A stretch of DNA of 63,675 bases, the filler included, from Nemertoderma westbladi (lineage: Eukaryota; Animalia; Xenacoelomorpha): the NCBI GenBank assembly GCA_032718475.1. It is 4 parts of 4 records of this genome, joined end to end, with 100 filler letters (N's around TTAATTAATTAA, not from the genome) between each part and the next. Parts side by side here need not be neighbours in the genome. Positions count along the whole stretch, not along the records: positions 1 to 29,238 come from JAUCBJ010007840.1; 3 more parts are not named here. One strand, given 5' to 3'. Each line of letters starts with the position of its first letter. Positions within the stretch are counted from its first letter, which is position 1. The position numbers and the translations under genes are program-made. The notes under the pieces are model-generated. The model saw nothing but the letters and a program-made list of their open reading frames with translations, was not told where the DNA came from and did no database searches. This document shows positions 1 through 63,675 of this stretch, in pieces.

Positions 1-411
1 TAGACGCTATTCCACAAAGATCAGGAAAGAAACCTGCGTTTGTTCAGATAACTTAAACTAATCTCTAAGAAGATATCGAACTTGGACGACTCTATTCTCC
101 GCGAGATTTTTGGACGAATGTATCCACCGACGAGCAGAGGAAAATCAGCTCGAGGAGAAGCATATCGAAACGGCGGATACCCCGACTATAAGCCTGCACC
201 CTCTGATGCAATTATATTGCACCTTTCACCCAGGAGTTATAGCCCTCCTTGTAAAGTGGTTCGCCCCAAAGAGAAAAGGACTCTGGCCAGCTTTAAAAAA
301 CTGCGTAAACGCCGTCCGCGCAAGAAAGACTAACGGTTTAGAGTATTTATGTATATTAGAAACTGTGATCTCGTATATTTTATAGACTTCAATCCCATTT
401 TCTGGGAGCGG

Positions 412-1691
412 TGTAAAAGCTTCTGTGGGATGCAACTGGTCCTTCGCCCCGCGATCCAGTTTTTCCCCCATACGCTGAAATACTCTGAAACCTGCTGTAA
501 AAGCGTTTACAGATATAATTGGATCCCCTAGCCCTCGGGGTGCTGTATAAGTGTTTTTAACGGACATAAAATAGATTCTTCTGAATGTGTGCTTTATGCG
601 GACGTAGCAGGGTACACAACCCGCAATGCGGCATTTCACTGTCACTATGTCAAGGGAAGGATTCTGATTACGACATCTCCCAGCTGGATGATGACGTGGA
701 GGGAGCTCTCATTGGACTCCTGGTTCCTTTGTTTTGGTCTAACAACCAATCAGGGTGATTTGCGTTTTCCTTGAAGAGATACCTACAGCAGCTCCCAAAC
801 TCAGTGTTTATGTCGTTCCATACTGCCTGAAGATCGGCTGGAATGACGCAATGTTTCTGCCTTTTTGTAAGAACATTAGTAGGCTAAATTATAGAAAGCA
901 TAGCTATTATCGATTCGATCCGATTCGATTCGACACGATTCCAATTTATAACTTAACGATTCAATGCAATCTAATTATATCTTAACCTACCGTCATACTG
1001 CTTTTACTGTTTGTAATTTTGTATCAGTATAATTGGATGTTATTAGTTGAAGAATATCAATAATCAACCCACATTTTCCCAATATCTTTGATACACTACA
1101 GGTTAGAGAGAAAGGTTATGTACAACAATTGCGACTTTATTATTGTGTTTGTAGTGAATCTAATGTTGTTTGACAGACACTACCTGAGTCCAGTGCATAT
1201 CTCTTTATACCTGATCAAAGTCAGTAACTGTCGGCATATCAGTGAGCAGTGTTGTGCGTTACCGGTAGCGTGCGTGATTGTAAAGTGATTGGATCTGATA
1301 ATAAAGCATTCCTAAAGAATGCGCCCTATGCTTGAAATTTAAGCCATATCGTTGTGTGTAGTATCAGTCATAACTCTGTTTACATAGGTAGAGCGCCGCG
1401 TCCTAAAAGGAACTGCTAATATTTCCCGAAAGTGAATAATATTTGTCAGAGATTATATATTAGTAATCAATCGAATAATACAGTAGGCTTGACCGCAAAA
1501 TAAATTTAAGCCCACGAATCCAGTCTCCCGGTGTTATAAACGGGTCATTTGGACGCGCATGGACTGGCTTCGGCTAATGTTTTTGGTTTGTTTTTGTATT
1601 AAATCTTGTCATCTTATAAAAGGCAGTTTATCAATAAAGACATATAAATTTCGGCAGGTTAAACTGCTGAAGGTCTATAAAAGCGCGTACA
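412..1691 (+). mobile_element. LTR (3' LTR) of an unclassified long-LTR retrotransposon family, copy 1
   Basis: Starts TGTAAAAGC right after a purine tract (GGGAGCGG, 404-411) and ends ...GCGCGTACA, where similarity to the other copies stops. Homologous in reverse complement to 35803-38407 and 59634-60876. Confidence 0.75.
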
Positions 1692-2434
1692 TGTCCTGTC
1701 TTATTATTTTACGTGATGTCTCTCTGCCTTGGTTATAGAACGTATTGAAAGCATAAATCATAATGAAGCATGTCAATTATAAAATGGTGGCTCATTGAAC
1801 AGCCAGGGGGTGGGAACCGTCTTGCAGACCTACATAATTTGAAATGTGTGTATTATATATCAACACTGTAAAAGTCATGTCATAATGTTTTGTTGTAATA
1901 TATAGGCCTAATATTCTTCCGTGGCTGGTAAGCCCTTACCATTAATTAAATGTACCTAATTAATAAATTGGTTCATAGACTATAATTAACTTCTGCCACC
2001 AAAGCCTTTCAGGTATGGAAAAGCTGTCACTGGGACTTGAGATTTTTTCAAAATGGCCGCATAAATTTTCACGTAACACCCTCACTGATACAACCCATAC
2101 AATACAAAGCAATCTAAGAAATGGGTGTGATGATTTAAATCTGAATCAGTTGCACAGACAGAATGTGGCAAAAATTGCCAATCAAACTGAAATAATATGT
2201 GGAAGAAGAATATGCGTGAAAGTGTTAACACATCGGGTTAATGGCCAATATTTGTCAATTTATATGCCATTTAATTAATCATTTACCGAGTGTCACGAGT
2301 GTCACCGAGTACAAAAAATCGGAATACAAAAAATATACAAAACTATGACGTGTTTGACTTCATTTGTTTTATTTTTTGACTTCCACATTATTGTTTAGAC
2401 ATTTAATATCAACGAAGTTTTATATCTTCCACAG

Positions 2435-2497
2435 CGTAAATGCGAATACTATTGGCCTAGAGAAGTTGGGCAAGAGGACATATACGGTGAGATAAAG
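2435..2497 (+). CDS. Single exon of a classical protein tyrosine phosphatase
   Basis: 63 nt between cttccacAG and GTacgt; translates RKCEYYWPREVGQEDIYGEIK, matching the KCxxYWP motif of PTP domains. No other exons recognised. Confidence 0.65.
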
Positions 2498-2520
2498 GTA
2501 CGTACCCTATCCTAATAAAA

Positions 2521-2747
2521 ACCCTACCCTACCCTACCCTACCCTACCCTACCCTACACTACCCTACCCTACCCTACCCAACCCTACCCTACCCAACCCT
2601 ACCCTACCCTACCCTACCCTACCCTACCCTACCCTACCCTACCCTACCCTACCCTACCCTACCCTACCCTACCCTACCCTACCCTACCCTACCCTACCCT
2701 ACCCTACCCTACCCTACCCTACCCTACCCTACCCTACCCTACCCTAC
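2521..2747. repeat. (CCCTA)n microsatellite
   Basis: Direct reading, about 45 units with a few variants. Confidence 0.97.
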
Positions 2748-3300
2748 TCATGTAATTAATTACCTTTGTAATAACATTAAGGTCTGAACCATAAAACCAT
2801 TGTCACATATATTATTAAACATATATAGATATGGGCCTACAACTATTATTGGTGCCGGCACTTCCTGTGCCTGACACAGTATACCGTTACAGTGGTACTG
2901 ACTCACAACGCAGTATTATATATCACATATCGGTAGCATGTCTGCATGTCATATATCAATAACCACCACCAGATAACGGGGGAGGGGGGCATATTCTCAA
3001 TGGGAATACATCATCTCCCTTTCAAGCTATAAATATTATACTTCTTCATCGATAATATTTATTGCTTTACTAAAACAATATTTTTTATTTTTATTGCAAT
3101 AATTATAATATAACGATTAGTACTGGTTATTTATTTATGAGTAGCCTACATATCTTCCTTTCAAGCTAAAATATATTTTATACGCATTTAGTTTTAAAAA
3201 TATTATTTTTGTTTAATTTGAAAAAAAAAGTTTTGTTTCAGTTTCAAGTAAAATAAAGGACATCTCCAGTACAATTATTTGATCAATAAAATACTTAATT

Positions 3301-4284
3301 TCAATCAAACTTAAAGCGAACTGTGTTTTTCTTAATGCGTGTCCTATGCCGTAAATTTACTGTAGTATCAGAATCCGAGATAGATGGATTAACGCTTTCA
3401 CCCGACGCATTAGTGTATGATGGGCGGAGGAAACGTCTATTTCGCCAGATAACTTGTCCTGATGATGGTAACCGTACATCATAGTCGCGGTGTGTCCCTA
3501 TTTCTGCGACGATCCCGGTTTTGGACCATCTTTTAGTTTTTGGGTTCTGAATGAGAACCCTGGTTCCTGGTTCGAGTAACGGGAGATCACGAGCATTCTG
3601 GTTGTATCGAATCTCGGCCTTCTTTGATTCCCTCCAAGCGACCTCGTTTGCCGAATGGGCCTGTTGTTGCCACTCTTTAGCAAACGATCTGTAGTGTGCT
3701 GGAACCTGTGAACGGAGCGGGTGGCCGTAAACTATTTGGGAAGGTGAACGGCCGTCTATTCTTGGAGAATTCCGAAGTTCTAGAAGGCCACGTAAAAACG
3801 GTTCAGTGTCTATACGACCGTCATCGGCTTTGGCCACGAGGTTTTTCAAAATCCGCACATTAACCTCGGCGTGTCCATTCGATTGGGGGTAGTATGGTGT
3901 GGATGGCTCCCAACGAACGCCCCAGCGACAAAGAAAATGACGAAATTCTTTGGACTGGTATTGGGGCCCCCCGTCCGAACGCATGCGAACGGGTACTCCG
4001 GTTTGCACAAAATATTGACGGACCTGTGCAATAACCTGGGAGGTCGATGGGTCGGATGCCCATCTGGCTATGAATGGGAACCCTGAGAGTCTATCCACGT
4101 ATGTAAGATAACATTTTCCACCACAGTAGAAAAGGTCTGAAGAAACCGATTCAAAAATTCTAGATGGTGGGGGATCAGCAAAGTATGTTTCTTTATGGTT
4201 GCTAGGCAACCGTTCTTGACATTTCACATTGTCTGACTCTATTAGTAAGGTCACTGTTGATTCCAGGCCACTAAACTGATTCAC
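3301..4284 (-). pseudogene. Gypsy integrase core (frameshifted from upstream pol)
   Basis: 327-aa ORF with DDE-region motifs SSDLF, VDRLSGFP, SDGGPQY, PQSNGHAE. Confidence 0.9.
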
Positions 4285-5389
4285 GTGATCGTCGCTTCAT
4301 CCGCTCAATACCTTGATGGGAGTCATGTAAACGGTCAATGACCTCTTTACGGAGTGTTTTAGGAATAATTAATCGTCGGCCAAATATGACAAGGTTATCG
4401 TCTATAGACAATTCATTCCATGTACCCTTCAGCTGTTGTACAAACGAGTTATTAGTAAATGGGAGTGTGAAGATAGTTTTTACAGCATTAATTAGAGCCT
4501 GATAATCCTCATCAGTTGTGGCAACGTTGTTAATTTTCTCTAGAATAGGATCAACATATGGCGGCGATCGATTAAATTCTGAGTCATCTAAGGCTGTAAC
4601 TGCAGCTTGTATAGCAATGGCAGAAATATTCTTCATTATTTTCCCCTCATTTTCGTCCTCCATGTCAGGATCTGAAACGGGGGCCCGGGAAAGAGCATCG
4701 GCGATACAGTGGTCCTTCCCTTTTCGCCATATTAAATTGAAATTATATTCGCTAAGTTTCATTTTAAAATTCTGGATTCGGACATTTTCCACCATATCAA
4801 GAGTATGAGTATTAAAAATCGGCAAGAGGGGGCGGTGATCCGTGACTACTGTGTAATTGGGTAAACCAGACAAATACATTCTGCATTTACGAGTCGCCCA
4901 CAAGATTGCGAGGGCTTCTAACTCAATAGTAGCATATCGAGTTTCCGCTTCGGTGAGGAATCTGGATCCGCATTGAAGTAATCTAAAACTGTCTGAATTG
5001 TTTTGTTTTTGTAGTAATGCAAATCCTAGCTAGACCTTTGGTACGTGACGCATCAGTTTCTAATACTATCTCTGATTTTGGGTTGAATGTTGTTAAAATA
5101 GGGGGGCTGCAAGTGCTTTTTTAACCTCATTAAATGCAGTTTTATGATTTTCAGTCCAAATAAAATCATTCCTCATTTTCATTATATCACGGAGAGGACT
5201 AGCAGCACTACTGATTTCATTCGAAAACGGGGCCAATTGCTGGACCAGTCCCATAAATGATCTCAATTCAGATCGATTAGTGGGTGTTGGAAACTGTGAT
5301 ATTGAATCCACTTTATTGGAGTCAGCCTTAATTCCACAATCAGTGACTATGTATCCAGCAAACTTGACTTCACTTTTAGCAAATTTGAA

Positions 5390-6241
5390 TTACTGCACAT
5401 TTAATGTTATGTTGTGTTTGGCACAACGTTCTAGAACAGTACATATTCTGTCGGTATGTATCTTAAAATCATTATCCTCAACCAAAATGCCATCCACCAG
5501 TCTGTGAATATTTTCTATATCTGACAATACCAAATCATTTCTTAAATTATAAGAATCTCCGGTATTAATATAACCCCTAGGTGCACGGAGAAAAGTAAAC
5601 CGTCCCCAAGGCGTTATAAAACAGGTCAGGTCTCTAGCCTCTGGGTGTAGATCGACTTGCCAATATCCTTTTTTGGCATCTAAGACGTTTAAATATTTGG
5701 ATGTTGAGGAAATGTCAGCTACAACATTAAGAGGTGGATTTGTTGGATGGACTACCCTCTTTATCTGTCTATTAAGGTTTGTGAGATCCACGCACATTCG
5801 AATCCCTCCGTTAGGTTTATTTGCCACAACGAGTGGATGGCACCACTCGGTGGGGCGGTCACCGACTGGTTCAATTATACCACCAGCAACCATGTCATCC
5901 AGCTCCTTCACTTGCTCCCTCCTTGCAAAGGGAATATATCGAGCTGCATGAACTGCAAAGGGTTTAAAATCCGCTTTTAACTCGATCCTCATGGGATCAC
6001 CAATAGTAGAGCCTACCATGCTCCGCAGTTCAATATTTGAATAAAAAACCGTTGTATAATGTTTAATTAACTCCTCGCGAATATTTGTTATTTCATTGTC
6101 GGAAGGATTTTTAGGTAAGTTATTTATCCACTTTGTGCGGGAGGTTTGTACAAAAATAGGTTGAGATCCCTTTTTAAATTTGGGTGTATCAAGGTCTGTT
6201 TTAGATTGACAACCAGAGCATAGGTGAGTCGCAGTTTTCAT
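5390..6241 (-). pseudogene. Gypsy reverse transcriptase fragment
   Basis: RT motifs present, catalytic DD reads DG, and a premature stop follows. Confidence 0.9.
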
Positions 6242-6367
6242 TTCACTGCATAATGGAGGGGGTTTTGGAAAACTCCAAGGAACAATACCTAGTTTTTTTC
6301 ATGTATTGAGGGACAGATACATAAATTCAACATCTTGACTTATTTTTACTTCCTCAATAACCTGTCT

Positions 6368-6481
6368 ACCTACCCTACCCTACCCTACCCTACCCTACCC
6401 TACCCTACCCTACCCTACCCTACCCTACCCTACCCTACCCTACCCTACCCTACCCTACCCTACCCTACCCTACCCTACCCT
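6368..6481. repeat. (CCCTA)n microsatellite
   Basis: Direct reading, about 22 units; truncates the Gypsy protease region. Confidence 0.97.
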
Positions 6482-7667
6482 GGGTGTTTAGTCGAGAGCG
6501 TTGTATATTCTAGAGGTGTGTTTATTCGAGAGAGGTGTTTATGTGAGAGCGTAATATATTCGAGAGAAGTGTTTAGTCGAGGTCGTTATATATTCGAGAG
6601 GTGTGTTTATTCGAGAAGGTGTTTTTATTCGAGAGGAGTGTTTATTTGAGAGGAATGCTTATTTGAGATGTGTGTTTAGTCGAGAGCAGTGTATATTCGA
6701 GAGGGGTGTTTGTTCGAGAGGGGTTTTTATTCAAGAGTGGTGTTTCTTCGAGAGGGGTGTTTATTCGAGAGGGGTGTTTATTTGAGAGCGTTATATATTC
6801 GAGAGAAGTGTTTAGTCGAGAGCGTTATATATTCGAGAGGTGTGTTTATTCGAGAAGGTGTATTTATTTGAGAGGGGTGTTTATTCGAGAGGGGTGTTTA
6901 TTCGAGATTGGTGTTTATTCGAGAGTGGTGTTTATTTCAGAGGACTGCTTATTCGAGAGGAGTGTTTAGTCGAGAGCGTTGTATATTCGAGATGTGTGTT
7001 TATTCGAGAGGTGTGTTTATTCGAGAAGGGTGGTTATTCGAGAAGGTGTTTTTATTCGAGAGGAGTGTTTATTTGAGAGGACTGCTTACGTGAGAGGTGT
7101 GTTTAGTCGAGAGCAGTGTATATTCGAGAGGGGTGTTTGTTCGAGAGGGGTTTTTATTCGAGAGTGGTGTTTCTTCGAGAGGGGTGTTTATTCGAGAGGG
7201 GTGTTTATTTGAGAGCGTTATATATTCGAGAGAAGTGTTTAGGGGTGTTTATTCGAGGGGGTGTTTAGTTGAGGGCGTTGTATATTTGAGAGGTGTGTTT
7301 ATTCGAGCGAGGAGGGTGTTTATTCGAGAGGTGTGTTTATTCGAGAGGGGTGTTTATTCGAGAGCTGTGTTTATTTGAGAGGGGTGTTTATTTGAGAGGA
7401 CTGCTTATTCGAGAGGAGAGTTTAGTCGAGACCGTTGTATATTCGAGAGGTGTGTTTATTCGAGCGAGGAGGGTGTTTATTCGAGAGGTGTGTTTATTCG
7501 AGAGGGGTGTTTATTCGAGAGCTGTGTTTATGTGAGAGGGGTGTTTATTTGAGAGGACTGCTTATTCGAGAGGAGTGTTTAGTCGAGACCGTTGTATATT
7601 TGAGAGGTGTGTGTTTATTCGAGAGGGGTGTTTATTCGAGAGTGGTGTTTATTCCAGAGGTGTGTTT
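6482..7667. repeat. Degenerate ~16-19 bp minisatellite (GTGTTTATTCGAGAGG core)
   Basis: Dozens of variant units with longer-range duplicated blocks; ends abruptly at the Copia LTR. Confidence 0.9.
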
Positions 7668-7868
7668 TGTTATATTTGAATAATAATCAGTTTGATCGAG
7701 TTATTATATTACAGTTTAACCAATATATATAGTCAGACAGTTGAATCCAGTTAGATATAGAATCATGAACTGTAGCCTACTGATTACCGGTACGCGGTAA
7801 CCATACTACCGTACCTATATCAGCCAACAACACATACCGTCATCCAGGTACTGTCTACAGTATTAACA
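7668..7868 (-). repeat. Copia 3' LTR
   Basis: Direct repeat of 12952-13152, 8 mismatches in 201 bp by eye. Confidence 0.95.
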
Positions 7869-8049
7869 ATCTTCCGTTTCTTTCCTTTTTAGTTTGTTCC
7901 ACAAATAAATTCTAACTATAAAAAAAAACTATTCTGGCCATAAGTCAATTATGGTCTTAAGTTTCAACTTGTACAAATACAAATCGGATAGTCATTCAAT
8001 TAGTTACTTTCAGTTTGTTACATTCATTGAAATTTATGCTATCGGCTTG

Positions 8050-11000
8050 TCAAACATGACCAGTTAGATTTTCCAAAAGCTCATACATCACAAACGGGTC
8101 GTTCAATATGCGTTTTAATAAAACAACGGACTGACTTTTTGCTTTGGTCAGTGTATCAGCAATCTGCAACTTTGTTGGAATCCATTTCAGTTTTTTTAAT
8201 ATCAACCACGAGTTCTTTAATAAATGCAAAGTCAATTGCCAGTCGTTTCTCTATCGGAATCTTCCCATTATATAAATCCTGAACCAATCCTTTGTGATCG
8301 GAGTAAAAATGACAATCAATTAGATCAGATCGCAATATAGACTTCATAAACATCTGAATATATCGACCCATATCGACACCCTCTACCAGGGCAAACGTCT
8401 CGGCAGATAATGTACTTTTAGTAACACGCCGACAACAACGGCTAGCCCAATATAACAAATAATGTCCCCAGAAAATATAGATAGCTAAGCGAGACGGGTT
8501 ACCAAACGAAGAATCAACGAATATATAAAGATTAGGAATTGTTGAACGCACTGCTTCGGGAGGATCTGCGGTTTCTGGATGGTAATATTTCAATATAACC
8601 TTTTCAGACTTTATCTTCCTTACTGTTTTGTTTAATAACGCGATATCGTCCGCGTTTGGAGAGTTAATCTGAGATAAACTCCCTACAATAAATCCGATAT
8701 CTGGTCTAGTGTTTGTTGAAACCCACATTAGCTTCCCCAATGTTGATTTGAAATATGATTTGCACGATAACTCACTATCTTTGTCAATAACCTCAAAATC
8801 AATGCCTTCAATATACTGTTCTTGTGATATTTCATAACTACCATTATCTAGCTGGCGAATGCATACTCCCAGAAACTTAGTCCATGTATCTTTGATTCGC
8901 CGGACTTTACCCACTTTCAACAAATGTGCAATGCCTTCACGAACCTTAGGAAGACCATTCACACCACCTATGAGAAGGTCATCAACGTGTGTTGCTATCA
9001 TACCAACAAGTCTATCATGTTCATCATAATTTGTATACAACGCTGGATCAAATTGGTTTTGAAAGTTACCCAGTACAAACAGCTCTTCCTGCAACTTATG
9101 ATACCAATACCTACAGGCATCCTGTAACCCATAGACGGCTTTATTTAATTTCCAGAATACATTCGCAGCTTTGATTTCTTTTGATTTGGTGCTTAATTTG
9201 TTTATGTACTCTGGAGGTGGTACAGCATAAATAACTCGATCACTTTCAAAGTTATTACTCTGAAGAAAGGCCGTTTTAATATCAATGACCCACAAATCCC
9301 ACTTAAATAAAGAAGCCATGGATAACAGAGTTCGTATCGATGTCTTGTCACAAGTTGGCGAAAATGAGATTGGATCTTCTTTATCCTGAAATCCTTTAAC
9401 TACCAAACGGGCCTTTGTAAATTTTATACCTTCCACATCTTTCTCCGTAATAACCCAGCGAGTCTGAACAATATTAGCTTTACTAGGAACTTCATAGACT
9501 TCCGTATATACATCATTCTGCAGCCAGTTTAACAGTTCCTGTTCCTTGGCTGCCTCAGTGTCTAGCAAAGGTGTAGGTCTTTGTTCGCCAAAATAACCAT
9601 AGAACTCTGGCGGTTTGCGCTCTCTTGTAGGATATTTCGAAGAAACTTCCGAAAGAATTGGTTCTTCCATGACCTCACAATTATCAATACTAGTCGATTC
9701 CATAGACGGCATCATTGCGTCATCGTAATTAGCACTGGACGCATTCAAATCGTCAGAGTATGACTCAGAAGTTGAACCATTGGGATTGACTTGTTTGACT
9801 TTATTTATCGCCGGTAATTCTTCTGGATCAGAAGTGCCAACACTTCCTGAGTGGCTATAATCTTCAACTATCATGTCTGTGTCTTCGGTTTCTTTGAACT
9901 CACTTCCAAATCCCAGTTTGGCACTATCGTGTAGCTTAATTTTTGATCTATGACAACGGATATAGCGAGAGCCATGACCAACAAGTATTTCCGAACCTTT
10001 AACAGCAACAACCTTCGCTGGACCACACCACTTGCCCGCAGTGTTATAATAATATACTGCATCTCCATTGACAACCTCACTATTAGATGGTCGTATGTTT
10101 CTTTGTAATGCTCTACGAACCCGACTAGAAGCATCCGATTTTGCAAATTGTTCCCTCACATCATTCAACAAAGCGATATGTTCAATAACAGATTTGCTAA
10201 CTGATTGTGAATTATCTAAAGCACATAAGTTGTCCGTCAAAACTCCTCCTATATTCGGGCCCCTGCCAAACATTATTTGGTGTGGAGAAAAGCCATTATG
10301 ATTTGGCCAAGCATTCTTTACAAACGTAGCCATAGTTAATATTTTATAATCAGAATAGCTCTGATTATCCGATTTTATTCGACAATATATATCCTTAATT
10401 AAACCATTATGTCTCTCCGTTATTCCGTTGCTGAATGGAGAGTATGGTGCCGTAACATCATGTGTCATATTAAGCTTATTGCACAACTCAGTAAAGCTTA
10501 TAGCAACGAACTCACCACCATTATCTGTGAAGACTGATTTGTTAGGTGGACCAAAAATAGAATACCATTTATCCAATAATGCACTCTGAACACTTGTGGA
10601 CAATTTATTTGGCAGTATCATTGTCATACTATAGCGAGAGAATAAGTCTACAACGTGAAGAACAGGCTTACCATGGCTGTAATTCAACTCTTCCATAAAA
10701 AATAAATCTAAACCGATAATATCGTTACATGTTTTGCCAAGAGGCAGTGAAACAATTGGATTAGATGGTTTTCTTCTTCCATGTATTTTACATTCAGCAC
10801 AATCCTTCATTACTTCATCAACAAAAGTTATATAGGACTCACCAACAAACAAGCCAGACTGTTCGATCAGCTTAATTAGCGTTTGTTTCGATGGATGAGC
10901 GAACTGTTTATGAAGTTTCAGAATCTCCTTATATGATAACTGCAATTGAGATTTCGGATTCTGCAATTTCCCACGTTCGGTTTCACTAGAATCGATGTGA

Positions 11001-12469
11001 TTATCACCGTTGTCAGCTCTTTTATCAGCTGTATCTGTGATTAATGCAGTATTAATAAGCCTTTCACCTGGAATTAGTGGAATCGCACAGTGACCAGATA
11101 TTAACTCAACAAGTTGCACTGCTGATCCATTAATTGTTGCAATATTTGCCGAAATATCTAGCATTACCTGAAGTTTGGCCATTGTTGGTCGAGAGAGTAG
11201 TAGTGGCAATGATCCCTCTATAACGTCAACAGATATTTTATACGTAATATCATTAACCGGAATATCAAGAATATAGTTCTGTTTTGCAATAATCTTTTCT
11301 TCTCCACCGCCGAATATATATACTGAATAAGTGGTACGAGAAGAAGGATTTACATTGAATATAGCCTTATAAGTTTCAAGCCATTCAGTTCCAGAAACAG
11401 TCTTCGTGCAAGCAGTGTCCAAAATGGCATAAATGTCAGTTGTTTTTCTAATGAAGTTATTAGTTTTCTTGGTCGGTTTTGCAAGAAACACGCTATTTTT
11501 AAACAGATGTTTAAGAAAGTAAACATTTCGTTCATTATCTCCAGAATCTTCTCTACACCCAATGAGCATCTTTTCATTATCAGATTCTGATTCATTATGC
11601 GGACAGAGATCATCTGTATGGAGTACAGACTCACATACATTACATTGAGATTTATGGGGACAATCCCGTTGAAAGTGATATATCGAATCGCAGACTCGGC
11701 AGCGGTTGTTTTTATTAGGGCCCTTGACATTTGAATTAGTAAATGGTAAAGGTAGTTTGCTGGTGTTTATCGAGTTTGGCTTAAACGATCTACCGGTGCC
11801 AGTACCTAGGTTGGATTTGGATTGAAAACGTGACGGTTTCTTATTCCTAAAATTAGCCTCCAAAGCAATTTCAGTTTTTAGTTCTTCGGAATCAAATCTC
11901 GATTCATCGGTGCCTAACTTGGAATTACCAGATCCAATATCCGACATCATTCTCAAAATATGTCGTTTCACGTCATTAAATTCAAGTTTAGCAGTTGCCA
12001 AAATCATTTTGCGCTCACTATTACTTAAATTGGATTTATGTATCAATTCGGCCGCCAAAATAGAATCGTCAAACGTAAGACCAAATTCTTTTAGGTTACT
12101 CACCATACTCTCGAATTTTATCACAAAGTCACGCACATTTTCATTGGAATTTCGACAAAAATTCCGAAATATAACAAAATTGTTGTAGGCATCTTCCTCT
12201 TTTTCTTTTAAAAACGTTTCATCCAATTGTCTAATAAGAGAAGCTAAACCGCCATCCACCGCTAATGCGGGAACGTCTAAGTCCAAAGCTTTATCTTTGG
12301 CAACACCACGAAGATTAAGAATTACTGTAGCTGCTTGTTTCGCCGCTGAAGTTTCTGTTATCGATTCCCAAACTAAGATTTCTTTCTTCCACCGACGATA
12401 GTTTGGATTCTTTCCAGATGGATCAAATACGGGAGGTGGTATACGATTTGAATTATTACCCGTTGCCAT
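8050..12469 (-). CDS. Copia gag-pol polyprotein (1437-aa ORF plus frameshifted RNase H tail)
   Basis: Two CCHC knuckles (CRVCDSIYHFQRDC, CNVCESVLHTDDLC), protease LDTAC, integrase HHCC and TDNGGEF, RT KARLVVKGFQ / DIKTAFLQ / HVDD, RNase H. A frameshift in the T-run near 8191 separates the ...QIADTLTK tail ending at 8050. Confidence 0.93.
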
Positions 12470-12951
12470 ATTCTGATTACAGGATTGCCGTTAATCGTAG
12501 TATGTAAACCAGAAACACCTTGTCTGCAGTCACCGGTACGGTAGGCCTAGCACCTAGGGTAGGCCTAGCACCTAGGCCTATACAATCAGACGGTACGGAT
12601 CAACTGGCACTGTCGTTTCGTAGGAATTATCAGTGAGGTTGACAGGTTGAAATGTACCGGTACGGTACCGTAGGCTACCGTACAGAAGTTCCAGAATGCC
12701 AGAAATCCCTGCGAAAAATTGATTCTCACAATACCGATAGGCCTACCGGTAAATAATTAAGAAAGCGTCATCACGCCAGATCCGCCATCACGGAATTGAG
12801 GTTAAACGTTAAACGTCGAACTGGAGCGCCATCACGCCTGCGCCATCACGCAGAATTCAAATGTACCGTCAGACCGTAAAAAAAAACTTGCGCCGTCACG
12901 CCTGCGCCATCACGCATTTAAACCGTAATAAAGTGTAAGCTCTGCTACCAT

Positions 12952-13152
12952 TGTTATATGAGAATAATAATCAGTTTGATCGAGTTATTATATTACAGTT
13001 TAACCAATATATATAGTCAGACAGTTGAATCCAGTTAGATGTGGAATCATGAACTGTAGCCTACTGATTACCGGTACGCGGTAACCATACTACCGTACCT
13101 ATATCAGTCACTAACACATACAGTCATCCAGGTACTGTCTACAGTATTAACA
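12952..13152 (-). repeat. Copia 5' LTR
   Basis: Adjacent to the iMet PBS with a 1-nt spacer. Confidence 0.95.
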
Positions 13153-13449
13153 GCACTTTGCTCAGCAAGTGACGCTACAAGAATTGCGAAAACAATAATT
13201 TTATTGAATTTCTTTTGCCCATTTTATATTTATGGAGAAATCTGAATTTCGAAAATGTTTTTGATTTAAAGACTATAGCAACACCAAACTCAGTATGGAA
13301 GCGATTGAATGAGTTATTATTTACTACTGTAGGGTTCTGATTAATTATGTCAAATTACAGTTCTGTTTAATTCCCTGTCACTCTGTTTCCATGAATTTGG
13401 AAGCCCAAAGATGCCCATTTGAAAAATGGGCATGAAATAATAAATACGA

Positions 13450-14040
13450 TCCTATATATATAAATCGATTGTCTATTTGTCTGTGTATCTGTCTGTTTGT
13501 CATCCATTATACAATCGAACCCATCTCGATGAAATCTCCCTTTCTATACTGTAGCTTGTTAGAAAGGTCTCGTCCTAAATCGTAGCAACGTAATACTCGG
13601 AGCCTTCTGAAGTTCCCCCGTCTGCCGCTAGAGGGCTAATTGTCTTAAAGTGAAAATCGTCTGCAACTTTGTTATTTACAATCCTTTTAGACTGAAACTT
13701 GGTAGGCATCTACTACAGCATAGGCTGTATCTTTACTGAGACGCAGAGTCGTCTACTGTTCCCCCATCTGCCGCTAGAGGTCGAATTGTCTGATAGTGAA
13801 AAACCTGATCTCATTTGGTTGTTTTTAATCCTTTTGAGCTAAAAGTTGACAACTACCTACTACAGCATAGGCTGTATCTTTACGGAGTCACAGAGTCGAC
13901 TACAGTTCCCCAGTCTACCGCTAGAGGGCGAAATGTCTGAAAGTAAACATCTTCTCCAACTTTGCTATTTACAATCCGTTTAAGATGAAACTTGATAGCG
14001 AGGGTGTTGTCTGCAGATAGAGAGGGTAAAATTTCTGAAA
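13450..14040 (+). mobile_element. Probable non-autonomous Helitron-like element with three ~150-bp internal repeats
   Basis: A|TCCTATATATATAAA start followed by a TGTC-rich tract; three repeats each containing CCGCTAGAGG. 3' end not identified. Confidence 0.4.
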
Positions 14041-14894
14041 GTGAACATTTTCATTTATAATCCACTTAAGTTGAAACTTTACATTATATCTCCAATGGGG
14101 GCGGTGTTTTATTTTATGATGGTATGTATCTCTGTTCCGGAGACAGTTCTCCAATCCGCCACAAATTTCTCCACCCATATTCATATTTCATATATCATCT
14201 GCACGTGCACTACTAGAAAGAAGAGATGGTGTAATTCTTCCATTTACTGCTTTAATGAATTATTATTAGTAGGCATTCCGGTTCTTGAACTGCTAAAGTG
14301 AAATGTTTGTGGGTGGAGATCAAAATAAAGTCTTCAATAATTATATTTAAATACAGTTAGTGGATGATTTGTTGTAAATTAACGCCCACAATTTTAACGT
14401 ATCATTAAGATTATAAGCTTGTGTTGATGATTCTTTTCTTTAAAACGCAACGAAACAAAACACTATAATATTTAATATAATATGGGTGGAGCGTGTACTT
14501 ACTGAAGGGTTGCCAAATCAACAGGAACTGTTAGGAGAGGTTCTTATAGAAAATGCGCCAAACCATATCCATTCCGAATTCATCTAAGTAAACATTTATG
14601 TTCGCATAAATAATTCAGATTAAAAAAAAGGGAAACCGCCAAAACGTAAATAGATTCGATAAGTTATATGAAATAGGCATTTTACAGTTATTTAAACAAT
14701 ATATTAGAAGACAATGTTAATATATAATATTACGTTGAGTATTTTCTGGCGGAGGCCGGAGGAGTATTTTTATATTTTTTTTATTATTAAGTTGTAAATT
14801 AATATAATTTTCTTAACAAAACTCATGTGAAAAACGTGGGTGCAATTTATAAATTGTGATTTTGACAGAATAGAACCATAGTGACACAGAACCA

Positions 14895-15833
14895 TTCGAA
14901 GTGTTATGGGGAATCCTCCAGGGAGACACACATGCGCCATTCTTGTTCATAATTGTGGTTGACTATGTTCTACGCATGTCCTTAGATCATCATAATGATG
15001 ATGGGGTGATGATAACTCCACCTACTGGCTCCAGAAGTCGAGGAAATCCTGCCAAGTACCTAACTGATCTAGACTTTGCTGATGACTTAGGAGTACTCCC
15101 AGAATCACTAGAGGGAGCCCAACGGCTCTTAAGCACATTAGAACAGGCTGCTTCTAGTGTTGATCTTTTTATTAACTTCGAAAGACCAACATTTTAGCAG
15201 TTAACTTTGAAAGTCCTCAGCAAGTCTCTGACCGGATGAGCCTAAGCTCAAAGGATGGTATGCTTGAGCATGTGGACGACTTCTGTTACCTTGTTAGGGA
15301 AAGGCATGGGCAGCCTTGAATGGGCTTTCCAGGATTTGGAAGTCACATAGAATTCATCGGAAACTTAAGGTCCGATTATTTAGAGCAGCAGTAGTTCCTG
15401 TATTCCTCTACGAGAGTCCATGATGGGCTCTAACTGTGGAGGACACCAAATCTCTGGGTGGCACATTCACAAGAATGCTACGCCGGGTACAATGTCAAGT
15501 ACTGTGTGCCAAGTACAATGCACACATCTCTAACCAGACACTATATAACATTGGAGGTGTCTCATGGGTTCCCCCAAGCTTGTTCCCCCAGCCAGTGCAT
15601 AACCTAGTGCTTCGGCGGTCTCATGGAGTGAATAAGCATGGTGGACAGCCCATAACTTTCTTGAGACGCATCTTAAAGGACACTGGCCTTGAAGATGCGG
15701 ATGATCTAGAAAAGTGATAGGGAGTTGTGGCGGCGCAATTTTGTCGACAAGCCGGCACAGCATTCTTAATATATATGTGATATATATATATAATGCAGCT
15801 GCAATGCAGCATTCCTATTGCAGTAGTAGTAAT
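14895..15833 (+). mobile_element. Decayed 5'-truncated RTE-like LINE
   Basis: RT motifs GILQGDTHAPFLFIIVVDYVLR and DLDFADD; frameshifts; 3' end with (TAG)n tail shared with three other copies in the window. Confidence 0.85.
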
Positions 15834-17614
15834 AGGTGCATCGAGAGGGATATTTCAAACGTTTATAACTGGAGAATAAATGTAAAATATAAATTCACCC
15901 ACTACTAAATCGGGAGGTCAAACTATCTCTGTTTCAAACTTCATGCAATATTACTTAGGAATTAAGAATTGTGAAATTAGTATTAGTATGAGTATGAGTA
16001 TTAAATTAATTAGTATGAGTATTAGTATGCAGTCTCGTTACTGCATTAAGATACTATATATAATAGAGGATACTTAGTTATTAAGCCAAATACAATAATA
16101 TATTATTAAGATGTTTTCAGATATTGTATGGACAATCTGGGATCTACTGGGGACGGGATGGGGTTGCGACTATTAATTGGCGCAAAATCAAATCTGACAG
16201 AATTAAAAATGTTAATTACACATTAAGGGAGACTTCCTGGTTACGACGACATGTTATTATAATCAAATCAATGAACAACGGGAGTCCATAGCGCAGGTTA
16301 CAGATAAATATTTGTTAATTATCAGCTGTTAATTGCGTCGATTTTCCCCTGGTGAATTCCATCAGAAGTGCCCCCCCCCCCCCCCCCCCCCCCAACCCCC
16401 CAATGAATATAAAGAATATTGGTCTCTGACGTCACAAGTATCAATTACCAATTACCGCACTATACGTTGGAAAGGTCTTGGAGAATGTTCGTCAAACATC
16501 GCGCTAACAGTTTAAAGATTATTCAATATTGATTAAAATCTAATCCATGGCTAACAGATCGAATGATTCCGCGACCATGCGGGTGTTATTTCTCTCCAGG
16601 CAGTTTCCCAAATTCAATAATCCCTTGCGAATCCTCAAGAGATCTCATCTCACAACAATTCCTTGTCTCCTTGTAGTCCAATTCCAGAGCTCAATGGGAA
16701 ACATTAAAGCCTTTCTTGCATCTTACACGAGTTGGGGAAACGAAAGTAACATTTCGCTGCCCGACTGGCATAAGCCAATTACACAGCAATTGTTATACCT
16801 GAATGCCTCCAAACGTGTTTATCATTGAAACAATATCAACCCGGCAGATACCAGAACGTTCAATCAGTCAGCTGTAACTGGGGTGTGATACACGGATAGG
16901 AACAATAATTAATCAGATGTTGTACTTTGTACATGTACCTACGTAGGCCTACAACACGTGTTGATTGATATGCTGATATGCGGTACTATTTGATGCATGA
17001 AAGGAAACAGTTGCTACATGCATGGGAGAAACACGGAGTTGATAAATACATTATGGGTTTGTTTTAATGGGTATAATTTGGGAGTATGGTTTTATACAGT
17101 TGTCGTTTGAAATTTAAAACTATGTTTTTATACTTCAAATGGGTATAATCCGCAAATATAAAATATTAATAAACTGTCCATAATGAATATTCCCCTTTTA
17201 CATAATCAATCGCAAATCCATTGAACAACAAAGAAACAATGATTTACTATTGTGGTAGTCTATACTAATTTATCCATATTCAGGTTATACAGGCAGTGGT
17301 GGAGCAAACGTTCCTCCAAAGTAAAGAAAGTTCGTTACAGAGAAAAACGACCCTCCAATGATGCAATATGTTAGAAAGTTTTAAAAATATCCACTCGCTT
17401 CGATCGTTCGCCTTCATTTAGATTTTCTGGTCAACCCGTTACTGGTGCGACGACTCCCATTTTGTAGAATGTTCGCTACTTTTGAACGTGACATTCATTT
17501 ATCATGTATCAACTCGACACTAACTCGTACATACCTGCTATATTGTATTAAAATAACGATATTATAATTTTTAATTTGTTTAAATAGTTTAAATAACTAT
17601 TTGTTTTCATTCAG

Positions 17615-20600
17615 ACGATTTCGCCGAAGATTATTGTTGGTCACAAGGTCTGTATACCATACTACAGGCTTACGATATTGAAGGAGCTGATATTCCATAT
17701 CCTGGAGTTATTCCTGAAGAATTTCCCCCTTGTTTTCCAGGTAGGATTACTTACCCATAATGATTACTTATACTTTCGCACGTACCGGTGTAGTATAATT
17801 CTTACACTAATCTTACATTAAATGTAGCGCAATTAATTCTGTTTAGGTTTCCAAACCAAAGATGGGAGACAAGTTGTTTGTCCTCGTTTGGATGATATAA
17901 AAGGACCAACACGAATCTACCATCTGTGGTACCAATGGGTACCTTTCTACTTCTTTGTCACCGCTTCTACTTACTACATTCCCTATCTACTCTATAAGGT
18001 CTGGGGCATGGCAGAGATAAAAAAGGTGCTGGAGATGCTTCATTGTGTCATTGAAGATGAAACTGCTACGGAAAAAAGCGTGAACAAGGTAAAAAAAAAC
18101 CGCGAACATGTTAAAAAATAACCGCGAACAAGGTAAAAAACCGTGAAAGAGTAAAAAAATAAAGTAGGAAGAAGTCGAATAAGATGAGAATGAGTATAAT
18201 AAGCCGTCAATAAAATTAAGAATAAAATAAATAAAGCGTATAAAGCGTATAAAGTGGGATAAAATTGAATAGTCTGAGAATAAAGGAAAATTAATAGTAA
18301 AAAGGAATAATATCTCGTTGGAGAATATAAAGCTTCTGTGGTTTGTAACTGGGATATAAAGCGTTGGTAAGGGATATAAGAAATATGAATTAGTATGTGT
18401 AAAAGTAATGCATATCTTAGAATGGTGTGGAATATAGAAAATTAACAAAGTTTATCAATATATTTTACTACGAATTTGTCGACTTGGAAATGACTTCCTA
18501 TAAATTCATAACAAACGCCGCTGAGAATAAAAATAATTAGATAGTTGAGCCATGGCGATTTCACCTATGTCTAGGTGGCTGCTCTGTTGGACAACACTGC
18601 TGGACACCGCAGTTGGGCTGCCCTTGTTGTTAGTGGCAATTTGTCACACACATTCGCACTATAAATCATCGCATCGTCATAAATGCATAACTCCTCCAGT
18701 CAACAGTTGAAAGATAATTAAGTTCAAATAGAAATAAATTATTTTGAAATATGGAAAGGCCTGAAGATTAGAGTAGGCCTAGTTCTAACAGCTCTAACGT
18801 AATTTACATTAATACGAAGCTACTTTATGTGACGATGGTGTTAGGGATGTGACGATTTCTCCAATATTATATTTAATAGGTGGCTGCCTGGCTTTACATC
18901 ACTATGAGATCATATATCCGCTCGCCTAATATCATCACATCCCTTGCCTACCGATGTCGCATTGCCATGGTTATAATCTTTATCAAGTCAATATACCTCA
19001 CAGTTTCCCTGACAACCTTCTATTTCACATCACTTATGTTTAAGGTAAGCAATAATTAAGCATACAGTTCTACATATAACTATTTTACAGAATCAACTTT
19101 ATTTACTGTGTAAACTTCTGGTACCTAATGAAGTACATTTTAAAACCAGGAAATTTCGGAATTAAAATGAAATTTCGGAAATTAAAAATGCCAAAAACGA
19201 ACAATTATTATCGCCAATTCACCACAGCAAAGACTTTTGAAGACTTTTAAAGCAAAGACTTTTAAAGGAATTAAACTTATTTTGTTTTTCATTCGACCAT
19301 ATTTTCTCATTACAATTATATAACTATTCAACATATGACTGCTCAGCTCATACGGATTCATAAAAATCCATAACGGAAAGAGACATACTGTATATCACAA
19401 ACCATCGGTGTTAGCAAACCTTAATTAAATATATACCGGTACCTGTGGAACAATACGGCTTCTATCCTTGGATTTCTGCTATTGCTAGTGTGCAGTGTCT
19501 CTTTTAGGACATCACTTCTTGCTTAAATTCCCACAACGACGGCCTCTGTTTTCTATGCAGCGTTTGTTGATTTTCGTAACTCTTTTGATGTGATAACTGG
19601 AATAGTTCCAAACCAAAATTAGCCCTGCTGCTCCTAAAAACGATAATAATTGCAGAACAATGCAATAAGGAAAACAATAAATATAGTATTAACAAGAATT
19701 AATTATATTAAATATTAATATTATATAATAATATTTTTTATATATTTTATGTATTGTCATTGCTAAAGAAAAAATCTCGCCACTACTGTGAAAATCGTTG
19801 ATATTATATACACTGTGTGATTTGGCCTATCATAGGATACAGCTATACTAGCACATTCCTAAATATACCAGGAACCACCCTACTTTAAATGTTGTATGAC
19901 CACTTATATTATACGAGTTTTATCTTAGGTTGGGGATTTTTTAACCTATGGTTATGATTGGGCGGTTGCTCTGCGAATGGGAATCCATGTTCCTGGCGGA
20001 AAGCTCTTCCCGAAAATGGTCGCATGCGAGATTCGCCACTGGGGTCCCACAGGTTAGTCTATTCTACAAGAGTCAGAAGTCCACCAACTGGGTCCCACAG
20101 GTTAGTCTATTCTACAAGAGTCAGAAGTCCACCAACTGGGTCCCACAGGTTAGTCTATTCTACAAGAGTCAGAAGTCCACCAACTGGGTCCCACAGGTTA
20201 GTCTATTCTACAAGAGTCAGAAGTCCACCAACTGGGTCCCACAGGTTAGTCTATTCTACAAGAGTCAGAAGTCCACCAACTGGGTCCCACAGGTTAGTCT
20301 ATTCTACAAGAGTCAGAAGTCCACCAACTGGGTCCCACAGGTTAGTCTATTCTACAAGAGTCAGAAGTCCACCAACTGGGTCCCACAGGTTAATCTATTC
20401 TACAAGAGTCAGAAGTCCACCAACTGGGTCCCACAGGTTAGTCTATTCTACAAGAGTCAGAAGTCCACCAACTGGGTCCCACAGGTTAGTCTATTCTACA
20501 AGAGTCAGAAGTCCACCAACTGGGTCCCACAGGTTAATCTATTCTACAAGAGTCAGAAGTCCACCAACTGGGTCCCACAGGTTAGTCTATTCTACAAGAG

Positions 20601-23600
20601 TCAGAAGTCCACCAACTGGGTCCCACAGGTTAGTCTATTCTACAAGAGTCAGAAGTCCACCAACTGGGTCCCACAGGTTAGTCTATTCTACAAGAGTCAG
20701 AAGTCCACCAACTGGGTCCCACAGGTTAGTCTATTCTACAAGAGTCAGAAGTCCACCAACTGGGTCCCACAGGTTAGTCTATTCTACAAGAGTCAGAAGT
20801 CCACCAACTGGGTCCCACAGGTTAGTCTATTCTACAAGAGTCAGAAGTCCACCAACTGGGTCCCACAGGTTAGTCTATTCTACAAGAGTCAGAAGTCCAC
20901 CAACTGGGTCCCACAGGTTAATCTATTCTACAAGAGTCAGAAGTCCACCAACTGGGTCCCACAGGTTAGTCTATTCTACAAGAGTCAGAAGTCCACCAAC
21001 TGGGTCCCACAGGTTAGTCTATTCTACAAGAGTCAGAAGTCCACCAACTGGGTCCCACAGGTTAGTCTATTCTACAAGAGTCAGAAGTCCACCAACTGGG
21101 TCCCACAGGTTAGTCTATTCTACAAGAGTCAGAAGTCCACCAACTGGGTCCCACAGGTTAGTCTATTCTACAAGAGTCAGAAGTCCACCAACTGGGTCCC
21201 ACAGGTTAGTCTATTCTACAAGAGTCAGAAGTCCACCAACTGGGTCCCACAGGTTAGTCTATTCTACAAGAGTCAGAAGTCCACCAACTGGGTCCCACAG
21301 GTTAGTCTATTCTACAAGAGTCAGAAGTCCACCAACTGGGTCCCACAGGTTAGTCTATTCTACAAGAGTCAGAAGTCCACCAACTGGGTCCCACAGGTTA
21401 GTCTATTCTACAAGAGTCAGAAGTCCACCAACTGGGTCCCACAGGTTAGTCTATTCTACAAGAGTCAGAAGTCCACCAACTGGGTCCCACAGGTTAGTCT
21501 ATTCTACAAGAGTCAGAAGTCCACCAACTGGGTCCCACAGGTTAGTCTATTCTACAAGAGTCAGAAGTCCACCAACTGGGTCCCACAGGTTAGTCTATTC
21601 TACAAGAGTCAGAAGTCCACCAACTGGGTCCCACAGGTTAGTCTATTCTACAAGAGTCAGAAGTCCACCAACTGGGTCCCACAGGTTAGTCTATTCTACA
21701 AGAGTCAGAAGTCCACCAACTGGGTCCCACAGGTTAGTCTATTCTACAAGAGTCAGAAGTCCACCAACTGGGTCCCACAGGTTAGTCTATTCTACAAGAG
21801 TCAGAAGTCCACCAACTGGGTCCCACAGGTTAATCTATTCTACAAGAGTCAGAAGTCCACCAACTGGGTCCCACAGGTTAGTCTATTCTACAAGAGTCAG
21901 AAGTCCACCAACTGGGTCCCACAGGTTAGTCTATTCTACAAGAGTCAGAAGTCCACCAACTGGGTCCCACAGGTTAGTCTATTCTACAAGAGTCAGAAGT
22001 CCACCAACTGGGTCCCACAGGTTAGTCTATTCTACAAGAGTCAGAAGTCCACCAACTGGGTCCCACAGGTTAGTCTATTCTACAAGAGTCAGAAGTCCAC
22101 CAACTGGGTCCCACAGGTTAGTCTATTCTACAAGAGTCAGAAGTCCACCAACTGGGTCCCACAGGTTAGTCTATTCTACAAGAGTCAGAAGTCCACCAAC
22201 TGGGTCCCACAGGTTAGTCTATTCTACAAGAGTCAGAAGTCCACCAACTGGGTCCCACAGGTTAGTCTATTCTACAAGAGTCAGAAGTCCACCAACTGGG
22301 TCCCACAGGTTAATCTATTCTACAAGAGTCAGAAGTCCACCAACTGGGTCCCACAGGTTAGTCTATTCTACAAGAGTCAGAAGTCCACCAACTGGGTCCC
22401 ACAGGTTAGTCTATTCTACAAGAGTCAGAAGTCCACCAACTGGGTCCCACAGGTTAGTCTATTCTACAAGAGTCAGAAGTCCACCAACTGGGTCCCACAG
22501 GTTAGTCTATTCTACAAGAGTCAGAAGTCCACCAACTGGGTCCCACAGGTTAGTCTATTCTACAAGAGTCAGAAGTCCACCAACTGGGTCCCACAGGTTA
22601 GTCTATTCTACAAGAGTCAGAAGTCCACCAACTGGGTCCCACAGGTTAGTCTATTCTACAAGAGTCAGAAGTCCACCAACTGGGTCCCACAGGTTAGTCT
22701 ATTCTACAAGAGTCAGAAGTCCACCAACTGGGTCCCACAGGTTAGTCTATTCTACAAGAGTCAGAAGTCCACCAACTGGGTCCCACAGGTTAGTCTATTC
22801 TACAAGAGTCAGAAGTCCACCAACTGGGTCCCACAGGTTAGTCTATTCTACAAGAGTCAGAAGTCCACCAACTGGGTCCCACAGGTTAGTCTATTCTACA
22901 AGAGTCAGAAGTCCACCAACTGGGTCACACAGGTTAGTCTATTCTACAAGAGTCAGAAATCCACCAACTGGGTCACACAGGTTAGTCTATTCTACAAGAG
23001 TCAGAAGTCCACCAACTGGGTCCCACAGGTTAGTCTATTCTACAAGAGTCAGAAGTCCACCAACTGGGTCACACAGGTTAGTCTATTCTACAAGAGTCAG
23101 AAGTCCACCAACTGGGTCCCACAGGTTAGTCTATTCTACAAGAGTCAGAAGTCCACCAACTGGGTCCCACAGGTTAGTCTATTCTACAAGAGTCAGAAGT
23201 CCACCAACTGGGTCCCACAGGTTAGTCTATTCTACAAGAGTCAGAAATCCACCAACTGGGTCCCACAGGTTAGTCTATTCTACAAGAGTCAGAAGTCCAC
23301 CAACTGGGTCCCACAGGTTAGTCTATTCTACAAGAGTCAGAAGTCCACCAACTGGGTCCCACAGGTTAGTCTATTCTACAAGAGTCAGAAATCCACCAAC
23401 TGGGTCACACAGGTTAGTCTATTCTACAAGAGTCAGAAGTCCACCAACTGGGTCCCACAGGTTAGTCTATTCTACAAGAGTCAGAAGTCCACCAACTGGG
23501 TCCCACAGGTTAGTCTATTCTACAAGAGTCAGAAGTCCACCAACTGGGTCCCACAGGTTAGTCTATTCTACAAGAGTCAGAAGTCCACCAACTGGGTCCC

Positions 23601-25725
23601 ACAGGTTAATCTATTCTACAAGAGTCAGAAGTCCACCAACTGGGTCCCACAGGTTAGTCTATTCTACAAGAGTCAGAAATCCACCAACTGGGTCACACAG
23701 GTTAGTCTATTCTACAAGAGTCAGAAGTCCACCAACTGGGTCCCACAGGTTAATCTATTCTACAAGAGTCAGAAGTCCACCAACTGGGTCCCACAGGTTA
23801 GTCTATTCTACAAGAGTCAGAAATCCACCAACTGGGTCACACAGGTTAGTCTATTCTACAAGAGTCAGAAGTCCACCAACTGGGTCCCACAGGTTAATCT
23901 ATTCTACAAGAGTCAGAAGTCCGCCAACTGGGTCACACAGGTTAGTCTATTCTACAAGAGTCAGAAATCCACCAACTGGGTCACACAGGTTAGTCTATTC
24001 TACAAGAGTCAGAAGTCCACCAACTGGGTCCCACAGGTTAATCTATTCTACAAGAGTCAGAAGTCCACCAACTGGGTCCCACAGGTTAGTCTATTCTACA
24101 AGAGTCAGAAGTCCACCAACTGGGTCCCACAGGTTAATCTATTCTACAAGAGTCAGAAGTCCACCAACTGGGTCCCACAGGTTAATCTATTCTACAAGAG
24201 TCAGAAGTCCACCAACTGGGTCCCACAGGTTAATCTATTCTACAAGAGTCAGAAGTCCACCAACTGGGTCCCACAGGTTAGTCTATTCTACAAGAGTCAG
24301 AAGTCCACCAACTGGGTCCCACAGGTTAGTCTATTCTACAAGAGTCAGAAGTCCACCAACTGGGTCCCACAGGTTAGTCTATTCTACAAGAGTCAGAAGT
24401 CCACCAACTGGGTCCCACAGGTTAGTCTATTCTACAAGAGTCAGAAGTCCACCAACTGGGTCCCACAGGTTAATCTATTCTACAAGAGTCAGAAGTCCAC
24501 AACTGGGTCCCACAGGTTAGTCTATTCTACAAGAGTCAGAAGTCCACCAACTGGGTCCCACAGGTTAGTCTATTCTACAAGAGTCAGAAGTCCACCAACT
24601 GGGTCCCACAGGTTAGTCTATTCTACAAGAGTCAGAAGTCCACCAACTGGGTCCCACAGGTTAGTCTATTCTACAAGAGTCAGAAGTCCACCAACTGGGT
24701 CCCACAGGTTAATCTATTCTACAAGAGTCAGAAGTCCACCAACTGGGTCACACAGGTTAGTCTATTCTACAGGAGTCAGAAATCCACCAACTCGGTCCTA
24801 CAGCACTGCAGGTCATGTATTATACAATTACAGCACCTCGACTTACTCACTATAATATATTTAAACTTTTCTCCACCTTTAGGTATCGAAGAGGAGCAAG
24901 GTATGTGTCTGCTAACCCCCAATGTTATTAACCAATACCTGTTCCTGGTTCTCTGGTTCGCAATGGTGTTTACCATCATTACAAACACTATATCGTTGAC
25001 TATAACCCCGCTCTCCATGTGTTGCGTTAAATTCTCATACGGGAGATTTCGAGCACATTCATTATTACCAGAAAATGAAACAATATGGTTAATATACAGG
25101 TGTGATATAATTATCTAACAACTACGCAGTCCTTAAAGGGACATCATACAGTACGTTATACCACGCGGCAATAGCTAACGACCGCGGAGCACGAGTTATA
25201 GCTACTATGGGAGTTATCACGGGCCCCAGGCTAGCTACCACCCGGCTCCGTGAGCCTACACTTTAAACTTTTATAAAATGTTGAATTATATAATGACATT
25301 TATATTTTAAATAACATTTTTGTAACTAAACTTTTCGACCACTACAATACAGTATATTGTAGTATACATATATAGAGCAATATATGCATGCAAAATTTTT
25401 AAGTAATTAATAGGAGACGTAACTTATATATTTGTGTTTAAACATGAAATTTTAACTAAATATTTCGCAAAATGCCGAATTAATAATTAATTTCTTGTAA
25501 TCAGTGCATCATCACAATGCTTGTATTATTGCAACACATATGTATTTGTTTCAACTTAGGGAGGTCGGAGCTAGTGGACGCATTGTGCTCAACATGGTCG
25601 GCAACAGTTGTAAACCCAAACTGTTTGAAGATGTCATGGACAAACTGGTAACAAAGATGAAAGACACCAGAGTTCTAGTAAACAGAATACGGGTTGTAAA
25701 GAAAACAACAACTGTTGCAGTTTAA
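17615..25725 (+). CDS. Innexin (gap junction/pannexin family), six exons; N-terminal exon(s) not found
   Basis: Phase-compatible GT-AG exons 17615-17740, 17847-18088, 18880-19044, 19929-20052, 24883-25099, 25560-25725. Motifs FAEDYCWSQGLYT, PYPG, HLWYQWVPF, LFPKMVACEIRHWGPTGIEEEQGMCLLTPNVINQYLFLVLWF, GASGRIVL; stop at 25725 and AATAAA about 25 nt downstream. Confidence 0.92.
20053..24803 (+). repeat. 48-bp tandem array (99 units) filling an innexin intron
   Basis: Unit GTTAGTCTATTCTACAAGAGTCAGAAGTCCACCAACTGGGTCCCACAG; 4751 bp = 99x48 minus one 1-nt deletion near 24500. Confidence 0.97.
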
Positions 25726-26734
25726 ACTGTAAATCAAACTTTAGATAAATAAACTAATTTATTCCAGCTGATTCAATGTATTAAATTAACGGATTTGCTA
25801 CGATATATTTTTTTTTTAATTGAAAACAAAGGACAACGAAAAATATATTTAACCTGCATCTCTTATATGGCACGTAACACTTTAAGACGAAAAACGTGGT
25901 CAAAACATAAAGTTTTCAAATGCATGACATTTATTATACATATTTCGAAAGCTCAAAATTTTCTCTTTTTTTTAGTGCTAATCAGAGATAAAGCTGAATT
26001 AAGACAGGACAAACTAAAAAATAAAATGTGGTAAAATTTTAAGAATCCGTCTCCCAAATTACAAATCGCAGACAAGTCTACGCTTGACAAGACTACATTT
26101 GTAATCTTTTATAACTTCCAAGACTAAGACTACATTGTAACCTTGGTAACTTGCTTATTTCCCCCAATATGTTATCTTGGAATGTAATGTGAACAGTGTT
26201 AATACGGTAAGGTACTACACATAAAAGTTAAAAATTCATCGTCTTTAATTAAGGTACAGAATATTTCATCTTTAAACCCTACGTTACATACGTAACTGTT
26301 CATTCACTACACTATTACTGACAGCCTAAATCAAACAACTACCACTAACGTAACAGACACTACATAAATTATACGACATAATGAAATTTGTTACTATAAT
26401 GCTACTATAACTAATTTGCTGCTTTAATACTGTACCCCCCCCCCCCCCCCCCCCCCGTCCTGTACGCCTATGGGATTATTGTTGACAAGTTGCGTATTTC
26501 ATATCATATATTCATATACTGTCCAACAATTCATATACAGTATTCACGAAATCATTGTTACAAGACTACCATATTTAGGGACAAACCACTCAATATTTGC
26601 CAAGTCTACTTTGATAAGACTACTTTTTTTTATACTGTAGTCTTGGACCAGCATAACCGGTGATTTTTAAGGATAGTCTCTGCATTTTTTTTATAGGGTT
26701 TAATTTTGATTTCCAAGGAACAGGTTGTCTCTAT

Positions 26735-27126
26735 ATATCGCGTCAGGTATTAAATCACATCAGGGATCCCATTGAGAGACTGATCCGTGGAAATCAGAAT
26801 GGGTTACGTAAAGGTCGTGGGACCATGGAGCCCATTTTGGCACTTAGAAGGATAATTTGAAGAGTTATCAAAAAAAAAAGACAGGCATCTGGCTGTTATC
26901 CAGTGCAAAATCTTGTACTGTACTTTGGCAACTCATGGAGTGAATAAACATGGTGGACAGCCCATGACTTTCTTGAGACGTATCTTAAAGGACACTGGCC
27001 TTGAAGATGCGGATGATCTAGCAAATGTCATGGGTGATAGGGAGTTGTGGCGGCGCAATTTTGTCGACAAGCCGGCACAGCATTCTTAAAAATGCAGCTG
27101 CAATGCAGCATGCCGATCCTAGTAGT
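26735..27126 (+). mobile_element. Internally deleted RTE-like LINE fragment
   Basis: RT N-terminal motif NQNGLRKGRGTMEPILALRRII joined almost directly to the shared 3' end and TAG tail. Confidence 0.8.
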
Positions 27127-27991
27127 ATAATTCGCGTTGTTGTAATAAACTTTATCCCAAATTCATACCGCTAATAGATATATTTTGGAAGGTTCCACGG
27201 AATAGAACATAACATTTTAGTATCGAAAAATTATATATGAAATATAAGACTGAAATTTCAAGATATAATTTTTTTATGCAAAGAAGTGGTTACAGAGGGT
27301 TTTTCAACACATAGAATTTCCTTACTCTATATACTTGGGTTTATGCAAATGTACTGCAAGAAGTTTTACTGAACTGCAAATTATGAGGATCACATAGGTA
27401 TGTGGGGCGAGCCACGAAGTGAGCTGAAGCCTTACCTAATATAATAATATATTAATATATTTGCATAAACTTGTTTATAATCCCTTCGTTTTCCAATCTA
27501 TTATTGGCAATTATATTGACAAGTCTACGTATTTATGTATTTTGGGATTTACTTTATCATGTTGTGTATAATTAAATTTGTGCTACAATTTTACAATTTA
27601 TATATGTTAAAGATCAAAAAATTAGCTTTCGAACGATTCTTGAATGACAGAAATCCGTTTAGCGGTTCAAATTTTACAACTTTGACCAAAATCTTGGACA
27701 TTTAATTTCTTAAAGTGTTACGTGCCATAATAGTTAAAATAGTTAGTTAAATGTAATTTACTAAAAACAATTAATCAATATATCATATGTATAATAATAA
27801 TGTTTTATTTTATACTTCGGATACAAAACTATTTGTCTCATGGGGCGAGCCAATTTATTACCGCATGGTCTATTTATTGTAGATGATGAGTGCAGAATAT
27901 TATTTCACAGGGAAAAACGGTTTGACTTTCATTCTTCTTATTTATTCTACATGCAAGAAAGGATTTTGTGACGTCCAAGGCCTGAAAAATA

Positions 27992-28142
27992 CCCCCCCCC
28001 CCCCCCCCCCCCGTGTAACTTCCCCTCCCCCCCCCCCCCCCTGTGTAACTCCCCCCCCCCCCTGTGTAACTTCCCTCAACCCCCCCCCCCCCCCCCCCCC
28101 CTGTGTAACATCCCTCCACTCCACCCCTAAACCCCTCCCCCC
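27992..28142. repeat. C-rich short repeat (poly-C + TGTGTAAC)
   Basis: Four GTGTAAC units separated by C-runs. Confidence 0.8.
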
Positions 28143-29148
28143 AAAGCGATTAAAATTTAAACCTATCTATCAAAAATCGTCGCAAATCAGCTGATTACGC
28201 GCAAAATCCAACTGTAACCTAAACTATTAAATCTCGTTTGGGTCAAAATCACTAAAAGTGGCCAAAACTATACAAAAACATTTGACACGCCGTAACTTTT
28301 GACTTTCCCAATCGATTCCAATAATTTATATTTTAAAATGACCGGCAATTTTTGGTGTTATTGACACCATTATTTTGCAACGCTACCTTGTTTTTCAGAA
28401 TATCTGCGCGAATTCGAAAAAACATAGATTTTTCAGTTTAAACACTCAACATGTAAGTTAAAGGCATTTAAATTTCATAATATTGACGAAACAGATATGT
28501 TGATATCTATATACCATTTGAAAGAGCTTAAATTCTGCAGAAGCTAATTAATATAAGCATTAGACATTTTATTTGTTTTTTTTTGCCAATTGCATGTTAG
28601 TATATTCATGTTGGTAGTCGGTCAGTTATGAAGTCGGGGTGTGTCGCTTGCTTGCCCCCCCCCCCCCCCCCCGGCCGTTTGTGCCTCCAAATTGTATAAA
28701 TTAAATTCATTTCTAGGAGTAACTCTATTATTAATTATATTTTCAAGGAATTTGTGCTGTGTAGCAGCAACTCTAGTATAACTAAAAATACGAAATATTA
28801 TTGTAGAGGTAATAGATAGATAGGTACGAGTACATACGGAAGTCTACATAAGTATATTTCGTACCTCAATTAATAATAACAAACAAACGCAGAAAACGGA
28901 CGAAGAAATTTACAAAGTCCAGAAATAATAGGAATTAAAGCCAAACAAACAAAAACTATATTTTGTTTTGTTACTTTCTATTTGTACAATTGTTTATTTA
29001 TGAATAGCTACGTAATAGTATAATGTGTTATTCAAAAACTTTATATTTATTTAGAATAAAATATAACTTTTAAAACCAGTTTTACTAGAAATAAACAAAT
29101 ACGAGTCGATGTTTTCTGATACATAAACGTCTAAAACTGTGCGGGTCC

Positions 29149-29238
29149 TTACGCCCTCTCGCCTCTGATCCTACGGGCCAGTTGGATATCCTTCGGCATT
29201 ATGGTAACTCGTTTGGCGTGGATAGCGCACAGATTCGT
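29149..29238 (-). CDS. H3: Histone H3 C-terminal fragment, cut by assembly gap
   Basis: Reverse complement translates TNLCAIHAKRVTIMPKDIQLARRIRGERA-stop; too short for the ORF track. Confidence 0.95.
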   Translation of the reverse strand, partial: TNLCAIHAKRVTIMPKDIQLARRIRGERA

Positions 29239-29338
29239 NNNNNNNNNNNNNNNNNNNNNNNNNNNNNNNNNNNNNNNNNNNNTTAATTAATTAANNNNNN
29301 NNNNNNNNNNNNNNNNNNNNNNNNNNNNNNNNNNNNNN
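29239..29338. other. Artificial gap linker
   Basis: N44-TTAATTAATTAA-N44. Confidence 0.97.
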
Positions 29339-31193
29339 CCGCCGTCTCTCGTCCACCCATTCGACCGCCGAAGCGGGAGTCCGCCAACGTTGTAGCGGGC
29401 GGACGAGGGACAACGGGCGACAAATCAGTAATATTTCGCTCGGGGTCCAGGACCTGAACTGTCGCCTGGGCAGTTCTACTGGGCACAGGTAGCTTAGTGC
29501 TATGTAGAGGGAATTTAGAAGTAGCTTCAGGGAGCACAGGTGTGTCTATCACCGAAGGGGTGATTTCAAGAACAGGCCTAATTATTTCAGGCTCATCTAC
29601 TATAGTAGGGAGTCTTTCTATTGTAATTATTTGGTCTGTGGGCTCTGTACTACCTAAGTTGGTGTTATTTAGTTGCCTTCTAACAGCTGGAGGCAAATCA
29701 GGCAATTTCTGACGGTGGAATGTTCTTTTACGTCTGCTTAGGCGAGATCGATTTCTTCCGCCTTCAGTGTCGGTGGTATCGCCTTCCTCAGATGATGTAT
29801 ACCCCTGTCTCTTGGGAGTAGATCGACTCATCATCCGCATATTGCTCGCTGTTAACTGTTTATTGAAGTTGTCCTGCTTCTCTTGAAGAATTTCCAACTC
29901 TAGTTGGGTTGCCTCTTCAGATGCCCTCCGTTCTGCTTCTACCACTGCCTCTGCTATTGCCAGTGCCGCTTTTCTTTCGGCTTCTGCCGCTGCCACTGCT
30001 GCTGCCACTGCCGTTGTCTTTCTATCTTCTATACGTTTTTTCTTTACTTGTTCTTCTTGTTCTCTAGCGATGCGGAGTTGTTCATCGAATTTAGCTTGGT
30101 TCGCCGCTAACCTATCCACATCAATCGCATCTAACACGAGTTTGGCTCCTTCGCTATTAGGGCTAAGTCCCTCTAGCCTTCTCCTCAACTCTTCATCTCC
30201 CAAAAAACGCTGATAGTCTGACAGATAGATATCAATGGCATCCTTCTTATGCGGTTTCTCTGCCGTCGCTTCACTTTCCACTTGGGAAAAAGTAGCGTCC
30301 GTCGATTCTCCATGGGTTGAGCGCTCCTCCAACTGAGCTTTCCACCGAGCTGCTCCTTGAACCTGGCGACTCACCCGTTGAAACCAAGTTTTTACGGCAA
30401 CTTGCAACGACGTGTCTTGTTTTCTTTTAGAAGCCTCCTCAAAGGCGGATAAGATTAGCCTAATCCGCAAAACTCTTTCTCTAACTTGATAAAGCAGCGA
30501 TCCCTGCTCTTGAGGTCCTTGAGGTTGTTGAAAAAGTTGCTTTTCTACTCGCTCCATAGAGCTGAAGAATCCCTGTGCGTATCCGGCTGCGGACCTCTTC
30601 CACACAGCTGGATCGATGGTTTCCTTGGCTACTCCCATCCGGTGTATGTCTTCCCAGGCAGCTTCTGATAAATCAAACGGGAGTCCGGGTCCGGGGAAGT
30701 TCCATTGCGACTCGACAATAGACTTCAGTTCTTCACTCGTGTATCCCGCGTAACTATCTCTAGTTGACCGTTGACTTCTCGCCCAATCGATCTGGTGTTC
30801 TTCCACCGCGATCAATAACCCAGCGAGCACGGCTGCAGGAAGGATGAGAAGGGGATCCGTATAAACCGCATCCGTCATCTCTGTTCCGCGCTCGAGCGTC
30901 AGCTCTACAGTATCCTCACTACTGGAGCTGCTGGGCCGCTGAGGAATAGATTCTTGACTAGCGGGTTGTTGCTGTTCCGCGGCTTGTTGGTCCCGCTTGA
31001 CCTGAGCTCGGGTGCCTATGATAGACCTACGATGTTGGACTAGCCTAGGTTCTGTTATTACTACTGGAGGGATGACCTTCCTCACAGTGGGAGGTGAACT
31101 GGATTTACGACCAGACGGTTGTACGTCTCTATCTGAGTCGCAGATAGTTACATCTAATATACTGTCTGACAGGTTCTGCTTAGTATCAGACAT
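29339..31193 (-). CDS. Long uncharacterised ORF (at least ~618 aa, 3'-truncated by gap), probably ORF1/gag-like of the long-LTR element
   Basis: Intronless open frame with Glu/Ala/Lys-rich coiled-coil-like middle and Ser/Pro/Thr-rich ends; same strand as and downstream of LTR 35803-38407. No diagnostic motif recognised. Confidence 0.65.
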
Positions 31194-32601
31194 GACTATG
31201 TATACCGCTGAATGTCTACTGCTGTATTACAGTCTGAGTAAGTCTAGTAACTCAGTATTAACTGCTAGCCTAGTAATTAATTACCGGTACTGCTACTCAG
31301 TGTAGCGTGATATATATAATATATTAAATACCGGTATGCTTATAGTATATATAAGTATATAAGTATTATTACAGACTAGGTTTATCACAGAATACCGGTA
31401 TAATTTTAGCACAAATATATATAAATATATAATAGGCCTATCGGAATACCGGTATACAGCTTACAGTTTGTAGTATATATAATTCTGGAATAGAATTAAT
31501 TACAAGTACCGGTATAATTTCAGCCTAGATTTATAGAAATAAATAATAGGCCTATCGTAAATACCGGTATATCAATTATTTTGGAATAATTGAATTTCTG
31601 AACTTTAGGGTTACTTGGTTACTTTAACTTACTTTATTACCGTTATTTAAGCAGTAATCCAACTGATATTGAGACCTAATGGTTGTATGGTAGGCCTACT
31701 ATTTATAAATCGTTAGATTTGATTTATAATATATATATACCCGTTTTAATGGGTTTTGTCAATGTTTGAAATAAATGTTATTATTTCTGGGGAGTAATCA
31801 CTACACAAAGCGGTGCGCTTTCAGTGAAGTGTTACTTATAGACACTAAAACAAATATTACTAATTTACCTAAGTTACTTAATACTACAAATTACGTACAA
31901 TTCGGGTGAGATTACAATCTCTAAATAAATGCAAAAATTTACAAAAAACACAAAATACGAATTTTTAGGGTAATTTTACAAGAAGTCTACAAACCAGCCT
32001 AACAAAGGGTTAGAAAACTGGTTATTACAACGGACAGGGTACTGCGGTATTTGAAAATAATACGTAGTAGTAAATACACTGCGTTGTCCAGATAGAAAAA
32101 TACCACCGCCTGACGACCTATAGCCGTATCGCTATAGGTTCTACGTTATGTATCACGGAGTGTTCCTACCTAGAAGTTAATAGAGCTAATCGAATGTGCC
32201 TATCAACCACTTTACAACACAAATATAATGCCTACACTAATTATTTTCGGAAAGCACTGTACACTAAACCCTAAATTAGGTACGAGTACTTGTACAACAG
32301 ATAATCAGTAATTAAATATACTTGAACAGCTAAAAGAACCACGGCATCTGCTGGAGTGACCGATGCACAAAATCACCAGTCTTTACCTACGCCAAGCAGC
32401 CCGTGTAGTACCGAGGTTAATTTAACTATAGCGGTATGTATAACAAACACAATTACTGTAGGAACAAACTTGGGGACTTGAATGTTGCGAATAATCGCAT
32501 AAACTCTGAATAATAAATATTACGCTACGCGTACAAACCACTCAAACAAAAATGCAGACTAAATACTGACAGACTACTATCAAGCCTAAATAAACTACAG
32601 G

Positions 32602-33129
32602 CCATTCTGCTAAGTAGGGCATGTACGCCGAACGCGTTCGGCGCACAATTTTTTCCAGAATTTGGAGCAGGCGCAGAAAATTGAGAGCGCAGCGCAGCGC
32701 CGCGCAGCGCGCAGGCGCAGAAAATTTAGAGCGCGGCGCGACAGGCGCAGGCGCAGAAAATTGATAGCACGGCTCAGACTTGCATTACAGCACTAAGTCA
32801 GTACCGGTAAGTAGACCTACCCGCTACCCCTGGCAGTCTGCCGACTACCGGTAACAGGGTAATGACAATACAGATAAGACTGTAAGAAATACTGAAATAA
32901 TAAGCCTCCTACTTGCTACTTGGCTGCTTGGTGTGCTTTAGGCCAGTACAGCAGTAGGCAGGCAGGTTCGTGGTAGGAGATTTCGCGCAGTATTTCTGCT
33001 GCGCGCGCCAATCTCGCGCAGTTTTTCTGCTGCGCACGCGGATTTTGCACTGTTTTCGACTGCGCAGGCGCACATTTTTTTCTGCGCCGCGTCGCGTTCG
33101 GCGCACAAAAAAATCACTTAGCATACGGG
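32602..33129. mobile_element. 528-bp MITE with 8-bp TSD
   Basis: TSD ACTACAGG at 32594-32601 and 33130-33137; imperfect TIRs sharing TGCTAAGT; inverted GCGCAGAAA subterminal repeats; empty site visible in the duplicate near 35330. Confidence 0.85.
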
Positions 33130-33407
33130 ACTACAGGACATGCAGACTCCGAAATAGTTAGGTAGTATGCGTTCTAACCCAGTAGTACGACTTATTCTTT
33201 AATTGGGGGTTTACTTTACAGCAATGGCTACCCCAACTTCCCAACCGTTCTTTATCGGACAAGGGCTCTACACACACTGCAATCCGTTCAGACCTAATAA
33301 CAGACAGACAACTATCCAGCCTACAAATTATCTAAATGATATTATACGCTACCTGTACAGACTACACAAACAAAGTACAGACCAAACGATGGCAGACTAC
33401 TCTCAAG

Positions 33408-35316
33408 CAGTCGGTGAGAAGTCAAAAATTGGACTTCAAGTCCAATTTTAGACTTCAAGTCCAATTTTGGACTCCAAAGTCCAATATTGGACTTTGGTAC
33501 AACTCCAAGTGTACCCATGCTGCCATACTGTATATCGGTATTTAAATCAAAACTGCATCCCGTATCAGTACATATATATTACATAATTACAATGATACAT
33601 TATTTTAATGATCAAATTAATTATTATATGTATTATAAACAGGGATCGCACACGTACAGTCAGACATCAGTAGTTACTTTTTGCGGTAGTGGTATAGCTT
33701 TGCGGTAGCCTTACTGCCCTAGCGGTGTATACCGCGGTAGCGTAGTGGAGTTATAGCTGTATAGTTCATTCATACCCATACTGCCATACCTGTGGTATTT
33801 TCGTATGGCAAAAATAAGACTACTGTAAACTGTAACCTATTATGTTATTGAGTTAATGTTTATTGACTAATTGTTTTGATTAGGTTCACTGTGTCAAGTA
33901 CAATGCACACATCTCTGCATCTCCAACCAAACACTATATAACATTGGAGGTGTCTCATTCAGTCATTGGTTCCCCCAAGCTTGACACTAGAACAAAGCCG
34001 CCTCCGCTTTGCAGGACATCGCTTTAAGCCGTGAGGACCAGCCAGTGCACCTCATGGAGTGAATAAGCATGGTGGACAGCCCATAACTTTCTTGAGACGC
34101 ATCTTTCTTACTGTCTTAAAGGACACTGGCCTTGAAGATGCGGATGATCTAGCAAATGTCATGGGTGATAAGGCTGTAAGAGTATAAGGGAGTTGTGGGG
34201 GCGCACTTTTGTCAACAAGCCGGCACAGCATTCTTAATACATAATAGGGCCTATATATATAATGCAGTTGCAATGAATCATGCCGATTGTAGTAGTAGTT
34301 AGTATGTGGTGAGGTTATAGGGCTCCTTCAATTGGTAATGTCAAAAGTGGCCGTTTATTGTTTTAGTTAGAAAAGCCTGCATCTGTAACCTGTTCCTTTC
34401 CCTCAATTGGTTTATGATTATGACGTGTGTTACTTGTTACTTCTGTACTTATTATGTGGAGACCCCAACACGTTAATCAGTTACTAATCCCATTTCATTA
34501 TCCTGTTATCCAGCCGTTTTATAATACCCTTCCTGTTGTATGGAAAAATTAGAAGAGATGGTGGTAGCATCAATGGTGGTAGTATTTCTTTCTGATAGGG
34601 CTCCCATAGCCTTAGACGAAATCGTAGCTTGTACTGTAGTTAGCCTTAGCAGCAGCTGCAGTTGGCTAACCTGGCATTGCTACCAGTACTGCAGTATCCA
34701 CCAAATATAATTTGTAATTAAATATTTGTTGGAGCATAATCTAATCTAGTTCTAAAGACACTATAAAGTCCTGGGTACATAAGGCTGTAAGGTTAGACAT
34801 AACATGAATGTAAATTGTAAACTAAACAATATGTTAAAAGTAAAGTACAAAGTACCTAGAATGCTAGAATGTACCATTATATTCTAAGTAGAGTACAGTA
34901 CAGTCATTACACTGAAGATACATACAGAGCTGCAAAGGTAACTTTCCATAACTTAACAGCTGTCTGGCTGTCTCTCATCTGTCATGCTTCATGTACCTTT
35001 AAGTTCGATTCTCAATCTGTCAATGTCACGTCCAAAATTGGACTTAAAGTCCAATATTAGACTTTTGTAAAAATTCAAAGCCTTATAAAAAAAGTTCCCC
35101 CTGGTGAATTTCAGGTCCCCCTGTTCAAAACTCTTATTTTTTGATATATTTTCTATTAAAGAAAAAAAATCCCGCCCGATCCAATTACCCAAAGCCCTGG
35201 AACAATTGGCTGATTTGAAGTCCAATATTGGACTCACAGAAGTCCAATTTTGGACTTGAACTGGAGTCGAAGTCCAATTTTGGACTCAAGTCCAATTTTT
35301 GACTTCTCACCGACTG
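33408..35316. mobile_element. Non-autonomous TIR element, CAGT termini, 5-bp TSD
   Basis: TIR CAGTCGGTGAGAAGTCAAAAATTGGACTT; TSD TCAAG (33403-33407, 35317-35321); AGTCCAA/TTGGACT subterminal repeats. Confidence 0.9.
33885..34300 (+). mobile_element. RTE-like LINE 3' fragment nested in the TIR element
   Basis: Matches 15500-15830; (TAG)n tail. Confidence 0.85.
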
Positions 35317-35802
35317 TCAAGCCTAAATAAACTACAGGACATGCAGACTCCGAAATAGTTAGGTAGTATGCGTTCTAACCCAGTAGTATGACTTATTCTT
35401 TAATTGGGGGTTTACTTTACAGCAATGGCTACCCCAACTTCCCAACCGTTCTTTATCGGACAGGTGACCTACACACACTGCAATTCGTTCGGACTTAACA
35501 GCAATCAGACAACAGCTCAGCCTACAAATTGTCTGTACAATCTGATCAGGCTTACACGCCTTCTGTTCAATACTGGCCTACAAACAAATAAAACTTGACA
35601 GAAATAAGTAAAAATCTCAATAAAAAACCAGGGCTGCAGTCCCTGATTAATTATTAAGGCCTACCGGTATATAATAATCAAAATCGAATAATACTGCTGT
35701 AGGTACCGGTCCGGATGATCAGGCTGTCAGGCCTACTGGTTACCGGTCGACCGGTACTTTCGACTTTATTGCTTACTGCAATAAAGAAGCAATATCCGTT
35801 AT

Positions 35803-38407
35803 TGTTCGCGCTTTCAGACCTTTGGCAGTTTAACCCGCCAAATTAGGATGTCTGTTAGATAATAAATCACTTTAGCCGATGACAAATATTTGATTCACTA
35901 CACTAGTCGAAACCAATCTGTGCGCGATCATTCACCCGCTGGATAATTCCCGGGAGATTGGGTTCGACGGCTTAATTTTATTGCTATGTAAGCTTAATGT
36001 ATTATTCGACTGACAGTATTATATAATCTCTGACAATATTATTCACTTTCGGGAATATTAACAGTTCCTTTAGGACGTGGCGCTTTATTTATATAAACAG
36101 AGTTATGACTTAAACTACTCACAACGATATGGCTTAATTATAATTCACATATATGGCACATTCTTTCAGTTAGGTACAATGGCCAAATCTGGCAACCTCA
36201 AAAGTTGCCACATATGGCAATGTTTATTGCCAAATCTGGCAACTTTTGGTTTTTCTAATTTTCGCACGCCCAGAAGCAAAATCGCATTTTGGTATATAGT
36301 TAAGTGAAAAGAGCGCGAAATTTAAATATAATTGACCGTATAAGAAAAAAAATCATCGTCTGAATTTCTCTTAGCAATAGGCCGAAATGTGCCTAAAATA
36401 ATTATTGCCATTTTTGGCAACCATTAGAATTAAAGAAAAATAATGGTTGCCATTTTTGGCAACAATTATTATTGTGCAGCCCTGTCTGCCTGTCAGTAAC
36501 CCTGTCATTGTAAATTACTTCAAAATTGCTTACTGCTTGCTTACCCTTGTCGAGTTGTGATGATTTATAAACATTATTAGTTGATGAAATATCAGAATGT
36601 AGGCCTATTTGATATGTTGTTGTTAATATGTTAATGGACAGATGGATGAGTCTGTAACATATACAGTACTGGTAGACTGGTATATAGGCCCTATGGTATA
36701 GGCATAAACAAATCTAAAGAATCACATGCTTCAAAGGCTGAAATGGAAATAAACGTAATAATATTTGACAACGTCAGAACGTTATCATCACCAAAAGGCA
36801 GCAAGAAGGCAAGGGGGCATTAAAGTTTGAGAAACAGCGTGATGGAAGAAAAATAGTGCCAAAATTTAGAAAGACTGAGAAAACCAAAACGCGTGTTAAC
36901 AGGCAGGTTAAGGGATTCAACAAATTGTTTCTAGTAGGCCCTAATCAGCTAATGAAAAACGGGATGAAATTATTTTCATTATATGTGTGTATGTACTGAT
37001 GTAGGAATGGAAAGATAGATATACTGAACTGATATAGCAGTATACTGGTATAGAGTGAAGGATGATTTAGATTGCTGGGCAATTGTATCAGCATTACACA
37101 GTTACAATCTTTAACTACTAAACTAATATTGGTACAAACAACAATCAACCACCTCCCAAAGCAGCGCCAGAGATTACTAACAAAAATGTCAAAAAAGCAA
37201 AAAAACTATCACCAGTCAGTCTGTGTTTGTGTTATTGACTCTCATTCTCACCTCATTTATTAGGATATATTGTTGTATTGGTTAGAACTTAGAATATGGC
37301 ACTACTGGCTGACTGGTATAAGTATAACATGTAACCTGGCCCTACCCCTTTGCCTTTTTTCTAGGCCTAACATTAACATTTCAGGATCTAAGGAATGACC
37401 ATACTGCCATAGACAGATAGAAGGACTTAATGACGCAGAACCATATAATCCATATTCAATGAGTTAGTTCATAGTTAAGTTGCCAAATATGGCAACAACG
37501 GCTTTATATAGTTGCCAAATCAGGCAATCAGAAATGTTGCCAGATTTTGCTTGGTTGCCAAATATGGCAATCACAATCATTGCCAGATTTGGCCATTGTA
37601 CCTAACTGTCTTTAGGAAATGCTTCGTTATCAGTCTCACTCATACACAATGCTGCACAATACTGCACACTGATCTGCCGATCTTCACTGATTTTAGTCAC
37701 ATATAAAAGGAACACGGACTGACTCATGTAGGGGCTATCAAATAACATTAGATTCACTTCAAACCACTTTAACATAAGTCACAATCGTTATGTATAACCT
37801 TTCTCTCTTACCTTCAGTATATCAAGAATATTGGGTTTTCGGGGTTATTTATCGTTATTCCAAATATAATAATTCATCAACCAAATTATGAAGTACAGAC
37901 AGCAAATAGCAGTATAACAATATAAAGTATGCACAGTGTTACACAGTATGCAGTGTATGCAGTACTGCAGTATGCATTGATTGCATTGAGTTAGGTTAGT
38001 CAAGTTAGATAACGGATATATGTCCTTATGATTAAGCCTACTAGTGTACGGCTAAAACAGTAAAGCACAAAATACTTCCAAGCCGTTCTTTCTTTGGCTC
38101 AGGACTGAATGTAAACACTGCACATAGGCATTGCGTCATTTCTCGGAAATTTTCTGTACAAGGAGCCACAAAAACGCTCTAATTGGCTGACTGAACCGAG
38201 AGACGCTGTAGAACAAAGGAAATCAACACGTATGAATGTCAGCTGTTAACCGTAGTCATAGTAACTACTGTTCAAGAGTAGCTATCACCCCTTTGCGTCA
38301 CGAATTGCCATAGAATCATAAAATATGCCTTTCACAGTACACATACGGAGGAAATAGGTCTTAGATCCTCTAAAAACACCGATACAGCAATAATACGGTC
38401 TCTTACA
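35803..38407 (-). mobile_element. LTR (5' LTR) of long-LTR family, copy 2, interrupted by a TIR element
   Basis: Minus strand starts TGTAAGAG and ends GCGCGAACA; ~1.16 kb after removing the insertion; homologous to 412-1691. Confidence 0.75.
36167..37608. mobile_element. Non-autonomous TIR element, CAGT termini, 5-bp TSD
   Basis: 29-bp perfect TIR CAGTTAGGTACAATGGCCAAATCTGGCAA; TSD TCTTT (36162-36166, 37609-37613); TTGCCA..TGGCAA subterminal repeats; empty site seen near 60021. Confidence 0.92.
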
Positions 38408-39572
38408 CTTATTAAATCAACTACAGAGTATTTTAATGTAAAAGATAATAAAAATAACGGGGCAATTCAGCAAAGGCTTTTACATCTTCATAAAACTTGA
38501 CTGCTTGTTCTAGCTCTGAGGCATTGGTTGGACTGTAGCAACATATAATTGTTGCCTTGGGATTCCCATCAAATGTTGCGATCATAACCCTGGAATTTAT
38601 AGATTCGATGTTGTTTAGGGTCTTAAGTGCAAATGGGCTTAGCAGTCTGTTAGGCAGTTTCTGTCGGTTAGGCAGTTTGTTCTGTGGTTAAATAAATGTA
38701 GATAATTTGGAAGACCAATGTACATAAAAATCAGCCTTACGCTGCCGGTGCAATAAGTCCACTTTTCCTCAAGCAATGACTATTCCATTTCAATCGTTCA
38801 TAATCTAAAGTTTGTCTGCTTGTTGCAATTGTGTTGCAGTTTGAATGCTTGTCGCAATGGAGCTTTTAGTAGTTTCAGTTTTCAACTGCTGCTACTATGC
38901 CTCCAAATCACACAAAGTCGCCAACCAATCCTTATTTTTGTGATGATTGGTTCAGATTGTGCAATTCAGGAGTTTCACGATGTTGATGCCATACTGCTGT
39001 ACTGCCGTAGCCGTACCATGTACTGACGTCCGGTACCGTTGCATAATTCAATACACTGCAATAATTTACGGTATCATCAGATAGTGGTGCACTTCTGCAC
39101 TTTGACCACAAGCGAAAATACAGAAATAGTGATCTTCAGCGCCAATTGACCGCAAGTGAAATAATGTATATAGTTTATTGTTTTGATTAGAAAACACCGC
39201 CACTGTAACCTGTTCCTTTCCCTTAATGTTTTTAATTAAATTAAACCAATTTTTAAAAGCCACTAAAATTTATTTTGTGTTTGCGGTCATTTCGCGCAAT
39301 TGACTCCTGCACCACAGAACCACCAGCCTCAGAGCCTGCCAGCTGCATGTCAACACATTTATAACGTACTGACAGGCCCTACATGCCCTACTTGACCCTG
39401 CCCACGGAAGTTATAGCCTACAATAACACTACCGCACCGGTATTGTATGGGTATGGTAGGCCTACTGCCTGACAGCTGAGCTAGTCACTAGTGAGCTAAC
39501 CGTTACCACCGTACGACGTACCGGTACCGGTACCATACCAGTCAACTGGTCAAACAGTACCGGTACTTGGAA

Positions 39573-41012
39573 ATGAGTTCATTTATACGTTTGGAACTGC
39601 GACTGGGTTGTTCGATAAACCGGAACCTTACCCGTGAAACGGCATGTAGCAGGATAGGTTGCTACGGGTATCGGTATCATCATGCAATTACAAATCCGTA
39701 TCATCAAAAAATCCTGTCTCTTACCGGTACCGGTAGTAAGGGTGTACCGGTATCTATAAAAAACAAATCATATTCCTTTAATTCAAAAAAATATAATCTA
39801 AACACCTGGAAGACTGCATCCCGATTCCCATGGCTGTTTGTTATAGGTGGGTCGGTGTGTTGTCTGACCGGTATTATTTCTCTCGACAACGGGGCTCAAT
39901 CCGCAATCCAAACAGGTACGAGCTCCACCCAAATTAGTGTCCCCGTGGTTGTATCTCAGACTCTGCTACTCGCTATACATCAGTTACCAACGCGATTGAT
40001 ATCCTACGTTTTCGGTTCGATATGTAATATTCCAGTTCCTGTAACATTCCGTCGCCCAATTATCGGAACGTATTGCTGGTTGCTAGGTTGCGACATTAAT
40101 GAGGCACTACCCAACGATTTCACTCAATACGAAACTCTAGGGGAATTCTTCAAGCGAAAATTAAAACCAGGTATTCGACCAATTGACAAAACAGCTGATA
40201 TTGTAAGTCCTTGTGATGGGATAGTAGTACATTACGGTAGAGTAACCAATAGCAACATAGACCAGGTAAAGGGAATGACCTATTCCCTCGATCAGTTCAT
40301 TGGTCCTCCACAAAAAGAGTTTAATAACGAAACATCAGGCAGCTCCGAAACCACCACCTACCAAGACAAACTCCTCGAATCTCCGACCAACCGACTGTAT
40401 TACTGCACTATATATCTGGCCCCCTGCGACTACCATCGGTTCCACAGTCCCGTCAACTGGTCCGTTTCAGATAGACGACACTTCCCCGGCTCCCTTATCA
40501 GCGTCCATCCATCCGTCATCAACTACATCAAGGATGTATTTAAGAGCAACGAACGGGTTGTTCTCACTGGGAGTTGGGATCACGGTTTCTTTAGTTACAC
40601 AGCTGTGGGGGCTACCATGGTCGGCTCCATAAAGGTCTATCGCGACGATTCCTTACTCACAAACAAACAGGGTAAATATCGATACGGAGACTTTAATTAC
40701 AGACGATATTTGGATAGTTTCAATAATAACTTTAGTAAAACTTCACGTAATTCTGATAATATCGACGCAATCGATACCAATAATATTAAAAGCAACAAGT
40801 TAGAAACAACTTCTAACCATCACATATACAAAAAAGGAGATCCGATTGGTGAATTTAATATTGGTTCTACTATTGTAATAGTCTTCGAGGCTTCGGCAGA
40901 CTTTCGGTTTACTTTGAAGAAGGACCAAACGATTAAATATGGACAAAGCTTAGGAATATTTGATCAAAGAAGACATGATGTTAGGTCAGTTTCTAGTATA
41001 TCTATCAGATAA
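39573..41012 (+). CDS. PISD: Phosphatidylserine decarboxylase proenzyme, mitochondrial type, intronless
   Basis: Motifs FFKRKLKP..RPI, VSPCDG, QVKG.TYS, YLAPCDYHRFHSP, NERVV, AVGATMVGSI and cleavage motif GEFNIGST; basic N-terminus then a hydrophobic segment. First ATG at 39573. Confidence 0.93.
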   Translation: MSSFIRLELRLGCSINRNLTRETACSRIGCYGYRYHHAITNPYHQKILSLTGTGSKGVPVSIKNKSYSFNSKKYNLNTWKTASRFPWLFVIGGSVCCLTGIISLDNGAQSAIQTGTSSTQISVPVVVSQTLLLAIHQLPTRLISYVFGSICNIPVPVTFRRPIIGTYCWLLGCDINEALPNDFTQYETLGEFFKRKLKPGIRPIDKTADIVSPCDGIVVHYGRVTNSNIDQVKGMTYSLDQFIGPPQKEFNNETSGSSETTTYQDKLLESPTNRLYYCTIYLAPCDYHRFHSPVNWSVSDRRHFPGSLISVHPSVINYIKDVFKSNERVVLTGSWDHGFFSYTAVGATMVGSIKVYRDDSLLTNKQGKYRYGDFNYRRYLDSFNNNFSKTSRNSDNIDAIDTNNIKSNKLETTSNHHIYKKGDPIGEFNIGSTIVIVFEASADFRFTLKKDQTIKYGQSLGIFDQRRHDVRSVSSISIR

Positions 41013-41758
41013 ATTAATTAATCTATTCATTATTATGTAGGCCTACTATTTTTGAATCCATAACAAAAACATAAAAAAGTGTTTCGAAACATCGGTTTAT
41101 AGAAACCCCAATGATTTTTGAACCCTATTCTGGAATATGGAATATTATTTATTTAAGTACGGGCAGCTCAACTACATAAACCAATATTGGATATAGAGTT
41201 CGCCTTGCAGACACTAAAGTTAACTTATTGCTCAAAAGTTGCAATAACTTTTGAGTGAGCGAATGGATTTTGCTCAATGCTTTTCTACTTTGATGTTATT
41301 TAAACACAATAGAATGTAATAAAATTTAAGGAATTTATACCATAAATATCTTTACATTTCTTATTTTATTTTTTATCGCCAGGAAAAAATAATAGATATA
41401 TTAAGGTAAAGGAGCAGGTTACAGTGGCACATGCATGTTTCCAGTACGAAGGTTGGAACAGAGTTCACGTTACCATTGGCAACACATAATTTCATAATAT
41501 TAATGTTAAATATTCTATACAAACAAACTCGCATTTTAAATTTTATTGTCGTCTAATGTCATGTGGATTCTTTGCGTTGGTATTTTTATTAACCTGCTTT
41601 CTCTAAAAATGTATCGAAATAATCCCAACACAAAGAGAGACGACACAAAAGAAAATGTAGGCCTATCCTACTCTGTTTTTTTGAGGGACATTTGTCAGCT
41701 TGAAAAAGTCAAACACCATTAAACCTATAATTCCTTACATGGACGAGGATAAGAAGCC

Positions 41759-42349
41759 GGCATTAGTATAGTATACATGCCCAAATTTTTTATTTTTTTA
41801 TTTTTAGATGAAAGATATTTTACATGTTGTTTGGCTTTGTATTATCAATTTTATTCTAGAATTATATATTTTTGTTGCTATGGTTACATAAATAAAATAA
41901 ATTTCAATTTATTTCAATTTCAATTTATTTCTTGTTGTAATGCTTATTTATTTTTTATTCTTATTGACAAATATATTTGAGGATTAAATTGCATTTTTAA
42001 TTTTTTTACTAGCTAATAAAAAGTACTAGCTAACATAAAATCAAAATTACTAGCTATCATCTTTTTGTCAGATGGCCAAATATCTGTTCTAGAACAAAAA
42101 ACGTCATAATAAAATACATTTTTACAAGAAAAAGTTGGTCAATTTTCAAAAAAATTTTCAATTATGATTTTTTTTCACTAGCCAATATAAAGTACTAGCT
42201 AACACAAAATCAAAATTACTGGCTGACATCTTACTGTCAGAGGGTCAAATATTTGTTCTAGAACAAAAAACCTCATGATATAAACCTATAATCACTAATA
42301 ATTTTAATCAATTTTTTTTAAATTTGGGCATAGATACTAAACTAATGCC
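41759..42349. mobile_element. 591-bp MITE, GGC termini, 8-9 bp TSD
   Basis: ~30-bp imperfect TIR GGCATTAGT...GCCCAAATTT; flanks TAAGAAGCC / GAAGAAGCC; internal direct repeat. TSD length fits MULE or Merlin. Confidence 0.8.
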
Positions 42350-42583
42350 GAAGAAGCCTTCAATATATAACATACTCAATGTGTCAGCAAAATTTCACAA
42401 GAATAATATACTTAATTGCGAACTGAATCATGAAAATGAAACTAAATTAATGATCTAAATCTTTATGGTGTATTTTATGTTCTACCTTTGCACCAAGCAC
42501 ATTTACTTTGATGTTAAAAATGTAGATTCATTAATTAACATAAACACACAATGGGAGATATAAAAAAATGCAGAGAGGAGTAT

Positions 42584-43657
42584 TGTCCCCGCGGTTGTAT
42601 CTCAGACTCTGCTACTCGCTATACATCAGTTACCAACGCGATTGATATCCTACGTTTTCGGTTCAATATGTAATATTCCAGTTCCTGTAACATTACGTCG
42701 CCCAATTATCGGAACGTATTGCTTGTTGCTAGGTTGCGACATTAATGAGGCACTACCCAACGATTTCACTCAATACGAAACTCTAGGGGAATTCTTCAAG
42801 CGAAAATTAAAACCAAGTATTCGGCCAATTGACAAAACGGCTGATATTGTAAGTCCTTGTGATGGGATAGTAGTACATTACGGTAGAGTAACCAATAGCA
42901 ACATAGACCAAGTAAAGGTAATGACCTATTCCCTCGATCAGTTCATTGGTCCTCCACAAAAAGAGTTTAATAACGAAACATCCGGCAGCTCCGAAATCGC
43001 CACATACGAAGACAAACTCCTCGAATCTCCGACCAACCGACTGTATTACTGCACTATATATCTGGCCCCCTGCGACTACCATCGGTTCCACAGTCCCGTC
43101 AACTGGTCCGTTTCAGATAGACGACACTTCCCCGGCTCCCTTATCAGCGTCCATCCATCCGTCATCAACTACATCAAGGATGTATTTAAGAGCAACGAAC
43201 GGGTTGTTCTCACTGGGAGTTGGGATCACGGTTTCTTTAGTTACACAGCTGTGGGGGCTACCATGGTCGGCTCCATAAAGGTCTATCGCGACGATTCCTT
43301 ACTCACAAACAAACAGGGTAAATATCGATACGGAGACTTTAATTACAGACGATATTTGGATAGTTTCAATAATAACTTTAGTAAACTTCACGTAATTCTG
43401 ATAATATCGACGCAATCGATACTAATAATATTAAAAGCAACAAGTTAGAAACAACTTCTAACCATCACATATACAAAAAAGGAGATCCGATTGGTGAATT
43501 TAATATTGGTTCTACTATTGTAATAGTCTTCGAGGCTTCGGCAGACTTTCGGTTTACTGTGAAGAAGGACCAAACGATTAAATATGGACAAAGCTTAGGA
43601 ATATTTGATCAAAGAAGACATGATGTTAGGTCAATTTCTAGTATATCTATCAGATAA
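42584..43657 (+). pseudogene. PISD: Recent partial tandem duplicate of PISD
   Basis: Part of block 42584-44264 duplicating 39938-41630; lacks the first ~120 codons; 1-nt deletion near 43385 before the GST motif; QVKG changed to QVKV. Confidence 0.9.
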
Positions 43658-44266
43658 ATTAATTAATTTATTCATTATTATGTACTATTTTTGAATCCAT
43701 AACAAAAACATTAAAAAGTGTTTCGAAACATGGGTTTAATGAAACCCCAATGATTTTTAAACCCTATTCTGGAATATGGAATATTATTTATTTAAGTACG
43801 GGCAGCTCAACTACATAAACCAATATTGGATATAGAGTTCGCCTTGCAGACACTAAAGTTAACTTATTGCTCAAAAGTTGCAATAACTTTTGAGTGAGCG
43901 AATGGATTTTGCTCAATGCTTTTCTACTTTGATGTTATTTAAACACATGTAATAAAATTTAAGGAATTTATACCATAAATATCTTTACATTTCTTATTTT
44001 ATTTTTTATCGCCACGAAAAAACTAATAGATATATTAAGGTAAAGGAGCAGGTTACAGTGGCACATGCATGTTTCCAGTACGAAGGTTGGAACAGAGTTC
44101 ACGTTACCATTGGCAACACATCATTTCATAATATTAATGTTAAATATTCTATACAAACAAACTCGCATTTTAAATTTTATTGTCGTCTAATGTCATGTGG
44201 ATTCTTTGCGTTGGTATTTTTATTAACCTGCTTTCTCTAAAAATGTAACGAAATAATCCCAACAAA

Positions 44267-44675
44267 TATTCAACGATATTTGGATAGTTATAAGAATTGT
44301 ATCGAAACGTCGTGCCCTAAATGTCGGGATTATGGAAAACCCGATCGGTGCGATTCAGGTATTTTCGATTGCGAAGAAATTGAGGAGGTTGATAACGAGA
44401 TTTTACAACAAGTGGGCGTATCCTCTGCCAATGGTAGTGGAGACGTAGAGGTACGCGAGAAATATATAGACAACAAAACGCGGCCATCTTGCCATTATTA
44501 CCGCAAAGGTGATTACATTGGCGAGTTCAATATTGGTTCCACTATAGTTATCGTGTTTGAAGCTCCTGATAACTTTTATTTTTCAGTGAAAAGGAATGAT
44601 AAGCTTCGTTATGGTCAGGCACTTGGATCACTGATTCGTGTAGATCGTCTAGGCATCAACAGAGACCAGGGCTAG
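44267..44675 (+). pseudogene. PISD: 3' fragment of a diverged PISD paralogue
   Basis: RYLDSY...[43 protein letters not shown]; begins abruptly at the end of the duplicated block. Confidence 0.85.
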
Positions 44676-45885
44676 GGGTTAGGTCGGTCTCCCTCAACCG
44701 TGATGATGGCATGGGTCGGTGTGGAGATAATGGTCTCTAGCAAACTCCAAAATAACAGGATGTATTTCATTTCAGGCTACTCGTTCTTTACTTGGACAGA
44801 TTAATATTTCCATCGATGATTCGTTTGGACCACTACCTCAGGATTATAAACTCAGGTTATATTCCAAATAATAGACAACATCGCTGTCATAACATAGTCA
44901 ATCATGGATCCAATCAGTTTGTTTGCTGCAATAAATAATTTTACAAATGTAGGCACCAATAAATTACAATAATTGATAGTGTGCTTTATTTTATATAATT
45001 ACATAGGTTGATATGCTTATTATATTTCATGATTCACGATTATACTAAAATATTTTAAGTTCCACACATTCCCACTGCGTTTTCATCATTGCGCAAGGTA
45101 GAATCTATTTCCTCGCCCATCATTTGCTACCACTTCACGTGCAGGTAAGAGGGTAATGACGCTCCACAACTATGTGATTATGGTATCGGTATGCTCTTTT
45201 CAAACTAGAGCAACCCCGCGCTAAAGTAGATGCGTATAGCGATAGATGTGTAATTGCCACGCGCAATTTATAAGGGGCAAAACAGGTTACAGAAGTAGAC
45301 ACGTGAAGTTCACACTTTATTTTTCTCCCTCGAAACATCGCGCGCAGTATCCATTAATTATTAATTATTGTAGTTGGCCCTTAAAAAATATACGAGAGAA
45401 ATATGTAGTTAGTGATGTGTTGAAATTTGGTAAAAGATAATAAAGTGTATTGTGCCCACCCACCCGAAAGTAATTCTTATTCGAATCGTAGGCGTCGATT
45501 TTGGTTAAATATATAGATAGGCCCTCATTTACTATTTATAATGAAATCTAGGGCCAAACCTGAATAATATTGGTAGAAAATATTATGCGGATATTAATGA
45601 TTTTCAATAAGGAACACGCTGGTTGTTTACTTTCTAAAAAAGACCCAGTAGATCAGGAGATATATAAATTTTTGGAATGTTCGGTATTTAGCCCACTAAG
45701 ACTAGTAATGTTGTTCAAAGTATCGCGCTTACAATCGCAAGTTTGATAATTAGCGAAATATATGAAATATTTTAAATCGCGATATTGACCATGAAGAATT
45801 CACTTAATTGGAAAAGTTTAAAAGTCAAAAATGTTTAGAATCATCTATTCCATTAGTATGGTCGTATATTCTATTAGTAAGGTCT

Positions 45886-47348
45886 GGGAATTTCTAACCA
45901 AAACAATAAATGGTAACATTACCAATTGAGGGAAAGGAGCAGGTTACAGAGGCGGGCTTTTCTAACCAAAACAATAAACAATCACTTAACTAATTGAGGG
46001 AAATGAGCAGGTTACAGAGGCGGGCTTTTCTAACCAAAACAATAAACGATCACTTTAACTAATTGAGGGAAAGGAGCAGGTTACAGAGGCGGGATTTTCT
46101 AACCAAAACAATAAACGATCACTTTAACTAATTGAGGGAAAGGAGCAGGTTACAAAGGCGGGAGTTTCTAACCAAAACAATAAACGATCACTTGGCTAAT
46201 TGAGGGAAAGGAACAGGTTACAGAGGCGGGCTTTTCTAACCAAAACAATAAACGATCACTTTAACTAATTGAGGGAAAGGAGCAGGTTACAGAGGCGGGA
46301 GTTTCTAACCAAAACAATAAACGATCACTTGACTAATTGAGGGAAAGGAGCAGGTTACAGATGCGGGCTTTTCTAACCAAAACAATAAGCGATCACTGAA
46401 CTAATTGAGGGAAAGGAGCAGGTTACAGAGGCGGGCTTTTCTAACCAAAACAATAAACGATCACTTTAACTAATTGAGGGAAAGGAGCAGGTTACAGAGG
46501 CGGGAGTTTCTAACCAAAACAACAAACGATCACTTGACTAATTGAGGGAAAGGAGCAGGTTACAGAGGCGGGCTTTTCTAACCAAAACAATAAACGATCA
46601 CTTTAACTAATTGAGGGAAAGGAGCAGGTTACAGAGGCGGGAATTTCTAACCAAAACAATAAACGATCACTTGACTAATTGAGGGAAAGGAGCAGGTTAC
46701 AGAGGCGGGATTTTCTAACCAAAACAATAAACAATCACTTAACTAATTGAGGGAAAGGAGCAGGTTACAGAGGCAGGCTTTTCTAACCAAAACAATAAAC
46801 GATCACTTTAACTAATTGAGGGAAAGGAGCAGGTTACAGAGGCGGGCTTTTCTAACCAAAACCATAAGCGATCACTTTAACTAATTGAGGGAAAGGAGCA
46901 GGTTACAGAGGCGGAGGAGCAGGTTACAGAGGCGGGATTTCCTAACCAAAACAATAAACGATCACTTAAATAATTGAGGGAAAGAAGCAGGTTACAGACG
47001 CGGGATTTTCTAACCAAAACAATAAACGATCACTTTAACTAATTGAGGGAAAGGAGCAGGTTACAGAGGCGGGAGTTTCTAACCAAAACAATAAACGATC
47101 ACTTGGCTAATTGAGGGAAAGGAGCAGGTTACAGAGGCGGGCTTTTCTAACCAAAACAATAAACGATCACTTTAACTAATTGAGGGAAAGGAGCAGGTTA
47201 CAGAGGCGGGAGTTTCTAACCAAAACAATAAACGATCACTTGACTAATTGAGGGAAAGGAACAGGTTACAGAGGCGGGCTTTTCTAACCAAAACAATAAA
47301 CGATCACTTTAACTAATTGAGGGAAAGGAGCAGGTTACAGAGGCGGGA
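45886..47348. repeat. ~62-63 bp tandem array (~23 units)
   Basis: Unit TTGAGGGAAAGGAGCAGGTTACAGAGGCGGGCTTTTCTAACCAAAACAATAAACGATCACTTTAACTAA with alternating variants. Confidence 0.95.
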
Positions 47349-47845
47349 GATAGATTCTATAATAACCAACAGCAAGCTTATATTAACTTATAGACAAGCA
47401 TGCCTTCCTCACTCTCCTGGGGATTTCAATGACAGTTTGCCAAGACCCTCTTCCAACAGAAATAATGTAAACCGAAATTAAAATCATTTGCAAAATTTTC
47501 TTCTGGTAAAATGAGATGTTTTCGGCCAATACAAATTAAGCCTACGTGCTGCTAACAACGGTCTAAAGGCCAGACGTAAAAATAACCAATATCATAAATA
47601 AAATAAATATCTTAAAATAAATATTAAATAGTCAATTATTATAAGTGCAGTAGAGCAATAGAACCATTTGTCTGCTGATTGCCAACAGATGTGGGTCGAA
47701 TACAGTTAGTAGTGGAACCCATTGGCAATGAACTGACCGATAATGCGGTAACAACGGAAACCAATTAGATTAGCCAGGTTGATGTTAGATGTCTCGGGAT
47801 CATCTACGACGGAGTCGATTGCGGTCGATCGTCAGAGGTTGAGGT

Positions 47846-47945
47846 NNNNNNNNNNNNNNNNNNNNNNNNNNNNNNNNNNNNNNNNNNNNTTAATTAATTA
47901 ANNNNNNNNNNNNNNNNNNNNNNNNNNNNNNNNNNNNNNNNNNNN
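47846..47945. other. Artificial gap linker
   Basis: N44-TTAATTAATTAA-N44. Confidence 0.97.
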
Positions 47946-47989
47946 TTAGGAACGTAATGGTGAGTTAAGTAATACGTTCTTTCAGTCAC

Positions 47990-48930
47990 AGGTTAGGTAT
48001 CGCCCCACGAAGGAAGGCAATCTCATGAGGCCAGCCAAGAGATGATATTTAGAGCAATGAAACAAAGAGATACCTATTACTATCCACTGGGAAGCAGCAC
48101 CACAAACTTGCGCCAATCACGTTTCTGCTTTTGATAATGGGCCGGCGAGTGCGAATATAATACGTGACTTTTGCAGAAGAGGCATCAATGGGTGCCGTGC
48201 AATTACTTTGAAATGTTTAATTAGCCCGCGCCAGTCAATCAGCCAACGTGTATTGGGCTCGCCACGGTGTGTCATGATGTGGTTGTGTACAGTCTTTACT
48301 TGTTCTACTAATACTAGGATCGGCATGCTGCATTGTAGCTGCATTTTTAAGAATGCTGTGCCGGCTTGTCGACAAAATTGCGCCGCCACAACTCCCTATC
48401 ACCCATGACATTTGCTAGATCATCCGCATCTTCAAGGCCAGTGTCCTTTAAGATGCGTCTCAAGAAAGTCATGGGCTGCCCACCATGGTTATTCACTCCA
48501 TGAGGCTGCCAAAGCACAATATTATACACTGACTGGTCCTCACGGCGAAAGCAATGTCCTGCAAAGCGGAGGCGATTTTGTTTCTTACTTGTACACTACC
48601 AACCTTATCAGTCCCATCCTGGTGCTGTCTAATGCGTTCAAACATGTGATGGATTGTGTGTCCAACATCTTCCTCCTCAACACCAGGGACAAGAGTGTGA
48701 ATACACAACGTTATAGAAGCAAGAGTACTTGGGACAGGGTGTTGTAGAGATGGGAGTGACTGGTGCAATTCGGATGTTGTGAAAAGAAACCGAACTGGCC
48801 GTGTGCACGACGTTGCGTTGGTATGAGACCACGTAACCTTCGCACAAACAGATTGGTTACCCGACCTCTGTACTCTAACTTGCAGATAATGGGCCTGGAA
48901 TCGTCAGCAGTTGCAAGATCCACCGCCGGG
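47990..48930 (-). repeat. Unclassified ~650-bp repeat, left arm of an inverted pair
   Basis: Reverse-complement similarity to 49445-49711 plus 51343-51740; interrupted by an RTE fragment. Confidence 0.75.
48304..48584 (-). mobile_element. RTE-like LINE 3' fragment with 8-bp TSD
   Basis: Matches the shared 3' end; TTACTTGT flanks at 48296-48303 and 48585-48592. Confidence 0.85.
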
Positions 48931-49711
48931 TCGATGACCTCTGGGGGAACAACCGCTGGTACCCCATCCTCAAGACTACTACTCGCACGCCCCCTAGCGG
49001 CTTGAATAGCAGTGAGCTCGCGTTGGATGATCGCTCAATATATTGGTTATTATCAAGAATTGTCTTAGCTTCCCCAATAGTGGTGTGGAGTCGGGAACTG
49101 TCCCCACCCTTACTGACATACCACCACAAACTACACTGCATTTGTATGACTCAGGGGCACACGCAGTAGCTGTTCTATTATTCGTTAGCAGAATAAACGG
49201 TTGGTACTTCAGTACTTAATAAGCCATGTATTTTCCAGTCTCAACACAACACAACAGGTACCGGTAGAAGATACAGTAGTCAGTCCATAACACACCACTG
49301 ATAAGTTACCAGTAGTAACAGTATAGATAGAGTTAACTACAGTACAGATCCCATCAGTAGCGTTAAGGACGAGCCAAGTATCTATAGGCTTGCGGTACCA
49401 GTTGTGTGTGACTCACACGCACTCGATCCACCGGGTATTTGAACCGGTGGATCCTGCAACTGCTGACGATTCCAGGCCAATTATCTGTAGGTTTGAGTAT
49501 ACGTTTGAGTATGAGTAGGTCGGGCAACTAATCTGTTTGTGCGAAGGTTACGTGGTCTGGTCTCATACCAACATCGTGCACACGGCCAGTCGCTCCTATT
49601 TCTGAAACACCCTGTCCCAAGTATTCTTGCTTTTGACGTTTTTAACTTTTCTGTTCTCCCTCTTGTAAGGGGGGATATGTTGAACACAGTATCCAACACC
49701 TGTTTAATGCG

Positions 49712-51342
49712 TTATTATTATTATTATTATTATTGTTTATTGACAATTCTATTATTGTAGAGTTAATATACATACCATAATACACAAATCAAAAAATATA
49801 AATACAAATTTAAAGTTCAATTATGGGCACAGTAGTCACCAGTTTAAATTCTAGAATAGTCCAATACTCAATCATATATAATTATATAGTATTCAATAAT
49901 ACACAGAAGTAATTAAACGATATTTCATGCATATATATCCAAAACGTTATATATATATCTACATAATGTTACGTAATCTGCATTAGAGTTTAACAATACA
50001 TCTAAGCACGACATATTTAACACTTTCCTAGCTTCTAAACGTAGGCATTCGGATAGACGGCAATGCAGCAGCACATGAGCTTCGGTCTGTATAGAGACAT
50101 TGTCACACGGACAAACGCGCATGTCTCTGGGTTTTCTAGACCAACGCCCCGTCTCTACTGCCAAACGGTGTGACATTAACCGAAGTCTACTGAATGCTAG
50201 CCTATAGAAGTCCGGGACATATGGAATTCTACAATTATACAAAGGATGTGGTTGTAACATCTTATTTATTTCACTACGGTATGTCATAAATTTCGTTGAA
50301 GATACCGGTTTACTATTAATTTTAGTAACTGTTTGCAATGAAGGATCACACTTTTCACTAAATTTAGCAGACGACAAAAGAAGTTTGTAACCAGGAGTAT
50401 TCGCATCTCTGCAGATCTGATAGACTTTGTGAAATGGAATAGTCATATCCAGATCCACATCCTTGAACATTTTTTTAATAAATCTTTTCCTAGCACGTAA
50501 TATGTAAAAATCAAGATTTGGTGCACCAATATCTAAAAGACATAAATCAATAGGCGTTTGCACTCTAACCCCTAGCAGGGTTTTTACCATACGAGTGTAG
50601 TACTTCGAAGCTGCTTTTATATTATTTGTTAGCCAGGCTTCACATCCATACAGTAAGCCAGAAAGAACCGCAGCTTCAAAGACTTGTTTTTTAATATGAA
50701 AAGACATATTAGTATTTGCCGCACAAAATATGGCAAATTTGTTTGCAGATTCTTCCCACTTTTTTTGTTGCAAAGCGAGGCTAGTATTAACATTTCCCTC
50801 TGATGTAAAATATACTCCTAAATATAAGTAACTAGAACAGTGTTGTACTGTAACATTTTCAATTATATTCTGAAACGCAATTTTGTCTCGTTTTTCACCG
50901 TTTATTACAAAGAATTTGGTCTTTTTTTCATTAACCAACATGCCAGACAATTTACAGAAGTTGTTAAGAGCTTGCAGTTTCAAAATTGCATTTGCACGAG
51001 TAGTTGCAAAAATGACGGTATCATCCATCAATAATAAAACATGAAGTGAACCTAAAAATCCATCACGAGCAACGGCGGATTTAATCATGGCTACCATTCT
51101 ATCTATATATATACAGAAAAGTGTACTGCTAGTCGGAGCCCCCTGACGCACTCCTATTAATGTAATAATAATTGCATTTTTCAGTATATTTTTGGTACAA
51201 ATATAGGCCGCTTTTAAGGCCAATAGCATAATCTTACCACAACCTAGTGATTTTAAATGTTCCAAAAGCAAATCTCTAGGGATTCGGTCGTATGCCTTAC
51301 TAAAGTCAATGAATATGACATAAAGTTTTTCCGACTTAAAAA
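49712..51342 (-). mobile_element. 5'-truncated non-LTR retrotransposon (Proto2/RTEX-like); ORF 49925-51271 open
   Basis: RT motifs IDFSKAYD, GVRQGAPTS, LMDD, YLYLG; C-terminal SHRLAVETGRW and CxC...HxxxxC knuckle; AATAAA and (TAA)n tail at 49712-49741. Clade assignment is tentative. Confidence 0.9.
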
Positions 51343-52646
51343 GTTAGACAGCGCCAGCGATGGGACTGCAAAGGATGGTAGTGAACAAGACAAGACTGTG
51401 TACACAACCACATCATGACACACCGTGGCGAGCCCACTTCACTTTGGCTGACTCTCTGGCGCGAGCTATTTAAACATTTCAAAGTAATTGCACGGCACCA
51501 ATTTTTGCCAGTTCTGCGAAAGCTTAAAATTTATTATATTTGCACTCGCCGGCCCATTATCAACAAGCCGAAACAAGATTGGCACAAGTTTGTGGTGCTG
51601 CTTCCCAGTGGATATAGTTACTGATATCTCTATGTTTCATTGCCCGTTCCTTCTCCTTTTGTGACTTCACACTCTAAATATCATATCTTGGCTTGGCCTC
51701 CTGAGAATGCCTTCCTTCGTAAGGCCGGGGCGAAACCTACCAGCTCAGTGTCGTCAACTCTATCACTAATTGCATGAAACCGTCTAGGTCCAGTTGCTCT
51801 TTAGTTTTTTACATACTTTTGTCCTTGCATACCTATCGGCAAGGCCTTAAACTTTTATTAATATAATGGATACGTGGAAAGTATTCTAAGATGAGAGGCT
51901 TCCAAATGATAATACATTTTGTTTCAGTAGCATGGGAATCTAAATCCGGCATAGCATACTTAATGCACGCTGCATTGGGCCTGCCTATTGTGGATTGTAT
52001 GGTGGTAACAAAATGCATTTGTTAAGCTGGCATAGCATAGCATCGCATAGCATAGCATGTTCCGTTTCATTGCAGCAGGCCGATTATAGTAGTATTAGTA
52101 GTTAAATACGGATTAAAAAGTATAAGTGGTTTGCCACGGGCATAGGGAAATTTACCAAAGTATTCACCCCACTTGCCCCAAATGTGATATTGCCCAGAGG
52201 TCAGTAGCTAATGAATGATAAAAAGAAATTAGATCACACATGGTCCGACTGTTACACAACTTCGCAAACGTTTTCGCATATCATTCTGTATACTCGCTCT
52301 TGTGATTCGTATATTGTTTTGGTTAGATTATTCCACCCTTTTCCTTTCATTGTTAATTTGCCAGATTAATTGAACTGGGCTGGGGGAAGTGTCCTGGGGA
52401 AGTGTCCGGGGGAAAGTGTCCTGGGTTAGTTAAAGTATGCGGTGGAACTGTCCGGGGGAACGTGTGCGGGGGGGGGGGTAGTGACCTATATCCATCCAAA
52501 CTATTCAGTATGAAGCAGTCTAGCAGTAAAATATTTAAGGAATTTAAATTTAGATACTTTCTCTTCACAAGTCTCCATAGCAATTAGTGAGAGAAAGGCC
52601 TTCCTTTATTTTGTTTCAATTGAAATTAGCACGGAAGATAATATTA

Positions 52647-55600
52647 TGTTATGTACTATAAGTCAGAAGAACAGTACTGGTATTATGTACTATAAGTCAG
52701 AAGAACAGTACTGGTATTATGTACTATAAATCAGAAGAACAGTACTGGTATTATGTACTATAACTCAGAAGAACAGTACTGGTATTATGTACTCTAAGTC
52801 AGAAGAACAGTACTGGTATTATGTACTATAAGTCAGAAGAACAGTACTGGTATTATGTACTATAACTCAGAAGAACAGTACTGGTATTATGTACTATAAG
52901 TCAGAAGAATATAGTACTGGTATTATGTACTATAAGTCAGAAGAACAGTACTGGTATTATGTACTATAACTCAGAAGAACAGTACTGGTATTATGTACTA
53001 TAAGTCAGAAGAACAGTACTTGTATTATGTACTATAAGTCAGAAGAACAGTACTGGTATTATGTACTATAACTCAGAAGAACAGTACTGGTATTATGTAC
53101 TATAAGTCAGAAGAACAGTACTGGTATTATGTACTATAAGTCAGAAGAACAGTACTGGTATTATGTACTATAACTCAGAAGAACAGTACTGGTATTATGT
53201 ACTATAAGTCAGAAGAACAGTACTTGTATTATGTACTATAAGTCAGAAGAACAGTACTGGTATTATGTACTATAACTCAGAAGAACAGTACTGGTATTAT
53301 GTACTATAAGTCAGAAGAACAGTACTGGTATTATGTACTATAAGTCAGAAGAACAGTACTGGTATTATGTACTATAACTCAGAAGAACAGTACTGGTATT
53401 ATGTACTATAAGTCAGAAGAACAGTACTGGTATTATGTACTATAAGTCAGAAGAACAGTACTGGTATTATGTACTATAAGTCAGAAGAACAGTACTGGTA
53501 TTATGTACTATAAGTCAGAAGAACAGTACTGGTATTATGTACTATAACTCAGAAGAACAGTACTGGTATTATGTACTATAAGTCAGAAGAACAGTACTTG
53601 TATTATGTACTATAAGTCAGAAGAACAGTACTGGTATTATGTACTATAAGTCAGAAGAACAGTACTGGTATTATGTACTATAAGTCAGAAGAACAGTACT
53701 GGTATTATGTACTATAACTCAGAAGAACAGTACTGGTATTATGTACTATAAGTCAGAAGAACAGTACTGGTATTATGTACTATAAGTCAGAAGAACAGTA
53801 CTGGTATTATGTACTATAAGTCAGAAGAACAGTACTGGTATTATGTACTATAAGTCAGAAGAACAGTACTGGTATTATGTACTATAACTCAGAAGAACAG
53901 TACTGGTATTATGTACTATAAGTCAGAAGAACAGTACTGGTATTATGTACTATAAGTCAGAAGAACAGTACTGGTATTATGTACTATAAGTCAGAAGAAC
54001 AGTACTGGTATTATGTACTATAACTCAGAAGAACAGTACTGGTATTATGTACTATAAGTCAGAAGAACAGTACTGGTATTATGTACTATAAGTCAGAAGA
54101 ACAGTACTGGTATTATGTACTATAACTCAGAAGAACAGTACTGGTATTATGTACTATAAGTCAGAAGAACAGTACTGGTATTATGTACTATAACTCAGAA
54201 GAACAGTACTGGTATTATGTACTATAAGTCAGAAGAACAGTACTGGTATTATGTACTATAAGTCAGAAGAACAGTACTGGTATTATGTACTATAACTCAG
54301 AAGAACAGTACTGGTATTATGTACTATAAGTCAGAAGAACAGTACTGGTATTATGTACTATAAGTCAGAAGAACAGTACTGGTATTATGTACTATAACTC
54401 AGAAGAACAGTACTGGTATTATGTACTATAAGTCAGAAGAACAGTACTGGTATTATGTACTATAAGTCAGAAGAACAGTACTGGTATTATGTACTATAAG
54501 CTCAGAAGAACAGTACTGGTATTATGTACTATAAGTCAGAAGAACAGTACTGGTATTATGTACTATAAGTCAGAAGAACAGTACTTGTATTATGTACTAT
54601 AAGTCAGAAGAACAGTACTGGTATTATGTACTATAACTCAGAAGAACAGTACTGGTATTATGTACTATAAGTCAGAAGAACAGTACTGGTATTATGTACT
54701 ATAAGTCAGAAGAACAGTACTGGTATTATGTACTATAAGTCAGAAGAACAGTACTGGTATTATGTACTATAAGTCAGAAGAACAGTACTGGTATTATGTA
54801 CTATAAGTCAGAAGAACAGTACTTGTATTATGTACTATAAGTCAGAAGAACAGTACTGGTATTATGTACTATAACTCAGAAGAACAGTACTGGTATTATG
54901 TACTATAAGTCAGAAGAACAGTACTGGTATTATGTACTATAAGTCAGAAGAACAGTACTTGTATTATGTACTATAAGTCAGAAGAACAGTACTGGTATTA
55001 TGTACTATAACTCAGAAGAACAGTACTGGTATTATGTACTATAAGTCAGAAGAACAGTACTGGTATTATGTACTATAAGTCAGAAGAACAGTACTTGTAT
55101 TATGTACTATAAGTCAGAAGAACAGTACTGGTATTATGTACTATAACTCAGAAGAACAGTACTGGTATTATGTACTATAAGTCAGAAGAACAGTACTTGT
55201 ATTATGTACTATAAGTCAGAAGAACAGTACTGGTATTATGTACTATAACTCAGAAGAACAGTACTGGTATTATGTACTATAAGTCAGAAGAACAGTACTT
55301 GTATTATGTACTATAAGTCAGAAGAACAGTACTGGTATTATGTACTATAACTCAGAAGAACAGTACTGGTATTATGTACTATAACTCAGAAGAACAGTAC
55401 TGGTATTATGTACTATAAGTCAGAAGAACAGTACTTGTATTATGTACTATAAGTCAGAAGAACAGTACTGGTATTATGTACTATAACTCAGAAGAACAGT
55501 ACTGGTATTATGTACTATAAGTCAGAAGAACAGTACTGGTATTATGTACTATAACTCAGAAGAACAGTACTGGTATTATGTACTATAAGTCAGAAGAACA

Positions 55601-58000
55601 GTACTGGTATTATGTACTATAACTCAGAAGAACAGTACTGGTATTATGTACTATAAGTCAGAAGAACAGTACTTGTATTATGTACTATAACTCAGAAGAA
55701 CAGTACTGGTATTATGTACTATAACTCAGAAGAACAGTACTGGTATTATGTACTATAAATCAGAAGAACAGTACTGGTATTATGTACTATAAGTCAGAAG
55801 AACAGTACTGGTATTATGTACTATAACTCAGAAGAACAGTACTGGTATTATGTACTATAACTCAGAAGAACAGTACTTGTATTATGTACTATAAGTCAGA
55901 AGAACAGTACTGGTATTATGTACTATAACTCAGAAGAACAGTACTGGTATTATGTACTATAAGTCAGAAGAACAGTACTGGTATTATGTACTATAACTCA
56001 GAAGAACAGTACTGGTATTATGTACTATAAGTCAGAAGAACAGTACTTGTATTATGTACTATAAGTCAGAAGAACAGTACTGGTATTATGTACTATAACT
56101 CAGAAGAACAGTACTGGTATTATGTACTATAAGTCAGAAGAACAGTACTGGTATTATGTACTATAAGTCAGAAGAACAGTACTGGTATTATGTACTATAA
56201 GTCAGAAGAACAGTACTGGTATTATGTACTATAAGTCAGAAGAACAGTACTGGTATTATGTACTATAAGTCAGAAGAACAGTACTTGTATTATGTACTAT
56301 AAGTCAGAAGAACAGTACTGGTATTATGTACTATAACTCAGAAGAACAGTACTGGTATTATGTACTATAAGTCAGAAGAACAGTACTTGTATTATGTACT
56401 ATAAGTCAGAAGAACAGTACTGGTATTATGTACTATAACTCAGAAGAACAGTACTGGTATTATGTACTATAAGTCAGAAGAACAGTACTGGTATTATGTA
56501 CTATAAGTCAGAAGAACAGTACTGGTATTATGTACTATAAGTCAGAAGAACAGTACTGGTATTATGTACTATAAGTCAGAAGAACAGTACTGGTATTATG
56601 TACTATAAATCAGAAGAACAGTACTGGTATTATGTACTATAACTCAGAAGAACAGTACTGGTATTATGTACTATAAGTCAGAAGAACAGTACTGGTATTA
56701 TGTACTATAAGTCAGAAGAACAGTACTGGTATTATGTACTATAAGTCAGAAGAACAGTACTGGTATTATGTACTATAAGTCAGAAGAACAGTACTGGTAT
56801 TATGTACTATAAGTCAGAAGAACAGTACTGGTATTATGTACTATAACTCAGAAGAACAGTACTGGTATTATGTACTATAAGTCAGAAGAACAGTACTGGT
56901 ATTATGTACTATAAGTCAGAAGAACAGTACTGGTATTATGTACTATAACTCAGAAGAACAGTACTGGTATTATGTACTATAAGTCAGAAGAACAGTACTG
57001 GTATTATGTACTATAAGTCAGAAGAACAGTACTGGTATTATGTACTATAAGTCAGAAGAACAGTACTGGTATTATGTACTATAAATCAGAAGAACAGTAC
57101 TGGTATTATGTACTATAACTCAGAAGAACAGTACTGGTATTATGTACTATAAGTCAGAAGAACAGTACTGGTATTATGTACTATAAGTCAGAAGAACAGT
57201 ACTGGTATTATGTACTATAACTCAGAAGAACAGTACTGGTATTATGTACTATAAGTCAGAAGAACAGTACTGGTATTATGTACTATAAGTCAGAAGAACA
57301 GTACTGGTATTATGTACTATAACTCAGAAGAACAGTACTGGTATTATGTACTATAAGTCAGAAGAACAGTACTGGTATTATGTACTCTAAGTCAGAAGAA
57401 CAGTACTTGTATTATGTACTATAAGTCAGAAGAACAGTACTGGTATTATGTACTATAACTCAGAAGAACAGTACTGGTATTATGTACTCTAAGTCAGAAG
57501 AACAGTACTTGTATTATGTACTATAAGTCAGAAGAACAGTACTGGTATTATGTACTATAAGTCAGAAGAACAGTACTGGTATTATGTACTATAAGTCAGA
57601 AGAACAGTACTTGTATTATGTACTATAAGTCAGAAGAACAGTACTGGTATTATGTACTATAACTCAGAAGAACAGTACTGGTATTATGTACTATAAGTCA
57701 GAAGAACAGTACTTGTATTATGTACTATAAGTCAGAAGAACAGTACTGGTATTATGTACTATAACTCAGAAGAACAGTACTGGTATTATGTACTATAAGT
57801 CAGAAGAACAGTACTGGTATTATGTACTATAAGTCAGAAGAACAGTACTGGTATTATGTACTATAAGTCAGAAGAACAGTACTGGTATTATGTACTATAA
57901 CTCAGAAGAACAGTACTGGTATTATGTACTATAAGTCAGAAGAACAGTACTGGTATTATGTACTATAAGTCAGAAGAACAGTACTGGTATTATGTACTAT
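52647..58000. repeat. 34-bp satellite (~157 units)
   Basis: Unit TATTATGTACTATAAGTCAGAAGAACAGTACTGG with two common variable sites. Confidence 0.97.
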
Positions 58001-59455
58001 TGTGACGGGATCATCCGGGGATGAACCCGATTTATCCGGTTTAGTTCACGCGTCCCCGCCGTATGAAAGAGTATAAAGTTGGAGTTACAGTTGTTCGTTA
58101 TATTCTGATTGTTGAGATACGATATAGATATAGATATAGGTTGATGGTATACACTAACATTAATGGCTGTCGGGATGGTAACTAAGATCCCGGTTCTTCC
58201 CTAATTGTAACTTACTGTACCACCAGTAACACTGAGATAACTGAGGTAATGTGATTACTGCTAACTGGTTATATCGCACGGTGGCCTAATTGCTACTCAA
58301 TCGGTGCCAGCCCCCCTCTGATTGGTTGCTACCCTTGTTGGCGCCCTTTGGGGTGTTCCCGTTCACCCCAGCTATTCTCTCCCTTGTCAGGATACTAACC
58401 CCTGACCCTTATTGTGCGCTTCCCCTTCCCATTCTGTTGGGGAGACACGAGTTGGTTTGGGACCTAATCTCGTGTCCCCCAATATTGCTTATTGGCTTAA
58501 CTTTGTGGAGTATTGGCGGGATTGAATAAGCTAACACTCCCCCCTATGCTATCTTCCCGGTGAAGATAGCATCAAACCTTAAAGTGCGTTACAATCCCGC
58601 TGGATCCCGATCTAACATCGGGCGTGGGGTGGAAATCTTTTCTTTTGGAGTCGGCTTTCCAGGCCGCTCCCTCTGGGTATGATAGCACTACCCTTTACGC
58701 CTGGCGTCCACGTCGGGCCGATCGCGCTCAACTCTCACACGATTTTTGTTTCCCCAACACTTTCGCCCTTATCTCTCACTCTACTCTCGGACTTCTCTGT
58801 CCCTTACTCAGCCTCTTACTCTTTCCCCACTCTAGGATTGCGCCCACACTCTTTCCGCACTCCGTTCCATTACTCTATCACCCAGTCCCACTCTGATTAC
58901 TCTACCTCCCCTGACGAATCTCCCCCCCCTTTTCGTGCGGCCACACTCAAGAAGTGTGAAATTGTCAGGTGTCTCGTCCATAGTCCCATAGTCAAGTTAG
59001 TCCCCCATTCCCAGTAGCTAGTTGAGAAAGGTTGTATGACTATTGTACTTACTCCAGACGTATGTATTTTATTGCTAATTATTACGTACGTACATACACG
59101 TATAATTGCACTTATATGATTATTTGGATTAATTAAATTTGCACTTAATAGTCTATGCTAGTCCCAGTTTTACTTCCTCGCCTCCTTGGAACCTATCTGT
59201 TCCCTCGGGGGTAGTTTCCCCTGGTGTCCTCTTCCCTGGGTCGTTTCTTTGTTATTACCGCTCCTTTGGGGTCCGCTTTGTGTTTCCGGACCTTTGCCGC
59301 CACTTCCCTGCTGATTCCGGTTGTTGGCTCCTTGGGCGCTGGCGTTATTAGTGCCCGATACCGCTTCGCAGGTGGTCCCTCAGAGTGACCCGGTTGCCTC
59401 CCTCTGGTGGCGTCCCATAGGATCGTCTTCATTGCTTGCGGAACATGTTCCGTCA
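58001..59455 (-). mobile_element. 3' end of an LTR retrotransposon abutting the satellite (LTR 58001-58536)
   Basis: TGT...ACA termini; minus-strand PPT AGGGGGGAG at 58537-58545; internal part has no recognisable domain and is cut by the gap. Confidence 0.7.
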
Positions 59456-59555
59456 NNNNNNNNNNNNNNNNNNNNNNNNNNNNNNNNNNNNNNNNNNNNT
59501 TAATTAATTAANNNNNNNNNNNNNNNNNNNNNNNNNNNNNNNNNNNNNNNNNNNN
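59456..59555. other. Artificial gap linker
   Basis: N44-TTAATTAATTAA-N44. Confidence 0.97.
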
Positions 59556-59633
59556 TTATAAACTGTTACTGTTCGACAGAACAGTATTAAACTGTATTTA
59601 ATGCTTACACTGCAATACAAGATAAACTGTTAC

Positions 59634-60876
59634 TGTTCGCGCTTTCGAAGACCTTTAGCAGTTTAACCTGCCAAAATTTATATGTCTTTTCGTTAATTAA
59701 AACCACTTTAGCATACGACAATAATTTATGCTAATACGCAAAACATTAGCCGAAGTCAGCCCATGCGCGATCATTCACCCGATGGATCTACACCCGGGAG
59801 ACTGAATTCGGATGCTTGAATTGTATTATTACAGTGTAAGGTTGCAGTGTATACCTAATGTATTATTCGATAGATCGTTAATAATTAATCTCTGACAGAT
59901 ATTATTGGCTTTCGGGAAATATTAACAGTTCCTTTAGGACGTGGCGCTTTATCTATTTAAACAGAACTAAGACTTATACTAAACGCAACGATACTGCTGC
60001 TGATTAAAGTATAAAACGTATTCTTTAGGAAATACTTTGTTACCAATCACAATCATACACACTATTCTGCCGACAGTCAGTATATTTGATCACACATAAA
60101 GAGAGCAGTAATTGACTCGCGTAGGGTCTGCTAAATAACATTGGATTCAATACACACCACATTAATATAAATCGCAATTGTTATTTATAGCCGGTCTCTC
60201 TAACCTGTAGTGTTATCAAGAAAATTGGGAATTGGGTGATTTATCCGTATTATCCAAATAGCGATATTTCCATCAACAAATATTTACAATTAATAACTGA
60301 CGGTAAAATAACAGTACAAACAATATGATTAATGAATTAGTGAGTGATTTAAGTCAGGATTGATGAGGTAACAGTTTATACTTTCGATAATTCAAGCAGT
60401 TTACGGTACAGCAGTATTGGTTACAAAATGCCGGTGTTTCTGGCTTAGACAGCAATAACAACAAAAGTAACAACTCTCTCTCTCTCTCTCTGTAAGACAG
60501 AACACTCTCCTTATGATCGGCAGGAAAGCTACACGTCGACAGGAAAAACCGCCCTGATTGGCCCAAGCCAAACAAAGAACCACGCGGCCAATGGCTGTTT
60601 CCATGTCAGCAACCAGCTGCTAGATGTCGTAATATGAATCATCACGGCTAAGCTGTGAAAGGTGGTTTGTGCATTACAAGTTTTTGTCTTACCATGTCCG
60701 CTAAAACACGTATATAGCAGAATGATTTTTATGTCCGTTAAAACACCTGTAAAGGTACCTTGCGGGCGAGGGGAATATATCTACAGTTAGAAAACCTTTT
60801 AGAGTATTCCAGCGCCTGTGGGGAAACTGGATTGCGAAGCAAAAGGGGCCAGTTATATCCCACAGAAGCTTTTACA
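59634..60876 (-). mobile_element. LTR (5' LTR) of long-LTR family, copy 3, inserted into BEL/Pao pol
   Basis: Minus strand starts TGTAAAAGCTTCTGTGGGAT, identical to 412-431; junction at 60876 interrupts the Pao RNase H. Confidence 0.8.
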
Positions 60877-62761
60877 CTAACTGAAACATTAGAGCGAGTC
60901 AAAAGATAAACTATTGTTCCATGTGCAGCTTCCGAAGCATCCGAAAATGCATGTAATTGTAATTGGAAACTTCCTACTGGATTGATTGATATTAGCCTTG
61001 GTATCTTAATCTCTCTCAAAATAGGCAATTCTGCCCTCCATTCCTGGAATACATTAATGAGTTCAATGGGTAGTTGAACATCCCACGCATAATTTTCCTT
61101 CCACAATATCTGTATAAGAATTTTTCCACGTATGGTATAAGGTGAAACAAATCCGAAAACATCATAAATTTGGGATATCTTGCTTAGGATTGTTCTCTTT
61201 GTGTGACAAACAATTTGTGTATCACTCAGAATTATGCTCATTGCAATAGATAACTCATCAGTTTCGAAATTCCAACTGATACCAAGTGTTTTGGTATCAT
61301 CAGTATTAGATTTATCATGATCTTTAAAATTCACAACAGGATCACTTAATCTATCTTTACTGGGAATAGCAGTTAATAATTTGGAGGAATTGGATCCAAA
61401 TTTTGTCAAATAATAACCTGCTAACTTAAATAGCTCACTGAGCTCGTTATAGCGATGTATTGCTTCATCATCATCTTCTGCACCACCAGCGAAGTCATCA
61501 ATATAGAAACTATATTTTGCTTCTGCAGTACCAAGTGGAAACAGGCTAACCATGTCTGTTCTTTCTAAGTGATAGATTCTTACCCTTTGAGCTAGATATG
61601 GGCAAGGTTTAACTCCAAACATTAAAGCGATCATACAAAATTTTGTAGTTTATTTTCTTTATTGTCCCTTCAGAAGTACTGCTGATAACGGTATTGATCT
61701 GGATCTAACTTTACTTGGCAAAACATTTTCCTAGTGTCCGCAACAATAGCAACTGGTTTAAAATGAAAACGAAGAAGAACCTTTGCAATGTCTGATTGTA
61801 AGCTAGGAACTGGTAACAAACATCCATTCAATGAGTTACCATTAATATCCTTGATACTTGCATTAAATACAATTCAAAGCTTGGTGGATGTACTAGATTC
61901 CCTTATCACAGGATGATGAGGTACAAAAAATTGTTCCTGTGAAGATAATATTTTCTCTTCTTCCTCCGACACTGGTCTCGAAAATCCAAGTTCAACATAC
62001 TCTTTGATTGCCTTTTGATAGGCCTTTTTCTCTACAGGTCTGATGTCTAATTTTTCTAACATTTTTCTTACACATGCTTCATTAGAAACAGAATCATGTC
62101 TGAAAGGCAATGATACTGTGTACCGTGAACTATCCACATCATATTGTCATGATGAAAGAAACAACTCTTCTACAAATTTTTCATCAGAAGTAAGAACATT
62201 TTTCTTATCATTAATTCCAATAGACTCAATCACTCAATAGTCCAAAACTTTTCAACAGTATTCAACAACTGTTGGTTAATGGCAACTTGAGTAAGAAAGC
62301 ACTTACTTTTACGTTTTCTAGATTTAAACTTATTATTAATTTGTCTCATATTTGGTCCACAAATTATGTAACCAAAAACTGTTCCAAGTGCACACGGCAT
62401 ATTATCTACATTCGGGTGTTTAATCACATCACCCGTAACAAATTTGAAATAATAATCAATCCCAATAAGTATATCAACTTCCTCGCTTTGATGGGTAAGT
62501 GACCCAGTTCTAGATCACGAAGATGAGTGCACTTGTACAAGTCGATCCTAATAGGTTCAACTGGCCTGCAAAAATCTGAAAAAGATGCAGCAGTCATGGT
62601 AAACTGCAAGTCTGGGTTTCCTATTGGGCAAAGAATGAATTCCACTATATCAGCCTTCTAATATTACGGAATGACGCCCGGCGTGGTGTGGTTGCCATAT
62701 AAGTTTTTGAAAGGACGTAGGGCTTAAGGGGTCTTAACACCACGAGTTAAAATAAATAGAG

Positions 62762-62804
62762 TTTGCCGACAGTCGTTTCACCCTCACGGGCTTCTTCAGG
62801 GCTA
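62762..62804 (-). ncRNA. Minimal type I hammerhead ribozyme (inverted copy)
   Basis: Reverse complement of 62935-62977. Confidence 0.8.
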
Positions 62805-62934
62805 ATATATAAAATGTTAAAGCAATACAATTATTTTAAAAAAGATACATACAGATATGATCTAGATATGATCTAGATAGATAAAGATATGTATCTTTTT
62901 TAAAATAATTGTATTGCTTTAACATTTTATATAT

Positions 62935-62977
62935 TAGCCCTGAAGAAGCCCGTGAGGGTGAAACGACTGTCGGCAAA
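62935..62977 (+). ncRNA. Minimal type I hammerhead ribozyme
   Basis: GCC-CTGAAGA-A-GCCC-GTGA-GGGT-GAAAC-GACT-GTC-GGC: both core boxes, GNRA-capped stem II, GUC site, very short stem III. Confidence 0.8.
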
Positions 62978-63675
62978 CTCTATTTATTTTAACTCGTGGT
63001 GTTAAGACCCCTTAAGCCCTACGTCCTTTCAAAAACTATATCAGCCTGTTCGATAATTGTAGAATTACCAAATCCAGTAACTTCGGTGATGCTTGTATTT
63101 TGAGTAATTTTATCAATTCCGAAAAGTGCTGATATGGTATGGGTGCCAGGAACTCCTCATATCTCGAATACTACTGGAGCTATTAAATTTGTATTTGTCT
63201 CATCTGAAAGAGGACATAATTTTAGTTAGGGACAAGTACTTTCGACGCGCTAGACCTATTGCTTCAGGGGTTCTATCTAAGAGAAATAAATGGCCCACTA
63301 AATTTAGGGGCTTTGCAGCAGCTTGGCGGTTCGTATCTATAGTAGGTCATGACCAACAAAGACATAGCCGGATGATCTACGATCTATAGCATATGTATAT
63401 CTGCCAATAATCAGCTTAAACGGATAACAAATAACGATAAAAATGAGGAGGAGGCATATGGGGAGGTTATTACTTGCATACATTTCGCCCTCGAGCGGCA
63501 GACTGGAGAACTGTAGACCAATTGCCAACCCCATAAACACACCGGATGTGTTATAGCACATCTGACAAGTTTCAGTCCGTAAGTTTTTTATTTATTCGCG
63601 ATTTTACTAGATTATACAAGCACAAACATTTTAAATTTAAGATGTTGTAGTGGTGTGATATCGCAGGATGCCACC

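Follow-up and report, generated by a model that had tools for sequence, protein, structure and literature searches.

The repeat at positions 412-1691 (+) is best explained as the long terminal repeat (LTR) of an animal retrotransposon, whose RNA probably primes its own reverse transcription in a Tf1-like manner, with the covarying stems near the LTR end likely acting as scaffold. This reading is derived from the letters of the DNA, in which a stretch inside the LTR is complementary to a site directly behind the 5' LTR, so that the transcript is likely to serve as its own primer. The analyzed DNA, referred to as the window, comprises 63,675 nt from Nemertoderma westbladi; the family analysis was based on the three copies in the window as well as on contigs from public runs aligned to copy 1. 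The initial annotation had described a structured RNA of ~400 nt at the end of a long-LTR family and had listed self-priming among four conceivable functions. Conservation and covariation were largely found as described, but the stems represent only the right half of the object and conservation begins near 1060 instead of 1305. Self-priming gained direct sequence support from a primer and a site that both lie outside the coordinates covered by that annotation.

LTR copies, their ends and their surroundings

All three copies are TG...CA repeats of 1.24-1.28 kb, sharing an identical 9-base start and an ACA end. Copy 1 (412-1691, +) has 1,280 bases and is read as a 3' LTR. Copy 2 (35803-38484, -; ~1,235 bases) is a 5' LTR interrupted at 36167-37608 by an insertion and lies within an endonuclease fragment of what we take to be a LINE, a label based on motifs instead of a family match. 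Copy 3 (59634-60876, -) is an intact 5' LTR of 1,243 bases inside a broken BEL/Pao pol. The coordinates and letters reported earlier for copy 1 proved exact, and the two further copies were present at the places given for them (reverse complement of 35803-36166 and of 59634-60035). The insertion in copy 2 is non-coding, measures 1.44 kb, is bounded by perfect terminal inverted repeats of 29 bp and shows a target duplication of 5 bases.

Past position 1691, the summed depth of public runs X1 and X2 drops from ~1e5 to 30, thereby fixing the right LTR end independently by copy 1. Single contigs reached depths of 16,588 and 20,191 compared with 30 in the flank of copy 1, suggesting hundreds of near-identical copies in several subfamilies, with depth not being equal to copy number. 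The flank at 1692-1760 had a depth of ~30 in runs X1 and X2 and was uncovered in X4 and X6, which could be due to insertion polymorphism or low coverage. A contig of run X5 over 1290-1462 showed a single difference from copy 1 up to 1462 and diverged thereafter, suggesting recombination between subfamilies inside the conserved core.

Related sequence continues beyond the CA in copies 2 and 3, for which reason these two are taken as 5' LTRs, while copy 1 is considered a 3' LTR. Directly before copy 1, a short purine-rich tract resembling a polypurine tract (404-411, +) abuts the LTR start, being absent before copies 2 and 3. The similarity of copies 2 and 3 stops ~40 bases past the CA, within a stretch holding a hairpin and a poly(A)-like hexamer. 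Together with an internal coding region not being linked, this would suit a non-autonomous unit of 1.3 kb that is not an LTR, ends 40-60 bases further and is cut short in copy 1, its complementary ends serving circularization or a DIRS/Penelope-like step. We consider such a unit quite improbable, as the TG...CA ends, the purine tract abutting copy 1 and the stop of copy 1 exactly at the CA argue against it, beyond copies 2 and 3 neither a target duplication nor a return to host sequence was detected, and the complement to the LTR begins right after the CA in both of them.

Target duplications were found at none of the three copies, and a solo-LTR reading was rejected on this ground. Copy 3 interrupts the BEL/Pao pol mid-domain (broken Peptidase_A17 frame) and is followed by the primer site, which fits an insertion; since copy 3 sits in a BEL/Pao pol and copy 2 in a LINE fragment, neither neighbor names the superfamily. 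The end of copy 3 is ~80 bases away from an assembly gap, where its final 18 bases are repeated.

Searches of the frames before copy 1 and downstream of copy 2 revealed no coding region attributable to the LTR. The decayed frame 5' of copy 1 (62-382, +) had neither a Pfam match nor a homologue among longer proteins, and its last 60 residues are BEN-like by eye, with Pfam and homologue searches being negative. No chromodomain was detected before copy 1 (no Pfam match at E <= 1 in six of six frames of 1-411, a short and decayed stretch). Downstream of copy 2 and on the same strand, an open frame of >600 codons (29340-31193, -) runs into a gap and has a coiled-coil-like middle without a Pfam match; a 246-residue part of it gave no match in 1.84 billion proteins. 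The motif TACCGGTA was considered as a link between these two frames and dropped, occurring 20 times across the window.

The genomic context is repeat-rich, with gypsy, copia, BEL/Pao, and LINE pieces as well as large satellites. A copia-type element (7667-13152) carries one open frame of 1,444 codons and 202-bp LTRs that are 96% identical, and a gypsy-type pol in three frames (3301-6298, -; reverse transcriptase, RNase H, integrase) is flanked by CCCTA arrays at 2521-2750 and 6369-6481. Further features are a 48-base tandem array of ~100 units (19945-24855), open in two frames over 1,500 codons, and a near-perfect 345-base palindrome (62697-63041), 95% identical to its own reverse complement. 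The sole cellular gene of the window encodes phosphatidylserine decarboxylase, present as two intron-free copies (39495-41012 and 42564-43448) of a 1.7-kb duplication (97.6% identical) and a third fragment near 44241-44675; its top matches, from echinoderms, molluscs, arthropods, and chordates, are 41-47% identical. The short palindromes TACCGGTA (20 sites) and TAGGCCTA (15 sites) are distributed across the window and cluster at 12532-12745, 31282-31562, and 39436-39867 before open frames of unrelated genes or elements, perhaps constituting a promoter signature of the N. westbladi genome.

Complementarity of a putative primer, guide helix and leader

Starting with the first base past the CA, copies 2 and 3 show an exact reverse complement of a stretch of their own LTR, extending over 11 and 12 bases, respectively. 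The primer-binding site of copy 2 (35792-35802, -) is complementary to its self-primer at 38009-38019 (-) and that of copy 3 (59622-59633, -) to the self-primer at 60368-60379 (-), the primers being located 466 and 498 bases into the respective LTR. The remaining 10 of 12 pairings between an LTR piece and a downstream sequence comprised 4-6 bases only, and among control positions 69 of 115,874 (copy 2) and 21 of 115,854 (copy 3) had such a match. Both primers are aligned with each other and differ in 5 of 11 columns, each of which is changed on both sides. Duplex energies amount to -12.2 and -13.5 kcal/mol for the own combinations of copies 2 and 3 versus -2.8 and -5.0 for the crossed ones. 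The aligned stretch of copy 1 (900-910, +) is the putative self-primer and 5' end of its RNA; from primer to LTR end, the copies span 792, ~770, and 746 bases. The primer site is carried by two copies, the structure by three. A search for tRNA genes found none, none of the three copies is followed by a TGG of a tRNA site, and for the 5' LTRs of copies 2 and 3 this covers the first six bases past their end.

Contigs of the public runs add to this picture. The 12 letters of the copy 3 site recur in another sample (run X4), opening a loose contig end, which shows that the site is not merely an artefact of the nearby assembly gap. A loose end shared by two contigs of X6 agrees at 9 of 11 positions with the copy 1-derived prediction of the site and at 8 of 11 with the site of copy 2, and being close to both, it does not discriminate between them. 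One X5 contig continues past 1691 with letters that fit neither of these sites and may represent flank. With respect to transcription, a CCAAT box is located in the putative U3 (746-750, +), 154-182 bases before the primer position in all three copies. No conserved TATA box was found 30 bases before the primer in the three copies, leaving a start near the primer without this support; if transcription began later, the primer would stay untranscribed.

The primer has a second partner within the LTR. A guide or decoy strand at 1297-1303 (+) pairs with 905-911, i.e., the last six primer bases and the following C, and its counterparts are found at 37625-37631 (-) in copy 2 and 60038-60044 (-) in copy 3. 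Contigs of the public runs contain at least two additional variants of the guide. This guide helix consists of seven Watson-Crick pairs in each of the three copies, with three double-sided changes. In an exhaustive helix search, for which the criteria were fixed after the data had been seen, it ranked top of the left half and was equaled in 1 of 400 shuffles. The duplex is predicted to extend inward, the own pairs being the strongest in copies 1 and 2; the extended duplex of copy 3 reaches -20.6 in its own and -22.2 in a crossed combination, the own one thus not being the strongest. While bound to the guide, the primer is unavailable to the primer site and its first 5-6 bases stay unpaired, an arrangement suggestive of toehold displacement. 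For copy 3, the two states have predicted energies of -162.6 and -160.6 in a model that leaves out pseudoknots, and their near equality is a weak argument for a switch.

The position of the guide also invites a bolder reading, in which the 400-base domain behind it is a large ribozyme of a new class that frees the primer with a 3'-OH and needs no RNase H. The primer would be docked on the guide helix in a way similar to the 5' exon of group I and II introns. In favor of this, the predicted cut falls within the covarying guide of seven pairs, which immediately precedes the most conserved domain; this domain holds an invariant GAAA and two CCTAAAG-type motifs, presumably resembling tetraloop/receptor contacts. 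We nevertheless regard it as highly improbable: only weak and unrelated matches were obtained among 4,227 Rfam families, known intron and ribozyme models included, a U-G wobble is absent at the predicted cut, and the cut in Tf1 is made by RNase H (PMC7175516).

Splice-like sites are located on both sides of the scaffold. The left conserved block (1060-1240, +; 113 of 184 columns invariant) contains a splice-donor-like site at 1102 in all three copies. Acceptor-like sequences are a pyrimidine-rich stretch ending in CAG in the leader of copy 2 (35776-35791, -) and a stretch likewise ending in CAG in that of copy 3 (59610-59621, -), the CAG lying 16 and 12 bases behind the primer site in two of two copies. 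Both stretches are at the same time strands of a putative leader duplex, and pairing by itself could account for the conservation of the donor-like and acceptor-like sites. Among the matches listed for run X6, which is RNA by guess only, no joint spliced from 1102 appeared. The opposite strand of the putative leader duplex is located at ~1490-1503 (+), its counterparts in copies 2 and 3 being complementary to the leader that follows the primer site. The complement between leader and own LTR comprises 8 bases in copy 2 and 10 in copy 3 at matching places; with a cross-copy control reaching 9 and a local hairpin competing, this downstream duplex is suggestive only.

Covarying stems, terminal pseudoknot and conserved core

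Stem (a), including its inner hairpin and the loop at 1553-1558, extends over 1515-1572 (+) and comprises 11 pairs around one 1x1 mismatch, of which four are variable, all kept and two changed on both sides. Hairpin (b) (1650-1671, +) has eight pairs, the three variable ones all being kept and one being changed on both sides. Hairpin (c) (1306-1322, +) was borne out in copies 1 and 3, and its halves still form five pairs in copy 2, where the loop holds the 1.44-kb insertion. For the proposed hairpin (d), the GAAA hexamer is indeed invariant, but a single C-G pair closes it, the next pair is mismatched in all three copies, and covariation is absent. The pseudoknot (e) between the loop 1553-1558 and the LTR-terminal strand 1683-1688 (+) was reproduced as a 6-pair helix with one double-sided change. 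Together, stems (a), (b), and (c) and the pseudoknot (e) comprise 30 pairs, of which 10 are variable among the three copies; all 10 stay paired, five of them by double-sided changes. This count leans in their favor, as the helices had been picked for pairing, and with three rows it is reached by 26 of 500 shuffles and is weak by itself. In the exhaustive search, a helix equal to stem (a) occurred in 0 of 400 shuffles and one equal to the pseudoknot in 7 of 400.

Consensus folding (alifold) was tested against column shuffles over 21 folding windows. Two of them stood out, namely 1489-1590 (z -3.55; antisense also -2.72) and 1591-1691 (z -5.0 sense, -0.7 antisense), each with 0 of 60 shuffles as low, and the remaining 19 were weaker, the next one having a z of -1.74. 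No signal was detected over 1313-1532 in all three folding windows (z +0.1 to +0.5), and the folding energies of the single copies were ordinary in comparison with shuffles (z -0.65, -1.33, and -0.71). Two further candidates were discarded: a helix of 1607-1610 with 1639-1642, formed in all three copies of the window but broken in a multi-copy contig, and a presumed Sm site at 1646-1654, which is occupied by the pairing of hairpin (b), a double-sided change included.

A multi-copy contig from another sample differs from copy 1 over 1433-1690 by three substitutions and two gaps, none of which falls into the pseudoknot strands; the version of copy 1 is thus characteristic of a subfamily instead of being a pair of mutations private to this copy. 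Another contig has the copy 1 loop version in a copy-2-like context, its coverage leaving out the partner strand. By analogy, the pseudoknot is likely the duplex upstream of the primer site, one of those flanking it. The initial annotation had held the RNA to be unassignable to a known family. This held for Rfam, as the search it had proposed returned no family match; the pseudoknot, however, fits the ‘pretzel’ mechanism of Tf1, and the RNA as a whole is therefore not unassignable. A long leader with 9-10 upstream ATGs and a pseudoknot at the end would also suit an internal ribosome entry site (IRES) in the core, which would allow translation after the capped primer is cut off. We rate this as extremely improbable, since no IRES family matched, a duplex at the primer site suits the position of the pseudoknot better, and splicing would bypass the need.

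The most conserved block of the LTR is the core at 1345-1485 (+), with 110 of 141 columns invariant (78%), among them the GAAA motif at 1427-1432, and with neither a folding signal nor an Rfam match. Within the whole window, Rfam gave zero matches at the gathering score, and the regions of the three copies gave three, one, and two weak unrelated matches (E 2-9.6; 4,227 families, E <= 10). A pattern scan of metagenome contigs returned 31 loci without any match to the family profile, the best E being 0.78, and scans of viral contigs returned zero, one, and zero loci, the sole match lying inside a phage coding frame without further likeness. A group I intron was rejected as candidate, the presumed R- and S-like motifs coming without a conserved P7 partner or Rfam match.

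The high conservation of this core is left unexplained by self-priming and counts against that model. As a guess, packaging is the best candidate for its role and catalysis the boldest. The entire structure might mainly be a packaging/dimerization signal as in retroviral leaders, with the GC-alternating loop of stem (a) pairing two RNAs; splicing would remove the signal from the mRNA, and such a function is compatible with self-priming. A core that is 78% invariant without a folding signal is what a protein-binding surface might look like, it lies between the donor-like and acceptor-like sites, covariation is blind to whether pairing occurs within or between RNAs, and retroviral kissing loops are GC-rich palindromes (PMC4588261). 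Against this, the loop hexamer is not palindromic and covaries with the LTR end instead of itself, and the complement of primer and site is left unexplained. As an account of the structure as a whole, packaging/dimerization is thus unlikely, and it is the likeliest role for the core 1345-1485.

For the preferred reading, Tf1-like self-priming, we propose the following course. Transcription would start near 900 (copy 1 numbering), and of the first 11-12 bases, the 3' half would be held on the guide 1297-1303, leaving 5-6 bases free. These could act as toehold for the primer-binding site ~770 bases downstream, whereupon the guide would be displaced. The loop of stem (a) would grip the last LTR bases, with a strand around 1490-1503 perhaps holding the leader past the site, resulting in a three-duplex ‘pretzel’ as in Tf1. 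Next, the reverse transcriptase/RNase H of the element would cleave the RNA after base 11-12 and prolong its 3' end. Splicing from the donor-like site at 1102 to the acceptor-like one behind the primer site would free the mRNA of the entire scaffold, restricting priming and packaging to unspliced RNA.

Comparison with known self-priming systems

In Tf1, the RNA's initial 11 bases pair with a site that follows the LTR, and RNase H cleaves between bases 11 and 12 (PMC7175516); in the ‘pretzel’, sequence adjacent to the site forms two additional duplexes with the LTR (bioRxiv 10.1101/2022.12.06.519325). The sources consulted on self-priming (PMC6317226, PMC3601003, PMC7175516, PMC4600332, PMC5341516, PMC2864245, PMC5445492, PMC5408684, bioRxiv 10.1101/2022.12.06.519325), place it in fungi, vertebrates, and non-seed plants (Tf1/sushi, Tcn1) as well as in the TAR lineage of plant copia elements. 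No report of self-priming in an invertebrate was found in the literature searched on self-priming and LTR structure. A high-copy self-priming family in a divergent animal would widen the range of the mechanism, and the superfamily of this family would separate inheritance from reinvention, with one review proposing self-priming as the ancestral start of reverse transcription in LTR elements (PMC3601003). How such an RNA chooses between translation and priming could be explained, in a testable way, by the second, covarying partner of the primer. As the family appears to number hundreds of copies from several subfamilies, one genome would suffice for a covariation analysis in depth and for a probing map.

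Several retroelement groups share parts of this architecture. The TAR lineage of plant Ty1/copia (Houba, Osr-1) represents predicted self-priming outside Tf1/sushi (PMC6317226), from which the mechanism appears to have arisen more than once; TAR elements belong to plant copia. Retroviral 5' leaders (RSV with its U5-IR stem, HIV-1) likewise have a structured U5 paired near the primer site (PMC3601003) and may decide between mRNA and genome fate (PMC4588261, PMC5192399), but are tRNA-primed in the accounts consulted and have no sequence or Rfam likeness to the present LTR. In the fungal copia element GalEa, a ‘conserved hairpin site’ also replaces the tRNA site by a conserved paired structure; it is a short local hairpin with a palindrome, for which its authors report no LTR complement, whereas a complement is present here (PMC5445492).

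The closest systems are the Tf1/sushi chromoviruses (Tf1, Tf2, Tj1, Tosmo1-3, Tcry1, sushi-ichi, Tcn1; PMC4600332, PMC6317226). In common with them, the present family lacks a tRNA site, has an 11-12-base site after the CA of the 5' LTR complementary to a stretch within the LTR, and shows a duplex between LTR end and U5 flanking that site, a second one between the leader behind the site and U5 being suggestive only. In contrast to their fungal, vertebrate, and non-seed plant hosts named in these accounts, the host is the divergent animal N. westbladi, and no chromodomain was found in the short decayed stretch 1-411. The RNA probably works like the self-priming structure of Tf1; membership in the Tf1/sushi clade is a separate claim, with no pol being linked. 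A tentative and rather doubtful reading is that self-priming by a toehold switch is found here in a lineage other than the chromoviruses, for instance BEL/Pao. According to the available descriptions, the LTR of 1.24-1.28 kb compares with 406-414 bases in Tcry1 and a mean of 572 in the Sushi set, the leader of ~770 bases carries several extra domains, and the second covarying primer partner as well as the splice-like sites around the scaffold occur here and not in the consulted parts of the Tf1/sushi descriptions. Set against Tf1, the giant leader, the guide helix with its covariation, and the highly conserved core are additional.
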